A stretch of 64,000 nt of DNA from Burkholderiaceae bacterium (GTDB lineage: Bacteria > Pseudomonadota > Gammaproteobacteria > Burkholderiales > Burkholderiaceae_C), in the NCBI GenBank assembly GCA_035764445.1, contig DASTZF010000248.1, positions 8,668 to 72,667 of the forward strand. Reading direction: 5' to 3'. The translations under genes were made by a program, and so were the position numbers. The first letter of the stretch is position 1; each line of letters opens with the position of its first letter. The notes below the pieces were generated by a model, which saw only the letters and a list, made by a program, of their open reading frames with translations, was not told the origin of the DNA and made no database searches. Below, piece after piece: positions 1 to 64,000 of the stretch.

Positions 1-609
1 CGACACCGCGATCGTGCTGCGTTCGAGCCGCTCCCCGGCGCGCAGCGCGTCGATCCAGCTCGCGGTGGTCACCACCGCGGCGAAACGCGAATGCAGCACG
101 ACGCTGAACACCCGGTGAATGTCCGCGGCGCTGGCGAAGCCGGCGGCGTTGCGGTACGGCACCGCGCCGCTGGCATCGACCAGGAACTCGACCGCGAGGC
201 CGCGGTGCAGCGCGTCGATGATCGTCGAGGCGTCGCAGTTGTGCGTCATGTAGCCGCACACCGTCAGCGTATCGACGTCGCGCTCGGCGAGCCACTCGGC
301 GAGCCCGGTTTCGGTGAAGGCACCGGGCAGTGTCTTGTGCAGCAGGTGGTCGTGCCGCCTCGTGGCCACCACCGGATGCAGCGCGTGACCGTCGGACCCG
401 AGCGCGAACAGCGGTGCCGTCGGGGCCGCATCGTTCTGCACCACCACCACCGGCACGCCGGCGGCGTGGGCCGCATCGATGGCGCGGCCGATCTGCGTCA
501 GCGAGTCGTCGACCGGCGGGTGTTCGATGCGCAGGTTGCCGGTCACGTACTCGTTCTGCACGTCGATCACGATCAAGGCGCGACGCGGTGGGTGGGGGGC
601 GGTGGTCAT
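1..609 (-). CDS. Isochorismatase-family cysteine hydrolase; the C-terminal end runs off the window edge
   Basis: It is absent from the ORF track because no stop codon lies inside the window. Hand translation from the ATG (complement of 607-609) gives MTTAPHPPRRALIVIDVQNEYVTGNL...GVPVVVVQNDAAP...LTVCGYMTHNCDAST, a typical isochorismatase-like pattern. It is divergent from a GlxA-type regulator. Confidence 0.8.
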   Translation of the reverse strand, partial: MTTAPHPPRRALIVIDVQNEYVTGNLRIEHPPVDDSLTQIGRAIDAAHAAGVPVVVVQNDAAPTAPLFALGSDGHALHPVVATRRHDHLLHKTLPGAFTETGLAEWLAERDVDTLTVCGYMTHNCDASTIIDALHRGLAVEFLVDASGAVPYRNAAGFASAADIHRVFSVVLHSRFAAVVTTASWIDALRAGERLERSTIAVS

Positions 610-701
610 GCGGTCTTCCCGAGAGTCGATGGGCACGATCGTCGGTGCGTGACGGCACACCTGCCAGTGGCCCAAAAGACAACTTTCGATAGAATCGGGC
701 C

Positions 702-1730
702 ATGCCGATGTCAGTTGCAACGCGGTCCGTTCCGGCCGCGCCGTCAGCTCGCCCGCGGCCCGGCCCGCGGTCGATGCCGCGTCGCATCGCGGTGGTCGCG
801 TTCGAGGGCATCGGCCCGTTCCCGCTCGCGGCGCCCTGTCTGGTGTTCGGCGAAGACCGGCGCGACCAGGGGATGCCGCGCTTCGACTTCGTCGTTTGCG
901 CGGTGCAGCCCGGCGTGCTGCAGACGTCGGCGGGCTTCTCGATCGACGTGCGCCACGGCCTCTCGGCGCTGCGTCAGGCGGACGTCGTCATCGTCCCGAC
1001 GTGGCGCAACCTGGACCAGCCGCCGCCGCCGCGCCTGTTGCAGGCGCTGCGCGACGCGCACGCGCGCGGCGCCACCGTGGTGGGCCTGTGCCTGGGGGCG
1101 TTCGTGGTCGCGGCCGCCGGACTGCTCGATGGCCGGCGCGCGACCACGCATTGGCACTGGGCGCCGGCATTCGCGGCGCGCTTTCCGGCGGTGCAACTCG
1201 ACCCGTCGGTGCTCTATGTCGACGAGGACCGGGTCGTCACGTCGGCCGGCACCGCGGCCAGCCTCGATTGCTGTCTGCACCTGCTGCGCCGCTGGTGCGG
1301 CGCCGACGTGGCCAACCGCGTCGCGCGGCGCATGGTGGTGGCGCCGCACCGCCGCGGCGGGCAGGCTCAGTTCATCGAACAGCCGCTGCCGCCCACCGAC
1401 GCCGACGCGCGGCTGCACGACCTGATGAGCTGGATGCTGTCGCACATCGGCGAGCGGCACGACCTCGATGCGCTGGCGCGCCGCGTCAGCATGAGCCGGC
1501 GCACCTTCACGCGGCAGTTCAACCGGGCCACCGGCAGCAGCGTGGTGCAGTGGCTGACGCACCAGCGCCTGACGCTGGCGGGCCGGCTGCTCGAGGCCAC
1601 GGACCGGCCGCTGGAATCGATCGCCGGCGACGCAGGCTTCGGCTCGGCGCTGTCGCTGCGCCAGCATTTCGCTGCGCGCTTCGGCGTCTCGCCGGCTGCC
1701 TATCGACGGCAGTACCGCGCCGCGGCGTAG
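702..1730 (+). CDS. GlxA-family transcriptional regulator (DJ-1/PfpI-like domain plus AraC-type HTH)
   Basis: RRIAVVAFEGIGPF and VVGLCLGAFVVAAAGLLDGRRATTHW mark the DJ-1/PfpI-like part. The C-terminal AraC HTH reads SMSRRTFTRQFNRATGSSVVQWLTHQRL...LRQHFAARFGVSPAAYRR. The ATG at 774 (MPRRIAVV) is an equally plausible start. Confidence 0.85.
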   Translation: MPMSVATRSVPAAPSARPRPGPRSMPRRIAVVAFEGIGPFPLAAPCLVFGEDRRDQGMPRFDFVVCAVQPGVLQTSAGFSIDVRHGLSALRQADVVIVPTWRNLDQPPPPRLLQALRDAHARGATVVGLCLGAFVVAAAGLLDGRRATTHWHWAPAFAARFPAVQLDPSVLYVDEDRVVTSAGTAASLDCCLHLLRRWCGADVANRVARRMVVAPHRRGGQAQFIEQPLPPTDADARLHDLMSWMLSHIGERHDLDALARRVSMSRRTFTRQFNRATGSSVVQWLTHQRLTLAGRLLEATDRPLESIAGDAGFGSALSLRQHFAARFGVSPAAYRRQYRAAA

Positions 1731-1755
1731 GTGGCAGCCCGGGTTGTTTGTGGCC

Positions 1756-1965
1756 TCAGTGGCCGCGGGCCACGGTCTCGCCGGCCTTCAGCCGGTATTC
1801 GGTGCCGCAGTAGGGGCACTGCCCCACGCCTTCGGTGACGACGTCAATGAACACCCGCGGGTGATTGCTCCACAGCGGCATCTTCGGATTGGGGCAGAAG
1901 ACGACGCCCGGACCTTGCAGATCCTTGGCGGCCACTTCGACGATGGCTTTGGGCTGTGCGCTCAT
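1756..1965 (-). CDS. Small zinc-finger (zf-CHCC-like) protein
   Basis: This 69-aa ORF has VVFCPNP...GQCPYCGTEY, a CxxxxH/CxxC-type zinc-ribbon pattern. Third codon positions are GC-rich. Confidence 0.7.
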   Translation of the reverse strand: MSAQPKAIVEVAAKDLQGPGVVFCPNPKMPLWSNHPRVFIDVVTEGVGQCPYCGTEYRLKAGETVARGH

Positions 1966-2035
1966 TGGGGCACCCTCGGCGCCGCGCGCCGTCCCGCCGA
2001 GCGGGAATGAGCCCCTTCGGGCGGCAGGGCGGGGC

Positions 2036-2959
2036 TCATACCGCGGTCAGCCACTCGGCGTACTTGCCGTTGCGGCCGTTGACGATGTCGAAGAAGGCGT
2101 TCTGGATCTTGGTGGTCAGCGGGCCGCGCTCGCCGGCGCCCAAGGTCACGCGGTCGTACTCGCGGATCGGCGTCACTTCGGCGGCGGTGCCGGTGAAGAA
2201 CGCTTCGTCGCTGATGTAGACCTCGTCGCGGGTGATGCGCTTCTCGACTATTCTGACCCCGAGGTCGGAACAGATCGAGAAGATCGTGTTGCGCGTGATG
2301 CCGTTGAGCGCGCCGGCCGACAGGTCGGGTGTGTAGACCACGCCGCCCTTGACGATGAACAGGTTCTCGCCGGCACCCTCGCTGACGAAGCCGGCCGAGT
2401 CGAGCAGCATCGCTTCGTCGTAGCCGTCTTCGGTGGCCTCGACGTTGGCGAGGATCGAGTTGGTGTAGTTGCTGACCGCCTTGGCCTGCGTCATGGTGAT
2501 GTTGACGTGGTGGCGCGTGTAGCTCGACGTCTTGACGCGGATGCCCTTCTTCAGCCCTTCTTCGCCGAGGTAGGCGCCCCACGGCCACGCCGCGATCATC
2601 AGGTGGATCGTGTTGCCCTTGGGGCTGACGCCGAGCTTTTCGTCACCGATCCAGGCCAGCGGCCTCAGGTAGCAGCTGTCGAGCTTGTTGGCGCGCACGA
2701 CTTCTCGCTGCGCCTCGCACACCTGCTCAAAGCTGTACGGCACCTTCATGCGCAGGATCTTGGCCGAGTTGAACAGGCGCTCGGTGTGCTCGCGCAGCCG
2801 GAAGATCGCCGTACCCTTGACGGTCTTGTACGCGCGCACGCCCTCGAAGACACCGCAGCCGTAGTGCAGCGTGTGCGTCAGCACGTGGATCTTGGCGTCA
2901 CGCCAGTCGACCAGCTTGCCGTCGAACCAGATCTTGCCGTCACGGTCGGACATCGACAT
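2036..2959 (-). CDS. ilvE: Branched-chain-amino-acid aminotransferase
   Basis: The 307-aa product reads IWFDGKLVDWRDAKIHVLTHTLHYGCGVFEGVRAY...ENLFIVKGGVVYTP...GITR, the classic class IV aminotransferase IlvE pattern. Confidence 0.95.
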   Translation of the reverse strand: MSMSDRDGKIWFDGKLVDWRDAKIHVLTHTLHYGCGVFEGVRAYKTVKGTAIFRLREHTERLFNSAKILRMKVPYSFEQVCEAQREVVRANKLDSCYLRPLAWIGDEKLGVSPKGNTIHLMIAAWPWGAYLGEEGLKKGIRVKTSSYTRHHVNITMTQAKAVSNYTNSILANVEATEDGYDEAMLLDSAGFVSEGAGENLFIVKGGVVYTPDLSAGALNGITRNTIFSICSDLGVRIVEKRITRDEVYISDEAFFTGTAAEVTPIREYDRVTLGAGERGPLTTKIQNAFFDIVNGRNGKYAEWLTAV

Positions 2960-3080
2960 CGGAGTACCTTCGTTGATTCACATCTCGGAGAGGCATTCTA
3001 GGCTGCCCATCCAGCCCGGCGGCATGCAGGTCGCCGGTCCGACGCCCGGCACTCGCGAGCCGCCGGCGCTCGGTCCGGGC

Positions 3081-4385
3081 TCAGCCCTCGAACAGCCGCC
3101 GCGCATGCACGCCGAGCCCGCTGGCGACGCTGGCAAAGCGGTCGCCTCTCACGACCTGCGCCTGCGGCGCCACCGCGGCGATCGCGGTCACCAGCGGCTG
3201 CAGGCCGGTGGAGCCGCCGGTGAAGTACATCGCGTCGAGGCGCTGCGGCTTCAGACCGGCCTGTGTCAGCGCATCGCGCGCCGCACCGACGATGCGCGCG
3301 CGGTCGGCGACGATCGAGTCCATCGCCTGCGCCTCGCGCAGCAGCGTGGCCAGCCCCGGCTCGACGACGTGCAGGTCGATCGGCGTGGCGGGCGCCGACG
3401 ACACCGCGATCTTGGCGTCCTCGGCGCGCGCGGCCAGCGCATGCCCGAGCCGGCGCGTGAGGATCGTCATCAGCCGCGCATGCAGGCGCTCGTCGGCGTA
3501 CCACTCGCGCATGCCGCGCAGTTCGAGCACGCGGGCGGGGGTGTAGCAAGTGTTGATGAGGTGCCAGGTCGCGAGGTCGAAGTAGATTCCGCTCGGCACC
3601 TCGCGCGGCGCGCCACCGTCGGCGCGCGGCGGGCCGACCGTGCCGTATCCGGCCAGCGGCAGGATGCAGGTGAGTTCGATGCGGCGGTCGAAGTCGGTGC
3701 CCGCCACGTGCACGCCGTGGTTGGCGAGGATGTCGTCACGGCGGTCCAGCCGCGTGCGCTGCCGTGGGCCGACGCGCACGACGCTGAAGTCCGATGTGCC
3801 GCCGCCGATGTCGGCCACCAGCACGGTCTGCTCGCGCTGCACCGTCTGTTCGAAGTCGAACGCGGCGGCGATCGGCTCGAACTGGAACTGCACGTCGGCG
3901 AAGCCGACCTCGCGCGCGACCCGTGCCATCGCATCCTGCGCGGCGGCATCGCGCGCTGCATCGTCGTCGACGAAGAACACCGGCCGCCCGATCACCGCGC
4001 GTTCGATCGCCGTGCCTGCGCGCGCCTCGGCCTTGGCTTTCAGGTGGCGCAGGTAGCTGCCGATGACGTCGATGTAGCGCACCGAGTGGCCGCCGCCGAC
4101 CTCGGTGCTGCGCTCGACGAGGTCGGAGCCGAGGATGCTCTTCATCGAGCGCATCAGGCGGCCCTCGTGGCCCTCGACGTAGGCCGCGATTGCGGCGCGG
4201 CCGTACAGCCGCTGCGGCTGCTGATGGACGGCCAGCCCTTCGACGACGTAGAAGACGGCGGTCGGCATGCCGGTGAAGGCGTCTTCGAGCGCCACCAACT
4301 CGACGCCGTGACCGGCGCGCGCGGGCAGCGTCACCGCCGAGTTGCTGGTGCCGAAGTCGATCGCGCAATGCGTGAGTTGCGCCAT
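3081..4385 (-). CDS. yegD: Hsp70-family protein, YegD-like
   Basis: CAIDFGTSNSAV (phosphate-1 motif), AVIGRPVFF, FQFEPIAAAFDFE and LVADIGGGTSDFSVV align by eye with E. coli YegD and the actin-like ATPase fold. Confidence 0.85.
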   Translation of the reverse strand: MAQLTHCAIDFGTSNSAVTLPARAGHGVELVALEDAFTGMPTAVFYVVEGLAVHQQPQRLYGRAAIAAYVEGHEGRLMRSMKSILGSDLVERSTEVGGGHSVRYIDVIGSYLRHLKAKAEARAGTAIERAVIGRPVFFVDDDAARDAAAQDAMARVAREVGFADVQFQFEPIAAAFDFEQTVQREQTVLVADIGGGTSDFSVVRVGPRQRTRLDRRDDILANHGVHVAGTDFDRRIELTCILPLAGYGTVGPPRADGGAPREVPSGIYFDLATWHLINTCYTPARVLELRGMREWYADERLHARLMTILTRRLGHALAARAEDAKIAVSSAPATPIDLHVVEPGLATLLREAQAMDSIVADRARIVGAARDALTQAGLKPQRLDAMYFTGGSTGLQPLVTAIAAVAPQAQVVRGDRFASVASGLGVHARRLFEG

Positions 4386-4471
4386 GGTGCTGGCCGCGGC
4401 AGCCGTGCGGGCGCCGCCACGGATTCGTTTGAGGGAGCGCGATTCTGCGGTGTCTTCAGCCGCCGCGTCGG

Positions 4472-5455
4472 CTACTGGAGCACTTCGTCGGCCATGACCA
4501 ACAGCCTGGGCGGCAGTTTCAGCCCCAGCTCACGAGCGACCCTGGCGTTGATCACGAACTCGAACCGCGTCGGCCGCAACACGGGTAGCTCCGACGGCCG
4601 CGCACCCTGCAGGATGCGCCCCGCGTAGACGCCCACGTCACGGTAGGCGTCGAGCAGGCTGGCGCCATAGCTCATCAAGCCGCCACCGGCGGGGAACTCA
4701 CGGATGTGGTAGATCGCAGGCACCCGATGCTGGGCGGCCAGCGCGACGACCTGGTCGCGCTGCGAGTCGAAGTACGGGTCGTTCTGCACCACCAACGCGC
4801 GGGCACGGTTGGCGGCCATCGCGGCGAACGCGTCGGCCAGGTTCTGGCCCGCCGTGCTGCGCAAGACCAGCAGCGGATGACCGAGGGTCTTGGCGGCGTG
4901 CTCGACGTCGTGCTGGCTGGCTACGGAGCCCGGGTTGTGAGGGTTGAGGAGAAACGCAACCAGAGCCTTGTCGGGCACCCCCTCGCACAACAGCGCGAGC
5001 CGTTTGCCATTCAGTTGGCTGGTGATGAAGGTGACGCCGGTCAGGTTGCCGCTTGGCCGGTTCATGCGCGTGACCAGCCCCGCCTCGATCGGATCGTCAC
5101 CCTCGAGGAACACGATTGGAACGGTCTGGGTCGCTTCCTTGGCGGCGAGCGCGGCCGGCAGTCCGCCGACCGCGACCAGGACATCGACATGTCGGCCGAG
5201 CAGCTCCTTGGCTTGCGCGGACAAGCGGTCGTAGTGCCCCCGCGCCCAGCGCTCCTCGATCGTGACGCTTCCCGAGTCCTCGAAGCCCTGCTCGGCGAGT
5301 CCGCGACGAAAGGCTGCCAGGTGAGGCGCGGCTTCCTCGGGTGAGCGGCTCGACAGAAAGCCGACCACCGGCGGCGACGCCCGCTGCGACCGTACGATCG
5401 GCACGAACGGCAGCCAGGCGCACGCTGCAACGAAGTGGATGGCGCGTCGCCTCAT
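4472..5455 (-). CDS. ABC transporter substrate-binding protein (ABC_sub_bind type)
   Basis: The start is taken at the internal ATG (complement of 5453-5455), MRRRAIHFVAACAWL (signal peptide), followed by VVGFLSSRSPEE...LVAVGGLPAALAAKEAT..IPIVF...NLTGVTF. The longer track ORF (to 5683) has an Arg/Ser-rich artefactual N-terminus. Confidence 0.8.
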   Translation of the reverse strand: MRRRAIHFVAACAWLPFVPIVRSQRASPPVVGFLSSRSPEEAAPHLAAFRRGLAEQGFEDSGSVTIEERWARGHYDRLSAQAKELLGRHVDVLVAVGGLPAALAAKEATQTVPIVFLEGDDPIEAGLVTRMNRPSGNLTGVTFITSQLNGKRLALLCEGVPDKALVAFLLNPHNPGSVASQHDVEHAAKTLGHPLLVLRSTAGQNLADAFAAMAANRARALVVQNDPYFDSQRDQVVALAAQHRVPAIYHIREFPAGGGLMSYGASLLDAYRDVGVYAGRILQGARPSELPVLRPTRFEFVINARVARELGLKLPPRLLVMADEVLQ

Positions 5456-5495
5456 GGCGCGACCGAAGCTGTGACTTGTGCTGCCACGGCGGTGG

Positions 5496-6365
5496 CTACT
5501 CGATGTACTGCGGCGCGTGCGGAATGGTCGCGTTCTGCTCGCTGTCGTGGTTGATCCACAGCAGCGAGCGCTCCGACAGCAGCAGCTTCCCGATGCGGTC
5601 CATCGAGGCGATCGATTGCTCCTTGTTGAAGTTGAAGCCGGGGACTCGGCGCTGATCGAAGTTCTCCTTGAAGTGCGCGGCATCGCCCGATAGCACCAGC
5701 GTGCCGGTCTTGGCCAGCCGCAGCAGCAGCGACTGGTGTCCTGGCGTGTGTCCGGGCGTCGACAGGATCACCACCGACGCGTCGCCGAACACGTCCGTGT
5801 CGCCGTTGCGCTTGACCACCCGGCTGTTGCGCAGCTTGTCGTACAGCGCCGGGTTGAAGCCGAACTTCGCGGGGTCGGGGCCGAACATCGCGTCGTACTC
5901 GGGCTGCTGGATGTACAGCGTGGCGTTGGCGAACAGGTTCGCGTTGCCCACGTGGTCGGCGTGCGCGTGCGAGAACGCGAGGTAGGTGATCTGCTCGGGC
6001 GCCACGCGCAGCTCGGCGAGCTGCGACGCCAAGGTCTTGGTGCGCTTCGCGCGCACGCCGCGGTTGCCGAGTAGGCCGTCGGGGTTGTCAGCCAGCGAGT
6101 CGGCGTAGCCCGAGTCCCACAGCATCCAGTCGTTGCCGTGGCGGATCAGGTAGCAGTTGTCGCTGAAGACCATCGGCTTGCCGACGTTGAACCCGGGCGA
6201 CCACGGTGAGACGTCGGGGATGTGTGCCTCGCCGCAATACAGCACGTACAGGCGCAGCCGCGGTGCGCCGGTGCCGGCGACGTTGCCGGTCGGGGTGGTG
6301 GTGCAGGCGACCAGCACGGTCAGCAGCGCCAGTGCGCACAGCACGAGGCTTCGAATCAGTCGCAT
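5496..6365 (-). CDS. Metallo-beta-lactamase-fold hydrolase, N-acyl-homoserine-lactonase-like, predicted lipoprotein
   Basis: It has the HxHxDH motif (FSHAHADHVG) and TPGHTPGH. The N-terminus MRLIRSLVLCALALLTVLVAC carries a lipobox. AAGGAG lies 6 nt upstream of the ATG at 6365. Confidence 0.8.
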   Translation of the reverse strand: MRLIRSLVLCALALLTVLVACTTTPTGNVAGTGAPRLRLYVLYCGEAHIPDVSPWSPGFNVGKPMVFSDNCYLIRHGNDWMLWDSGYADSLADNPDGLLGNRGVRAKRTKTLASQLAELRVAPEQITYLAFSHAHADHVGNANLFANATLYIQQPEYDAMFGPDPAKFGFNPALYDKLRNSRVVKRNGDTDVFGDASVVILSTPGHTPGHQSLLLRLAKTGTLVLSGDAAHFKENFDQRRVPGFNFNKEQSIASMDRIGKLLLSERSLLWINHDSEQNATIPHAPQYIE

Positions 6366-6444
6366 CGTCGGCTCCTTCATCTCAAGCGGTACGTCGAGCT
6401 CGCGCGCCTGCCGGCGCATCTGCAGGAAGCGTCGCGGGTTGCCG

Positions 6445-6843
6445 TCATGCGCTCTCCCGCGCCGGTGCGGCGTCGGCGCGCTGCAGCTCCCAGCGCGTGA
6501 GCTTGCCCTCAACCAGCTCGATGCGCACGGCGTCGCCGCCCGCGTCACGCCATTCGAACACCTCGGGATCGTCGTCGCACTTGACGCCGAGGCTCTTGGT
6601 CAGCGCCAGGATCTGCGGCAGTCGCTGGCCGTGCTGCAGCCGCGCGTGCAGCATCACCGCGTTGTCGATGTGACCGACGGGCGCTCGGCCCGCCTTGCGC
6701 AGCACCCGCAGCGCGCGACTGAACTGCAGCAGCAGCCAGAACACGATCAACGTCACCGCCAGCACGACGCCAGGCCAGCCCCATTGCCAGTACCCCATCG
6801 CCAGTGCGGCGCCGGCGAGCAGCCAGCCGACCGCGACGTTCAC
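6445..6843 (-). CDS. Hypothetical small membrane protein
   Basis: The 132-aa ORF has two N-terminal hydrophobic helices (VGWLLAGAALAMGYWQWGWPGVVLAVTLIVFWLLL) and a soluble C-terminal part. The start is ambiguous: GTG at 6843 or ATG at 6798. Confidence 0.55.
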   Translation of the reverse strand: MNVAVGWLLAGAALAMGYWQWGWPGVVLAVTLIVFWLLLQFSRALRVLRKAGRAPVGHIDNAVMLHARLQHGQRLPQILALTKSLGVKCDDDPEVFEWRDAGGDAVRIELVEGKLTRWELQRADAAPARESA

Positions 6844-6979
6844 GCGGCCCCCGGCGCGGCGCTCGCGCGAGCGAAATTGGACGGCGAGCGGATCCGCATC
6901 GGTGTCAGGTTGCGCCGCGCGGCCGCGTGCCGCAGCGGGGCGCGAGCATACCGCGCGCGGCTTGCGCCCGCAGCGCGCG

Positions 6980-8362
6980 CTACAAACCGCGCACCACCTC
7001 GATCGCTTCTTCGATGCGCTCCACGGCGTGGATCGTCAGCCCTTCGAACGCGCGCGCATCGCCGTCGCGCGCCGCCTTCGGTGCGTTGGCCTTGGGCACC
7101 ACGGCGACCGCGAAGCCGAGCTTGGCCGCCTCGCGCAGCCGCTCCTGCCCGCGCGGCGCGGGTCGCACCTCGCCGGCCAGCCCGACCTCGCCGAACGCGA
7201 GAAAGCCGCGCGGCAGCGGCTTGCCGCGCAGCGAGCCGTGGATCGCCAGCAGCACCGCGAGGTCGGCCGCCGGCTCGCCGATGCGCACGCCACCCACTGC
7301 ATTGACGAACACGTCCTGGTCCATGCACGAGACGCCGGCGTGCCGGTGCAGCACCGCCAGCAGCATCGCGAGACGGTCGCGATCGAGCCCGACCGACAGC
7401 CGGCGCGGTGCCACGCCGCCGGAATCGACCAGCGCCTGAATCTCCACCAGCAGCGGCCGCGTGCCTTCCAGCGTGACCAGCACGCACGACCCCGGCACCG
7501 GCGCACCGTGGGTGGACAGGAAGATCGCGCTCGGGTTGCTGACACCCTTCAGCCCGCGCTCGGTCATCGCGAAGACGCCGATCTCGTTGACGGCGCCGAA
7601 GCGGTTCTTGATCGCGCGCACGAGGCGGAAGCTCGAATGCGTGTCGCCCTCGAAGTACAGCACGGTGTCGACCATGTGCTCGAGCACGCGCGGCCCGGCC
7701 AGCGATCCCTCCTTGGTCACGTGGCCCACCAGCACGATCGACGTGCCGAGCGCCTTGGCGCTGCGCGTCAGCTGCGCTGCACATTCGCGCACTTGCGCCA
7801 CCGAGCCGGGCGCCGAGGTCAGCGCATCGGAGAACAGCGTCTGGATCGAGTCGATCACGCAGAAGCGCGGCTGCTCGGCTTCGATCGCCGACAGGATGCG
7901 CTCGAGCTGGATCTCGGCCAGCACCCGCACCGGCGCGGCGCTCAGGCCCAGCCGCCGCGCGCGCAGCGCGACCTGCGCACCCGACTCCTCGCCTGTCACG
8001 TACAGCACCGGCATCGTCTGCGACAGTTTCTCGGCGGCCTGCAGCAGCAGCGTCGACTTGCCGATGCCCGGGTCGCCGCCGATCAGCACCACGCCGCCTT
8101 CGACAATGCCGCCACCGAGCGGCCGGTCGAGCTCGGCCAGGCCGGTGGGCGAGCGCTCGATCTCGGCGGCCTCGATCTCCGACAGCGTGGCCACCGGTTG
8201 CATCGGCGCCATCGCCTTGTAGCGGTGGCGCGTCGCGCCGTTGCTCTCGGCGACCCCTTCCTCCAGCGTGTTCCATTCACCGCAGTGCGGGCACTTGCCG
8301 AGCCACTTGGGGCTCGTGCCGCCGCACGCGGTGCAGGTGTAGACGGTCTTGTCGCGCGCCAT
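6980..8362 (-). CDS. radA: DNA repair protein RadA
   Basis: The start is the internal ATG at 8362. The product reads MARDKTVYTCTACGGTSPKWLGKCPHCGEWNT (zinc finger), GGDPGIGKSTLLLQ (Walker A), KNRFG, and a Lon-like C-terminal domain. Confidence 0.95.
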   Translation of the reverse strand: MARDKTVYTCTACGGTSPKWLGKCPHCGEWNTLEEGVAESNGATRHRYKAMAPMQPVATLSEIEAAEIERSPTGLAELDRPLGGGIVEGGVVLIGGDPGIGKSTLLLQAAEKLSQTMPVLYVTGEESGAQVALRARRLGLSAAPVRVLAEIQLERILSAIEAEQPRFCVIDSIQTLFSDALTSAPGSVAQVRECAAQLTRSAKALGTSIVLVGHVTKEGSLAGPRVLEHMVDTVLYFEGDTHSSFRLVRAIKNRFGAVNEIGVFAMTERGLKGVSNPSAIFLSTHGAPVPGSCVLVTLEGTRPLLVEIQALVDSGGVAPRRLSVGLDRDRLAMLLAVLHRHAGVSCMDQDVFVNAVGGVRIGEPAADLAVLLAIHGSLRGKPLPRGFLAFGEVGLAGEVRPAPRGQERLREAAKLGFAVAVVPKANAPKAARDGDARAFEGLTIHAVERIEEAIEVVRGL

Positions 8363-8427
8363 GTCAGTGGCGCCCGGCCGGCCGCAGCCAGCACAGCGAG
8401 GCGCCATCGGGCAACTGCATCCATGCA

Positions 8428-9399
8428 TTGTGCGGGCAACGGGTCGCGCGCCGCGCTCGGCTAGCATGGCGGCCCTTTGCCAACGGCACCCGAGCCACCG
8501 ATCCCATCTTGACCGCACGCCTGCTCGAATCGCCCCGTGTGCTGTTCTGGGTGCCCACGCTGATCTGGGCCTCGACCTGGCACGTGATCCTGTACCAGCT
8601 GGCCGAGGCCCCGCCGCTGAACTCGGTGGCGTGGCGCTTCCTGCTGGCCGGCGTCGTGCTGCTCGGCGTGGCGGTCGCGCGCGGGCAGCCGTGGCTGCTG
8701 GCAGCGCGCTGGCACGGCTGGCTGCTGGTCACCGGCGTCGTGCAGTACAGCGTCAACTACTGGGCCGTGTACGAGGCCGAGCGCCACATTCCGAGCGGGC
8801 TGGTCGCGGTGCTGTTCTCGCTGATGGTGTTCGGCAACGCGCTGATCGGCTGGCGCGTGTTCGGCCAGCGCGTGACGCGGCGCTTCGTCGCGGCCGCCGT
8901 GTGCGGCGTGGCGGGGGTGGTGCTGATCTTCTGGCCCGAGGTGGTGGCCACCGGTGCACGCCCGCAAGCCGCGCTCGGGCTCGCGTTGGGCATGCTCGCG
9001 GTGACGTGCGCCTGCATCGGCAACGCGCTGACGCTCGTGCTGTCCAAGCGCGGCTTGAGCCTGGTGCCAATGCTCGGCTGGTGCATGACCTACGGCGCAC
9101 TGGCGCTGTGGCTGGCGGCAGCGTCGCAGGGCACGGCGTTCGCGTTCGGCGCCAGCACCGCCTGGTGGCTGTCGCTGCTGTACCTGACGCTGTTCGGTTC
9201 GGTGATCGCGTTCTTCGTCTACTTCAGGCTCGCGCAGCGCGTGGGGCCGGCGCGTGCGGCGATGACCGGCGTGATGATCCCGCCGATCGCGCTGGCGATC
9301 TCCGCTGCACTCGAAGGCTGGCAGCCGAGCGCGCTGTCATGGGCCGGCATCGCGCTGTGCCTGGGTAGCGTCTACGCAGCGACGCGGCCGTCGGCTTGA
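8428..9399 (+). CDS. EamA/DMT-family transporter
   Basis: The product is about 10 TM with two EamA-like halves (LFWVPTLIWASTWHVI...; GNALTLVLSKR...LFGSVIAFFVYFRL). The true start is probably downstream, for example TTG at 8509. Confidence 0.8.
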   Translation: MCGQRVARRARLAWRPFANGTRATDPILTARLLESPRVLFWVPTLIWASTWHVILYQLAEAPPLNSVAWRFLLAGVVLLGVAVARGQPWLLAARWHGWLLVTGVVQYSVNYWAVYEAERHIPSGLVAVLFSLMVFGNALIGWRVFGQRVTRRFVAAAVCGVAGVVLIFWPEVVATGARPQAALGLALGMLAVTCACIGNALTLVLSKRGLSLVPMLGWCMTYGALALWLAAASQGTAFAFGASTAWWLSLLYLTLFGSVIAFFVYFRLAQRVGPARAAMTGVMIPPIALAISAALEGWQPSALSWAGIALCLGSVYAATRPSA

Positions 9400-9429
9400 T
9401 CGCCTCCGCGAAACGAGCCCGCGGTCAGC

Positions 9430-9840
9430 TCACTCGTCGCGCCGCGCGCCGCGCGTGGCCTTCAGCCGCCCTTTGTGGACCTTGTCGGCCAGCCGCCGCT
9501 CGCGCGACGCCAGCGTCGGGGCGGTGGCGATGCGCTTGCGCGGCAGCGTCGCGGCGGCATCGATCAGCGAGCGCAGCCGCGCCAGCGCGGCGGCGCGGTT
9601 GCGCGGCAGGCTGCGGTGCTCCTGCGCCTTGATCGTCACCACACCGTCGCTGCCGATCCGCTGGTCGCTGAGCGCGCGCAGCCGCGCCTTCAACGCATCG
9701 GGCAGGCTCGACGCGTCGATGTCGAAGCGCAGCACGACGGCGTTGGACACCTTGTTCACGTTCTGACCGCCGGCGCCCTGGGCGCGCACGGCCTCGAAGC
9801 GCACGTCGCGCTCGTCGAGCACGAAGTGGATGCGCGGCAT
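9430..9840 (-). CDS. arfB: Alternative ribosome-rescue factor ArfB (peptidyl-tRNA hydrolase, YaeJ family)
   Basis: The 136-aa product has the GGQ motif (RAQGAGGQNVNKVSNAV) and a basic C-terminal tail (KVHKGRLKATRGARRDE). Confidence 0.9.
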   Translation of the reverse strand: MPRIHFVLDERDVRFEAVRAQGAGGQNVNKVSNAVVLRFDIDASSLPDALKARLRALSDQRIGSDGVVTIKAQEHRSLPRNRAAALARLRSLIDAAATLPRKRIATAPTLASRERRLADKVHKGRLKATRGARRDE

Positions 9841-9907
9841 CAGTCGGCGCCGCGCCGCGCGCGGCCGAGGGCCGGCAGATGAACGGCAGCATGCGCAGCG
9901 GGAGTGG

Positions 9908-10996
9908 TCACGGCACGCGCACCGGCACCCGCGGCGCCAGCGCGCACAGCAACTCGTAGCTCACGGTGCCGGCCGCGTGCGCCACCTCGTCGGCTGGCAG
10001 CACGCTGCCGCGCGGGCCGTGGCCCCACAGCGTGACCTCGCTGCCCGGCACCGCGTGCGGCACCGGCGCGAGGTCGACCGTGATCATGTCCATCGAAACG
10101 CGGCCGACGGTGCCGGTGCGCGCGCCGTCGACCAGCACCGGGGTGCCGCTGGCCGCGTGGCGCGGGTAGCCGTCGGCATAGCCGCAGGCGACCACACCGA
10201 TGCGCAACGGCCGATCGGCGACGAACGTGCTGCCGTAGCCGACCGCATCACCGCTGGTCAACTGCTGGACGGCGATCAGCTGCGAGCGCAACGTCATCGT
10301 CTGCTGCAGCTGCCAATGCGCTGCCGTGTGCTGCGGATGGTCGGGCGAGCCGCCGTAGACCATGATGCCCGGGCGCACCCAGTCGGCCGCGGTGGCCGCG
10401 GGATGGCGCAGCAAGGCCGCGCTGTTGGCCAGCGTGCGCTCCCCCGGCAGCCCGTCGATGGCGCGTTCGAACACCGTCAGTTGCGACTGCACTCCGGCGG
10501 CGCCATCGGCGTCGGCAAAGTGCGTCATCAGCGAGACCTCGTCGACTTGCGGCAGCGCGTTCAACCGCGCCCACGCGGCGCGATACGCCTGCGGCGTGAA
10601 GCCGAGCCGGTTCATGCCGCTGTTGAGCTTCAGGAACACGCGATGCGGTACTTCGGTCTTGTGCGCAGCCAGCCAGTCGATCTGCGCATCGCGGTGCACG
10701 GTGTGCCACAGGTTCAGCCGCGAGCACAGCTCGAGGTCGCGCGGCTCGAAGCAGCCCTCGAGCAACAGCACCGGGCCACGCCAGCCGAGCGCACGCACGC
10801 GCTCGGCCTCCGCCAGGTCCAGCAGCGCAAAGCCGTCGGCACCGCACAACGCTTCGAACGCGCGCTCGATGCCGTGACCGTAGGCGTTGGCCTTGACCAC
10901 CGCCCACACCCGCGCGCCGGCGGCCAGGTCGCGCGCGCGCGCCAGGTTGTGCGCCAACGCGTCGCGGTGGATCAGCGCTTCGATCGGGCGCGGCAT
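9908..10996 (-). CDS. alr: Alanine racemase
   Basis: [12 protein letters not shown] is the PLP-lysine motif. The product is 362 aa, and its C-terminal part reads GYADGYPR...[10 protein letters not shown]. Confidence 0.9.
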
Positions 10997-11157
10997 GCTG
11001 AAGGCCTCAAAACGCGGGGCAGGACTATCCCGCGGAAGATTCTGCCAGCGGCGCCGGCCGGCCGAGCGCGGTAACCGCGCGTGCTATAACCCGCCGCCCA
11101 CGGCCGCACGCCCGTTTGCCGTTTGTGCGCCGTTGGGGGGCGCCGCAACAGAAGCAC

Positions 11158-12435
11158 ATGAAACGAGGCTTCTACACGATCATGTCGGCGCAGTTCTTCA
11201 GCTCGCTGGCCGACAACGCCTTGCTGGTCGGCGCCATCGAGCTGCTGCGGACCACCCACGCGCCGCCGTGGCAGATCCCGGCTCTGACGCCGATGTTCGC
11301 GCTGTTCTACGTGCTGCTCGCGCCGCTGGTGGGCGCGTTCGCCGACGCCGTGCCCAAAGGGCAGGTGATGTTCATCTCCAACGCGATCAAGGTGGTGGGC
11401 TGCCTGCTGATGCTGTTCGGCAGCCATCCGCTGGTGGCTTATGCGGTCGTCGGGCTCGGCGCGGCTGCCTACTCGCCGGCCAAGTACGGCATCCTCACCG
11501 AGTTGCTGCCGCCGTCTCAGCTGGTCAAGGCCAACGGCTGGATCGAAGGGCTGACGATCGCGTCGATCATCCTCGGCGTGCTGCTGGGCGGCCAGCTGGT
11601 GGGCGGGCGCGTGGCGCCATGGCTGCTGTCGTTCGACTTCCCGTTCATCGACACCGGCGTCAACACGCCGCCGGAGGCGGCGATCTCGTCGATCGTCGTG
11701 CTGTACGTGATCGCCGCCGCGTTCAACCTCTACATCCCGCGCACCGACGCGCCGTTGCAGCCATTGACCACCAACGTGGTCAGCCTGGTGGGTGACTTCA
11801 GCCAGTGCAACGCACGCCTGTGGGCCGACAAGCTGGGCCAGATCTCGCTGGCCACCACCACGCTGTTCTGGGGCGTGTCGGGCAACCTGCGGGTGATCGT
11901 GTTCGCCTGGGCGGCGGCGGCGCTGGGCTACAGCACGACGCAGGCGTCGTCCCTGGTGGGGGTGGTGGCCATCGGCACCGCAGCCGGCGCGGTGGTGGCG
12001 TCTTGGCTGATGCGGCTCGACCGCGCCACCCGCGTCATCCCACTGGGCGTGGCGATGGGCGTGCTGGTGATCGGGCTCAACGTCATCCGCGAGCCGTGGG
12101 TGGCGGCGCCGTTCATGGTGCTGCTCGGCGCGATCGGCGGCTTCCTGGTGGTGCCGATGAACGCGTTGCTGCAGCACCGCGGCCACAACCTGATGGGCGC
12201 CGGCCGTTCGATCGCGGTGCAGAACTTCAACGAGCAGGCAGCGATCCTCGGGCTCGGCGCCTTCTACACCGGCATGACCAAGTTCGGCCTGTCGGCGTTC
12301 GTCTCGATCGCGGTCTTCGGCGTCGCGGTCACCGCCACCATGGCGCTGATCGGCCACTGGCACCGCACCAACGCCGTGCGCCACCGCGAAGAGGTCGAGC
12401 GGCTGCTGGCGATCGCGCGCTCCGACGGCCCCTGA
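11158..12435 (+). CDS. lplT: Lysophospholipid transporter LplT (MFS)
   Basis: GLGAAAYSPAKYGILTELLP..LVKANGWIEG and VVPMNALLQHRGH..GAG.SIAVQNF align by eye with E. coli LplT. The start is taken at ATG 11158 (MKRGFYTIMSAQFF). Confidence 0.9.
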   Translation: MKRGFYTIMSAQFFSSLADNALLVGAIELLRTTHAPPWQIPALTPMFALFYVLLAPLVGAFADAVPKGQVMFISNAIKVVGCLLMLFGSHPLVAYAVVGLGAAAYSPAKYGILTELLPPSQLVKANGWIEGLTIASIILGVLLGGQLVGGRVAPWLLSFDFPFIDTGVNTPPEAAISSIVVLYVIAAAFNLYIPRTDAPLQPLTTNVVSLVGDFSQCNARLWADKLGQISLATTTLFWGVSGNLRVIVFAWAAAALGYSTTQASSLVGVVAIGTAAGAVVASWLMRLDRATRVIPLGVAMGVLVIGLNVIREPWVAAPFMVLLGAIGGFLVVPMNALLQHRGHNLMGAGRSIAVQNFNEQAAILGLGAFYTGMTKFGLSAFVSIAVFGVAVTATMALIGHWHRTNAVRHREEVERLLAIARSDGP

Positions 12436-12444
12436 TCCGCCGCG

Positions 12445-13329
12445 ATGCGAGGACGCCCCGCCGCAGCGGTGCTGGCGCTGCTGTTCAACGCGTTCACCTG
12501 GGGGCTGTGCTGGTGGCCTTTTCGCCAGCTGCAGTCGCTCGGCGTGCACCCGCTGTGGTCCACCGCATTCACCTACGCGGTCGTGGTCGCGGCGCTTGCC
12601 GCCTGGCGGCCGTCGTCGCTGGCCGACCTGCTGCGTACGCGCAGCCTGTGGGTGCTGCTGCTCGCCTCGGGTTTCACCAACGCGGCATTCAACTGGGGCG
12701 TCACGATCGGCGACGTGGTTCGCGTCGTGCTGCTGTTCTACCTGATGCCGCTGTGGAGCGTGCTGCTCGCGCGCTGGCTGTTGCGCGAGCCGCTGCAGGC
12801 CGGCGTGCTGCTGCGTGCACTGCTGGCGGTGACCGGTGCGCTGGTGGTGCTGTGGCCCGAGGACGGCGGCTGGCCCTGGCCGCGCACCGCCGCCGACTGG
12901 CTCGGTCTGGCGGGAGGCTTGTCCTTCGCGCTGAATACCGTGATGCTGCGCCGCGAGGCGCGGCGACCTGCGGCGTCGCGTGCGATGGCGATGTTCACCG
13001 GCGGTGCGTTGGTCAGCACCGCGGTCGCGCTGACTGCTGGCGCTGCCATTGCGCAGCCGCCGTGGGCCAGCGTCGGTGGCTGGATCCCGTGGGTCCTGTT
13101 GCTGGCGCTTTGGTTCATGGGTGCCAACCTGTCGCTGCAGTTCGGCGCCGCGCGGCTGCGTGCCAGCACCACCGCGGTGGTGATGGTCAGCGAGGTGCTG
13201 TTCGCCAGTGTGTCGGCGGTCGCGCTCGGCGCGGCGACACTGCAACCGCACACGGTGGCCGGCGGTGTGCTGATCGCAGCGGCGGCGTTGCTCGCAGCGC
13301 GCCAGGAGGCGCAGCGCGACGAGCGCTGA
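12445..13329 (+). CDS. EamA/DMT-family transporter
   Basis: The 294-aa product has about 10 TM helices (LLFNAFTWGLCWWPF...; LFYLMPLWSVLLARWLLRE). Confidence 0.8.
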   Translation: MRGRPAAAVLALLFNAFTWGLCWWPFRQLQSLGVHPLWSTAFTYAVVVAALAAWRPSSLADLLRTRSLWVLLLASGFTNAAFNWGVTIGDVVRVVLLFYLMPLWSVLLARWLLREPLQAGVLLRALLAVTGALVVLWPEDGGWPWPRTAADWLGLAGGLSFALNTVMLRREARRPAASRAMAMFTGGALVSTAVALTAGAAIAQPPWASVGGWIPWVLLLALWFMGANLSLQFGAARLRASTTAVVMVSEVLFASVSAVALGAATLQPHTVAGGVLIAAAALLAARQEAQRDER

Positions 13330-13336
13330 GGTCGGG

Positions 13337-14224
13337 CTAGCGGCCGCGGCGCAGACCCACCACCGCGCGCAGCTCGGTGGGTTGCAGCGGCTTGCCGAGG
13401 TAGGCGTCGCAGCCCGCCAGGCTGCCGCGCACACGGTCGGTCTGCGTGGCATGCGCCGACACCATCGCCACCACCGGCGGACGGCTGGTGCGCCGCTTGA
13501 TGTGGCGGCACAGCGCCAGGCCATCGAGCTTGCTCTGTGGGCCGAGCTCGACGTCGAGGAACACGTAGTTGAAGTCGTGCTCCGCCAGCTGGGCGAGCGC
13601 GGCGTCGCTGTCGGTTACGCCGCGCGCGCGCAAGCCGAGTTCGCCGAGCTTCATCGTGAGGAACTTGAGCGCGATCTCGCTGTCGTCGACCAGCAGCGCG
13701 TCGCAGCGCAGGTCGGCCGGCTTGGCCACGGCGGCTGTCGGTTCGGCCTCGGTGCGATCGGGGAAGCGGGCGGCCAGCTCCGACCAATGCGAATCGGGCG
13801 TCGCCGGCGGCTTTGCCGCCGGTGGCCGTGGCGGCGTGCGCGCAGGGGTGGGCGGCGGCGCCGCGACGGCCGGCGTGCTCACCACGGCCGGTGCCAGCGT
13901 CGCCGGGCCTTGCATCTGCAGCACCGCGGCGTCGAGCTCGCGCAGCAGCGACAGCGCATCGATCGGCCGCCGCAGCCGCGCCAGCGCGCCGTTGGGCGCC
14001 GCCCCGACACCGACGAAGACGCAGTGCGCCAGGCGCCCGGCCTCGAGGGCGCGCTGCACCGCCGACCTGGCGTCGCCATCGACCACCAGGAAGCGCGCTT
14101 CGTCGATGGTGGCGACCAGCGCATAGCCCGGCGTGCGACCGGCCGCAAGGCGAAACTGCAGCGCCAGCGCGCGCCGCTCGAAGTCACTGAAACCGAGCAG
14201 GCACACACTGTGAGGCGACGACAT
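13337..14224 (-). CDS. Response regulator with a C-terminal receiver domain, an N-terminal degenerate receiver-like domain and a Pro/Ala-rich linker
   Basis: The C-terminal REC domain reads ALLVDDSEIALKF...VFLDVELG...VVAMVSAH...YLGKPL. No output domain was recognised. Confidence 0.8.
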   Translation of the reverse strand: MSSPHSVCLLGFSDFERRALALQFRLAAGRTPGYALVATIDEARFLVVDGDARSAVQRALEAGRLAHCVFVGVGAAPNGALARLRRPIDALSLLRELDAAVLQMQGPATLAPAVVSTPAVAAPPPTPARTPPRPPAAKPPATPDSHWSELAARFPDRTEAEPTAAVAKPADLRCDALLVDDSEIALKFLTMKLGELGLRARGVTDSDAALAQLAEHDFNYVFLDVELGPQSKLDGLALCRHIKRRTSRPPVVAMVSAHATQTDRVRGSLAGCDAYLGKPLQPTELRAVVGLRRGR

Positions 14225-14365
14225 GGGCGGGATGCGAGCGGGAGGCTGATGCAGCCGGCCGGCCGCAAAAGCCGATGGTCCGCCGCGACGCGGCGCCCGT
14301 CAACGAGTGCAGCGCCCGGGCTGCGGGATAACATCACGCCACCACGCGCTGCGAGCGGAGAAAGC

Positions 14366-14857
14366 ATGGAGTACACGGACGTCTGGGGCTTCGAGGCGCA
14401 GACCATCGACGGCAAACGGGTGAAGCTGGGCCGCTACAAGGGCAAGGTGCTGCTGATCGTCAACACCGCCAGCCAGTGCGGCTTCACGCCGCAGTTCGAC
14501 GGCTTGCAGGCGCTGTGGCAGGCCTATCAGGACCAGGGGCTGGTCGTGCTCGGGTTTCCGAGCAACCAGTTCGGCGCGCAGGACCCGGGCAGCGACGGCG
14601 AGATCGCGTCGTTCTGCCAGCTCAACTACGGCGTGTCGTTTCCGATGATGGCCAAGATCGACGTCAACGGCGCCGGGGCACATCCGCTGTACCGCTGGCT
14701 GACGCAAGAGGCACCGGGCCTGCTCGGCAGCCAGGCGATCAAGTGGAACTTCACCAAGTTCCTGGTCGGTCGCGATGGCAAGACGATCAAGCGCTACGCG
14801 CCGCAGGACGAGCCGGCCAAGCTGACCAAGGACATCGAGGCGGCGCTGGCGGCGTGA
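14366..14857 (+). CDS. Glutathione peroxidase (Cys type)
   Basis: The start is ATG 14366. The motifs are LLIVNTASQCGFTPQ, LGFPSNQFG.Q.PG and WNFTKFLV. The redox residue is Cys (TGC), not an in-frame TGA. Confidence 0.95.
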   Translation: MEYTDVWGFEAQTIDGKRVKLGRYKGKVLLIVNTASQCGFTPQFDGLQALWQAYQDQGLVVLGFPSNQFGAQDPGSDGEIASFCQLNYGVSFPMMAKIDVNGAGAHPLYRWLTQEAPGLLGSQAIKWNFTKFLVGRDGKTIKRYAPQDEPAKLTKDIEAALAA

Positions 14858-14921
14858 GCGCCGCACCCGAAGGGGCTCACGCCGGCGCGGCGCGAGCGCG
14901 CGCAGCGCGAAGGGTGCGCCG

Positions 14922-16034
14922 GTGACCGACGCGGCCGCGCTCGCGCGCCGGTTCACGCAATTCGCCGACCACGAGTGCCGCGACGATCCGCTGTACGTGG
15001 CGCTGTGCCGGCTGATCGCCGCACGACCCGCTGCGCTGGTGCTGCTGCAGCGAGCCCCCGTGACCCAGCGCGTGCCCAACGTGCTGCTGGCGGCCCTGCA
15101 CGATCGCGTGCTGGCCGGCACCGGACACGCCTTCGCGGCCTACTTTCCGAGCATCGGCGGCAATCGCGCGCCCGACGCGCCTCTGGCCGCGGCGTTCGAC
15201 GACTTCATGGCCGTGCAGGCCGGTGAACTTGCCGCGCTGGTCGAGTCGCGCCACACGCAGACCAACGAGATCGGTCGCTGTGCCGTGCTGTGGCCCGCGC
15301 TGTGCGCCCTGGCGGCGCGCGGCGGGCAACGACGGCTGGCGCTGCTCGACTTCGGCTGCAGCGCCGGCTTGAACCTGGCCGTCGATCGCTATCGCTACGA
15401 CTATGGCGCGTTCACGCTCGGTGCGTTGGCGGCACCCGACGTGCCGACGATCTCGTGCCACCCGGTCGGCGTGCGCACGCTTGGGTTGCGCGACTGCGAG
15501 TGCACGGCGCCGCAACTGGTGACGCGCACCGGCATCGACCCGGCACCGGTCGACGTGGCCGATGCGGCACAGGTGCGCTGGCTGCGCGCCTGCGTGTGGC
15601 CGTACGACCGCGAGCGCGCCATGCGCCTGCAGCTGGCGCTCGCGATCGCGCAGCGCGAGCGCTTCGGCCTGCGCTGCTGCTCCGACTGCACGGCGTCGAT
15701 CGCGCCGTGGCTCGACACGCTGCCCGGCGACGCACTGCCGGTCGTCCTCAACAGCTGGGTGCTGCACTATCTCGAGCCGGCAGCGCGCGCGGCGCACATC
15801 GCGGCCATGCGCGAACTGGTGCAGCGGCGCGGCGTGTACTGGCTGAGCGCCGAGGGTGTTCACATCCGGATCGGCGAGGCGCCGTCGGCGCCGCCGCTGG
15901 GCGACGCCATCGTCGACGACCGCGCGCTGGCCAACGGCTCTCAGTGGTGGCTGACGTCTCCGGGCGCCGGTGCGCCCGCGCTGACGCTGCTCGCACGCTC
16001 GCACCCGCACGGTCGCTGGCTGCAGTGGCAGTGA
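14922..16034 (+). CDS. DUF2332-like protein
   Basis: The 370-aa ORF starts at a GTG. The N-terminus FTQFADHECRDDPLYVALCRLIA..P..L.LL and the central LLDFGCSAGLNL (methyltransferase-like glycine motif) match my recollection of DUF2332 proteins. Confidence 0.65.
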   Translation: MTDAAALARRFTQFADHECRDDPLYVALCRLIAARPAALVLLQRAPVTQRVPNVLLAALHDRVLAGTGHAFAAYFPSIGGNRAPDAPLAAAFDDFMAVQAGELAALVESRHTQTNEIGRCAVLWPALCALAARGGQRRLALLDFGCSAGLNLAVDRYRYDYGAFTLGALAAPDVPTISCHPVGVRTLGLRDCECTAPQLVTRTGIDPAPVDVADAAQVRWLRACVWPYDRERAMRLQLALAIAQRERFGLRCCSDCTASIAPWLDTLPGDALPVVLNSWVLHYLEPAARAAHIAAMRELVQRRGVYWLSAEGVHIRIGEAPSAPPLGDAIVDDRALANGSQWWLTSPGAGAPALTLLARSHPHGRWLQWQ

Positions 16035-16090
16035 CGAGCGTCCGCGTGCGACGCCACCGATAATCACGCCGTCCACTGCAGGAGTTGGTT

Positions 16091-17287
16091 GTGTTCGAGC
16101 ATGTCGAGCCCTATGCGGGCGATCCGATCTTCGCGTTGGTCGATGCCTTCAACGCCGACCCCCGGCCGCACAAGGTCAACCTGTCGATCGGCATCTACTT
16201 CGACGACGAAGGCCGCATCCCCGTGCTCGACACCGTGCGCACCGCCGAGTCGCGGCTGCTCGCGCAGGGCGGCGCCAAGCCGTACCTGCCGATGGAAGGC
16301 GCGGCCGATGCGCGGCGCGCTGTGCAGGACCTGCTGTTCGGGCCGCAGCACGAGGCGCTCACGTCGGGTCGCGTGGCGACGATCCAGTCGGTCGGCTCCA
16401 GCGGCGGGTTGAAGGTCGGCGCCGACTTCCTGAAGCGCTGGTTCCCGGGCAGCGGCGTCTGGATCAGCGACCCCAGCTGGGACAACCACCGCTCGATGTT
16501 CGAGGGCAGCGGCTTCACGGTGAAGACCTACCCGTACTACGACACCGCCAGCGGCGGCGTGCGCTTCGACGAGATGCTGGCGGCGATCGAGCAGCTGCCG
16601 GCACGCAGCATCGTGCTGCTGCACGCCTGCTGCCACAACCCGACCGGGGTCGACCTCACGCATGCGCAGTGGGACCGCCTGATCCCAGTGCTGAAGCGTC
16701 GCGAGCTGAGCGCCTACCTCGACCTCGCGTACCAGGGCTACGGCGACGGCCTCGACGAAGACGCCTACGCGGTGCGCGCGCTGGCCAGCTCGGGCGCCGC
16801 GTTCGTGGTCGCCAATTCATTCTCCAAGAGCATGAGCGTGTACGGCGAGCGCTGCGGCGCGCTGTCGGTGGTGTGCCCGAGCGCGCGCGAGGCCGAGCTG
16901 GTGCTCGGGCAGCTCAAGCTCACGGTGCGGCGCATCTACTCGAGCCCGGCGATCCACGCCGCCGGCCTGATGGCGCTGGTGCTCGGCGACCCGCAGCTGC
17001 GCGCGCAATGGGAAGGCGAGGTCGCACAGATGCGCGACCGCATCCGCGCGATGCGCAAGGCGTTGCACGAGGTGCTGAACGCACGCGTGCCGGGGCGCGA
17101 CTTCGGCTACCTGCTGACGCAGCGCGGCATGTTCAGCTACACCGGCCTCTCCGCAGCGCAGGTAGACCGCCTGCGCGAGGAGCACGCGGTCTACCTGATC
17201 CGCTCCGGGCGTATGTGCGTCGCGGGCCTCAACCGCGGCAACGTCGAGCGCACCGCGCGGGCCTTCGCTGCCGTGCTGGCGGGCTGA
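16091..17287 (+). CDS. tyrB: Aromatic-amino-acid aminotransferase
   Basis: It aligns by eye with E. coli TyrB from the first residue ([13 protein letters not shown] vs MFQKVDAYAGDPI), and carries [14 protein letters not shown] (PLP Lys) and GRMCVAGLN. The start is GTG 16091, 6 nt after GGAG; the track ORF begins at TTG 16085. Confidence 0.92.
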
Positions 17288-17293
17288 CGCCGC

Positions 17294-18256
17294 TCACGCA
17301 CGCTCGCGCTGCGTGCGCGCCGCGCCGTGCAGCACCTCGCGCAGCCAGCGGTGCGCGGGATCGTTGTCGCGCCGCAGGTGCCACACCATCTCGACGTGCA
17401 CGGCACCGGGGTCGAACGGCAGCTCGCGCGTCACCAGCGTGCCGCGGCGGCCGGTGGCCTCGAGGAACGACAGCGGCAGCACCGTCAGCAGGTCGGACTG
17501 CGTGACCACGCGTCCGGCGGTGAAGAACTGGTTCACCGTCAGCACGACGCGTCGGCGCCTGCCGAGAGCCGCCAGCGCGCGGTCGATCAACCCCTGCGCG
17601 CGACCCGAGAAGCTCACCTGCAGGTGTTGCGTGGCGCAGAACGCATCGAGCGTCAGCTTCTTGCGCGCCAGCGGATGATCGCGCCGCATCACGCAGACGT
17701 AGCGCGTGTCGTACAGCCTGGCGTGGCGCAGCGCGGTGTCGGGTTCCGACGTCAGCAGCGTGGCGATCAGATCGGGAAAGTGTCCCACCGCCAGGTCGGC
17801 GCTGCCCTGCTCGAGCAGCGCACTCGGGTGGCGGGTGATCAACGGCAACACGTGCAGGCTGGCCACTGCGCGCGCCGACTCGATCGCCCGCGCCAGCGGC
17901 GGTGCCAACAGCGCGGCCGTGGCGTCGGCCATCGCAACCCGAAAGCTCACCGCATCGGTGCGCGGGTCGAAGCTGCCGGGTGCCAACGCGTGCTGCAGTG
18001 ACGCCAGTGCGGTGCGCACTTGCGGCCACAGCGCCTGCGCGCGCGGCGTCGGCCGCATGCCGCTGGCGGTGCGCGTGAACAGCGTCTCGCCGAGCGCCTC
18101 GTGCAGCCGCTTCAGCGCATGGCTGGCTGCCGGTTGCGTCATCGCCAGCACCACGCTCGTGCGCGTCAGGCTGCCCTCGGCCATCAAGGCGTCGAAGACG
18201 CGCAGCAGGTTGAGGTCGAGCGTGCGGAAGTTGACGTGCGGCGCCCGTTTCGACAT
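17294..18256 (-). CDS. LysR-family transcriptional regulator
   Basis: The N-terminal HTH reads LDLNLLRVFDALMAEGSLTRTSVVLAMTQPAASHALKRLHE, followed by a LysR substrate-binding domain. Confidence 0.9.
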   Translation of the reverse strand: MSKRAPHVNFRTLDLNLLRVFDALMAEGSLTRTSVVLAMTQPAASHALKRLHEALGETLFTRTASGMRPTPRAQALWPQVRTALASLQHALAPGSFDPRTDAVSFRVAMADATAALLAPPLARAIESARAVASLHVLPLITRHPSALLEQGSADLAVGHFPDLIATLLTSEPDTALRHARLYDTRYVCVMRRDHPLARKKLTLDAFCATQHLQVSFSGRAQGLIDRALAALGRRRRVVLTVNQFFTAGRVVTQSDLLTVLPLSFLEATGRRGTLVTRELPFDPGAVHVEMVWHLRRDNDPAHRWLREVLHGAARTQRERA

Positions 18257-18363
18257 TCGTGCTGTTTATATCCTGAATGACCAATCTTCAGTAGTGTGAG
18301 TTAGGTATTAACCCCAATCTCCCCTCCAGGGCCGCAAGGGCGGCTGTCGAAGGGAGTTCTGCA

Positions 18364-18618
18364 ATGAGCACGATCACGGTCACCGGCATCGCCAAGGTCC
18401 AAGCGCCGCGCGGTGCGCTGTGGGCGGCCCGCGCCGCGGCGGCGCTGGGGCGTTGGCTGACCCGCAAGTCGCGCGAGCTGTCGCCCGCCGATGCGATGGC
18501 GCACGAGGCGGCGGCGGTGCGCGCGCTGGCGCGTCACCACATGGACATCGACCCCAGCTTTGCGGCCGATCTGTTCGCCGCGGCCGACCGGCACGAATCC
18601 ACGGTCAAGACGCGCTGA
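18364..18618 (+). CDS. Small hypothetical protein (84 aa), paralogue 1
   Basis: An SD-like GGGAG lies upstream of the ATG. The C-terminal motif MDIDPSFAADLFAAADRHE is shared with the next ORF. Confidence 0.6.
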   Translation: MSTITVTGIAKVQAPRGALWAARAAAALGRWLTRKSRELSPADAMAHEAAAVRALARHHMDIDPSFAADLFAAADRHESTVKTR

Positions 18619-18787
18619 CGCGGCTTCGGGGGCGACCCTGCGAACGCGGGGGATGGCCCCGCCCCGGCGTGACCGATTGACCAGCCGCGGGAAACGACGG
18701 GTGCGAGTGCGCAATCGTTCTCGTCGCCGGAGCAGCGTCCCGTCTAGTCTTGGGCCAGCGCTTCGATACCAGGGAGGAGGAAGCACC

Positions 18788-19030
18788 ATGAACACCGTGA
18801 CCCAGGCGTTCGACTCGCGCGCGATGCCATTGCTGTCGGAGCCGACCACCGCGCCGAGCGCGTTCTCGCTGTGGCGCTGGCTCGGCGATCGCCTCTCGGC
18901 CAAGCTGTCGGCGCAGCACGAGGCCAACCTGCTGCGCGATCACGCGAACGAGCTGATGGACCTCGACCCGCGCTTCGCCAACGACCTGCGTGCCGCCGCC
19001 GACCAGCACGAGCAGCGATTCGATCATTGA
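18788..19030 (+). CDS. Small hypothetical protein (80 aa), paralogue 2
   Basis: A strong SD (GGAGGAGG) lies 6-7 nt upstream of ATG 18788. The C-terminal motif is MDLDPRFANDLRAAADQHE. It lies inside the longer track ORF 18491..19030. Confidence 0.6.
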   Translation: MNTVTQAFDSRAMPLLSEPTTAPSAFSLWRWLGDRLSAKLSAQHEANLLRDHANELMDLDPRFANDLRAAADQHEQRFDH

Positions 19031-19049
19031 CGCGCGCATGCACCGCGTC

Positions 19050-19079
19050 GAGCCGCTCGATCGAGCGGCTCTTTTTCTT
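19050..19079 (+). terminator. Rho-independent terminator candidate
   Basis: A perfect 22-nt palindrome GAGCCGCTCGATCGAGCGGCTC is followed by TTTTTCTT, 20 nt after the stop of the second small ORF. Confidence 0.6.
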
Positions 19080-19094
19080 GGGGGCAGCGCGAAC

Positions 19095-19817
19095 CTACAC
19101 GCCGAGGTAGCGGTGCCAGACCCCGGGATCCGCGGCCAGCTGATGCGAGCTGCCGCTCCAGGCGACGCGGCCCTTCTCGAGGATGACGTGGCGGTCGGCC
19201 AGGCTCATCAGCCGCTGAAGGTACTTGTCGATCACCAGGATCGCCTGGCCCGCGTCGCGCAGCTGTGCCAGCGCGCGCCAGATCTCCTCGCGCACCAGCG
19301 GCGCCAGCCCTTCGGTGGCCTCGTCGAGGATCAGCAAGCGCGGATTGGTGACCAGCGCGCGGCCGATCGCCAGCATCTGCTGCTCGCCGCCAGACAGGTG
19401 CTGCGCCCACTGATCGCGCCGTTCGGCGAGCCGCGGAAACAGCTCGAGCACCCGCTGCGCGTGCCACGGTCTGGCGCCGCGCGCGTCGCTGCGCGTGAAG
19501 GCGCTCAGGTGTTCACCCACGCTCAGGTTGGCGAACACCTGGCGACCCTCGGGCACCAGCGCGACGCCGCGCCGCGCGATGCGGTGCGACGGCCACGCGA
19601 AGATCGACTCGCCGTCGAAGCGCAGCTCGCCCGCGGTCGGCGCCACGATGCCCATCACCGTGCGCACGAAGGTCGTCTTGCCCATGCCGTTGCGCCCGAG
19701 CAGCGCCACCACCTCGCCGCGGCGCACCTGCAGGTCCACGCCGTGCAGCACCTGCGCGCTGCCATAGGCCGCGCTCACACCGCGCGCGTCGAGCAGACAG
19801 TCGTCGGGCCCGCTCAT
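19095..19817 (-). CDS. livF: Branched-chain-amino-acid-type ABC transporter, ATP-binding protein (LivF-like)
   Basis: The start is ATG 19817, which overlaps the upstream stop (ATGA). The motifs are GRNGMGKTT (Walker A), LSGGEQQMLAIGRAL and LILDEATEGLAP. Confidence 0.9.
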   Translation of the reverse strand: MSGPDDCLLDARGVSAAYGSAQVLHGVDLQVRRGEVVALLGRNGMGKTTFVRTVMGIVAPTAGELRFDGESIFAWPSHRIARRGVALVPEGRQVFANLSVGEHLSAFTRSDARGARPWHAQRVLELFPRLAERRDQWAQHLSGGEQQMLAIGRALVTNPRLLILDEATEGLAPLVREEIWRALAQLRDAGQAILVIDKYLQRLMSLADRHVILEKGRVAWSGSSHQLAADPGVWHRYLGV

Positions 19818-20572
19818 TCCTGCCCCAGGTAGGCGCCGATCACCTGCGCGTCGCGCCGCACGTCGTCGGGCGCGGCGCTGGCGATGATGCGGCCGCTGAC
19901 CAGCACCGACACGCGGTGCGCGAGGCGAAACACGGCGTCGACGTCGTGCTCGATCAGCAGCACCGTGGTCTGCTGCGCCAGCCGTGCGATCAGCGCTTCC
20001 ATGCGCGCCGACTCGTCGGGGCCCATGCCGGCCATCGGCTCGTCGAGCAGCACCAGCCGCGGCGATGCGGCCACCGCCATGCCGACCTCGAGCGCGCGCC
20101 GCTGGCCGTGCGACAGCGTGTCGATCAGCGCGTCGGCGCGGTCGGCCAGGCCGAACAGCGACAACTGGGCGCGCGCGCGCTCCCACAAGGCACACTCGCG
20201 CGACACCGGCCACCAGGCGCCGAAGCTCGCGCCGGTGGTCGCCTGCAGTGCCAAAGCGATGTGCTCGAGCACGCTGAAGCTCTTGAACAGCCGCGTGATC
20301 TGGAACGAGCGTGCGAGCCCGTGGCGCGCGCGCTGGTGCGCGGTCCACGCGGTGATGTCGGCACCGTCGAACACGATGCGGCCGCCGTCGGGCTGCAATT
20401 GACCGGCGAGCTGGGCCACCAGCGTCGTCTTGCCGGCCCCATTGGGGCCGATCAGCGCATGCACCTCACCGGTGGCCACCTGCAGATCGACGCCATCGGT
20501 GGCGACCACGCCGCCGAAGCGCTTGCGCAACCGGTGCACCTCCAGCAGCGGCGTGCCCATCGCTTCGCTCAT
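19814..20572 (-). CDS. livG: Branched-chain-amino-acid-type ABC transporter, ATP-binding protein (LivG-like)
   Basis: The start is ATG 20572 (ATGA overlap). The motifs are LLEVHRLRKRFGGV, GPNGAGKTT, LSHGQRRALEVGMA and LLDEPMAGM. Confidence 0.9.
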   Translation of the reverse strand: MSEAMGTPLLEVHRLRKRFGGVVATDGVDLQVATGEVHALIGPNGAGKTTLVAQLAGQLQPDGGRIVFDGADITAWTAHQRARHGLARSFQITRLFKSFSVLEHIALALQATTGASFGAWWPVSRECALWERARAQLSLFGLADRADALIDTLSHGQRRALEVGMAVAASPRLVLLDEPMAGMGPDESARMEALIARLAQQTTVLLIEHDVDAVFRLAHRVSVLVSGRIIASAAPDDVRRDAQVIGAYLGQE

Positions 20573-21534
20573 CGTTTGCCGAGCCTGGCGTCCACGATGC
20601 CGGCCAAGCCGCGGCGCGCGAACAGCACGACCGCGAGCAGCACCCAGCCGGTCCAGAACTCCCAATGCGGCGTGTAAGCGGACAGCACCTCTTGCAGCAG
20701 CAGCAGCGCCGCGGCGCCGATCACGCCGCCCCACAGCGTGGCCACGCCGCCGAGGATCACCATCACCATGAAGGTGCCCGACTGCGTCCAGTGCAGCACG
20801 TTGGGGCTGACGTAGCCCTGTTGATTCACCGACAGCGCGCCGGCGATGCCGGCCACCATGCCGGCGACGACGAACACCAACCAGCGCAGCTGGAAGGTTG
20901 CGAAGCCGAGCGCCTCGGCCCGCTGCTCGTCGTCGCGGATCGCCAGCACCGCGCGCCCGAGCCGTGACGGCACGAAGCGCGCCAGCGCCCACAGGCAGGC
21001 CGCGAGCACGGCGAGCGCGACGTAGTAGAAGGTCGTGGGGTTCTTCAGGTCGAGCCCGAAGCCGATCGCCGAGCGCGCGCGGATGTTGAGCCCTTCGTCG
21101 CCGCCGTAGCCCTTGATCGAGTTGGCCAGGTAGAACAGCATCTGCGCGAACGCCAGCGTGATCATGATGAAGTAGACGCCTCGCGTGCGCAGCGAGATCG
21201 CGCCGATCAGCGCCGCGGCGGCACCGGACAGCAGCAGCGTGGCCAGCAGATGCGCGGCACCATTGAGCACGCCTTCGCTGATCATCACGCCGGTCACGTA
21301 GGCGCCGAGGCCGACGAACGCCGCGTGGCCGAACGACACCATGCCGCCGTAGCCGAGCACGAGGTTCAGGCTGGTGGCCGCGATCGCGTAGACCAGCACA
21401 CGGCCGGCCATGCTGACGTAGAACGACGCCCCGAGCACCTGTGCGATCCAAGGCAGTGCGAGCGCGAGCACGGCCACCACTGTCAGCGCAGCGCGCCGGC
21501 GCCAGCGCGGGGGTGGCGATGCGGTGTCGATCAC
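20569..21534 (-). CDS. livM: Branched-chain-amino-acid-type ABC transporter permease (LivM-like)
   Basis: The motifs LNLVLGYGGMVSFGHAAFVGLGAY and AIRDDEQRAEALGF are typical of LivM. The start is inferred at GTG 21534, just after the livH stop. The Arg/Ser/Cys-rich N-terminal extension of the track ORF is discounted. Confidence 0.85.
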   Translation of the reverse strand: MIDTASPPPRWRRRAALTVVAVLALALPWIAQVLGASFYVSMAGRVLVYAIAATSLNLVLGYGGMVSFGHAAFVGLGAYVTGVMISEGVLNGAAHLLATLLLSGAAAALIGAISLRTRGVYFIMITLAFAQMLFYLANSIKGYGGDEGLNIRARSAIGFGLDLKNPTTFYYVALAVLAACLWALARFVPSRLGRAVLAIRDDEQRAEALGFATFQLRWLVFVVAGMVAGIAGALSVNQQGYVSPNVLHWTQSGTFMVMVILGGVATLWGGVIGAAALLLLQEVLSAYTPHWEFWTGWVLLAVVLFARRGLAGIVDARLGKR

Positions 21535-21538
21535 CGCG

Positions 21539-22456
21539 TCATGCCCGAGCTGGGAACAAGCCCTGCGGCTTGACCGCGAGCACCACCGCCATGAACACGT
21601 AGACCGCGATCGACGCGATCGCCGGCCCGGCGGCGCTGGCCCATTGGGGCGGCAGGAACTCGCGGAACACGTGCTGCAGCAGCGTGCGGCCGAGCGTGTC
21701 GACGCAGCCAACCAGGATCGAGCCGATCAGCGCGCCGCGGATCGAGCCGATGCCGCCGATCACGATCACCACGAAGGCGAGGATCAGGATGTTCTCGCCC
21801 ATGCCGACCTGCACCGCCAGCAGCGGCCCAAGCAGTGCGCCGGCCACCGCGCACAGGCCAGCGCCGATGCCGAACACGATCGTGAACAGCCGCTTGACGT
21901 CGATGCCCATCGCCTCGGTCATCACGCGGTTGGCGGCGCCCGCGCGCACCAGTGCGCCGAGGCGTGTCCTCGACACCAGCACGTACATCAGCGCGGCCAG
22001 CACGAAGCCAACCGCAAGGATCAGCAGGCGGTACGCCGGATAGCTCAGCCCCGGAAGCAGCTCGACCGGCCCGGCCAGCGCATCGGGCGCCGACAGCGGC
22101 AGGTCGGTGCCGAACACCATCTTGACGCCGTCGTTCAGGATCAGGATCAGCGCGAACGTCGCCAGCACCTGCGTCAGGTGGTCGCGCGCATACAGCGTGC
22201 GCAGCAGCGTGGTCTCGAGCAGCATGCCGAAGACGGCGGTCAGCGCGATCGCACCGAACACGCCGAACACGAACGAGCCGGTCAGCGCGACCAGCCACGC
22301 GGCGACGAAAGCGCCGACCATGTACAGCGAGCCGTGCGCCAGGTTGATCATGTCCATCACGCCGAACACCAGCGTGAGCCCAGCGGCGAGCAGGAACAGC
22401 ATCAGGCCGAACTGCAGCCCGTTGAGCAGTTGCTCGACGATGAGGAGGCCCGGCAT
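21539..22456 (-). CDS. livH: Branched-chain-amino-acid-type ABC transporter permease (LivH-like)
   Basis: The 305-aa product reads LLNGLQFGLMLFLLAAGLTLVFGVMDMINLAHGSLYMVGAF. Confidence 0.9.
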   Translation of the reverse strand: MPGLLIVEQLLNGLQFGLMLFLLAAGLTLVFGVMDMINLAHGSLYMVGAFVAAWLVALTGSFVFGVFGAIALTAVFGMLLETTLLRTLYARDHLTQVLATFALILILNDGVKMVFGTDLPLSAPDALAGPVELLPGLSYPAYRLLILAVGFVLAALMYVLVSRTRLGALVRAGAANRVMTEAMGIDVKRLFTIVFGIGAGLCAVAGALLGPLLAVQVGMGENILILAFVVIVIGGIGSIRGALIGSILVGCVDTLGRTLLQHVFREFLPPQWASAAGPAIASIAVYVFMAVVLAVKPQGLFPARA

Positions 22457-22504
22457 TGTCTAGGGTTCGACTGTCGCCATTCGGCGCGCAGCATGCCACG
22501 GGCG

Positions 22505-23488
22505 CTAGCGCATGCTCGCAGACGCCCGACCGTAAAAGCGCTTGAGCCAGGCCGGGCGCTGCGCCGGCGGAGTGGCGCGACCCCGCGCTGCTTCCAGTTG
22601 CTGGAAGGTGTCGATCACGTACTCGATGAACAGCCGCACGCGCGCAACGCGACGTACGCTCGGCCGGTAGAGCAGATTGACCGGCGGCGCCTCGGGTGAC
22701 TCCCAATCGGCCAGCGCCTGCACCAAGGTTCCCGCCGCGAGGTCGTCGCCGTTCGTCCAGTCCAGGATGTAGGCCACCCCCTCGCCGGCGCGCGCGAGTT
22801 CGATCACCATGTCGCGGTGTGCATTGCTGGTGGTGAGCCAGCCGCGAGCCTGCACGGACACGCGCTCGTCGCCGCGGGCGAACGTCCACAGGTCCATCAC
22901 CGTGCCGTCGACACTGCGGATCGGCAGGCAGGTGTGGTGTGCCAACTCGCTCGGGTGGCGCGGCATGCCGTGGCGCGCCCAGTACGCCGGCGATGCGACG
23001 ACGATGGTGCGTGAGGTCGCGATCTGCCGCAGCACGAGGTCGCTGGCGCGCGGCCAGCCGAGCGCAAGGAACACATCGATGCCGCTGGTCTGCTCCTCGC
23101 TGAAGCGGTTGAAGTCGCGCACGTCGACCTGGATCTGTGGGTGCCGCGCGTGAAAGTGCGGCAGCGCCGGCGTCAGCACCTCGCGCGCGATCACGTGCTG
23201 CACGCCGACCACGACGGCGCCTTGCGCCGGCGTGGCGCGCACCAGTTCGTCGGCGAGCTGCAACTGCGACAGCGCAGGAAGGCACGATTCGCGATAGGCT
23301 GCGCCGCTGGCCGTCAGGTTCAGGCCGTGCGACGCGCGGTCGAACAGCCGCACGCCGAGATCGCGCTCGAGCGCGCTGACCAACTTGGCCACCGCCTGCG
23401 TGCTGACGCCGAAGCGGCGCGCGGCGCCGGCGAGGCTCTTCTCCTCGGCGGCGGCCACGAAGTACTGCAGCGAGCGCAACTTGTCCAT
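22505..23488 (-). CDS. LysR-family transcriptional regulator
   Basis: The start is the internal ATG 23488: MDKLRSLQYFVAAAEEKSLAGAARRFGVSTQAVAKLVSALERDLGVRLFDR. It is divergent from the 23684-27633 gene set. Confidence 0.9.
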   Translation of the reverse strand: MDKLRSLQYFVAAAEEKSLAGAARRFGVSTQAVAKLVSALERDLGVRLFDRASHGLNLTASGAAYRESCLPALSQLQLADELVRATPAQGAVVVGVQHVIAREVLTPALPHFHARHPQIQVDVRDFNRFSEEQTSGIDVFLALGWPRASDLVLRQIATSRTIVVASPAYWARHGMPRHPSELAHHTCLPIRSVDGTVMDLWTFARGDERVSVQARGWLTTSNAHRDMVIELARAGEGVAYILDWTNGDDLAAGTLVQALADWESPEAPPVNLLYRPSVRRVARVRLFIEYVIDTFQQLEAARGRATPPAQRPAWLKRFYGRASASMR

Positions 23489-23683
23489 CGTGCGTCCTTC
23501 CGCCACCGTGCCGGCGACTCGGTGGCGCCGCATTGTCCGCCACGTCAGGCGGCCGGCATCAACCCATGGTTGTCGCCGGTTGCGCCCGCAGGACCATTCC
23601 GCGACGAGGCCGCGCTCACTAGAGTTGCCGTCACACCTTTCGCTGCTGCGCAGTCGCGCTGCCGAAGGAGCCGGGAGTGCCGC

Positions 23684-24076
23684 ATGGTGGCTCGTTGCTT
23701 GGGATTTGCGGTCGTGTACCTGATGCTCGGCGTCGCGATGGGTGTCGCGATGGGCATCACGCATCGCTTCGAGTACGCCCCGATTCACGCGCACGTCAAC
23801 CTGCTCGGCTGGGCGTCGCTCGCGTTGTTCGCGCTCATCTATCACATGCGCCCGCAGGCCGGTGTCACGCGGCTCGCGCGCTGGCACTTCTGGCTGCACA
23901 ACACCGGCTTGCCGCTGTTCATGGCCAGCCTGTTCCTGTTGCGGTCGGGCGTCGAGCGGGCCGAGACGTGGGTGCGCGTCGGCGGTGCGATCACGTTCGT
24001 GGGCCTGGTGCTGTTCGCGGCCAATCTGTTGTGCAACCTCTGGATGACCCGCCGCACGGCCATCGCCACTCAATAA
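23684..24076 (+). CDS. Hypothetical 4-TM membrane protein with a His-rich motif
   Basis: GGGAG lies 7 nt upstream of ATG 23684. The 130-aa product reads GITHRFEYAPIHAHVNLLGWASLALFALIYH and has four hydrophobic segments. Confidence 0.6.
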   Translation: MVARCLGFAVVYLMLGVAMGVAMGITHRFEYAPIHAHVNLLGWASLALFALIYHMRPQAGVTRLARWHFWLHNTGLPLFMASLFLLRSGVERAETWVRVGGAITFVGLVLFAANLLCNLWMTRRTAIATQ

Positions 24077-24113
24077 CGAGCGATCGTCCGCACGGGCTGC
24101 TCTTCGACGCGCC

Positions 24114-25112
24114 ATGAGAATCGCCTATCCCGCCTCGTGCATCTTCGCGGTCGTTGCGACAGCGCTGATCGCGTTGTCGCAAGGGCATTCGCCGTCGCAC
24201 GCGCAGTCCGCTCCCTGGCCGATCAAGCCGATCCGGCTGATCGTGCCGGGCGGTGCCGGCGGTGTGATCGACATCCGAGCGCGCTGGCTGGCCGAGCATC
24301 TGGCGCCACGCCTGGGCCAGACCGTCTACGTCGACAACGCTCCGGGGGCTGGCGGCAACATCGGCACCGCGTTGGCTGCGCGCGCGGCACCCGACGGCTA
24401 CGCGTTGGTGATCGTCCATCAAGGCACGATGGCGATCAACCCGCACCTCTACGACCATCCTGGATACGAGCCGCTGCATGACTTCGCGCCGATCACGCGC
24501 ATCGGCGTCGGCCCGCTTCTGCTGTGCGTGAATGCCGCGCTGCCGGTGACTTCGATTGCTCAGCTGGTCGCCCTGGCTCGGAGCAAACCTGGGGAGTTGA
24601 CCTTCGGCTCCCCGGGCATCGGCACGCCCCCGCATCTGGCCGGTGAACTTTTCAAGCGCAGGGCCGGCATCGAGATCACGCACGTGCCCTACCGCGGCGG
24701 TGCACAAGCGGTCTCCGCTCTGGTCGCCGGGCAGATCGCGATGAGCATCGATGGCCTGTCCGTGCAACTGCCGTTCGTGCGCAGCGGGCAGGTGCGCGCG
24801 CTCGCCGTGACCGGTCCGCACCGGCTGGCGATGCTGCCCGAGGTGCCCACTGTGGCCGAAGCCGGTGTGGCGGGGTACGAGTTCGTCGGCTGGGTCGGCG
24901 TCGCGGCGCCGGCCGCGACACCAGGCCCGATCGTCGATCGGCTCTATCGCGAGATCGCGGCCGTGCTCGGCACCGAAGACGCCCGCGCGTGGTTCGCCGG
25001 TCTCGGGCTCGAACCCGGCGGCGAGCCGCCCGCGGTGGTTGCCCAGCTGGTGCGTGACGAGCACGCCCGGTGGGGCTCGTTGATCCGCGCAGCAGGCATC
25101 AAGGCCGAATGA
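24114..25112 (+). CDS. Bug-family (TctC-like) tripartite tricarboxylate transporter substrate-binding protein
   Basis: It has a signal peptide, then WPIKPIRLIVPGGAGGVIDIRAR...NAPGAGGNIG and VPYRGGAQAVSALVAGQI, which are characteristic Bug motifs. No tctA or tctB gene is nearby. Confidence 0.9.
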   Translation: MRIAYPASCIFAVVATALIALSQGHSPSHAQSAPWPIKPIRLIVPGGAGGVIDIRARWLAEHLAPRLGQTVYVDNAPGAGGNIGTALAARAAPDGYALVIVHQGTMAINPHLYDHPGYEPLHDFAPITRIGVGPLLLCVNAALPVTSIAQLVALARSKPGELTFGSPGIGTPPHLAGELFKRRAGIEITHVPYRGGAQAVSALVAGQIAMSIDGLSVQLPFVRSGQVRALAVTGPHRLAMLPEVPTVAEAGVAGYEFVGWVGVAAPAATPGPIVDRLYREIAAVLGTEDARAWFAGLGLEPGGEPPAVVAQLVRDEHARWGSLIRAAGIKAE

Positions 25113-26137
25113 TGGAGCGCATCGACACGCGTGAGCAGATGCTCGACGCCATCCACGCCAGCTGGACGACGCAAGTCATCGCTGCCGCCGTGGCATTGCG
25201 CGTGCCCGATCTGCTGAGTGCTGCGCCGCTCGATGCCCCTGCACTGGCCGGCGTCGCGCGATGCCACGAGCCGTCGCTGCGGCGCCTACTCGTTGCGCTG
25301 GTCAGCCTCGGGCTCGTGACACAGCGGGAAGACGAGCGCTTCGCGCTGACCGCCAGCGGCGTTCTGTTGCGCAACGACGAGCTAGACTCGCTCGCGGCGT
25401 GGGCGCTGCTATGCGGGCAGCGCATCTGGACTGCGCAGGGGCGACTGGCCGAGTGCGTGTGCAGTGGGGCCAGCGCGCGCACGCTCGGCGGCGGCAGCGA
25501 TGACTTCGCGCACCTCGACAGCGACGACGAGGCGGCCGCCCTGTTCCACCGGGCGATGACCAATCTCACGCGGCCGATCGCCGAGGCCTTGGCGGCCACT
25601 GTCGACTTCGGCGCTGCTCGGCGGGTCGTTGACATCGGCGGCGGCTACGGGCAATTGATTGCCACGCTGCTGCGCGCGCATCGGCATTTGCGCGGGGTGC
25701 TGGTCGATCTGCCGCACGCGATCGGGCCGGCGGCCACGTGGCTGGCCGAGCAAGGCGTCGAAGGTCGCTGCGAACTCGTGTCCGGCAGCTTCTTCGACGC
25801 GTTGCCCGAGGGAGCCGATGCCTACCTGCTGAAGAGCGTGTTGCACGACTGGGATGACGAGCGCTGTCTGCAGATCCTGCAGCGCTGTCGCGGCGCGCTG
25901 GGGGGCCGCCCGCAAGCACGCCTGTTCGTGATCGAGCGCGTGGCGAATGAGCGGGCAGCCGCCACGCCGCACGATCGCGCGGTGGCGCGATCGGACCTCA
26001 ACATGCTCGTCTGTCTCGGTGGCCGCGAACGTCGCGCCAGCGAATACCAGGCACTGCTCAACGCCGTGGGTCTGCGTGCGCTCGGTTCGCACACGCTCGT
26101 CAGCGGCTACAGCGCGATCGAAGCGGCCCCGGGCTGA
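25109..26137 (+). CDS. Class I SAM-dependent O-methyltransferase (COMT / Methyltransf_2-like with N-terminal dimerisation domain)
   Basis: The start ATG 25109 overlaps the TctC stop (ATGA). The motifs are VVDIGGGYGQL (SAM motif I), VLVDLPHA and YLLKSVLHDWDDERCLQIL. Confidence 0.85.
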   Translation: MMERIDTREQMLDAIHASWTTQVIAAAVALRVPDLLSAAPLDAPALAGVARCHEPSLRRLLVALVSLGLVTQREDERFALTASGVLLRNDELDSLAAWALLCGQRIWTAQGRLAECVCSGASARTLGGGSDDFAHLDSDDEAAALFHRAMTNLTRPIAEALAATVDFGAARRVVDIGGGYGQLIATLLRAHRHLRGVLVDLPHAIGPAATWLAEQGVEGRCELVSGSFFDALPEGADAYLLKSVLHDWDDERCLQILQRCRGALGGRPQARLFVIERVANERAAATPHDRAVARSDLNMLVCLGGRERRASEYQALLNAVGLRALGSHTLVSGYSAIEAAPG

Positions 26138-26252
26138 CTGCACCCCGATGAATTCTCAGCGAGCGTCGCTCGCTGCCGCCGCATGCCCGCGGCGGCGAAC
26201 CACGGCGGCGATGCCGCCACCGAAGGCCTCCCGGCCGAGCAAGGAGTTGCGA

Positions 26253-27056
26253 TTGAACCCAGCGAATGAAACGACCCGCGCCATCGATGTCGGCGGCCGC
26301 CGTCTCGTGTTGACCACGAGCGGCGACGGCGCGCCCACGGTGGTGCTCGAGACCGGGCTTGGCGCCGAGAGTGACGAGTGGGCCGCGGTGCAGCGCGCCA
26401 TCGCACCCGTCGCGCGCGTCTGCCGCTACGACCGCGCAGGGCGCGGGGCGAGCGATCCCGCCGCCAGGCCGCGCAGCGCGGCCGACCTGGTCGCTGACCT
26501 GCACACGCTGCTGCAAGGCGCCGACCTGCCACCGCCCTACCTGCTGGTGGGACACTCGTTCGGTGGCTTGCTGATGCGGCTGTTCGCAGACCGCCACCGT
26601 TCGCTGGTGGCCGGACTGATGCTCGTCGATGCGATGCACGAGGACCAGTTCGGCGTCTTCGGTCCTGCCTTCCCGCCGCCGCAACCCGGCGAGCCTGCCG
26701 CGCTGGCCGAAGTGCGCGAGTTCTGGACCCGCGGCTGGCGCGATTCGCGCTCGACGCCAGAGGGCCTCGACCTGGTCGCCAGTTGCGCGCAGGCGCGCGC
26801 CATCGGCTCGCTCGGTGATCTGCCGCTGCACGTGCTGAGCGCAGGCACCTTCGTCAACCAGCCGCTGGTCCCCGACGGCCTTCGTCCTCGCCTGCAATCG
26901 ATGTGGGATGGTCTGCAGCAGCGGTTGGCCGGCCTGTCGGCGCGATCGATGCGCAGCGCGATCACCGGCTGCGGACACTTCCTGCAGCGCGAGGCGCCGC
27001 AGCAGGTCGCCGCGGCGATCGCGGCGATGGTGCAGCGTGTGCGGGTGGCAGCATGA
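26253..27056 (+). CDS. Alpha/beta-fold hydrolase
   Basis: The motifs are VVLETGLG, YLLVGHSFGG (nucleophile elbow GxSxG) and a C-terminal CGHFLQREAP (catalytic His). The start is uncertain. I favour TTG 26253 because AAGGAG lies 6 nt upstream; the alternatives are ATG 26148 and ATG 26211. Confidence 0.8.
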   Translation: MNPANETTRAIDVGGRRLVLTTSGDGAPTVVLETGLGAESDEWAAVQRAIAPVARVCRYDRAGRGASDPAARPRSAADLVADLHTLLQGADLPPPYLLVGHSFGGLLMRLFADRHRSLVAGLMLVDAMHEDQFGVFGPAFPPPQPGEPAALAEVREFWTRGWRDSRSTPEGLDLVASCAQARAIGSLGDLPLHVLSAGTFVNQPLVPDGLRPRLQSMWDGLQQRLAGLSARSMRSAITGCGHFLQREAPQQVAAAIAAMVQRVRVAA

Positions 27057-27168
27057 GCCGCCGGGCCGCTCCCAAGGCGACAACGAAGTTGCGGCGAAGA
27101 CTCACAACTGCGCGAAGCGCTTGTGATGTCGTCGCCAATTCCGGAGTGCGCAGCACGGAGGACGCCCA

Positions 27169-27633
27169 ATGAGCGCGGCCGACAGCCCCGGCGTCGTCGC
27201 GCCGCCGCCGCTGCTGTACCTGATCGCGCTGGGTGCGGTGCTGGGCCTGCGCTGGCAGTGGCCGCTGCCGATTGCCGCGCCCAGCGCCGTGCTGTGGCCG
27301 GCGATCGTGCTGTGTGGATCCAGCCTCGCCCTTGGCATCTCGGGTCGCCGCACGCTGCTGGCGGCAGGCACGGCGATCGACCCCGCGCGGCCGACCACGG
27401 TGCTGGTCACCCAAGGGCCGTACCGCCATTCGCGCAATCCGGTGTACCTGGCGCTGACTGCGCTGTTCGTCGGCATCACGCTGGCGGCCGACACCTGGTG
27501 GGGCGTGGCCGCCTTGCTGCCGCTGGCCGCGGTGATGCACTACGGCGTGGTGCTGCGCGAGGAGCGTTACCTCGAGCGCAAGTTCGGCGACGCCTACCGC
27601 GACTACCGGATCCGCGTGCGGCGCTACGTGTGA
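27169..27633 (+). CDS. Isoprenylcysteine carboxyl methyltransferase (ICMT/PEMT)-family membrane methyltransferase
   Basis: The 154-aa product has about 4 TM helices. The motif LVTQGPYRHSRNPVYL...REERYLERKFGDAYRDY is the canonical ICMT-family C-terminal motif. Confidence 0.8.
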   Translation: MSAADSPGVVAPPPLLYLIALGAVLGLRWQWPLPIAAPSAVLWPAIVLCGSSLALGISGRRTLLAAGTAIDPARPTTVLVTQGPYRHSRNPVYLALTALFVGITLAADTWWGVAALLPLAAVMHYGVVLREERYLERKFGDAYRDYRIRVRRYV

Positions 27634-27652
27634 TCGGCCTTGGCTCAGCGCG

Positions 27653-28843
27653 TCACTTCATCGCGCAGCTGCCGACGTAGGCGTCGCCGTGGTCCTTCAG
27701 GATCGGTGTGTTGAACGACTTGTTGATCAGGCCGCCCTTGCCGTCGGAGCCGACCGTGCGCACGTAGTAGTTCTGGATCGGGTACTGGTTGGTGTTGAAC
27801 TTGAATGGCCCACGCACCGAGTCGAAGCGCGCGGCCTTCAGCGCCTTGCGCAAGCCGTCGCGATCGTCGAGCTTGCCCTTGACATCGCGCACCGCGGCGT
27901 TGATCAGCTGCGCGGCGTCGTAGCCCTGCGACGCGTACAGCGTCGGGATGCGCTTGTATTCCTTCTCGAACTCGGCCATGAACTTCTGGTTCGCCGCGTT
28001 CGCGAAGTCCGGCGACCAGTGCGCGGTGTTGAACAGCCCCGACATCGCCGGGCCCACCGGATTGATCACGTCCTGGTCGGCCGAGAAGCCGGGCAGCACG
28101 AGCTGGATGTCCTTGCTCAAGCCCGCACCGACGAACTGCTTGATGAAATTGATGCCCATGCCGCCGGGCAGGAAGATGTACAGCGCCTGCGGCTTGGCGG
28201 CGCGGACCTCGGCGAGCTCGGCGGCGTAGTCGAGCTGTCCCAGCTTGGTGTAGTTCTCGCCGATCACCTGGCCCTTGAACATGCGCTTGAAGCCGGCCAG
28301 CGAATCCTTGCCCGCCTGGTAGTTGGGCGCCAGCAGGTACACGCTCTTCAGCTCGCGCTGGTTGGCGTATGCGCCCGCCGCCTCGTGGTAGGCGTCGTTG
28401 GGCCAGCTCACCGCATAAAACAGCGGGTTGCAGTCCTTGCCGGCCATCGACGACGGCGCCGCGTTGGGGCTGATGTAGATCGTGTTGTTGTCCAGCGCCT
28501 CGGGCAGCGCGGCCAGCATGATGTTGGAGAACACCACGCCGGTCATGAAGTCGACTCGGTCGCGCTTGACGTTCTTCTCGAACAGCTGCTTGGCGACGTC
28601 GGGCTTGAACTGGTCGTCGCTGACCAGCACCTCGGCGGGCAGCCCGCCAAGCTTGCCGCCGTTCAGCTTGACCGCGAGCAAGAAGCCGTCACGGATGTCG
28701 ACGCCCAGCGCCGACGACGGGCCCGACAGCGTGCTGACAAAGCCGACCTTCACCTTGTCGGCCGCGTGTGCGCCGGCCGTTGCGAGCGCGGCGGCGAGGG
28801 CCAGCGCGGCCAGCCGGGTGGCCGCAGGAAGCGTGGTCGTCAT
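27653..28843 (-). CDS. LivK-type (cluster B) ABC transporter substrate-binding protein
   Basis: The start is ATG 28843. A signal peptide (MTTTLPAATRLAALALAAALATAGAHA) is followed by KVKVGFVSTLSGPSSALGVDIRDG and other typical Leu/Ile/Val-binding-protein-family sequence. Confidence 0.9.
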   Translation of the reverse strand: MTTTLPAATRLAALALAAALATAGAHAADKVKVGFVSTLSGPSSALGVDIRDGFLLAVKLNGGKLGGLPAEVLVSDDQFKPDVAKQLFEKNVKRDRVDFMTGVVFSNIMLAALPEALDNNTIYISPNAAPSSMAGKDCNPLFYAVSWPNDAYHEAAGAYANQRELKSVYLLAPNYQAGKDSLAGFKRMFKGQVIGENYTKLGQLDYAAELAEVRAAKPQALYIFLPGGMGINFIKQFVGAGLSKDIQLVLPGFSADQDVINPVGPAMSGLFNTAHWSPDFANAANQKFMAEFEKEYKRIPTLYASQGYDAAQLINAAVRDVKGKLDDRDGLRKALKAARFDSVRGPFKFNTNQYPIQNYYVRTVGSDGKGGLINKSFNTPILKDHGDAYVGSCAMK

Positions 28844-28872
28844 GGTCCGTCTGCCTTTCGTTCGTTGTTGGA

Positions 28873-29550
28873 TCAAACCCAGATCTGGATCACGTAGTCG
28901 AACGGCGCCTGCGCGTTGAACAGGTCCACGCGCTGCAGCGCGATCTTCAGCGTGCCGTCGGCGCTGCGCCGCAGCGTGTGCCGGTAACGGCCGCCGAAGT
29001 GGCGGATCGAATCGCGCCGCAGCTCCATCATGTGAAAGCGCGAGCGCACGATGACGCGGTCTTTGGTGGCCTCTTCGAGCGCGACGTGGCTGACGATGTG
29101 GTTGGTCTCCCACAGCGGCGCCTGCGACCACGCGTTGGGGTGCGTGACGCGTCCCTTGCGGATCTCCATCATCGGCTTGTCCTCGATGAAGATCGACGGC
29201 GAGCTCTCCCACTCGGTCTGCTCGGCGCGTGCCGGCATCCAGTAGATGCCGTCGTCGCTGAACAGGTCCATCCAGGCCTGCCACTGCTTGGCGTCGAGCA
29301 GTTCGGCCTGGCGGTACAGCAGCTGCTCGACCTCGCGCTGCAGGTCGACCGCACCCGCGGCCAGCAGTGCGGCGGGCAACTCGCCCACCTTGTGCGGCAC
29401 GCGCGGCGAATGCGTCGGCTCGATCGCCTGCGCGCCGGTGGGGCCGCGCGCGGCGTCGCCGGCGATCACCACGTCCTGGTCGAGCAGGTGGCGCATGTCG
29501 GGTCCCGCGCTGGGGATCGCGCGCGACGAACCCTTGGTTTCAGTGCTCAT
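28873..29550 (-). CDS. Aromatic-ring-hydroxylating dioxygenase, beta subunit
   Basis: LQREVEQLLYRQAELLDAKQWQAWMDLFSDDGIYWMP...R.THPN....ETNH is the Ring_hydroxyl_B/SnoaL-like pattern. AAGGGGG lies upstream of ATG 29550. The N-terminal extension of about 55 aa is unusually long. Confidence 0.85.
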   Translation of the reverse strand: MSTETKGSSRAIPSAGPDMRHLLDQDVVIAGDAARGPTGAQAIEPTHSPRVPHKVGELPAALLAAGAVDLQREVEQLLYRQAELLDAKQWQAWMDLFSDDGIYWMPARAEQTEWESSPSIFIEDKPMMEIRKGRVTHPNAWSQAPLWETNHIVSHVALEEATKDRVIVRSRFHMMELRRDSIRHFGGRYRHTLRRSADGTLKIALQRVDLFNAQAPFDYVIQIWV

Positions 29551-29623
29551 ATCGCCCCCTTGGCGCTGCGCGCCATCGCCCCGAGGGGGAGCGAGTGCCT
29601 TCGGATCGGCCGTGCGGCACTCA

Positions 29624-30931
29624 TCACGCCCCCTGCATGTAGCGCGACCACGCCGCGAACTGGTTGCGCATCACGACCTCGGACGTGCCGTGGTTGGAGT
29701 ACGCGACGCCGTTCTCGATGCGATCGTCGCCGTGGTGGCGGTGGAAGCTGACCCAGTCGCCGCCGTCGGACTGCAGGCCCCATTGGCCCTTGGTCCAGTT
29801 CTCCAGATCGTCGGCGTTGATCATCGTGGCCGGCGAATTGACGAGGTTGTAGTACCACAGGCTGCGCCGGTAGATCGCTTCGGGGGCGCCCTTGAGCCGG
29901 AAGTGCCAGATCTCCGACAGCGTCTTGTCCGGCGAGATCGGCCGCAGGCAGCGCAGCTGCTGCAGCGGCGACTGCACCGACAGGTATGGATACACCAGCA
30001 CGTGGTGGATGCTGCGCGACAGGTACTCCTCGGCCTTCTGCTCGCCGTACGCCTTCTTCAGCATCGCCTCGTGCTCGAGCGTGTCCTTGTCCTGCGGTCG
30101 CAGGCCCATGTAGGCCTTGAGGATGCCGTGGCCCTGCGGGAAGTTGATCGTCTGCACGCTGTCCCACTGCTCGAAGCTCGACGCGAACGCTGACAGGTAG
30201 TGGTAGTACAGCGGCACCGAGCCTTGCTGCTCCTTCAGCCGCCGCTCGACGCGGCCCGCCGCGATGCCGGTGCTCTGGTGGGTCACCGACGGGTGCAGCG
30301 CGTCGAGCTGGTTCTCCATGAAGAACTTCCAGTTCGACTGCTGGATCACGCGGTGGCACACCGGCACGATCTCGACCTCGCCCACCGGCGAGCGGTCACA
30401 CATGTCGTCGAATGCGACCTTCGCTTCGCCAAGGAACTCCAGCAGCGACGGCCCGTCGGCAACCAGGCTGGCGAACACGAAGCCGCGGTAGCTGGCGACG
30501 CGCGCCGCGCTCTTCATGTTGCAGTCGGGGTTGCTGCGGTCCATGCGCGTGCCGTCGTAGCCCTGCGCCAACGGGATCGCGCGGATCTTGCCGTCGAGGT
30601 GATAGCTCCACGCGTGGTACGAGCAGACGAACGCGGCGCCGGTGTTGCCCTGCAGGTTGCCCACCACCTGCACGCCACGGTGCGCGCAGCGGTTGTGCAG
30701 CACGTGGATCGCACGATCCGCGCCGCGCACCATCAGCATCGGCTGGCGGCCGATCGTTACCGCGAAGTAGTCGCCGGCGTTTGGAATCTGCGACTCGTGG
30801 CCGCAATAGACCCACACCCGCTCGAAGATGCGCTCCATCTCGCGGTCGAAGATCTGCTGGTCGGTGTACACGCGCTTGTGCACCCGGTCGGGCTCGACGC
30901 AGGTCGAGAGGTCGACGGCGCTCTCAGGCAT
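29624..30931 (-). CDS. Rieske [2Fe-2S] aromatic-ring-hydroxylating oxygenase, alpha subunit
   Basis: The Rieske motif is CAHRG...CSYHAW (CxH-x17-CxxH). The catalytic-domain His/Asp region reads NWKFFMENQLDALHPSVTH. The start is ATG 30931, 6 nt after AAGGAG. Confidence 0.9.
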   Translation of the reverse strand: MPESAVDLSTCVEPDRVHKRVYTDQQIFDREMERIFERVWVYCGHESQIPNAGDYFAVTIGRQPMLMVRGADRAIHVLHNRCAHRGVQVVGNLQGNTGAAFVCSYHAWSYHLDGKIRAIPLAQGYDGTRMDRSNPDCNMKSAARVASYRGFVFASLVADGPSLLEFLGEAKVAFDDMCDRSPVGEVEIVPVCHRVIQQSNWKFFMENQLDALHPSVTHQSTGIAAGRVERRLKEQQGSVPLYYHYLSAFASSFEQWDSVQTINFPQGHGILKAYMGLRPQDKDTLEHEAMLKKAYGEQKAEEYLSRSIHHVLVYPYLSVQSPLQQLRCLRPISPDKTLSEIWHFRLKGAPEAIYRRSLWYYNLVNSPATMINADDLENWTKGQWGLQSDGGDWVSFHRHHGDDRIENGVAYSNHGTSEVVMRNQFAAWSRYMQGA

Positions 30932-30945
30932 CGGAATCTCCTTCG

Positions 30946-31419
30946 TCATGCAGCTCGCGGCTGGGCGGCGGGCCCTTGATCCAGATTGGCTTTCATGCGC
31001 TCCAGGGTCCAGCGCAGCATGTCGACCGCGCCGGCCGGTAGCCCTTCGACCGCCACCTGGTTCAGTCGTTCGACGGTCGGCCAGATGCGCGCGAACAGCC
31101 GCTCGCCGCTCGCCGTGGGCGCCAGCCGCGTGACGCGCAGATCGGTCGCGTCGTTCAGCCGCGTCGCCCAGCCGGCCTTCTCCATGCGGTCGACCGTGCG
31201 CGTCAGCGTCGTGCGGTCGATCGTCGCCAGGTCGGCCAGCTCGCGCATCGAGCAGCGGCGCCGCGCGCACAGCGACGCCAGCACGCGCCACTCCGGCACC
31301 CGCAGCCCGAACTCGCGCAGTTCCTGGGTCAGCCGCCGGTCGCGGCTGCCGATCGCCTGCGTGAGCCAGAAGAACACGTGCTGCTCGAGCTCGAACTGCA
31401 CCGCGGGTTGCCTTGGCAT
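30946..31419 (-). CDS. MarR-family transcriptional regulator
   Basis: The winged-helix region reads LRVPEWRVLASLCARRRCSMRELADLATIDRTTLTRTVDRMEKAGWATR. The start is taken at ATG 31419. Confidence 0.85.
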   Translation of the reverse strand: MPRQPAVQFELEQHVFFWLTQAIGSRDRRLTQELREFGLRVPEWRVLASLCARRRCSMRELADLATIDRTTLTRTVDRMEKAGWATRLNDATDLRVTRLAPTASGERLFARIWPTVERLNQVAVEGLPAGAVDMLRWTLERMKANLDQGPAAQPRAA

Positions 31420-31521
31420 GGCCACGAACGTAGCGCGATTTAGGTGCATCTGCAACTGTCTGGAAAACCCTAGCCCGCCAGCGGGCAGCGCGCGGCGGTT
31501 CCAGATCTCTTGCGAACGCAC

Positions 31522-32475
31522 CTATTGGCGCGGGCCGCCGCGGCGGGCTCCCGGCGTCTGGCCGTAGCGCGCCTTGAAGCTGCGGCAAAACGCCGGCACG
31601 TCGCGAAAGCCGTGCGCCAGCGCGATGTCAGCGACGCTGCGCCCCGACCAGGCCGGGTCGGCCAGCGCGGCCGCGCAGCGCGCCAGCCGTTCGTCGCGCA
31701 GCCAGCGCGTCACGCCGCTGCCACCGCCCGCGAAGGCGCGCTGCAGCGTGCGCACCGACACGTGCTGTGCGCGCGCGATCGCCTCCAGCGTCAGGTCGGG
31801 GTCGCCGAGCATCGCCCGCGCATGGCGTTGCGCGCGCTCGAGCAAAGCCTGTCGCGCGTCGATGCTGTCGCTGTCGGCCGCGACGCTGGCCGCGTTGTGC
31901 GCCGCCACCAGGTGGAACACCTCGTCGATCAGCAGCGCGGCCTCGCCGTCGTCGACCTCCGGCAGCGCCTCGTCGAGCCCGCGCACGAAGCCGTACAGCA
32001 CGCGGCCGAAGCCGCCCGCCGGCAGCAGGCGCTGCGCCAGCCGCCGGTCGAGGTCGCGCGCCAGCGGACCGAAGCTATCGCGCGGCGCCTGGATCACCGT
32101 CTGCCGGAACGGCTGCTCGAACAGCAGTCGGTACGGCTGCGAGTTGTGGAAGAGCAGCATGTCGCCCGGTTGCAGCAGCGCGTGGGCGCCGGCCTGTTCG
32201 ACGCCGCAGGTGCCCGAGCGCTGCACCATGAAGGTGTAGATGTCGCGCTGCGCGTCGCGCGCGATCTGCGGCGTGTCGCGGCTGACGCGCTGCGGCCCGG
32301 CGTCGACGGCGGAGTACACGCGGCCGCTCGCCGCCCGCACCTCCATCCGGGCGTGGAATGCCTGCCGCACCAGCGGCTCGGCATTCATCGGCACGTAGAC
32401 CGAGCAGACCACCTCGCGCCAGAAGCCGGCGCGCTCGCCCGGGCTGACGCGCGCGGTGTCGAACTGCAGCTGCAT
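31522..32475 (-). CDS. AraC-family transcriptional regulator
   Basis: The start is ATG 32475, preceded by AAGGAG. The C-terminal AraC HTH reads LTLEAIARAQHVSVRTLQRAF...IALAHGFRDVPAFCRSFKARYGQTP. Confidence 0.85.
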   Translation of the reverse strand: MQLQFDTARVSPGERAGFWREVVCSVYVPMNAEPLVRQAFHARMEVRAASGRVYSAVDAGPQRVSRDTPQIARDAQRDIYTFMVQRSGTCGVEQAGAHALLQPGDMLLFHNSQPYRLLFEQPFRQTVIQAPRDSFGPLARDLDRRLAQRLLPAGGFGRVLYGFVRGLDEALPEVDDGEAALLIDEVFHLVAAHNAASVAADSDSIDARQALLERAQRHARAMLGDPDLTLEAIARAQHVSVRTLQRAFAGGGSGVTRWLRDERLARCAAALADPAWSGRSVADIALAHGFRDVPAFCRSFKARYGQTPGARRGGPRQ

Positions 32476-32610
32476 GCCTGCTCCTTGACGCTCCCGGCAC
32501 AGCGCGTTGGCACGCCGTGCACACGCTGCACACGCACGCACGCCTAGCATCGGCTGCGCCGCGGTTTGGCGAACGCCGCGTTCACTCTACTGCCATTGGA
32601 AGGAGCCGTC

Positions 32611-33741
32611 ATGCCGACGAAACCCGCAAAGCCCCTGCTCGGTGGCCGCGACAAGGTCAAGGTGGCGATCGCCCAGAAGTCGCCGGCGTTCATGAACGTG
32701 GACGCTTGCGTCGAGCGCGCCGAGGCGATCATCGGCGAGGCCGGCCGCGGTGGCGCGCAGCTGGTGGTCTTTCCCGAGGCCTGGCTGGCCGGTTATCCGT
32801 ACTGGACCGAAGGCTGGGATTCCACGCTGCCGCAATGGGCGGGCGGCCGCATCGCGTTTCGCGACAACGCTCTGGTGGTGCCGTCGGAGCAGGCTGATCG
32901 CATCGCGCACGCCGCCCGCAAGGCCGGCGTCTACGTCGTGCTCGGCTGCAACGAGATGGACCCGCGACCCGCGGTCAGCACGGTCTACAACAGCCTGATC
33001 TTCTTCGCCCCCGATGGCAGCGTGCTGGGGCGCCACCGCAAGCTGATGCCGACCCTCACCGAGCGCATGTTCTGGGGCCACGGCGACGCCGACGACCTGG
33101 TGGTGTTCGACACCGACATCGGACGCATCGGCGCGCTGATCTGCGGCGAGCACCTGATGACGCTGGTGCGCGCGGCGATGATCGCGCAGGGCGAAGACAT
33201 CCACGTCGCGGTGTTTCCCGGTGCCTTCGAGCTGCACACCGGCCCTCAGCTCGAGGAGCCCGAGAAGGCGGGTTGCTTCTGGGGCCACTTCGAAGTGCGC
33301 GCTCACGCGTTCGAGGCGGGCGCATTCGTCGTGTCGGCGTGCGCGACGCTGAGCGACGACGACGTCGCGCCCCAGTTTCCCCACAAGGGCAAGATGAACA
33401 TCGGCTACGCCAACGGCGGCAGCGAGGTGATCGCGCCGCTGGGGATCGCGCTGGCCGGCCCGACCTACGGCGAGGCGATCGTCTACGCCGAGCTCGAGGC
33501 GTGGATGATCAAGGCGACCAAGGCCATCGTCGACACGATGGGTCACTACGCGCGACCCGACGTGCTGCGCCTTCTGATGCGCCGCGAGAACGGCTGGGCG
33601 CCGGTTGGCGCGGCGCGTGACCTCGCACCGTTGCGGAAGTTGTTGAGCGACGACGCGCTCAAACGGGCCGCCGACGCGCGCGACGTGGCGCCGGAGCCCG
33701 TGCTCGAGCTGGCCGAGAGCGTGCGGCGCGCTGCAGCGTGA
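32611..33741 (+). CDS. Nitrilase-superfamily carbon-nitrogen hydrolase
   Basis: GGAAGGAG lies upstream of ATG 32611. The Glu-Lys-Cys triad contexts are VVFPEAWLAGYP, HRKLMPT and GALICGEH. A C-terminal extension of about 60 aa is present. Confidence 0.85.
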   Translation: MPTKPAKPLLGGRDKVKVAIAQKSPAFMNVDACVERAEAIIGEAGRGGAQLVVFPEAWLAGYPYWTEGWDSTLPQWAGGRIAFRDNALVVPSEQADRIAHAARKAGVYVVLGCNEMDPRPAVSTVYNSLIFFAPDGSVLGRHRKLMPTLTERMFWGHGDADDLVVFDTDIGRIGALICGEHLMTLVRAAMIAQGEDIHVAVFPGAFELHTGPQLEEPEKAGCFWGHFEVRAHAFEAGAFVVSACATLSDDDVAPQFPHKGKMNIGYANGGSEVIAPLGIALAGPTYGEAIVYAELEAWMIKATKAIVDTMGHYARPDVLRLLMRRENGWAPVGAARDLAPLRKLLSDDALKRAADARDVAPEPVLELAESVRRAAA

Positions 33742-33828
33742 GTGGGCGCCTTGGCTTCGGCCGGCGCTTGCGCGCATTCACGTCGCGCTGCGACGTGAGC
33801 CTTCGCCGAAGCGACCTGAAGGTCGCTT

Positions 33829-35283
33829 TCAGTCGTGCTTGATCGCGATCGTCTTCAGCGTCGAGAAGCCGTACAGCGCCTCGAAGCCTTTCTCGCGGCC
33901 GTGGCCTGAGCTCTTGACGCCGCCGAACGGCAACTCGACACCGCCGCCGGCGCCGTAGTTGTTGACGAACACCTGGCCGCACTTCAGACGCCGCGCCACG
34001 CGCAGCGCGCGGCTGCCGTCGCGCGTCCAGACGCCGGCCACCAGCCCGAACGGCGTGCCGTTGGCCTGCGCGACGGCGTCGGCCTCGTCGTCGAACGCGA
34101 TCACCACCTGCACCGGGCCGAAGATCTCCTCCTGCGCCAGCCGGTGGTCGTTGCTCACCGGCGCCAGCAAGGTCGGCGCCACGTAGCAACCGTTGCGCGG
34201 CAGGTCGCCACTCAACGACGCCTGCGCCGCCACGCGCAGCCCGCTGTCGCGCGCCAGCGCGAGGTAGCTCTGCACCAGCTCTTTCTGGCGGGCCGAGATC
34301 AGCGGGCCGACATCGGGGTCGGCGATCGCCGGGCCGACGACCAGCTTCTTGTAGCGCTCGGCCATGCGCGCGACCACGTCGTCGAAGATGCTGGCCTCCA
34401 CCAGGATGCGCGACGCCGCCGAGCACGTCTGGCCGGCGTTCTGCACGCCGGCGTTGACGAGGAACGGCAGCGCCGCATCGAGGTCGGCGTCGGCAAACAC
34501 GAGCTGCGGGCTCTTGCCCCCGAGTTCGAGCGTCACCGGCACCGTGTTCTTCGACGCCGCCGCCTGCACCTGCTGGCCCACCGCCACCGAGCCGGTGAAC
34601 GACAGGTGCGCCACGCCGTGGTGGCGCGCCAGCGCGGCGCCGGCCTCCTCGCCGAGACCCGGCACGACGTTGAGCGCGCCGGCCGGCAGGCCGCAGTCGT
34701 GCGCGATGCGCGCGAACGCCAGCGCGGTGAGACACGCCTCCTCGGCCGGTTTCAGCACGCAGGCGTTGCCCATCGCCAGCGCCGCCCCGACCGAGCGGCC
34801 GATGATCTGCATCGGGTAGTTCCACGGCACGATGTGGCCGGTGATGCCGTGCGGCTCGCGCACGGTCAACGCGGTGTAGCCGGTGGTGAACGGGATCGTC
34901 TCGCCCATCACCTTGTCGGCCGCGCCGCCATAGAACTCGAGGTAGCGCGCCAGCGAGTTGGCATCCGCCAGGCCCTGCTTGACCGGCTTGCCGACATCCA
35001 GCGCCTCCATGCGCGCGAGCACGTCGGCCAGTTCCGACACCCGCTGGCTCATGCGCAGCAGGATGCGGCCGCGCTCGGCCGCGCTCATCTGTCCCCACTC
35101 GCCGCCGAGCGCGGCCTGCGCCCCGTGGACCGCGGCATCGATCTCGGCCGGGCCGCCGCGAGCGATCTGCGTCAGCTCGCTGCCGTCGGACGGGTTGATC
35201 AGCGACAGCGTGTGGCCGAACGAGGCACTCTGCCAGCGTCCGCCGATGAAGACCGCGCGGGTGTCGAAATCGATCGCATCCAT
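33829..35283 (-). CDS. NAD(P)-dependent aldehyde dehydrogenase
   Basis: The start is ATG 35283. The motifs are VPWNYP, FTGSVAVG, LELGGKSP (catalytic Glu), NAGQTCSA (catalytic Cys) and EEIFGPV. Confidence 0.95.
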   Translation of the reverse strand: MDAIDFDTRAVFIGGRWQSASFGHTLSLINPSDGSELTQIARGGPAEIDAAVHGAQAALGGEWGQMSAAERGRILLRMSQRVSELADVLARMEALDVGKPVKQGLADANSLARYLEFYGGAADKVMGETIPFTTGYTALTVREPHGITGHIVPWNYPMQIIGRSVGAALAMGNACVLKPAEEACLTALAFARIAHDCGLPAGALNVVPGLGEEAGAALARHHGVAHLSFTGSVAVGQQVQAAASKNTVPVTLELGGKSPQLVFADADLDAALPFLVNAGVQNAGQTCSAASRILVEASIFDDVVARMAERYKKLVVGPAIADPDVGPLISARQKELVQSYLALARDSGLRVAAQASLSGDLPRNGCYVAPTLLAPVSNDHRLAQEEIFGPVQVVIAFDDEADAVAQANGTPFGLVAGVWTRDGSRALRVARRLKCGQVFVNNYGAGGGVELPFGGVKSSGHGREKGFEALYGFSTLKTIAIKHD

Positions 35284-35487
35284 GTTGTCTGCTCCGTGCG
35301 TTTTGCCCTTTGCCGACGGACCCTGGGTGGCTTTGGGGCATGATAGTCCGCATGCATCGTCCCCGGTGTCGCGCACTGCGAGAGGTGTCGTGCCTGCGCC
35401 GCAGGTCGCTGCCGGCATGAGCCGCCTCGGGCGTTCGGCGTGGGCGCGTCGCGGCCCGGCGTCGCGCGCGCTGCGCCGGGTGCCGCG

Positions 35488-36450
35488 ATGAGCGTGTTCC
35501 TGCTCAAGCGCTTTGCGACCTTCGTCGCCACGCTGCTGGTGGCGTCGGTGCTGGTGTTCTCGGTGCTGGATCTGCTGCCGGGCAACGTCGCGCAGGTGAT
35601 CCTCGGCGACACCGCGACGCCGGAGTCGATCGCGGCGCTGGAGAAGAAGCTCGGCCTCGACCGGCCGGCGCTGGTGCGCTACACCGACTGGGTCGGCGGG
35701 CTGCTGCGCGGCCGCACCGCCCTCAGCCATTCGTACGATACCCCGACCGCGACGCTGATCGCCGAGCGATTGCAGGTGACGTTGCCGCTGGCGGTGATGG
35801 CGATGGTGTTCACCGTGCTGATCGGCATCAGCGCCGGCATCTACGCCGCCGCACGCCAGAACAAGCCCGGTGATGTCGGCGTGATGGCGCTGAGCCAGCT
35901 CGGCATCGCGCTGCCGAGCTTCTGGTTCGCGATCCTGCTGATCCTCCTGTTCGCGGTGAAGCTGCACTGGGTCAGCGCGGGTGGCTTCCCGGGCTGGAGC
36001 GAAGCGGCGGGCGGCGGCCTGTGGGACGGCCTGATCGCGCTGCTGCTGCCCGCGGTCGCGCTGGCCGTCGTGCAGGCGGCGGTGCTGGCGCGCTGGACGC
36101 GCTCATCGGTGCTCGAGACGCTGCGCGAGGACTATGTGCGCACCGCGCGCGCCAAAGGGCTGAGCCGGCGCGCGGTGCTGTGGCAGCACGTGCTGCGCAA
36201 CGCGATGATCCCGGTGCTGACCATCCTCGGCTTGCAGTTCGCGTTCCTGATCAGTGGCACGGTGGTGGTCGAGAACGTGTTCGTGCTGCCGGGCATCGGG
36301 CGGCTGGTGTTCCAGGCGATCGCCAACCGCGACCTCGTGGTCGTGCGCGACGTCGTGCTGCTGCTGGTGGCGATGGTGGTGGCGGTCAACTTCGTGGTCG
36401 ACGTGCTGTACGCGGTCATCGACCCGCGGCTCAAGCCGAGCGACGCATGA
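35488..36450 (+). CDS. Dpp/Opp-type ABC transporter permease (DppB-like)
   Basis: The product reads MSVFLLKRFATFVATLLVASVLVF...LGLDRP...REDYVRTARAKGLS, the EAA-loop region typical of DppB/OppB. Confidence 0.9.
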   Translation: MSVFLLKRFATFVATLLVASVLVFSVLDLLPGNVAQVILGDTATPESIAALEKKLGLDRPALVRYTDWVGGLLRGRTALSHSYDTPTATLIAERLQVTLPLAVMAMVFTVLIGISAGIYAAARQNKPGDVGVMALSQLGIALPSFWFAILLILLFAVKLHWVSAGGFPGWSEAAGGGLWDGLIALLLPAVALAVVQAAVLARWTRSSVLETLREDYVRTARAKGLSRRAVLWQHVLRNAMIPVLTILGLQFAFLISGTVVVENVFVLPGIGRLVFQAIANRDLVVVRDVVLLLVAMVVAVNFVVDVLYAVIDPRLKPSDA

Positions 36451-36466
36451 ACTGGGGCAAGGGGAG

Positions 36467-37333
36467 ATGAGCGCCGTGATGGTCGGGGCCGCGCCCCAGA
36501 GCCACTTTGCGGCGCGCGCGCTGCGCCATCGCAGCTTCGCGATCGGCGCGCTGCTGACGCTGTTGCTGCTGCTGGCCGCGGCGCTGTCGCTGGTGTGGTC
36601 GCCATACCCGCCGGCCGAGATCGACATCCCCCACAAGCTGCAGGGCCCGAGCGTCGCGCACTGGTTCGGCACCGACAGCCTGGGCCGTGACATCGCTTCG
36701 CAACTGTTGGTGGGTGCGCAGGCGTCGATCGTGGTGGGCGTGTTCGCGGTGCTGATCGGCTTTTCGGTCGGCACCGCGCTCGGCCTGCTGGCATCGGCGC
36801 GCGGTGGCTGGGTCGAAGAGGGCGTGATGCGGCTGTCCGACTTCACGTTCGCGTTCCCGGCGCTGCTGTCGGCGATCATGCTCGGCGCCATCTATCGCCC
36901 TGGACTGGCGACCGGCATCGTCGCGATCGGCATCTTCAACGTCCCGGTGTTCGCGCGCGTCACGCGTGCCGCCGCCAATGCGATCTGGGCACGCGAGTAC
37001 GTGCTGGCCGCGCGTGCCGCCGGCAAGAACCGCTGGCAGATCACCTGGGACCACGTGGTGCCCAACATCGCCAGCGCGCTGATCGTGCACGCGACCAACC
37101 AGTTCGCCACCGCGATCATTGCCGAGGCGGCGCTGAGCTACCTCGGGCTCGGCACCCAGCCGCCGATGCCGAGCTGGGGCCGGATGCTCAACGAGGCGCA
37201 GACGCAGATGTTCCAGGCGCCGATGCTCGCCGTCTACCCCGGCATGGCCATTGTGCTGGCGGTGCTCGGCCTCAATCTGATGGGCGACGGCCTGCGCGAC
37301 CTGCTCGATCCGAAGCTGGCGCGCAAGCGTTAG
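36467..37333 (+). CDS. Dpp/Opp-type ABC transporter permease (DppC-like)
   Basis: The start is ATG 36467. The motifs are HWFGTDSLGRD and EYVLAARAAGKNRWQI...ALSYLGLG. Confidence 0.9.
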   Translation: MSAVMVGAAPQSHFAARALRHRSFAIGALLTLLLLLAAALSLVWSPYPPAEIDIPHKLQGPSVAHWFGTDSLGRDIASQLLVGAQASIVVGVFAVLIGFSVGTALGLLASARGGWVEEGVMRLSDFTFAFPALLSAIMLGAIYRPGLATGIVAIGIFNVPVFARVTRAAANAIWAREYVLAARAAGKNRWQITWDHVVPNIASALIVHATNQFATAIIAEAALSYLGLGTQPPMPSWGRMLNEAQTQMFQAPMLAVYPGMAIVLAVLGLNLMGDGLRDLLDPKLARKR

Positions 37334-37351
37334 AACTACCCAGGCGAATCC

Positions 37352-37990
37352 ATGAAGACTCTGAAGATCGATTTCGTTTCCGACGTCGCGTGCCCGTGGT
37401 GTGCGGTGGGGCTGAATTCACTGGAGTGCGCGCTGCAGCGCGTCGGCGCCGACGTGCAGGCCGACTTGCACTTCCAGCCGTTCGAGCTGAACCCGACGAT
37501 GCCCGCTGAGGGCGCCGACACCGTGCAGTACCTGGCTGGCAAGTACGGCATCGGCCCCGAGCAGATCGCTCGCAACCAGGCCGCGATCCGCGCCCGTGGC
37601 GCCGAGGTCGGGTTCGCCTTCGGCCGTCGCGAGCGCGTGTGGAACACGTTCGACGCGCACCGGCTGCTGCACTGGGCCGGGCTGCAGGGCAAGCAGCGCG
37701 AGCTGAAGCATGCGCTGCTGAAGGCCTATCACGGCGACGGCCGCAACCCCGGCGCGCACGACGTGCTGCTCGAGCTGGCGGGCGCGGTCGGGCTCGATGT
37801 CGACGCCGCGCGCGACGTGCTCACCAGGGGTCGTTACGCCGACGAGGTGCGTGCCGCCGAGGCGATGTGGCAACAAGCGGGCATCCACTCGGTGCCGTCG
37901 ATCGTCATCAACGACCGTCACCTGATCCAGGGCGGCCAGCCGCCCGAGGTGTTCGAACAGGCGCTGCGGCAGATCGCGGCGCAGGAATGA
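37352..37990 (+). CDS. DsbA-family oxidoreductase (FrnE / 2-hydroxychromene-2-carboxylate-isomerase-like)
   Basis: IDFVSDVACPWCAVG carries the CPWC thioredoxin-fold motif, and the C-terminal part reads GIHSVPSIVIN. No signal peptide is present. Confidence 0.9.
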   Translation: MKTLKIDFVSDVACPWCAVGLNSLECALQRVGADVQADLHFQPFELNPTMPAEGADTVQYLAGKYGIGPEQIARNQAAIRARGAEVGFAFGRRERVWNTFDAHRLLHWAGLQGKQRELKHALLKAYHGDGRNPGAHDVLLELAGAVGLDVDAARDVLTRGRYADEVRAAEAMWQQAGIHSVPSIVINDRHLIQGGQPPEVFEQALRQIAAQE

Positions 37991-38068
37991 TGCCGCTCCC
38001 CTGCAAGCCCACGGCCGGGTCCCCCAACCCGGGATCGGGTCTCCGCGGGCGGCCGTGCGAGGCCTGAA

Positions 38069-38578
38069 ATGGCGCGCAACGTGGAGATCAAAGCGCGCAT
38101 CGACAGCGTCGACGTGCTGCTGCCGCGCGCGCGCGCCTTGGCCGACGGCGATGCGCAGACGCTGCTGCAGGACGACACCTTCTTTTGCGTGCCCAGCGGC
38201 CGCCTGAAGCTGCGCGAGTTCGGCGACGGCAGCGCCGAGCTGATCCACTACCATCGCGCCGACGCCGAGCAGGCGCGGTTGTCGGACTACGTGCGCTCGC
38301 CGGTGCCGGACGCCGCGTCGCTGCGCGAGGCACTGCAGCGCGCACTGGGGGCGCTCGGCCGCGTGCGCAAGCGGCGCCTGCTGCTGATGGCCGGATGCAC
38401 GCGCATCCACCTCGACCGCGTGGTGGGCCTGGGCGACTTCATCGAGCTCGAGGTCGTGCTGAACGGCAACCAAGGCGAGCGCGACGCTGCGCTTGCCGCC
38501 GAGCGCCTGATGCGCGAACTCGGGCTCGCCGCCGCGCCGCGCATCGCCGGCGCCTACCTCGATCTGTTGGCCGCGTGA
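38069..38578 (+). CDS. CYTH-domain protein (class IV adenylate cyclase CyaB-like)
   Basis: MARNVEIKARI is the ExExK signature at the N-terminus. The product is 169 aa and also reads ...RIHLDRVVGLGDFIELEV. Confidence 0.85.
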   Translation: MARNVEIKARIDSVDVLLPRARALADGDAQTLLQDDTFFCVPSGRLKLREFGDGSAELIHYHRADAEQARLSDYVRSPVPDAASLREALQRALGALGRVRKRRLLLMAGCTRIHLDRVVGLGDFIELEVVLNGNQGERDAALAAERLMRELGLAAAPRIAGAYLDLLAA

Positions 38579-38633
38579 GCTTGCGTACGCCGGTCGCCAC
38601 GCCACGTGCTCTGGTCGCTGCGGAGGGTGCGCG

Positions 38634-39617
38634 ATGAGCGCGCTGCTGCAGGTGAACGAACTCGGCGTCACGCTGCAGACCGCGCGCGGCCCAGGCGCGG
38701 CCTTGCGCGGCGTGTCGTTCACGATGCAGCGCGGCGAGACGGTCGGCTTGATCGGCGAGTCAGGGTGCGGCAAGTCGATCACCGCGCTGGCGCTGATGGG
38801 GCTGCTGCCCGAAGGCGCACAGGTCACGGGGTCGATCCGCCTCGACGGCCAGGAGCTCGTCGGCCTCGACGAGGCGACGCTGTGCACGCTGCGCGGGCGT
38901 CGCATCGGCATGGTGTTCCAGGAGCCGATGACGGCGCTCAACCCGCTGCACACGGTGGGTCACCAGATCGCCGAGCCGCTGCAACTGCACCTGAAGCTGT
39001 CGGCCGCCGACGCGCGGCAGCGCGCGCTGCAGCTGCTCGAGCGCGTGCGCGTGCCGCAGGCCGCGCGCCGGCTCGATGCCTATCCGCATCAGCTGTCGGG
39101 TGGCCAGCGGCAACGCGTGGTGATCGCGATCGCGCTGGCGTGCGGGCCCGACCTGCTGATCGCCGACGAGCCGACCACCGCGCTCGACGCCACCGTGCAG
39201 CGCGAGGTGCTCGACCTGATCGGCGATCTGGTCAGCGAGCGCGGCATGGGGCTGCTGCTGATCAGCCACAACCTGGTGGTCGTCGCGCGCGCGGTGCGCC
39301 GCTTGATGGTGATGTACGGCGGCATCGTCGCCGAAGCAGGCCCCACCGATGGCGTGTTCGCGCGGCTCGCGCATCCCTACACGCACGCGCTGTTCAAGTC
39401 GCGGCCGCGCCTGGGGTTGCCGCGCGGCACGCGGCTGGCCACCATCGCCGGCTACGTGCCCGAGTTGGCCGACCTGCCGGCAGGGTGCCCGTTTGCCGAT
39501 CGCTGCGAGCACGTGATCGACGCCTGCCGCCGCGCGGTGCCGGCGCCGGTGATCGTGGCGCCGGCGCACGACGCGCGCTGCATCCGCACGCACGAACTGG
39601 AGGGCGCCGGTGGCTGA
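38634..39617 (+). CDS. Dpp/Opp-type ABC transporter ATP-binding protein (DppD-like)
   Basis: The motifs are [35 protein letters not shown] and the C-terminal oligopeptide-type CPFADRC motif. Confidence 0.9.
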
Positions 39618-40413
39618 AGCGAATCCGCCGCCGCTGGTGGTGGCCGAGCGCGTCAGCCGCCACTACCGGTTGCCGCGCGAAACCGTGTTCGGTGCGCCGC
39701 CGACGGTGCGCGCGCTCAGCGACGTCAGCTTCACGTTGCTCGCCGGCCGCAGCGTCGGCGTGGTGGGCGAATCGGGCTCCGGCAAGAGCACGCTGGCGCG
39801 ACTGGTGATGGCGCTCGAGCGGCCCGACGACGGTGCGATCCGCTTCCAGGGACGGGACCTGAGCGCGCTCGACGCGCCGGCGCTGCGCCGCGCGCGCAGC
39901 GGCTTCCAGATGGTGTTCCAGGATCCGTACGGATCGCTCGATCCGCGTCGCACGGTGGCGCAGACGGTGGCCGAGCCGCTGGCCGTGCTGCATGGGGCCT
40001 CGCGTGCCGAGCAGCGCGAGCGCGCGATCGAGGTGCTCGCTGCGGTCGGCCTGCGCGCGAGCGATCTCGACAAGTACCCGCACGAGTTCTCGGGCGGGCA
40101 GCGCCAGCGCATCGCGATCGCGCGCGCGTTGATCACGCGGCCGCTGTTGATCGTTGCCGACGAGCCGGTGAGCGCGCTCGACGTGTCGGTGCAGGCGCAG
40201 GTGCTCAACTTGATGCAGGACCTGCAGGATCGCTACGGCGTGACCTATCTTTTCATCAGCCACGATCTCGCGGTGGTCGACTTGGTGTGCGACGAAGTGC
40301 TGGTACTGCAGCATGGCGTGGTGGTCGAGCGCGGCGCCACGCGCGAGGTGTTCGGCCGCCCGCAGCACGAGTACACGCGCCTGCTGCTGGCCGCCGCGCA
40401 GTTTGCAGCCTGA
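39610..40413 (+). CDS. Dpp/Opp-type ABC transporter ATP-binding protein (DppF-like)
   Basis: A GTG start overlaps the preceding stop by 8 nt. The motifs are GESGSGKST, YPHEFSGGQRQRIAIA and IVADEPVSALD. Confidence 0.9.
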   Translation: MAEANPPPLVVAERVSRHYRLPRETVFGAPPTVRALSDVSFTLLAGRSVGVVGESGSGKSTLARLVMALERPDDGAIRFQGRDLSALDAPALRRARSGFQMVFQDPYGSLDPRRTVAQTVAEPLAVLHGASRAEQRERAIEVLAAVGLRASDLDKYPHEFSGGQRQRIAIARALITRPLLIVADEPVSALDVSVQAQVLNLMQDLQDRYGVTYLFISHDLAVVDLVCDEVLVLQHGVVVERGATREVFGRPQHEYTRLLLAAAQFAA

Positions 40414-40569
40414 TCGTCGGCAGGTAGCGCGCCGTTGCCTCGGCAGCGGCGCGAGCGCTGTGGCGCACGCCGTGCTCGTCGGGCTCCATAGGGTTGCCAC
40501 GCCGTGCCCGCCATTTGGAAATAGGGCACCATCGACAGCCTTCCCAGCTTTTCAGTCCAGGAGAGATCG

Positions 40570-42069
40570 ATGAACCTGCATCGGCGCGCGGCGACGGCCG
40601 TAGTCGTTGTGGCGGCTGCAGCGCTGGCTGCACCGCTGGCCCTTGCCCAGTCGAAGAAAGACAGCGTCACGCTGGCGATGGGGCTCGAGCCCGCACCGGG
40701 CCTGGACCCGACCACCGCAGCGGCGTTGGCGATCGGCGAGGTCGTGCACTACAACATTCTCGAGGGCCTCACCAAGGTCAATATCGACGGCTCGGTCACG
40801 CCGCTGCTGGCCGAGAGCTGGAGCATGGATCCCGATGGCAAGAGCTACACCTTCAAGCTGAAGAAGGGCGTCAAGTTCCACGACGGCGAGCCGTTCGACT
40901 CGTCGGCGGTGAAGTTCAGCTTCGAGCGCGCGAAGGACGAGAAGAGCACCAACAAGGCCAAGAAGGCGGTGTTCGACAACATCAGCGCGATCAGCGCGCC
41001 CGACCCGCACACGGTGATCCTCACGCTCAACAATGCCGACGGCAATTTCCTGTTCCGCATGGGCGAGAACACGGCGGTGATCCTGCACCCCAAGAGCGCG
41101 GCTACCACGGCGACCAAGCCGATCGGCACCGGCCCCTACCTGTTCGAGGACTGGAAGAAAGGCAATTTGATCACGCTGGTCAAGTGGGACGGCTTTCGCG
41201 ACGCCAAGTCGGTGAAGATCAAGAAGGTGACGTTCCGCTTCATCAGCGACCCGGCCGCGCGGGTGGCGGCGCTGCTGGCTGGCGACATCGACGGCGTGCC
41301 GCGGCTGGATGCGCCGCAGGCGGTTGCGCAACTGCAGGCCGACAAGCGGTTCGTCGTCGAGGTCGGTGCGACCGCCGGCAAGGGCATCATGACGATCAAC
41401 AACAAGAAGAAGCCTTTCGACGACGTGCGCGTGCGCCGCGCACTGATGTACGCGATCGACCGCAAGGCGTTCATCGACGGCGCGCTCGAGGGTTTCGCCA
41501 AACCGATCGGCAGCCACTTCGCGCCCGCCGATGCCGGTTATGTCGACCTCACCGGCATGTACCCGTACGACCCCGAAAAGGCCAAGGCCCTGCTGAAGGA
41601 GGCCGGGGTGCAGACGCCGCTCAACGTGACCCTGACCCTGCCGCCGCCGCAATACGCGCGCAAGGGTGGCGAGGTGGTGGCCGCGATGCTGGCCAAGGTC
41701 GGCGTGATCGCCAAGATCGAGAACGTCGAATGGGCGCAGTGGCTTGGTGGCACCTTCAAGGGCAATTTCGACCTCACGATCGTCAATCACGCCGAGCCGC
41801 TGGACTACATGCAGTACACCAACACGTCGTACTACTGGGGCTACGACAGCAAGGCGTTCCGCGACCTGGCCGCCAAACACGCCGCCGAGGGCAACCCGAA
41901 GGAACGCGCACGGCTGTTCGCCGAGATGCAGAAGATGCTGGCCACCGATTGCGTCAATGCCTACATCTTCAATCCGTCGCAACCGTCGGTGGCCCGCAAG
42001 GGCCTGAAGGGCCTGTGGTCGAGCTCGCCGATCTTCGCCAACGACATGTCCGCGGTGTCGTGGCAGTGA
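40570..42069 (+). CDS. ABC transporter substrate-binding protein, family 5 (DppA/OppA-like)
   Basis: A signal peptide (AAPLALAQS) is followed by LLAESWSMDPDGKSYTFKLKKGVKFHDGEPF, the family 5 signature region. Confidence 0.9.
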   Translation: MNLHRRAATAVVVVAAAALAAPLALAQSKKDSVTLAMGLEPAPGLDPTTAAALAIGEVVHYNILEGLTKVNIDGSVTPLLAESWSMDPDGKSYTFKLKKGVKFHDGEPFDSSAVKFSFERAKDEKSTNKAKKAVFDNISAISAPDPHTVILTLNNADGNFLFRMGENTAVILHPKSAATTATKPIGTGPYLFEDWKKGNLITLVKWDGFRDAKSVKIKKVTFRFISDPAARVAALLAGDIDGVPRLDAPQAVAQLQADKRFVVEVGATAGKGIMTINNKKKPFDDVRVRRALMYAIDRKAFIDGALEGFAKPIGSHFAPADAGYVDLTGMYPYDPEKAKALLKEAGVQTPLNVTLTLPPPQYARKGGEVVAAMLAKVGVIAKIENVEWAQWLGGTFKGNFDLTIVNHAEPLDYMQYTNTSYYWGYDSKAFRDLAAKHAAEGNPKERARLFAEMQKMLATDCVNAYIFNPSQPSVARKGLKGLWSSSPIFANDMSAVSWQ

Positions 42070-42138
42070 GGAGCGCTCGAGCAAACGAGTCGCAAATGGC
42101 GGTACCCGGGTGCATCGCGGCGGGGTCGAGGTGCTAGC

Positions 42139-42948
42139 GTGTTCCCGGGCGGCAGCCCTCGCGGCCGGATCAAGCGTGCGCAGGCAATAGGGGTTCAGTC
42201 GCTCATTGGCGTAGCCGCCAGCGGCTGTGCCGGGGCGGCGGTGGTCCCCGTGGATCCACCCGATCTCGCGGGCCCCCCACCTCTGAATGCGCTGGACCTT
42301 GCGTTCGACAAATATTCCGAGCGGACGGATCACCACGCGATCGGGTTCGAGGCCGAGGGACGCGTGCGGGCTGTCGAGATCCGGCCAAACGGCCCCGCGG
42401 GCTGGGGTTTGTGCGGCACCATATCGGAGCAGACTCTGACCTCGGAACGCAGGCGCAAGGTCTTCCTCGTCCTGAAGGACAGTGAAGTGGTCGCCGAATA
42501 CCGGGACGACGATCCTGAGAAGGGCAAGCGCAAGCTCGCGAGGCAGGGCTGCCGGTTGCTAACCAAACCGACCGGCGCATCGACCGTTGCGGCCCTGCCT
42601 GTGCCCCGTGATGCCGGGCCCGCACCGAAGGATGCCTTGCAAGCCGCGAAGGCGCACTACCTCGGGCAACAGTATCTTCATGTGCAACTCCAGTTCAAAG
42701 GTGTGCGCGGGCGTGTCAAGGCCATCCAGGTGAAGCCGAATGGCGAATTCGGATGGGGCATTTGCGCGGCCACCTCCTGGACTCACTACGTGGACGGCGG
42801 CGCACGCCTTGTCCCCTACAGTTGGGACCAAACCGACCTTCTCGTCTGGCGCGAGGGCCAGGTCGTCGAGGCTTTCAGCGTCCATGCCTTCGACGACCTG
42901 AAGCGCGAGGTCGCGCAGGACGGTTGCCGATATCTTTCCCAGCATTGA
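42139..42948 (+). CDS. Hypothetical lipoprotein with two tandem repeats of about 100 aa
   Basis: A lipobox is present (IGVAASGC, Cys30). The internal duplication is GRVRAVEIRPNGPAGWGLCG...ARQGCRLL versus GRVKAIQVKPNGEFGWGICA...AQDGCRYL. Codon usage differs from the neighbouring genes. Confidence 0.6.
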   Translation: MFPGGSPRGRIKRAQAIGVQSLIGVAASGCAGAAVVPVDPPDLAGPPPLNALDLAFDKYSERTDHHAIGFEAEGRVRAVEIRPNGPAGWGLCGTISEQTLTSERRRKVFLVLKDSEVVAEYRDDDPEKGKRKLARQGCRLLTKPTGASTVAALPVPRDAGPAPKDALQAAKAHYLGQQYLHVQLQFKGVRGRVKAIQVKPNGEFGWGICAATSWTHYVDGGARLVPYSWDQTDLLVWREGQVVEAFSVHAFDDLKREVAQDGCRYLSQH

Positions 42949-42968
42949 GGTCCGATGGACTTGCTCCG

Positions 42969-44354
42969 ATGTCTGAACTGCATCAGCTCTGCGCGCTGGA
43001 ACTGAGCGCGCTGTTCCGCTGCCGCGAGGCGTCGCCGGTGGAGGCGGTGCGCGCGGTGATCGCGCACATCGAGCGCTGCGAGCCGAAGCTGCAGGCGCTG
43101 TACGCGTACGACCCCGACGCCGCGCTGACCGCCGCGCGCGACAGCGAGGCGCGCTGGGCCACCGGCACACCGCTGTCGGCGATCGACGGCGTGCCGGGCA
43201 CGCTGAAGGAGAACATCGCGTCGCGCGGCACGCCGGTGCCGGTGGGCACCGCCGCGTCGCTGCTGACGCCGGCCGGCGACGATGCGCCGCCGGCTGCGCG
43301 CTGGCGCGAGGCCGGTGCCGTGCTGCTGGCCAAGACGACGATGCCCGACTACGGCATGTTGTCGTCGGGGCTGTCGAGCTTTCATCCGCTGACACGCAAC
43401 CCATGGGACCTGACCAAGAACCCCGGCGGCTCGAGCGCCGGCGCCGGCGCGGCGGCGGCGGCTGGCTACGGCCCGCTGCACGTCGGCACCGACATCGGCG
43501 GCTCGATCCGCCTGCCCGCGGGCTGGTGCGGCGTGTTCGGCCTCAAGCCGAGCCTCGGCCGCATCCCGATCAAGCCGCCGTATGCGGGGCGCGTCGCCGG
43601 CCCGATGACGCGCACGGTCACCGACGCGGCGCTGCTGATGGCCGAGCTGTCCAGGCCCGACTGGCGCGACGCGATGAGCCTGCCATACCAGACGATCGAG
43701 TGGACACGGCTGGAGCGTGACGTCAAGGGCCTCAAGCTCGGGCTGCAGATGGACGCCGGCTGGGGAATGCCGGTCGAGCCCGCGGTGCGCGACGCGGTGC
43801 AGGCCGCCGCGCGCGCCTTCGAGCGCGCCGGCGCGATCGTCGAGCCGATCGCCGCCTTCTCGACGCGCGCGATGATCGACGGCATGGATCGCTTCTGGCG
43901 CATGCGCAGCTGGCTCGACATCTCTGCGCTGCCGCCCGAGCGGCGCGACAAGGTGCTGCCGTACATCCGCCAATGGGTCGCCAGCGGCGCGCGGCTGACC
44001 GCCGCCGAGGTGTTCCATGGCTACGGCCAGATGGCCGCCCTGCGCGACGCGGCGGTGACCGCATGCCAGCCGTACGACTTCGTGCTGTCGCCGGTCAGCC
44101 CGGTGCCGACCTATGCCGCGCAGTGGGCGAGCCCGCTGAACGATCCCGAGCAGCCATTCGAGCACATCGCGTTCACGCTGCCGTACAACATGAGCGAGCA
44201 GCCGGCGGCGTCGATCAACTGCGGCTACACGGGCGACGGGTTGCCGATCGGGCTGCAGATCATCGGCCACCGGCACGACGACCTGGGCGTGCTGCAGCTG
44301 GCGCGCGCGTACGAGCAGTTGCGTCCGGCGCAACGGCCGTGGCCGACCTTCTGA
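42969..44354 (+). CDS. Amidase-signature (AS) family amidase
   Basis: The start is ATG 42969. GGSSAGAGAAAAAGYGPLHVGTDIGGSIRLPA is the AS Ser-cisSer-Lys signature region, preceded by GVPGTLKENI (Lys). Confidence 0.9.
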   Translation: MSELHQLCALELSALFRCREASPVEAVRAVIAHIERCEPKLQALYAYDPDAALTAARDSEARWATGTPLSAIDGVPGTLKENIASRGTPVPVGTAASLLTPAGDDAPPAARWREAGAVLLAKTTMPDYGMLSSGLSSFHPLTRNPWDLTKNPGGSSAGAGAAAAAGYGPLHVGTDIGGSIRLPAGWCGVFGLKPSLGRIPIKPPYAGRVAGPMTRTVTDAALLMAELSRPDWRDAMSLPYQTIEWTRLERDVKGLKLGLQMDAGWGMPVEPAVRDAVQAAARAFERAGAIVEPIAAFSTRAMIDGMDRFWRMRSWLDISALPPERRDKVLPYIRQWVASGARLTAAEVFHGYGQMAALRDAAVTACQPYDFVLSPVSPVPTYAAQWASPLNDPEQPFEHIAFTLPYNMSEQPAASINCGYTGDGLPIGLQIIGHRHDDLGVLQLARAYEQLRPAQRPWPTF

Positions 44355-44363
44355 CCGTCACGC

Positions 44364-45515
44364 TCACTCGGTCCGCTGTCGCCTGAGCGCACCGGCGCCG
44401 ACCGAACCCACGATCCAAGCCGCGGCGGCGGCTAGCCCGAGCGTGGCGTGAACGCCCGCCACGCCGTACGCCCCGAAGCGATCGACGACGAAGCCGAACG
44501 CCAAGGTCAGCGCCGCGTAGCCGGCGGCCGCACGCAGCGGCGACGCGTCCTGCTGGCCGCGCCGTGCCGGCGCCCACAACTGGCCGCCCCACGCGATGCC
44601 CCACGCCGCGCCGTGCGCGAGCGCGAGGCCGAGCAGGTCGTACGGTGCGGCCGCCCAGGCGACGCACGCGGCACCGAGCACGAGCAGCAGCGCGCACAGC
44701 GCCGACAGCCGGGATGGCGACCAGGTCGCGATCGTCCGGCGCAGCAGCAGCACCGGGCCGAACATGGCGGCGAGGTGCAGCAGCACGAGTGCCTGCGGGG
44801 GCACCGACTGCGCGCGGCACCACGCGACCATCCACGGCAGCGCGGCCATCATCGGCAGCATCGTCAGGCCGGCCAGCAATGTCGGCCACTGCATGGTGTC
44901 GCGCCAGGCGCCCACCGGCCAGGCGGGCAGCGAGCAGTCGAACAGGCCCGCGCGGCAACCGGGCGCGCGCGGTCGGAGGTCGGCGCCGCGCTGCAGCGTG
45001 GCCAGCACGAGCGCGACCGCCACCACGAATCCGCCCAGGCGCAAGGCGAGCGTGGCCACATCGGCCACGTCCCCGAGCGCCAGCCCCGCGCACAACGCGC
45101 CGAGGCTCGCCGCCACGATCGGCGGTGCCGGCGCAGTATGTTGAGCGAGCCGCAACCCGCGCACGACGCCCGAGGCCAGCGCCGTCAGCGCCGCCCACCC
45201 GAGCAGTGCGAGCCACACCGCAGTGATGCCGCTGCCGCGTGCCGCCAGCCACATCGCCAGCGCGGTGACCACCGCGGCGAACAGCAGCGCCGCGGCACGA
45301 GCCCCGGCACGCAGATCACCGCCGGTGGCGACGCTGGCTGCCGCACCCAGCGCAAACAGCCACACAGCGACCAGTGCGAACCCGCTGGCCACGCCGGGAG
45401 CGAACGCCATCGCGAAGCTGCCGATTCCGACCCAGCCGGCGACCAGCAGGCCCCACGCACACGCGCGCGCCGCGGTCAACCGCAGCGACGGGATGCGTGC
45501 CGGGGGTTCGTTCAT
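44364..45515 (-). CDS. Hypothetical polytopic membrane protein (about 383 aa, about 10-12 TM)
   Basis: The start ATG 45515 overlaps the stop of the MocA-like gene (ATGA, 45512-45515). The product consists of Ala/Leu/Gly/Trp-rich hydrophobic segments throughout, and I recognise no family motif. Confidence 0.65.
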   Translation of the reverse strand: MNEPPARIPSLRLTAARACAWGLLVAGWVGIGSFAMAFAPGVASGFALVAVWLFALGAAASVATGGDLRAGARAAALLFAAVVTALAMWLAARGSGITAVWLALLGWAALTALASGVVRGLRLAQHTAPAPPIVAASLGALCAGLALGDVADVATLALRLGGFVVAVALVLATLQRGADLRPRAPGCRAGLFDCSLPAWPVGAWRDTMQWPTLLAGLTMLPMMAALPWMVAWCRAQSVPPQALVLLHLAAMFGPVLLLRRTIATWSPSRLSALCALLLVLGAACVAWAAAPYDLLGLALAHGAAWGIAWGGQLWAPARRGQQDASPLRAAAGYAALTLAFGFVVDRFGAYGVAGVHATLGLAAAAAWIVGSVGAGALRRQRTE

Positions 45516-46204
45516 GCGACCGTCGTGGCCAGCGACGCCGGCCACTGCAGCGTGTGGCCGGTGCTGGCGGCGAAGCGCTCGAGGTCCTCGGGCGTGTCGA
45601 TGTCGAGCCGGTAGCGCCGGTTGTCGGTGTCGAACCAGCGCACGCGCTGCGGATGCGCGAGGCGCCACTGGCGGCACGCGGCGTCGGCCTCGCCGGCCAG
45701 CCACTCGTCGCGCAGCGCGGCGTCGAAGATCACCGGGTTGCCGGGCAGCGGCTCGCCACCGTCGACGCTGACGCGCGGCACCACCATCGACGCATCGCCG
45801 CGCTTCTTGAAGGCACCGATCAGCGCGACGATGTCCTGCGAATCGATCAAGGGCTGGTCGGCCAGCGCGACGATCACCGCGTCGACCCGCGGCGACAGAG
45901 CCTGCAGGCCGATGCGCACCGACGACGCCTGGCCATCATCGGGCGACGGGTTGTGAACAATGGAGATCGGGAACTGCCCGATCGCCGATTCGATCGCCTC
46001 GGCATGGTGGCCGAGCACGACCACCAGGTCGTCGACGCCGGCGCCCGACAGCGCGACCAGTTGGCGCATCGCCAGCGGCACGCCACCGAGCTCGAGCAGC
46101 GCCTTCGGCCGGCCACCGAGTCGCGACCCGGCGCCGGCCGCCAATAGCACCGCGCCCACCGTCGTGCGGCTGTACAGGCCGTTGGCTTTGAGCAGGCAAC
46201 CCAT
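45512..46204 (-). CDS. MobA/MocA-like nucleotidyltransferase (molybdenum cofactor cytidylyltransferase-like)
   Basis: VLLAAGAGSRLGG.PKALLEL is the NTP_transf_3 glycine-rich loop, and ALADQPL is also present. The gene sits inside the cox accessory region. Confidence 0.85.
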   Translation of the reverse strand: MGCLLKANGLYSRTTVGAVLLAAGAGSRLGGRPKALLELGGVPLAMRQLVALSGAGVDDLVVVLGHHAEAIESAIGQFPISIVHNPSPDDGQASSVRIGLQALSPRVDAVIVALADQPLIDSQDIVALIGAFKKRGDASMVVPRVSVDGGEPLPGNPVIFDAALRDEWLAGEADAACRQWRLAHPQRVRWFDTDNRRYRLDIDTPEDLERFAASTGHTLQWPASLATTVA

Positions 46205-46219
46205 GATGAAGTGGTCCTT

Positions 46220-47356
46220 TCAGTGCAACGCGTCGATCAGCCGCGGCAGCACCGCGCGGATGCTCGCCAGATCGGCGCCCGGCGCCAGCAGGTCGAGGTG
46301 CGGCAGCGCCGCCTGCATGCCCTGGCTGAGCGGCGCGTAGCCGGCGTGACCAGCCAGCGGATTGAGCCACACGATGCGCCGTGCGCGCCGCTTCAGCTGC
46401 GCCAGCGCTTGCGACAGCATCTGCGGCTCGCCGGTGTCGTAGCCGTCGCTCATCACGATCACCGCGGTGCGCGCGTGCACCAGCCGCGGCGCATGCTCGC
46501 GGTTGAAGCGAGCCAGGCACTCGCCGATGCGCGTGCCGCCGCCGAAGCCCTGCGCGATCAGATGCAGCCGCTCCTGCGCGCGCCATGCGTCGGGATCGTG
46601 CAGCGCCTGCGACACCGCGGTGATGCCGGTGTGGAAGATGAAGCTGTGGACGTCGGCCCACTCGGCACTCAGCGCACGGGCCAGCCGCAGGTAGAAGAAG
46701 CTGTACAGCGCCATCGAACGGCTGACGTCGATCAGCAGCACCAGCCGCGGCCTGACGCGACGGCGATCGCGCCATGCCAGCCGGAACGGCGTGCCGCCGC
46801 TGGCCACGCTGTAGCGGATCGTCGTGGGCAGATCGAGCGCGCGGCCGGCGCGCGTATGCGCATGGCGGCGCAGGCGGATCGGCTTCAGCTCACGAGCCAA
46901 GCGACGCATCAACGCTTCGATCTCCAGCGCGTGCTCGCGTTCGGTCAGCGCCCGAAAGTCGGTCGAACTCAGCACCGCTTCGCGACTGGCCGCCCGGCGC
47001 GGCCGAGCGCTGTCGTCGTCGAGTTCGTCGCCGTCGGCCGCCCCGCCGGGCTGTTCGCCGCTCAAGCCGCGCTCGGCATCGCGCCGCTCGGGCTGCTGCC
47101 AGCGGTTGGCCGGCAGGAACCAGGCGTCGAACAATTCGGGAAAGCGCCGCCACTCGTCGGCGCGCCCGCACAGCAGCGCCTGCAGGCTCAGGCGCAGCAC
47201 CTGTGGATCGAGCACGCCGACGCGCTCTGCGGTGCGCAGGACCTGCACCGCGTCGCCACCGCCGCCGGCGAAGCCGTTGGCGCGCAGGAAGGTCGGGAAC
47301 CCGGCGAGCCTGTCGACCGCCAGCGTCTCGAGCGGCGATGCAGCGGGGCTCAACAC
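46220..47356 (-). CDS. coxE: VWA-domain CO-dehydrogenase maturation protein CoxE-like
   Basis: LVLLIDVSRSMALYS is the MIDAS DxSxS motif, and VIVMSDGYDTGE...RIVWLNP is typical VWA_CoxE sequence. The start is inferred at GTG 47356, overlapping the coxD stop. Confidence 0.85.
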   Translation of the reverse strand: MLSPAASPLETLAVDRLAGFPTFLRANGFAGGGGDAVQVLRTAERVGVLDPQVLRLSLQALLCGRADEWRRFPELFDAWFLPANRWQQPERRDAERGLSGEQPGGAADGDELDDDSARPRRAASREAVLSSTDFRALTEREHALEIEALMRRLARELKPIRLRRHAHTRAGRALDLPTTIRYSVASGGTPFRLAWRDRRRVRPRLVLLIDVSRSMALYSFFYLRLARALSAEWADVHSFIFHTGITAVSQALHDPDAWRAQERLHLIAQGFGGGTRIGECLARFNREHAPRLVHARTAVIVMSDGYDTGEPQMLSQALAQLKRRARRIVWLNPLAGHAGYAPLSQGMQAALPHLDLLAPGADLASIRAVLPRLIDALH

Positions 47357-48243
47357 GTGGCCGCCAACCTCGCGACCACTTCGCGCGGGAATGCCGCGCG
47401 ATCGTCGCGCGTCTTGATCAACGCGCTCAGCGTGTCGACGATGCGCTCGGCGCCGTCGACGTCGATCGTCGACACGCCCAGCCGCAGCAAGGCCGCGGTC
47501 CAGTCGAGCGTCTCGGCGATCCCCGGGCGCTTCTGCAACTCCATCCGCCGCACGCCCTGCACGAAGGCGACGATCTGCTGCGCCAATGCAAGCGCGACCT
47601 CGGGCGCCTTCTTGCGCACGATCGCCAGCTCCTTGTCGTAGTCGGGATAGTCGATGTACTGGTACAGGCAGCGCCGGCGCAGCGCATCGGACAGCTCGCG
47701 TGTGCCGTTGGAGGTGATCACCACCCATGGTCGCTGCGTCGCATGCACGGTACCGAGCTCGGGGATCGACATCTGAAAGTCCGACAGCAGCTCGAGCAGG
47801 TAGGCCTCGAAGGCTTCGTCGGCGCGGTCGATCTCGTCGATCAGCAGCACCGGCGCCGCGTCGGCGGTGATCGCCTCGAGCAGCGGCCGCTTCAGCAGGT
47901 AGCGCTCGGAGAAGATGTCTTCTTCCTTGCGCTGCAGGCTGCGCTCGTCGTGCTCGAGCAGCTTGATCGCCAGCAGCTGGCGCTGGTAGTTCCACTCGTA
48001 CATCGCCGCGTGCGCGTCGAGCCCCTCATAGCACTGCAGGCGGATCAGCCGCGTCTGCCGTATCTCGGCCAGCACCTTGGCGACTTCGGTCTTGCCGACG
48101 CCGGCATCGCCCTCGAGCAGCAGCGGGCGCTGCAGGTCCTGCATCAGCAGCAGCGCGGCGGCCAGCGGCGGCTCGGCGATGTAGCCGGCCTGTGCGAGCT
48201 GTTGCTGCAGCGTGGCCAGCTCGATCGCTCGAGCCGAGGTCAT
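47350..48243 (-). CDS. coxD: MoxR-class AAA+ ATPase CoxD-like
   Basis: The start ATG 48243 overlaps the coxG stop (ATGA). The motifs are LLLEGDAGVGKTEVAK (Walker A), VLLIDEIDRADE (Walker B) and RRRCLYQYIDYP. Confidence 0.9.
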   Translation of the reverse strand: MTSARAIELATLQQQLAQAGYIAEPPLAAALLLMQDLQRPLLLEGDAGVGKTEVAKVLAEIRQTRLIRLQCYEGLDAHAAMYEWNYQRQLLAIKLLEHDERSLQRKEEDIFSERYLLKRPLLEAITADAAPVLLIDEIDRADEAFEAYLLELLSDFQMSIPELGTVHATQRPWVVITSNGTRELSDALRRRCLYQYIDYPDYDKELAIVRKKAPEVALALAQQIVAFVQGVRRMELQKRPGIAETLDWTAALLRLGVSTIDVDGAERIVDTLSALIKTRDDRAAFPREVVARLAATC

Positions 48244-48854
48244 GACTTCTTCGCCGCGAACAGCGAGCTGAACCAGCCTTTGATCACCGCCCACAGCAAC
48301 GCGAGACCGTTGAGCGGCTTGGGCTCGGCCGCAGCGGCAGTGGCCTGTGTAGCGGCCGGCGCGCCAGACCCACCGGCCGATGGCGCAGCCGCCGCCTGCA
48401 TCGCTTGCACCTTGGCTGCGAAGTTCGCTGCGAACTGGCCGAGGATCTGATCGGACACCGGCCCCATCATGCGACCGCCGAAGGTGGCGACCTTGCCGCT
48501 CATCGTCACTTCGCTGGTGCCCATCAAGTTGCAGCTCGCGGCGTCGACCGCCTCCGCGCGCGCCTTGAGGTCCATCGACGCCGCCGAGCCGCCGGTGGCA
48601 TCGGTGCCCTTGGCGAACAGGTGCAGGCTCCTGGCCGTCGTGTCGATGCCCTTGACCTCGATCTCGCCGCGGAACGACAGGTTGGCCGGCCCGAGCTTCA
48701 CCGCCACCGTGCCCTTGTAGTGCTGCTCGTCGACCTTCTCGGTGATCTTGGCACCGGGCATGCACGACGCGACGCCTTCGATGTCCTGCAGCAGCGCCCA
48801 CGCGGTGTCGGCCGACGCCGGCATCGGGTACGACTTTTCGAGCTGAACCTTCAT
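48240..48854 (-). CDS. coxG: SRPBCC-fold CoxG-like protein with an Ala-rich linker and a hydrophobic C-terminal tail
   Basis: The start is ATG 48854. MKVQLEKSYPMPASADTAWALLQDIEGVASCMPGA is the CoxG family N-terminus, and the tail reads LNGLALLWAVIKGWFSSLFAAKKS. Confidence 0.85.
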   Translation of the reverse strand: MKVQLEKSYPMPASADTAWALLQDIEGVASCMPGAKITEKVDEQHYKGTVAVKLGPANLSFRGEIEVKGIDTTARSLHLFAKGTDATGGSAASMDLKARAEAVDAASCNLMGTSEVTMSGKVATFGGRMMGPVSDQILGQFAANFAAKVQAMQAAAAPSAGGSGAPAATQATAAAAEPKPLNGLALLWAVIKGWFSSLFAAKKS

Positions 48855-48867
48855 CGTTCTTGGACCG

Positions 48868-51300
<2,433 letters not shown>

Positions 51301-51329
51301 GGCGTGTCTCCGTTGGATGTGCGGGTCGG

Positions 51330-51821
51330 TCAGGCGGCGGTCTGCGCGGCGGCGAGCTTCTTGGCCGCCGACTGCACCGCCTTGACGATGTTCTGGTAAC
51401 CGGTGCAGCGGCACAGGTTGCCGGCGATGCCGTAGCGGATCTCCTGCTCGCTCGGATTGGGGTTCTCCTTCAGCAGCCGGTAGGTGCGCATCAGCATGCC
51501 AGGCGTGCAGTAGCCGCACTGCAGGCCGTGCTCCTCGTGGAACGCCTGCTGCACCGCGTGCAGCACGCCGCCTTGCTCGAGGCCCTCGACGGTCAGCACG
51601 TCGGCGCCGTCGCATTGCACCGCCAACATCGTGCACGACTTGACCGACATGCCGTCGACGTCGACCGTGCAGGCGCCGCAGTGCGACGTCTCGCAGCCGA
51701 TGTGCGGCCCGGTGTGCGCCAGCCGCTCGCGCAGCGTGTAGATCAGCAGCTCGCGCGCCTCGACGTCGACCGCGACCGGCTTGCCGTTGAGCTTGAACGA
51801 GACCTTGTGGGTGTTCGCCAT
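51330..51821 (-). CDS. coxS: CO-dehydrogenase-type small subunit, two [2Fe-2S] clusters (CoxS)
   Basis: The cluster motifs are [12 protein letters not shown]...KSC and QCGYCTPGM...NLCRCTGY. Confidence 0.95.
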
Positions 51822-51837
51822 GGTGTTCTCCGCCGGC

Positions 51838-52704
51838 TCAGGGCTTGGCGCGCGACAGCGCGGTCTGCAGCGCGCGGCGCGTCATCTCGCCGGCCATCGC
51901 GGTCTTGTAGTCGGGACTGCCGCGCGGGCAGTGCGTCGGCGAGCACGCGGCCATCGCCAGCCGCGCCGCCTCGTTGAGGCTCGTGTCGTCGATCGCCTTG
52001 CCGACCAGATATTGCTCGGCCTGGGTCGCCTTGATCGGCGTCGCGCCGACGTTGGTCAGCGCGATCGCCACCTTGGCGACCGTACCGCCCTTCATCTGCA
52101 ACAGCACGGCCGCGGCGGCGGTGGCGAAGTCGCCGGTCTTGCGCTTGAACTTGCTGTAGCTCCAGCCGCTGCCGGCCGCCGGAATCGGGATGCGGATCTG
52201 CGTCAGGATCTCGTCGGCCTGCGCCTGCGTCGAGTACAGCCCGAGGAAGTGGCCGTTGACGTGGACCACGCGCTCGCCCTTGGGGCCGGTGAGCACGAAC
52301 GACGCGTCGAGGGCCAGCATCAACGCCGGATGGTCGTTGGCCGGATCGCCGTGGCAGATGTCGCCGCCGATCGTGCCGCGGTAGCGCACCTGCGGGTCGG
52401 CGATCTGGCTCACGCCCTCGGCCAGCAGTGGCACCTTCTCGGCCACCAGCTTGGAGTTCAGCAGTTCGTGCTCGGTGGTCATCGCACCGATGCGGATCTC
52501 GCCGCCCGCCTGCGCGATGCCGCGCAGGTCGGCGATCTTGCCGAGATCGATCAGCGCGCTCGGGGTCGCGAAGCGCAGCTTCATCATCGGCAGCAGGCTG
52601 TGGCCGCCGGCCAGCAGCTTGGCGTCGGGGCCCAGGCTGCCGAGCAGCTTGACCGCGTCGGCGACCGAGCGCGGCGCGTGGTAGTCGAAACCGGCGGGAA
52701 TCAT
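51838..52704 (-). CDS. coxM: CO-dehydrogenase-type medium FAD-binding subunit (CoxM)
   Basis: The product reads [16 protein letters not shown]...[15 protein letters not shown] and [18 protein letters not shown] (FAD_binding_5 / CO_deh_flav_C). Confidence 0.95.
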
Positions 52705-52869
52705 GGCGGGCGTCTCCTCATGGCGCGGGTGGCCCCGAGCCTGTTGTGGACGATAACCCTAGCGAAGCGCCGCGGGAAGTCGGTCCGCGATGCACGAATG
52801 GTCGCGCCGCGGCCACGAAGCGCGGCGTCGCCTGCACGAGCGGAGGGCATGGAGCCGAGGCTCCCGGGC

Positions 52870-53670
52870 TCAGCGGTCAGCGGCTGCTTCGGCGATGCCA
52901 AGCCGCTCGAGCAGCCGCGGCACGCTGGTGCGCGCCACCGGCAGGCTGCGCTCGTCGCCTTGCAGCTTGAGCATCACCTTGCCGTCGTCGCGCACGATCT
53001 GCTCGGCGTAGTCGAGGTTGGCCATGTAGCTGCGATGGATGCGCAGGAACGAGTTGCTGTCGAGGCGACCCTCGAGGTCGCCGATTGTCAGGTTGCAGAA
53101 GCCGGAGCTCTGGCCGGTGTGCACCCAGGTGTAGTGGCCTTCGGCGCGAACGTAACGCACGCTGGCGGCGTCGACCAGCACGATGCGGTTGCCCGCCACC
53201 GTCGGGATCTTCAGCAGCTGGCGCTTGGTATCGGGCCGCTGCGCAGCGCCGTCTTCACGGATCACGGCATCGGTGATGTCGTAGAACACCAGCGTGTGGC
53301 CTGCGGTGTCGCCGCGCTCGTCCGACATCTTGCTCACCTTGATCAGCAGCACCCGCTCCGGGATGTTGATGATCATCGTCATCGGCGGCGGGTTGCTCAC
53401 CGGGCATTCGGCCTGGTCGATCAGGAACTTCACCTTCGACTGCGAGCGCTCCGGGTGGAACGACAGCACCATTCTCTGGAACGGCCGCTTGTCCTCCACC
53501 GGCAGCATGCGCCGCGCGAAGCTGTTCATCGCCACCACCTTGAGGTCGCGGTCGAGCTGGACCAGCCCGACGTCGCTGCGTTCGAGCAGGTACAGAGGAC
53601 TGCCGGCGGCTACCCGTGCATCCACGGTCGATGGTGTCCTGAAGGTCGGTGCGATTGCCGATTGAAGCAT
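52870..53670 (-). CDS. One-component regulator: PAS-like sensor domain plus LytTR DNA-binding domain
   Basis: The C-terminal LytTR domain reads RIVLVDAASVRYVRAEGHYTWVHT......L.DLEGRLDSNSFLRIHRSYMANL. The N-terminal PAS-like region reads GLVQLDRDLKVVAMNSFARRML...HTLVFYDIT. I prefer ATG 53670 as the start (GGGGG upstream, and it leaves an 85-nt divergent intergenic region). The track ORF extends to 53733. Confidence 0.8.
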   Translation of the reverse strand: MLQSAIAPTFRTPSTVDARVAAGSPLYLLERSDVGLVQLDRDLKVVAMNSFARRMLPVEDKRPFQRMVLSFHPERSQSKVKFLIDQAECPVSNPPPMTMIINIPERVLLIKVSKMSDERGDTAGHTLVFYDITDAVIREDGAAQRPDTKRQLLKIPTVAGNRIVLVDAASVRYVRAEGHYTWVHTGQSSGFCNLTIGDLEGRLDSNSFLRIHRSYMANLDYAEQIVRDDGKVMLKLQGDERSLPVARTSVPRLLERLGIAEAAADR

Positions 53671-53755
53671 CAATGCCCCCGCGGCGCATCGGGCACTCCC
53701 CGCGCCGTCGCGCGGCCGAGGGTGCGCCGTCATGGCGGCGCGTTAGAGTGCGGCC

Positions 53756-55102
53756 ATGGCCCTGAAGGACGCGCGCGGCAATCTGCTCGGCACCGACTCG
53801 CCGGCCGCGCGCGATGCGGTGGAGATGGCGCTGTGGCGCATGATGTCCTTCTACGACCCGCCGTTGGCCGACCTTGACCGCGCGATCACCGACGATCCGC
53901 ACTGGCCGCTGCCGCACGTGATGAAGGCGGGCTTCCTGCTCAGCCTGACCGAGCCGTCGCAGGTGGCCGACGCGCGGGCGCACCTGGAGCGCGCGCGACT
54001 GCTGCTGGCCGCCGCGCCGACGCGCGAGCGCGCGCACTGGGACGCCACCCAGCGGGTGCTCGAAGGCCGCTGGCACGACGCCTGCACGCTGTGGGACGAG
54101 TGGCTGCTCGACCATCCGCGTGACGCGCTGGCGCTGCAGTGGGCGCACCTGTGGGACTTCTACCGCGGCGACTCCGCCAGCCTGCGCGCGCGCCCGGCGC
54201 GTGCACTGCCCGAGTGGGACCACGCCGATCCGCTGTATCCGCACGTGCTGGCGCTGCACGCGTTCGGCCTCGAGGAGTGCAACCTGCAGGTGCAGGCCGA
54301 GGACGCGGGCCGCCGGGCGCTGTCGCTCGACGCGCGCTCGCCGTGGGCGATCCACGCGGTGGCGCACGTGATGGAGATGCAGGGCCGCTTCGACGATGGT
54401 GCCGCGTGGCTGCGCCACCACCAGCGCGCCTGGGCCGAAGGCAACGGCTACGCCTGCCACCTGTGGTGGCACCTGGCGCTGTTCAGGCTGGAAGGGCTCG
54501 ACGACACCGGCGTGCTGCGCCTGGTCGATGCGCACCTGTCGAGCGACGCGTTGCAGGTGACGCTGCAGCGTGTCGACGCGGCGGCGATCCTGTGGCGGCT
54601 GCACCTGCTGGGCGTCGACGTCCGCGCTCGCTGCGCCGATCTGGTCGCGCAGTGGGATCTGGCCGACGACAGCGTCGGCTACTACGCGTTCAACGATGTG
54701 CACGCGCTGCTGGCGATGCTGGCGGCAGACGACGGCGCGCGCGCCGAACACTGGGTCGCGCGCTGCGCCGCACGGGCGCTGGCGGCCGACGACGCGCCGC
54801 GTGCGAACCACGCGATGGCTCGCGAGGTCGGCGCACCCCTGATGCGCGCGTTGCTGGCGCTGGCCCGAGGCGATGCCGCCGCCGCGGCGCAGGCGTTGTA
54901 CGCGGTGCGTGGCAAGGCGCAGCGCTTCGGGGGCAGCCACGCGCAGCGCGACCTGATCGACCAGACGCTGCTGGCGGCCGCGGCGGCCGACCCCGCTGCG
55001 CGCTCGCTCGGCCGCGCAGTGCTCAACGAGCGCCGCACCGCGCGCCCGCTGACGCCGCTGACGCGTTGCTGGGGCGAGCGGCTCGGGGTGACGATGAGCT
55101 GA
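53756..55102 (+). CDS. Tetratricopeptide-repeat protein (TTC38-like)
   Basis: The 448-aa product is all-helical. HVMKAGFLL...W.HLWDFY.GD...HAVAHVMEMQGR...LWWHLALF resembles the TTC38 family. Confidence 0.7.
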   Translation: MALKDARGNLLGTDSPAARDAVEMALWRMMSFYDPPLADLDRAITDDPHWPLPHVMKAGFLLSLTEPSQVADARAHLERARLLLAAAPTRERAHWDATQRVLEGRWHDACTLWDEWLLDHPRDALALQWAHLWDFYRGDSASLRARPARALPEWDHADPLYPHVLALHAFGLEECNLQVQAEDAGRRALSLDARSPWAIHAVAHVMEMQGRFDDGAAWLRHHQRAWAEGNGYACHLWWHLALFRLEGLDDTGVLRLVDAHLSSDALQVTLQRVDAAAILWRLHLLGVDVRARCADLVAQWDLADDSVGYYAFNDVHALLAMLAADDGARAEHWVARCAARALAADDAPRANHAMAREVGAPLMRALLALARGDAAAAAQALYAVRGKAQRFGGSHAQRDLIDQTLLAAAAADPAARSLGRAVLNERRTARPLTPLTRCWGERLGVTMS

Positions 55103-55109
55103 GGCCGCC

Positions 55110-55463
55110 ATGGACCCGCGCAAGGACAAGCCCAACCCACTGAAGCTGCTCGACGACCACATCGGCGAGCATCTGCGCGAGAGCGAGGCGTCGGGCGAAC
55201 TGCGTGCCGCGCCGAGCTTCGGCAAGCCCCTGCGCTTCAACGACGGCTACGACGAGACGCCCGAAGAGTGGCGGATGGCGATGAAGATCCTGCACGACGC
55301 CGGCGTCGTGCCGCCGGAGGTCGAGCTGTTGCACCAGCTGGCGGCGCTGCGCCGCGACGCCGCCGCAGCCACCGACGCCGAGCAAGCGCGCTGCCTTGGC
55401 CAGAAGGCGAGCGAACTCGAGCAGTTGATCCGGTTGCGGCTGGAGCGCTTCAGGGGCGGCTGA
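55110..55463 (+). CDS. DnaJ-homologue-subfamily-C-member-28-like, DUF1992 protein
   Basis: The 117-aa product reads ESEASGELRAAPSFGKPL.F......TPEEWRMAMKILHDAGVVPPEVELL, the typical DUF1992 core. Confidence 0.7.
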   Translation: MDPRKDKPNPLKLLDDHIGEHLRESEASGELRAAPSFGKPLRFNDGYDETPEEWRMAMKILHDAGVVPPEVELLHQLAALRRDAAAATDAEQARCLGQKASELEQLIRLRLERFRGG

Positions 55464-55487
55464 CCGGAGCGGGCGCGACCGCCGCGC

Positions 55488-56147
55488 CTACACCCAGGGC
55501 TGCGCCAACCCTTCGTCGGCGAGCACGCGCTGCACCGCCGCTCGCGCGAGCATGCGCTGCAGGTAGGGCCCGAGCTGCGGCGACTCGCGCGCCGGCTTGG
55601 CCGCCGCACCTTTGAAGCCGCGCGTCCAGCGGCACAGCACGAACGCGTACGGGTCCAGCGCGGTGTAGGTCGAGCCCAGCAACCACGGTTGTCCGTGCGA
55701 CGCCAATTGCGTGTCGAGCTGGCCGAGCAATTCGCCGATGCGCGCCTGCGCGCGCTGGCGGACCTGGCCCGCACCGGCCTCATTGCCGTCGTCGACCCAG
55801 CGCTCGGGGTAGAAATACGCGATCAGCGTGGCATGCAGCGAGTTGCTCATCCAGACCAGCCACTTGTAGAAGTGCGCCCGCTCCGGTGTGCCCAGCGCCG
55901 GGGCCAGGCCGCTCTTCGGGTGAGTGTCGACCAGGTGCAGGCAGACCGCCGCGGTCTCATACAGCACCAGCGGGCCGTCTTCGAGCACCGGGATCAGCCC
56001 GTTGGGGTTGAGCTTCAGATACGCGGCTGACTTGTGCGCACCCTGCGAGCGGTTGACCAGCTTCAGCTCGAACGGCAGCTTCAGCTCGTGCAGCAGGATG
56101 TGCGGGATCATGCTCGCGTTGCCGGGGTAGTAGTGGAGTGCGAGCAT
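55488..56147 (-). CDS. Glutathione S-transferase
   Basis: The start is ATG 56147, preceded by GGAAGGA. YLKLNPNGLIPVLEDGPLVLYETAAVCLHL is the GST N-terminal fold, and an alpha-helical C-terminal domain follows. Confidence 0.9.
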   Translation of the reverse strand: MLALHYYPGNASMIPHILLHELKLPFELKLVNRSQGAHKSAAYLKLNPNGLIPVLEDGPLVLYETAAVCLHLVDTHPKSGLAPALGTPERAHFYKWLVWMSNSLHATLIAYFYPERWVDDGNEAGAGQVRQRAQARIGELLGQLDTQLASHGQPWLLGSTYTALDPYAFVLCRWTRGFKGAAAKPARESPQLGPYLQRMLARAAVQRVLADEGLAQPWV

Positions 56148-56216
56148 CAGGATCCTTCCGGCGGCCATGTGCGCGGCCACGCGGCCGCTGCGCAAGCTTA
56201 GCCTGCACAGCGCGGG

Positions 56217-56966
56217 TCAGCGTTGCGGGTCGGCGCTTTGCTGAAAGGTGCGGTCGTTGGCCGCCCCGACCGCTGTCGTCGTGCCCGCGCTGGCAGCAAT
56301 GCTGCTGGCAGCAGAGGCCGCGGCGGCGGCCGCATGCCGCTGCGGCAGATCGCGCACCCACTCCGACGGGATCGCGAAGTTCAGGTTCTGCGCGTCGCCG
56401 CTCACCGACCCGAGCGTCGTCAGCCCAACGAGCATGCCCTGCGCGTCGAACAGCCCGCCGCCGCTGGAGCCGCCGGAGATCGCGGCCGAGGTCTGGATCA
56501 GGATCAGCTGTCCCGCGGGATTGCGCCGCAACGACGACACCAGGCCCGCGCTCATCGTCAGCTCCAAGCCCTTGGGGTTGCCGATCGCAAACACGTTCTG
56601 GCCGACGGTGACCCTGCTCGAATCGGCCACCGAGACCGCCGGCGCCTTGAGGCCGACCGCGCGCAGCTGGCACAGGTCGCGCTTCACGTCCCACATCGCC
56701 AGCTTGGCGTCGAGCGATTCCTTCTCGCGCTTGATGGCGACCCGCTTGGCCCTGGCCAGCACGTGACAGTTGGTGACCAGCGCCTCCGGGCCCACCACGA
56801 CGCCGCTGCCCTGACCGAGCGGCAGGTTGTCGGCGTCGTAGGTCACCACGCGCCAGACGCTCGGCGACACCTTGGCGTACACCTGCTCCGCAGTGAGCGC
56901 GTGCGCACCGTTGGCAGCGCCGGCCAGCGTCAGGACCAGCGAAACGTGGAGGCAGCGTCTCGTCAT
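56217..56966 (-). CDS. Secreted trypsin-like (S1C) serine protease without a PDZ domain
   Basis: The start ATG 56966 overlaps the upstream stop (ATGA). A signal peptide is followed by GSGVVVGPEALVTNCHV (His) and TSAAISGGSSGGGLF (Ser). Confidence 0.85.
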   Translation of the reverse strand: MTRRCLHVSLVLTLAGAANGAHALTAEQVYAKVSPSVWRVVTYDADNLPLGQGSGVVVGPEALVTNCHVLARAKRVAIKREKESLDAKLAMWDVKRDLCQLRAVGLKAPAVSVADSSRVTVGQNVFAIGNPKGLELTMSAGLVSSLRRNPAGQLILIQTSAAISGGSSGGGLFDAQGMLVGLTTLGSVSGDAQNLNFAIPSEWVRDLPQRHAAAAAASAASSIAASAGTTTAVGAANDRTFQQSADPQR

Positions 56967-57592
56967 TGCGAGATCAGCCCTTGCAGGTCGTCGGCGCTGG
57001 CGCCCGGGCGCAGCACGGCAGCGCCGCCATCCTGGCCGCCCTGCGTCGCGTTGTTGCCCGAGGGTCGGGCCTGCGCCATCGGCACGCAGAAGTTGCCCTT
57101 GGCGTCGCGACGCACGGCGCCGGTCGGCGCGGCCATTGCGTCGGGATTGGTCGCGTCGAGCAGCGCGGCGCGGCAGCTGTTGCCGTAGGCGATGCCGTTG
57201 ACCAGATACGAGCGGCCGGCCACCGGTGTGAACGACCAGCGCAACATGCACGATTCCTTGTTGGGCTTGACCAGCATGAAATCGATCGTGGTCAGCGCAC
57301 CGGCGGCCAGCGGCACCGTGGTCGGGTTGCGAGTGCTGCTGCCGGCGCCCGCCAGCCGCGGGCCCTTGCAGTTTTCGGCGTCGTCATGGACGAGCACACC
57401 GAAGGCGTCGCCCGAAGCCACCGCGCCGCGCATCACCAGTTTGGCGGTCGGCGCCCCGGCGGGGGCGGTGTAGTTGGGCAGCTTGGGCGCTGGCGTCGCG
57501 CAGCCCGCCAGCAGCGCCGACAGCGCGGCGAGGGCGGCCAGACCGGATGCGGCGGGTGATGCCGTGCGCAAACTCGACGATGGCTTGGACAT
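56963..57592 (-). CDS. Hypothetical lipoprotein (209 aa, Cys-rich)
   Basis: The start is ATG 57592. The lipobox is LSALLAGC, and five further Cys residues are present. I recognise no family. Confidence 0.65.
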   Translation of the reverse strand: MSKPSSSLRTASPAASGLAALAALSALLAGCATPAPKLPNYTAPAGAPTAKLVMRGAVASGDAFGVLVHDDAENCKGPRLAGAGSSTRNPTTVPLAAGALTTIDFMLVKPNKESCMLRWSFTPVAGRSYLVNGIAYGNSCRAALLDATNPDAMAAPTGAVRRDAKGNFCVPMAQARPSGNNATQGGQDGGAAVLRPGASADDLQGLISQ

Positions 57593-57736
57593 ACGAGCGC
57601 GGCGCGCGGCCGATGCAGTTGCAGTTCGCTCGCAGTCTAGGGTTCCGTCGCTGCGGCGGGAGCGCAGCAACGGGACGAACAACGCGTCGTCGTGATGGAT
57701 TTGTGCCGACTTGCCGGCCGCTCGGCGAGCTGGTGG

Positions 57737-58741
57737 TTACGTCACGCAGCCGGCGTCGACGGTGGCGACCGCGCCGACCGCCACCGGCGCTGGGATGCGG
57801 TAGCCGTAGCGCACCGCGGTGAGCTCGGCCAGGATGCCGATCGCGATTTCGGGCGGCGTGCGCGCACCGTTCTTCAGCCCGACCGGGCCGTGCAGCCGCG
57901 TGAACTCTGACTCCTGCATGCCGAAGTGTTCGATCAGGCGCTGCTTGCGCTTGGCCTGGTTGGCGCGCGAGCCGATCGCCCCGACGTAGAACGCGGGGCT
58001 GCGCAGCGCTTCCATCAGCGCCAGGTCGTCGAGCTTCGGGTCGTGCGTCAGCGCGATGATCGCGGTGTGGCCGTCGACCTTCAGCGTGCTGAGCAGGTCG
58101 TCGGGCATCTGGCGCGACAGCGTCGCCCCTTCGATCGCGAAGCCGGCGGCGTACTCGTCGCGCGGGTCGCAGACGATCACCTCGTAGTCCAGCGCGCTGG
58201 CCATCTGCGCCAGGTACTGCGTCATCTGGCCGGCACCGATCAGCACCAGCCGCCAGCGCGGGCCGTGGTGCGTCGTCAGCGTCGTCTCGGTCAACTCCAG
58301 CTCGTCGGTGTCACCGGCGGGCTCGAGCGTGACATCGCCGGTCGCGATGGTGAGCACTCGCCGCACGCGTTCGCCTTTGGACAAGCGCTCGAGCAACTCG
58401 CCGATGCGCGTGCGTGGCAGCACAGGCTCGAGCACCAGCTCGATCAGGCCGCCGCACGGCAGCCCGAAGCGGTGGGCGGCGTCGGCGTCGATGCCGTAAC
58501 GCACGACCCTGGGCTTGCCTTCGGCCAGCACGCCTTCGCGCGCCTTGTCGATCAGGTCGTCCTCGATGCAACCGCCCGACACCGACCCGGTCACCATGCC
58601 GTCGTCGCGGATTGCCACGACCGAGCCAGGCGGCCGCGGTGCCGAGCCCCACGTCCGCGTGATCGTGCCGAGCACGACGCGGCGACCGTCGGTGCACCAC
58701 TGCGCCACCTGGCGCAAGACTTGAAGGTCGACGTTGTCCAT
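57737..58741 (-). CDS. XdhC/CoxI-family molybdoenzyme maturation factor
   Basis: The start is ATG 58741. VVLGTITRTWGSAPRPPGSVVAIRDDGMVTGSVSGGCIE is the XdhC_CoxI domain, and RLVLIGAGQMTQYLAQMASALDYEVIVCDPR is the XdhC_C Rossmann domain. Confidence 0.9.
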   Translation of the reverse strand: MDNVDLQVLRQVAQWCTDGRRVVLGTITRTWGSAPRPPGSVVAIRDDGMVTGSVSGGCIEDDLIDKAREGVLAEGKPRVVRYGIDADAAHRFGLPCGGLIELVLEPVLPRTRIGELLERLSKGERVRRVLTIATGDVTLEPAGDTDELELTETTLTTHHGPRWRLVLIGAGQMTQYLAQMASALDYEVIVCDPRDEYAAGFAIEGATLSRQMPDDLLSTLKVDGHTAIIALTHDPKLDDLALMEALRSPAFYVGAIGSRANQAKRKQRLIEHFGMQESEFTRLHGPVGLKNGARTPPEIAIGILAELTAVRYGYRIPAPVAVGAVATVDAGCVT

Positions 58742-58977
58742 GTTCGGATCTCCTGAAGGGCGGGCCGCGCCTGCGCACGACCACACCCAACCTCGGGCAT
58801 GCATCATGCGAGCGCCCGTCGAGGCTGAAGTTCTACCACGGAGCTGGCATCCGGTCCGTTGCCCGGGGCGTGTCGCATTTCCGTAGCGGCCGGCATCGAC
58901 GCCAAGGACCGGGCCTGTCGTGGGTGGCCGCATTTTGTTGATCTGGTCGGCTTGCCGCTGGCGCCATCGCCGGGACA

Positions 58978-60387
58978 ATGCGCGCCATGCCCGTTCCTTT
59001 GTCCGAGCGTCTGCGCGCGTGGCTGCAAGCCCTGGAGGCCGGTCTGCTCGAGCGCGAAGCGGCAGTGCGGCTTGCGCTGCTGGCGGCGCTGGGCGCTGAG
59101 CACGTGCTGCTGATCGGGCCCCCAGGCACCGCCAAGAGCGAGTTGGCGCGCCGGCTGCACCGCGCGTTTGCCGGAGCGAGGTATTTCGAGCGGCTGCTGA
59201 CGCGCTTCTCGACACCCGAGGAGCTGTTCGGTCCCTTATCGTTGAAGGCGCTGGAAGAAGACCGCTACGAGCGCCAGATCGACGGCTTCCTGCCCACCGC
59301 AGGCATCGCCTTCCTCGACGAAGTGTTCAAGGCCAACTCGGCGATCCTCAACGCGCTGCTGACCTTGCTCAACGAGCGCGAGTTCGACAATGGCGTCACA
59401 CGCCTGCGAGTGCCGCTGGTGTGCGTGGTCGGCGCCAGCAACGAGGTGCCGAGCGATGAGGCGCTGCACGCGTTCTTCGATCGCTTCCTGGTGCGCGTGC
59501 CGGTGGCGCCGGTGGGCGACGAGTCGTTTCCCGCGCTGCTCGCGCTGCGGGAGGGCGCAGCCGAGCCGCCGGCGCCGTTCACCACGGCCGAACGCGAGGC
59601 GATCGCTCAGGCAGCCGAGCGGGTCCACCTCAGTGACGAGGCCGTGCTGGCCTGCACGGCGCTGCGCCACTGGCTGGCGGCGCGCTCGCGCGCGCTGTCG
59701 GACCGGCGCTGGCGACAGTGGGTCGCCCTGATGCGAGTGGCTGCCGCCAGCGAAGGGCGCGACACGGTCGACGTGCTCGACCTGTGGCTTGCACCGTACG
59801 TGGCCAGCGGCTCGCCGCAGGAAGTCGGCGAACTGACTCAGTGGTTCGAGGCCGAGTGCCTGGATGCCGCGCCGCAGGACGCGTCGTGGCTGTCGTGCGC
59901 CGTGCAGGCGTTCGAGAAGCAGCTCGAGATCGAGCAATCGGCGCGCGACGACCCCGATGCCGCCAACGCGGCGGGCAAGCTGGCACTCGCGCGCGCGATC
60001 GCCGGTCCGGGTGCCGCCGACGCTACGACGGGAATGATGCGCATCGTCTCGGCCGAACTCGAGGCACAGCAACGCCGCCGCTACAGCTCCGTGCACATCG
60101 CGGCACGAGTCGCCCAGGTCGACGAGATCATCGGGCAGGCCGCGGCGGCGCGCGACGAAGTGCAGGCGCGCGACGCGGCGCTGGCCGCGCGCCTTGGCGC
60201 GCGGCTGTGGGTGCCCTCGGCGACGACCGATCGTCTGTGCGCCGCTGCAGCACACACGCTGGCGGTGCTCGACGCGCTGATCGAACGGTTGCAGTGCGTG
60301 CGCGAGGGCTTTGCCGGGCTGCCGCTCGATCCCGCAGCGGCGGGCGAGGCGCCGTCGCCGGTCGCCCTCGACACACTGGCCGCATGA
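58978..60387 (+). CDS. ravA: RavA-like MoxR-class AAA+ ATPase
   Basis: The first ~170 aa align by eye with E. coli RavA: LLIGPPGTAKSELARRL (Walker A, 59116-59139), RFSTPEELFGPLS, FLDEVFKANSAILNALLTLLNEREF (Walker B / sensor) and VGASNE.P. The ATG at 58987 is an alternative start. Confidence 0.9.
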   Translation: MRAMPVPLSERLRAWLQALEAGLLEREAAVRLALLAALGAEHVLLIGPPGTAKSELARRLHRAFAGARYFERLLTRFSTPEELFGPLSLKALEEDRYERQIDGFLPTAGIAFLDEVFKANSAILNALLTLLNEREFDNGVTRLRVPLVCVVGASNEVPSDEALHAFFDRFLVRVPVAPVGDESFPALLALREGAAEPPAPFTTAEREAIAQAAERVHLSDEAVLACTALRHWLAARSRALSDRRWRQWVALMRVAAASEGRDTVDVLDLWLAPYVASGSPQEVGELTQWFEAECLDAAPQDASWLSCAVQAFEKQLEIEQSARDDPDAANAAGKLALARAIAGPGAADATTGMMRIVSAELEAQQRRRYSSVHIAARVAQVDEIIGQAAAARDEVQARDAALAARLGARLWVPSATTDRLCAAAAHTLAVLDALIERLQCVREGFAGLPLDPAAAGEAPSPVALDTLAA

Positions 60388-61874
60388 TGATGCGCATCGC
60401 GATCGACGCGCCGTACGAGCGGCTCGAATCGTTGCCGCATCCGCTGTGGCTGCCGAGCCTGGTTGCCAGCGCTGGCGAGCGCGCGCAACGCTTGACGGAT
60501 ACGCGGCGTTGGCTCGACGCGTTGCAGGGCGGTCATCTGCCGCCGGTCGATGCCGATTTCGGCGACGCGGCGGCCAGCGCGCCGCTGCGCACGGTGGTCG
60601 GCGAGCTCGGCCTGGCGGCGCTGGCGCGTGGCGTGCCCGCGCTGGCCGAGCAACTGCTGCGCACGCTGTTATGGCACCTCGACCGCATCGTCGACCTGCA
60701 GCCGCGGCTAGCGCGCGAAGCGGCCATCGACGAAGTGGCCGCGTGGTTCCGCACCACATGGGAGGAGCAGGCCAGCGGACTGGATGAAGACCTGGCCCTC
60801 CTTCAGGGTCTGGGCGATCTCACCAGCCTGCGCTGGGACTCGCTGCGCGGGCATCTGACTTCACGGTCCTGGGCGGCCGCACGGCGCGCCAGCGAGTGGC
60901 TGCGCCAGTTGCCCGAACTGGCCGCGCTGATGCGCCGGCTCGGGCGCAGCGAGCGGGCGGTCGCTGTGCCGCCACGCGCCGCGCCACGCCGTGCCAACAC
61001 AGGGGCGCCGCCGCAGGCGTTGCGCGCGATCGAGACCCGGTTGCCCGACGCGCCTGGCGAAATCACCGGCGTGCGCTTCTCGTCGCGCCCCGAGCGCATG
61101 CTCGCCGGCGAGGCGGTGATGCTGCACCACCCGGTGCTGCGCAAGCTGTGGCGGGCGCGGCATGCCGAAGCGCGGCTGCTGAGTTGGGAGACCGAGGCCG
61201 TCCTGACCGACTGGCGCCTCGATCCGCGGGCCGCGCGGCCGCAGCCGGCCACGCCTGAAGCCGAAGCACTGGAGCGCGGACCGATCATCGTCTGCCTCGA
61301 CACCTCGGGCTCCATGCGTGGCGCGCCGGAGAACATCGCCAAGGCCACGGTGATCGCCGCGCTGCGCGCGGCGCACGAGGCGCGCCGGGGCTGCAAGCTG
61401 ATCGCCTTCGGCGGGCCCGACGAAGTGATCGAGCGCGACCTCGGCCACGGCGAAGCCGGCCTGCAGGCGCTGCTCGACCTGATGGCGCAGGCCTTCGACG
61501 GGGGCACCGACATCCAGACTCCGATCGAGCGCGCGATCACCTGCGTGCACGACGCGCGTTGGGCGAGCGCCGACCTGCTGATCGTCAGCGACGGCGAGTT
61601 CGGTTGCGTGCCAGGCACGCTCGAGCGGCTGCAGCGAGCGCGAGCCGAGCTGGGCCTGCGCGTGCAGGGCGTCCTGGTCGGCGATCGCGAGACGATGGGG
61701 CTGCTCGAGGTCTGCGACGAGATCCACTGGGTGCGTGACTGGCGGCGCTACGTGGAGAGTCCAGGCGGCGAAGCGCGCGGCCATTCGCCGGTGCACAGCA
61801 AGAGCCTGACGGCGCTGTACTTTCCCAACGCGCTGTCGGCGCACGCGGCGCGCCACGTCCAGCGGCCGCGATGA
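60384..61874 (+). CDS. viaA: ViaA-like VWA-domain protein
   Basis: The start overlaps the ravA stop (ATGA at 60384-60387). The C-terminal VWA domain has the MIDAS motif IIVCLDTSGSMRG (DTSGS at 61299-61313), plus GGTD and LLIVSDGEF. Confidence 0.85.
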   Translation: MMMRIAIDAPYERLESLPHPLWLPSLVASAGERAQRLTDTRRWLDALQGGHLPPVDADFGDAAASAPLRTVVGELGLAALARGVPALAEQLLRTLLWHLDRIVDLQPRLAREAAIDEVAAWFRTTWEEQASGLDEDLALLQGLGDLTSLRWDSLRGHLTSRSWAAARRASEWLRQLPELAALMRRLGRSERAVAVPPRAAPRRANTGAPPQALRAIETRLPDAPGEITGVRFSSRPERMLAGEAVMLHHPVLRKLWRARHAEARLLSWETEAVLTDWRLDPRAARPQPATPEAEALERGPIIVCLDTSGSMRGAPENIAKATVIAALRAAHEARRGCKLIAFGGPDEVIERDLGHGEAGLQALLDLMAQAFDGGTDIQTPIERAITCVHDARWASADLLIVSDGEFGCVPGTLERLQRARAELGLRVQGVLVGDRETMGLLEVCDEIHWVRDWRRYVESPGGEARGHSPVHSKSLTALYFPNALSAHAARHVQRPR

Positions 61875-62788
61875 GCCGCCGCTCGGCCGCTCCGAAGGGG
61901 GCTCGCACCGCAGTGCGAAGCACGGAGGTTCCTCAGACGCGCCGCCGCTACGCCGAGGAGGCGCTCGCCCGGCTCGAGGCCTTCGCGGCGGCGGGCTCGC
62001 CGCTGCCGCGCGTGCGCGCGCTGCATCTGCCACCCAAGCCGACACCGGGCGATCTGCGCGGTGAGTTCTGTGCCCTCGAGCTCGACGACGGCGCGATCGG
62101 TCTGTCGTACGTGCTGCTGGGCGACACCTGGGCCGAGTTGGCCCGCCAGCCGCAGCGCCTGGCGCTCGGCGGTCTCGACGCGCTCGCGGTGGCGCGGCGC
62201 TATGTGAGTGCCGATCGGCTGCAGCACACCGTGGGCCTGGCGGCGCTCAATGCTCTGACGCGCTGCCTGTTCGACCGCGCCGGCTTCGTGCCGTCGAGCA
62301 GCGCCGACTCGATCGGCAACCTCGACCCGCAACCCGGCGAGACGGTGGGCATGATCGGCTACTTCGCATCGCTGGTGCCACGCATCACCGCGCGCGGCGC
62401 TCGGCTCGTGGTGATCGAGCTGCGAGAAGACCTGGTGGGCGAGCGCGACGGCGTGCGCGTGACGCTCGACGCCGACGAGCTGAGACAGTGCGACAAGGTG
62501 CTGTCCACCGGCACGCTGCTGCTCAACGACACGCTCGATCGCATGCTCGGCCTGTGTGTGCGTGCGCAGCGCTTCGCGCTGATAGGCCCCAGCGTCGGCT
62601 GCCCGCCCGACCCGCTGTTCGCGCGCGGCGTCACGCTGCTCGGCGGCAGCTGGATCAGTGATCCGGCGGCGTTCGTCGATGCCCTTCTCAGCGCAGCGCC
62701 CACCGCAGGGGCAGCGCACAAGTTTGCGCTGTTGCGCGAGGACTATCCGGGCTGGGACGCGCTGTTGCGGCGCGCGGCGCGCGCCTGA
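61871..62788 (+). CDS. DUF4213/DUF364-type protein (Rossmann-like, 'putative heavy-metal chelation' family)
   Basis: The start overlaps the viaA stop (ATGA at 61871-61874). VGLAALNALT and VGMIGYF..L........LVVIE...........L.......VLSTGTLLLNDTLD....... resemble the DUF4213 N-terminal and DUF364 C-terminal domains. The assignment is by recollection only. Confidence 0.7.
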   Translation: MSRRSAAPKGARTAVRSTEVPQTRRRYAEEALARLEAFAAAGSPLPRVRALHLPPKPTPGDLRGEFCALELDDGAIGLSYVLLGDTWAELARQPQRLALGGLDALAVARRYVSADRLQHTVGLAALNALTRCLFDRAGFVPSSSADSIGNLDPQPGETVGMIGYFASLVPRITARGARLVVIELREDLVGERDGVRVTLDADELRQCDKVLSTGTLLLNDTLDRMLGLCVRAQRFALIGPSVGCPPDPLFARGVTLLGGSWISDPAAFVDALLSAAPTAGAAHKFALLREDYPGWDALLRRAARA

Positions 62789-62792
62789 GTGC

Positions 62793-63167
62793 CTAGCTTG
62801 ACGTGCGCCGAGGGCGCCAGTGGCGCACGTGGCGCGGCGCGTGCGAGACCAGGGCCGAGACGAAGACGACGATCCAGAACGCCGGCAGCGAGCCATCCGC
62901 ATCGAGCGCCAGCCACGCCACCGCGGCCAGCTTCAGTAGCGAAACGAACCCCGCGAGCTCGCTGAAGCGCATGCGCGCATCCAGCGTCTCGATGGCCAGC
63001 AGGGCGATCCCGCTGGCCAGCACGATGGCCGCTGCCGGCAGCCGCGCCAGCGGCGCGCCCAGCAGCGCGGCGCCGAGGGCGACCACGGCAGCCAGGTGCG
63101 ACGCACGCAGCACGATGCCGAGCCAGCGACGCCAAGCGGCGGGCTTGTCCGAGAGCTCAACCACCAC
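62793..63167 (-). CDS. Hypothetical small membrane protein (about 124 aa, 3-4 TM)
   Basis: The start is inferred at GTG 63167, overlapping the upstream stop. Hydrophobic segments are WLGIVLRASHLAAVVALGAALLGA, AAAIVLASGIALLAI, GFVSLLKLAAVAWLAL and FWIVVFVSALV. Confidence 0.5.
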   Translation of the reverse strand: MVVELSDKPAAWRRWLGIVLRASHLAAVVALGAALLGAPLARLPAAAIVLASGIALLAIETLDARMRFSELAGFVSLLKLAAVAWLALDADGSLPAFWIVVFVSALVSHAPRHVRHWRPRRTSS

Positions 63168-63468
63168 CGCGCTGCATGAAGAGGTCGAAGTAGCGCATGA
63201 AGGCCACGCGCGCCTCCTGCGCGACGTCGTGGAAGCGGTAGCGCACGGCCATCCGCGGCGTCTGCACCAGCGCGATCCGGCGCGGCGCCAGCACGGTCCA
63301 TCGCAATTCGAGGGTGCCCGCGCCGATGCGCACGCGCGCGCTCGCACTGTCGGCTGCAAGCTCGAGCGCATGCGCACCGACCGCGCCGGGCAGACTGTCG
63401 AGCCATTGCGCCAGCGCGCAGCCGTGCTCGCGCTCGAACGCCTCGGTGTAGCTGCCCGGGTCGTGCAC
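63157..63468 (-). CDS. Hypothetical protein (about 103 aa) ending in Gly-Gly-Gly
   Basis: The frame is open from 63540, and I infer the start at GTG 63468. The C-terminus reads ...FMRYFDLFMQRGGG. It is co-directional and tightly packed with the ThiS/MoaD-like gene. Confidence 0.5.
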   Translation of the reverse strand: MHDPGSYTEAFEREHGCALAQWLDSLPGAVGAHALELAADSASARVRIGAGTLELRWTVLAPRRIALVQTPRMAVRYRFHDVAQEARVAFMRYFDLFMQRGGG

Positions 63469-63493
63469 CGCTGACGGCGAGTTCGGCCGGCCT

Positions 63494-63748
63494 TCAGCCG
63501 CCGGCGATCGGCGGCCAGATCGCGAGCACATCGCCTTCAAGCAGCGCGCGTTGCGCGCGCTCGGCCGGCGGCACGAAGACGCCGTTAATCAGCACCAGGT
63601 GCACCAGCTTCGGCGGCAGGTGGAACGGCGCGACCGCGTCGACCACGGTCGAGTTCGCCGGCACGTCGAGCGTGATCTGGTTGCTGCGACGCTGTTCCAC
63701 CGGCAGGTAGTCGGTCAGCATCGCGTGGAGCTTCAACGTGATCTGCAT
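63494..63748 (-). CDS. ThiS/MoaD-family sulfur-carrier (ubiquitin-like beta-grasp) protein
   Basis: The 84-aa product reads MQITLKLHAML......VDVPANSTV.D........VLINGVFV.......LLEGDVLAIWPPIAGG, with the diagnostic C-terminal Gly-Gly. Confidence 0.85.
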   Translation of the reverse strand: MQITLKLHAMLTDYLPVEQRRSNQITLDVPANSTVVDAVAPFHLPPKLVHLVLINGVFVPPAERAQRALLEGDVLAIWPPIAGG

Positions 63749-63810
63749 GCCCGATCATGCCGCGTCCTGGCCGCCGGCGTGAATCTGGTGGCGCGGCGCT
63801 GCGCCGACTC

Positions 63811-64000
63811 AACGCCCGACCAGGCCGTGGCGCGCCTGCTGTTGGGCGCTGTCGAGGTACGCCTGCATCAGCAGCGTGGGATCGTCGAGCAGCTTGTCTT
63901 TCCAGGCGCCGATGGCGACCTCGCCCTCGACCAGCCCGCGCATCACGCCGATGTGCTCGGTCCAGCCGATGCTGTTGCAGCCGACCAGGCGATCGCCCTT
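63811..64000 (-). CDS. 3' end of an unidentified CDS; the N-terminus lies beyond the window
   Basis: The hand-translated frame is open from 64000 to the TGA (complement of 63811-63813): ...KGDRLVGCNSIGWTEHIGVMRGLVEGEVAIGAWKDKLLDDPTLLMQAYLDSAQQQARHGLVGR. I could not assign a family. Confidence 0.45.

Follow-up and report, generated by a model that had tools for sequence, protein, structure and literature searches.

A conserved RavA-ViaA-like operon with an optional DUF364 gene, and its possible role beside tungsten aldehyde oxidoreductase genes

What might a RavA-like ATPase and a ViaA-like protein do when their genes overlap that of a third protein, of the DUF364 family? The question is raised by a window of 64,000 nucleotides (the whole stretch of DNA from a Burkholderiaceae bacterium that was analysed), near the end of which three such genes follow one another. 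A first-pass annotation had read them as a pair hard-wired to a metal-chelation protein, and hence as a candidate chelatase-like machine for cofactor insertion. The features concerned are the following.

58952-58979, + strand: candidate sigma-70-type promoter, TTGCCG (58952-58957), 16-nt spacer, GACAAT (58974-58979)
58987-60387, + strand: gene 1, RavA-clade MoxR AAA+ ATPase without a LARA domain (Pfam, NCBIfam, structure matches)
60384-61874, + strand: gene 2, ViaA-like protein with a C-terminal VWA domain (VWA_2, VWA_CoxE, NCBIfam ViaA)
61871-62788, + strand: gene 3, DUF4213+DUF364 protein, enolase-N-like cap and Rossmann-like domain (Pfam, AF2, Foldseek)
57737-58741, - strand: XdhC-family molybdenum-cofactor insertion factor, divergent from the triad (XdhC_CoxI, XdhC_C)
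62793-63167, - strand: small predicted membrane protein, cluster c3, end of the aor operon (15 related loci)
63157-63540, - strand: aorE-like gene, small protein ending GGG (58% identity to the gene after aorD in locus L089)
63494-63748, - strand: aorD-like MoaD/ThiS-fold gene (Pfam ThiS, Ub-Mut7C)
63809-64000, - strand: 3' end of an aorC-like gene, FAD subunit of tungsten aldehyde oxidoreductase (match to L089)

Genes 1 to 3 overlap by ATGA at 60384-60387 and 61871-61874, as annotated and as verified in the sequence. The same -4/-4 pattern recurs in most related loci and is therefore conserved, not a product of chance; the three genes form one operon, real and conserved. The start of gene 1, placed at 58978 by the annotation, is most likely ATG 58987. 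ATG 58978 is in frame and 9 nt upstream, and falls within the conserved -10-like hexamer GACAAT, while the relatives, and the gene model at NCBI (P0241, 466 aa), begin at 58987 (M4 of a 469-aa ORF). The arrangement TTGCCG-N16-18-GACAAT/GAGAAT, with an ATG 6-7 nt later, was recognised by eye in the window and in L002, L007, L008, L009, L085, L088 and L090; the consensus scan did not score the candidate promoter at 58952-58979 above its threshold. Since ATG 58987 lies 7 nt past the -10 hexamer, a leaderless or near-leaderless mRNA is suggested. The triad would probably be transcribed from this conserved promoter as a near-leaderless mRNA starting at 58987.

The product of gene 1 is a RavA-clade MoxR AAA+ motor that lacks a LARA domain and has a helical domain at its C-terminus. 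Its ORF, counted from 58978, matches Pfam bpMoxR (9e-62), AAA_5 (8e-28) and AAA_lid_8, as well as, weakly, Mg_chelatase around Walker A (28.9 bits, residues 26-65). The closest sequence match with a solved structure is E. coli RavA (3nbx, 9e-60, residues 2-322), in an alignment that takes in GPPGTAKS and FLDEVFKANSAILNALLTLLNEREF, so that the RavA likeness originally seen by eye holds. NCBIfam RavA aligned with residues 5-272 only, and its score of 240 bits falls short of the 681-bit cut-off. The AF2 model is wholly helical over residues 303-446, and Foldseek returned RavA on top (~1e-14), followed by MoxR 2r44 (5e-6) and BchI (3e-5). The product of gene 2 (496 aa) is a ViaA-like adaptor. The VWA domain predicted at its C-terminus was recovered by Pfam as VWA_2 (residues 301-405) and VWA_CoxE and by NCBIfam ViaA (130 bits, cut-off 500, residues 151-404). 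Its MIDAS motif is complete in the translation (DTSGS...GGTD...SDGE, for the pattern DTSGS...T...D), and the N-terminal ~295 aa have no Pfam match. This VWA/MIDAS domain would grip a client protein.

Gene 3 encodes 305 aa, and the Pfam scan confirmed the predicted DUF364 (2.5e-27) and DUF4213 (1.8e-7) domains, each exceeding its cut-off. A Foldseek comparison of its AF2 model (pLDDT 90.2) with known structures matched only two DUF364 crystal structures, 3l5o and 3npg (E 1e-14 to 1e-15, TM 0.6-0.78), and no chelatase; its sequence is only 17-23% identical to those of solved DUF364 proteins. Residues conserved family-wide are GMxGxF (160-165), E183, N219, D247 and K284; there is no Cys or His among them. 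The DUF364 product is a Rossmann-type enzyme. Its "heavy-metal chelation" label derives from STRING gene context in a 2010 structure paper, where DUF364 was associated with Mo, W and V transporters (PMC2954201). In M. maripaludis, a DUF364 gene lies inside the modABC operon and is cofit with nifH. The sole characterised member, Orf5, cyclises 4''-methyl-SAM (PMC12930334). Orf5 lends some weight to the idea that DUF364 makes a small molecule from SAM (an azetidine, an aminocarboxypropyl-type product or a metallophore) and that RavA-ViaA is merely a co-regulated neighbour, as does the Rossmann GMxGxF loop with the acidic E183 at the end of strand 2, from which a likeness to adenosyl-cofactor binders may be inferred. 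However, the low identity to solved members means that the substrate is not transferable, no NRPS, radical SAM methylase or exporter genes are conserved around the triad, and the translational coupling points beyond mere neighbourhood; this idea is therefore unlikely.

The neighbourhood survey found the three-gene linkage well outside this genome: the triad occurs in ~50 betaproteobacterial loci (Burkholderiales, Rhodocyclales), plus plasmid pAZKH of Azoarcus sp. KH32C, usually with the same 4-nt overlaps, and the RavA-ViaA-coupled DUF364 subfamily comprises 97 representative clusters at E<=1e-30. Since gene 3 scores as DUF364/DUF4213 and the linkage is conserved elsewhere, the first-pass proposal does not fall on either count. 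The link is not hard-wired, however. In a ViaA-anchored metagenome sample, 29 of the 44 window-clade RavA-ViaA pairs (about two-thirds) lack DUF364, as do 6 of the 8 pairs looked up individually, and DUF364 orthologues occur without the pair in 19 loci from at least four clades. The DUF364 gene is thus an optional extra, not a fixed third subunit. This counts heavily against an obligate chelatase-like machine of three subunits, in which RavA would be the motor, ViaA the VWA protein and DUF364 the metal- or substrate-binding inserter, and so do the likeness of the DUF364 model to DUF364 crystals only, and not to BchH/CobN or class II chelatases, the lack of conserved Cys and His, the lack of a BchD-type AAA-like N-terminal domain in gene 2, and the SAM-derived substrate of the one DUF364 enzyme assayed so far. 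The whole triad stays translationally coupled in ~47 loci, the AAA+ plus VWA logic is common to BchI/BchD and archaeal DUF364 genes adjoin Mo/W transporters, but we consider such a machine very improbable.

Might DUF364 instead be the client, remodelled or reactivated by RavA-ViaA as Rubisco is by CbbQ/CbbO, with some other client in loci that lack DUF364? MoxR/VWA pairs often act on the product of an adjacent gene, the 4-nt overlap implies matched expression of the ViaA-like and DUF364 proteins, and DUF364 is better conserved across clades than the pair (55-63% versus 41-50% identity). Nonetheless, that each persists without the other is a poor fit to a dedicated enzyme-activase couple, and the pair remains next to aor where DUF364 is missing, which leaves this possibility rather doubtful.

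Across relatives, the most consistent neighbour of the RavA-ViaA pair is the aorABCDE operon for tungsten aldehyde oxidoreductase (AOR). The order of the genes differs between loci, and XdhC, a ModE-like regulator and a TupA-like gene for tungstate binding are often found with it. The window contains the tail of this operon (aorC-D-E), convergent with the triad; the remainder of aorABC lies beyond the window end. The aorC-like fragment matches the C-terminus of the L089 AorC-like protein with 83% identity over 48 aa. The gene formerly described as ThiS/MoaD-like is present and can now be identified more closely as aorD of this operon: it is 65% identical to its L089 counterpart and, in related loci, always lies directly 3' of aorC. 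The aorE-like gene probably starts near 63468, giving ~103 aa; its homologues have 98-101 aa. Both aorD and aorE are W-cofactor maturation factors (PMC6365974, PMC9295118). The cluster c3 gene, which mostly follows an aorE-like gene in related loci, converges on gene 3 with the stop codons 4 nt apart; the longer ORF that includes it (62793-63377) has no Pfam or NCBIfam match. On the other side, the divergent XdhC gene was found as annotated (NCBIfam XdhC_rel_AOR 167 bits, under the cut-off of 350), with orthologues of ~80% identity at the same position in L002, L005, L007, L010 and L086; it is an associated neighbour outside the triad operon. The cox operon reported nearby is also there (coxMSL, coxG, coxD-like and coxE-like genes, 46220-52704), and, having its own CoxD/CoxE pair, has no need for the RavA-ViaA module.

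Among 16 window-clade RavA loci (at least 60% identity, neighbours counted within 10 kb), aor was found in 10, while XdhC and the ModE-like HTH+PBP_like regulator were each found in 9; as a rough chance estimate, two unlinked loci would fall within 10 kb of each other in a 5-Mb genome at ~0.4%. In the ViaA-anchored metagenome sample, which is independent of these loci, 30 loci were 8 kb or longer, and 11 of them had aor and/or TupA-like genes. The pair stands beside aor in at least four distinct gene orders: aor convergent directly after DUF364 (the window, L007, L013); convergent directly after ViaA, without DUF364 (L088, and L085 with an insertion); on one strand as RavA>ViaA>TupA-like>179-aa gene>aorA-E (L089, with similar orders in L121, L130, L131 and L135); and divergent from the pair across a common intergenic region (L091, L093). 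Part of this association may be inherited synteny among related Burkholderiales. Rhodocyclales-type loci have aor nearby in only 4 of 38 (L024, L054, L063, L067), the other 34 triads having highly varied neighbours. Stand-alone pairs occur within the window clade (L090, L092 and many metagenome loci), and the locus of an Azospirillum AOR-family enzyme has no such neighbours.

Sixteen loci (triads and DUF364 alone) instead lie beside NO or denitrification genes (NsrR, NnrS, hemerythrin, NirS), and globin or hemerythrin-Crp genes adjoin the triad in L001 and L084. Such neighbours suit a role of the enterobacterial type, in which, at low oxygen or under stress from NO, RavA-ViaA would modulate the membrane or anaerobic respiratory complexes; the adjacency of aor and DUF364 would then be incidental or regulon-level. 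RavA is by far the nearest solved relative of gene 1. E. coli ravA-viaA is under Fnr control, and some relatives have FNR-type boxes (TTGAT-N4-ATCAA, at most 2 mismatches): they occur in 5 of 27 upstream regions versus 1.8% of shuffled controls, 40-41 nt before the ATG in four and 113 nt in the fifth (L024). But the window has no good FNR box (best match, 5 mismatches), gene 1 has no LARA domain, the part of E. coli RavA that binds LdcI and lipid, and the window-clade association with aor, TupA and ModE-like genes far exceeds the rough chance estimate and survives rearrangements. We regard this role as a possibility on the unlikely side.

The reading that we tentatively prefer, with a probability of roughly 0.4, is drawn from the gene neighbourhoods: RavA-ViaA would be a MoxR/VWA accessory module for maturation of tungsten-pterin AorABC, with DUF364 as an optional helper. 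By analogy with the action of E. coli RavA-ViaA on fumarate reductase, and with CoxD/CoxE, NorQ/NorD and CbbQ/CbbO, the ViaA-like protein would dock on apo-AorB or an AorAB(C) assembly, and the RavA-like hexamer, using ATP, would hold or remodel the docked client, letting the tungsten-bis-pyranopterin cofactor enter or the multi-subunit complex assemble. DUF364, more speculatively, might bind an adenosyl-type ligand (SAM or another nucleotide cofactor) and act at a step linked to tungstate/molybdate or pterin supply. The link to metal-cofactor enzymes drawn in the first-pass annotation thus finds support in the context (aor, TupA-like, XdhC), and the chelatase-like part given there to DUF364 does not. 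In A. evansii, recombinant AOR matured with aorDE as the only added genes, and so the module is not known to be needed. A literature search found no published description of a RavA-ViaA(-DUF364) module for tungsten AOR, "MoxR" was not found in the tungsten-enzyme literature searched, and a 2026 classification of tungsten oxidoreductases mentions neither MoxR, VWA nor any chaperone. If the reading is true, a MoxR/VWA pair is newly tied to tungsten AOR, a client with no reported MoxR partner.

How does the triad compare with known systems? With BchI/BchD/BchH and CobS/CobT/CobN it shares an AAA+ motor, a VWA/MIDAS protein and a third protein. However, BchI is only distantly like gene 1 in structure (3e-5 versus ~1e-14 for RavA), gene 2, unlike BchD, has no AAA-like N-terminal domain, the 305-aa DUF364 protein contrasts with a porphyrin-binding BchH/CobN subunit of ~140 kDa, and most relatives can do without the third gene. 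Gene 3 is instead like Dhaf4260 (3L5O) and PH1506 (3NPG), on which its confident model superposes, and has the Rossmann glycine loop and acidic residue in common with the family; Orf5 is a methyl-azetidine-carboxylate synthase whose natural-product gene context is missing around gene 3.

E. coli RavA, the top structural match of gene 1 by ~9 orders of magnitude over other AAA+ proteins, is alike in Walker A/B and lid (Foldseek 38% identity over 324 columns). E. coli ViaA and gene 2 have the same layout, a long N-terminal stretch that is not VWA followed by a VWA domain with MIDAS at the C-terminus, and both pairs are overlapping genes of one operon. The window pair, however, is far from reaching the NCBIfam equivalog cut-offs (240 versus 681 and 130 versus 500). 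In place of LARA, which in E. coli serves LdcI and lipid binding, the last 145 residues of its RavA-like protein are all helical, and a subset of window-type pairs has DUF364 as a third overlapping gene. In E. coli, RavA-ViaA targets flavin/Fe-S respiratory complexes, and its described partners are LdcI, Nuo and Frd, whereas the genomic partners of the window-type pair are aorABCDE, TupA-like, ModE-like and XdhC genes. The window pair belongs to the RavA clade of MoxR, not the CoxD or CbbQ/NorQ type, and a separate bona fide coxD/coxE pair sits in the cox cluster. In MoxR-VWA maturation pairs, the VWA/MIDAS domain takes hold of the client for the AAA+ ring to remodel (PMC7159879; in part PMC9976466). 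Like CoxD/CoxE, NorQ/NorD and CbbQ/CbbO, the window pair is a MoxR-class ATPase with a VWA protein beside genes for metal-cofactor enzymes.

The three genes very probably form a single operon coding for a RavA-like ATPase, a ViaA-like protein and a DUF4213+DUF364 protein, hereafter the triad. They lie on one strand and are joined by the two ATGA overlaps recorded in the first-pass annotation (60384-60387 and 61871-61874), both of which were found again, and a scan of 58600-63000 gave no internal promoter-like or terminator-like site.

58978/58987-60387, gene 1, RavA-like; the TGA stop lies within the ATGA at 60384-60387
60384-61874, gene 2, same strand, ViaA-like; ends in the ATGA at 61871-61874
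up to 62788, gene 3, same strand, DUF4213+DUF364

Gene 1 had been taken to start at 58978. The reading frame was confirmed, but the start was not: that ATG is contained in a hexamer, GACAAT (58974-58979), and in NCBI the identical protein (P0241) is modelled from the second ATG, 58987. In relatives, GACAAT or GAGAAT/GAAAAT follows TTGCCG by 16-18 nucleotides and precedes the start codon by 6-7 nucleotides. Since the ATG at 58987 is located only 7 nucleotides past the -10 hexamer, the layout suggests a near-leaderless mRNA for gene 1, transcribed from a candidate TTGCCG/GACAAT promoter. A TTGATC half-site (58938-58943), possibly a degenerate site of the CRP/FNR family, is found just 5' of the conserved TTGCCG-N16-GACAAT promoter-like element (58938-58989 together), and the same layout recurs in two related loci, L007 and L091.

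Gene 1, previously recognized as RavA-like with the Walker A motif GPPGTAKS, is indeed so: it matches E. coli RavA, the sole solved relative found by sequence, at 9e-60 over residues 2-322 (phmmer), and Pfam returns bpMoxR (9e-62), AAA_5 and AAA_lid_8. It thus carries a MoxR-type AAA+ module complete with Walker A, Walker B (FLDE) and lid, its nearest AAA+ protein is RavA, and the ATPase is apparently active, judging from these motifs. A Foldseek search with an AF2 model made from 32 homologues also placed RavA first (~1e-14), followed by the MoxR protein 2r44 (5e-6) and BchI (1g8p; 3e-5). Gene 1 belongs to the RavA clade but is not a RavA orthologue in the curated sense, because it scores 240 bits against the equivalog cut-off of 681 of NCBIfam NF010054, with only residues 5-272 aligned to profile positions 4-280 of 498. 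In E. coli RavA, the LARA domain, which binds LdcI and lipids, is an insertion in the C-terminal helical domain (PMC9489729). This domain is absent from gene 1, whose sequence match to RavA ends at residue 322; residues 303-446 are modeled as wholly helical, with five long helices.

Gene 2, coded directly 3' of the RavA-like gene, has the C-terminal VWA domain and DTSGS motif reported earlier. Pfam identifies VWA_2 (residues 301-405) and VWA_CoxE, and the MIDAS elements are complete (DTSGS, GGTD, SDGE). It is ViaA-like but under the equivalog cut-off (NCBIfam NF008230, 130 bits versus 500, only residues 151-404 aligned); residues 1-150 have no match in Pfam or NCBIfam, and no homologous NTV domain was detected there.

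The assignment of gene 3 (305 amino acids) also stood, as both Pfam domains score above their gathering cut-offs (DUF364, PF04016, 95.7 bits versus 23; DUF4213, PF13938, 31.8 versus 23.5). The AF2 model (pLDDT 90.2) shows an enolase-N-like cap and a Rossmann-like domain. In structural comparison, only 3l5o and 3npg, the two DUF364 crystal structures, resemble it strongly (TM 0.6-0.78); enolase-superfamily proteins come next at a TM of only 0.2-0.36. An alignment of 57 diverse representatives (27-55% identity) shows conservation of the GMxGxF loop of the Rossmann domain, of E183, which closes the strand after it, and of N127, N219, D247 and K284, and in none of its columns is a Cys or His conserved. 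This pattern is consistent with a binder of an adenosyl cofactor and lends no support to a metal-thiolate chelator. The 'heavy-metal chelation' label of the family stems from STRING gene context in a 2010 structure paper (PMC2954201). Orf5, the first and sole DUF364 member assayed, is a cyclase that makes methyl-azetidine carboxylate from 4''-methyl-SAM (PMC12930334). The modABC operon of Methanococcus maripaludis includes a DUF364 gene that is cofit with nifH, an effect that may be polar. The possibility that DUF364 is a diverged XdhC, both having a cap and a Rossmann domain, was rejected (hhalign probability 0.2%). The DUF364 family comprises several thousand proteins.

The triad is not peculiar to this genome. 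A scan with gene 3, one genome per species, yielded 80 loci at 55-82% identity, mostly from Burkholderiales and Rhodocyclales; about 50 of these have the order RavA>ViaA>DUF364 (tblastn and ORF clustering), most with -4/-4 overlaps, and therefore the linkage expected beyond this genome does exist. The triad is also borne by the chromid pAZKH of Azoarcus sp. KH32C, where the three products bear no annotation beyond 'AAA family ATPase', 'VWA domain-containing protein' and 'DUF364 domain-containing protein'; RavA-like matches on other plasmids were uninformative. The pair of genes 1 and 2 had been described as hard-wired to DUF364. The linkage is conserved but non-obligate, as about two thirds of related pairs have no DUF364: it was present in 2 of 8 context look-ups of RavA-like or ViaA-like proteins from the clade of the window itself, and in 15 of the 44 loci with at least 900 nucleotides 3' of ViaA in an unbiased, ViaA-anchored metagenome scan (61 loci). 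The relatives listed by three protein searches were saturated at 60% identity or above, which limits the context available for distant relatives. Conversely, 19 loci with adequate upstream sequence have DUF364 without the pair, and in the DUF364 protein tree these are spread over at least four clades, with triad clades in between.

The earlier observations of a divergent XdhC gene upstream, a cox cluster, and a ThiS/MoaD-fold gene downstream were all borne out. The minus-strand genes 3' of the triad, as judged by similarity, make up the end of an aorABCDE operon.

63809-64000, minus strand, 3' end of an aorC-like gene (83% identity to the C-terminus of an AorC-like protein)
63494-63748, minus strand, aorD-like gene, ThiS/MoaD fold
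63157-63540, minus strand, aorE-like gene (58% identity), product ending in GGG
62793-63167, minus strand, small membrane protein gene following the aorE-like gene (family c3)

In Aromatoleum aromaticum, AorABC is an aldehyde oxidoreductase (AOR) with a tungsten-bis-pyranopterin cofactor, and the MoaD-like AorD and AorE increase its activity and tungsten content (PMC6365974, PMC9295118). Among 16 loci with a RavA at least 60% identical to gene 1, aor is situated within 10 kb in 10, a regulator with a ModE-N HTH and a PBP_like domain is present in nine, and XdhC in nine; by a rough estimate, two unlinked loci would fall within 10 kb of each other in a 5-Mb genome with a chance of 0.4%, and relatedness among the genomes inflates the proximity counts. 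The arrangements differ. In the window, L007 and L013, aor is convergent and directly follows DUF364; in Ideonella aquatica (L088), it directly follows ViaA with no DUF364, as it does in L085 with a PQQ dehydrogenase inserted; in L089, the order is RavA>ViaA>TupA-like>179-aa gene>aorA>B>C>D>E, all on one strand (the TupA-like gene scores 222 bits, under the cut-off of 400, against the tungstate-binding TupA model); and in L091 and L093, the pair is divergent from aorA. Moreover, 11 of the 30 metagenome loci of at least 8 kb contain aor genes, TupA-like genes or both, four loci having co-directional TupA>aorA>aorB. That the closeness of the pair to aor is kept across at least four arrangements argues for selection. 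As is usual for MoxR-VWA systems, the pair is coded beside structural genes of its would-be client.

Several features of the aor loci deserve mention in their own right. The c3 family, a conserved membrane protein of ~125 amino acids with no family assignment, occurs in 15 loci; its gene closes the aor operon in many Burkholderiales, and also adjoins DUF364 in loci with no aor (L009, L041, L047). A perfect palindrome, GCTATGCAGATCATTGCATAGC, is positioned ~60-90 nucleotides 5' of aorA in L085 (~16970-17000), L088 (~16200-16230) and L089 (~13400-13430; centre GATGATT); this candidate aor operator was not found 5' of ravA, and an operator common to the two promoters was thus discarded. L093 has instead a sigma-54-like GGCAT-N5-TTGCAT near a GAF-HTH_8 regulator gene. 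On the metagenome contig L091 (2902-4709, minus strand), XdhC-family and MobA-like genes follow aorE on the same strand, so XdhC-type factors may count among the maturation factors of aor in addition to those of xanthine-oxidase-family enzymes. The 179-aa protein of L089 (12823-13362, plus strand) has no NCBIfam match. No betaproteobacterial plasmid was among the AorB-like matches listed, all of them below 60% identity, and the Azospirillum AOR context contains neither RavA-ViaA nor DUF364.

Against a tie to AOR, most triads of the more distant Rhodocyclales type have variable, unrelated neighbours (aor nearby in 4 of 38 loci), and within the window's own clade several pairs occur on their own. 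The triad might instead play the generic enterobacterial role of RavA-ViaA in anaerobic respiration or nitrosative stress, with aor adjacency incidental or at the level of a regulon. Nitrosative-stress or denitrification genes stand beside 16 loci (triads and lone DUF364 genes together), a truncated-haemoglobin gene flanks the triad in Parazoarcus communis (L001) and Azoarcus sp. KH32C (L084), and some loci have FNR-type boxes 40-41 nucleotides 5' of the ATG, in line with the Fnr control and anaerobic biology of ravA-viaA in E. coli (PMC9489729). However, enrichment of such boxes is limited to some Rhodocyclales loci, and the best match in the window has five mismatches, i.e., chance level; we regard this explanation as improbable. 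The triad-flanking genes are located at 5190-6779 and 11844-12254 in L001 and at 11393-11860 in L084; L001 also has a divergent hemerythrin-cNMP-Crp regulator, and its FNR-type box is 41 nucleotides before the ravA-like ATG. In one clade (L029, L037, L041, L045), a lone DUF364 gene resides among hemerythrin-like, Rrf2/NsrR and NnrS genes, with nirS, cytochrome c and TonB receptor genes too in L029, L037 and L045, a context unlike that of aor and tungsten.

Two further readings were set aside. The pair is unlikely to serve the nearby cox cluster, because this carries its own CoxD-like (AAA_5) and CoxE-like (VWA_CoxE) genes.

45512-52704, coxMSL cluster with coxG, coxD-like, coxE-like and MobA-like genes

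A PAS-LytTR regulator gene (52870-53625, minus strand), immediately 5' of coxM on the same strand, may control this CO-dehydrogenase-like cluster. Two well-supported ORFs without a Pfam match at E<=1e-4 lie at the end of the cluster (44364-45545, minus strand, 393 aa) and next to the regulator gene (53756-55102, plus strand, 448 aa). An anti-phage function was suggested by the best Pfam match of gene 1, bpMoxR, a family that derives from conflict systems. PADLOC gave no significant match for any of the three proteins, there is no beta-propeller or effector gene, and 'DUF364' in the literature on defence and HEPN proved to be DUF3644.

We put the odds of a tie between the triad and tungsten/AOR at about even. 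The fuller statement, that the triad is a MoxR/VWA accessory or maturation module for AorABC with DUF364 as an optional helper, has a probability of roughly 0.4. That RavA-type pairs, with DUF364 as an optional enzyme helper, are a dedicated system of cofactor insertion or complex assembly for AOR-family tungstoenzymes is a more doubtful proposition. By analogy, the ViaA-like protein would use its MIDAS site to dock onto an Aor subunit, and the RavA-like hexamer, using ATP, would hold apo-AorB open for cofactor insertion or, alternatively, build the AorAB filament with its AorC cap. DUF364 might, speculatively, provide or process a small ligand in a step linked to tungstate or pterin; it would be dispensable or replaceable, a TupA-like gene occupying its position in L089.

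Our literature searches found nothing linking DUF364 with MoxR, RavA or VWA proteins. MoxR appears in none of the tungsten-enzyme papers listed, a recent classification of tungsten oxidoreductases mentions neither MoxR, VWA nor a chaperone, and for tungsten-bis-pyranopterin insertion the sources consulted discuss no factors beyond the MoaD-like AorD and AorE, and no dedicated chaperone. As far as the searchable literature shows, the coupling of the pair to DUF364 and the link to a tungsten AOR cluster are thus undescribed. If the triad is indeed a dedicated system for AOR-family enzymes, it would be their first such chaperone, and would provide RavA-ViaA with a clear physiological client and the DUF364 family with its first Mo/W-related role, which gains here a specific Mo/W-linked context in agreement with the archaeal copies embedded in modABC. 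The function of E. coli RavA-ViaA is debated (LdcI cage, Nuo/Frd, membrane lipids, aminoglycoside uptake), and a clade that lacks LARA and adjoins a single defined enzyme operon yields a far clearer hypothesis about the client. Better AOR maturation would also aid biotechnology, e.g., acid reduction with H2. If the link is only historical synteny, what is left is a MoxR-VWA operon of the ordinary, generically annotated sort plus one additional gene. The triad makes the RavA-ViaA client, AOR-family cofactor insertion and DUF364 function testable, and is not startling in principle.

The chelatase-like three-part machine proposed in the first-pass annotation was not supported, and the module falls outside the AAA+ chelatase family because it lacks three defining features. 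The Mg_chelatase Pfam match of gene 1 covers just 40 residues at Walker A, and BchI (1g8p) ranks far under RavA as a structural match, unlike a BchI/CobS ATPase; gene 2 has no AAA-type Pfam match corresponding to the N-terminal AAA-like domain of BchD/CobT; and in place of the large, obligate substrate-binding subunit BchH/CobN stands a 305-aa DUF364 protein missing from most related pairs. Known pairs of the MoxR-VWA kind have defined clients, namely CO dehydrogenase for CoxD/CoxE, NO reductase for NorQ/NorD and Rubisco for CbbQ/CbbO (PMC7159879), and, in the accounts cited, E. coli RavA-ViaA has fumarate reductase, a flavin and Fe-S enzyme (PMC7159879; PMC9976466). The module would work like these maturation pairs of the CoxD/E, NorQ/D and CbbQ/O type.
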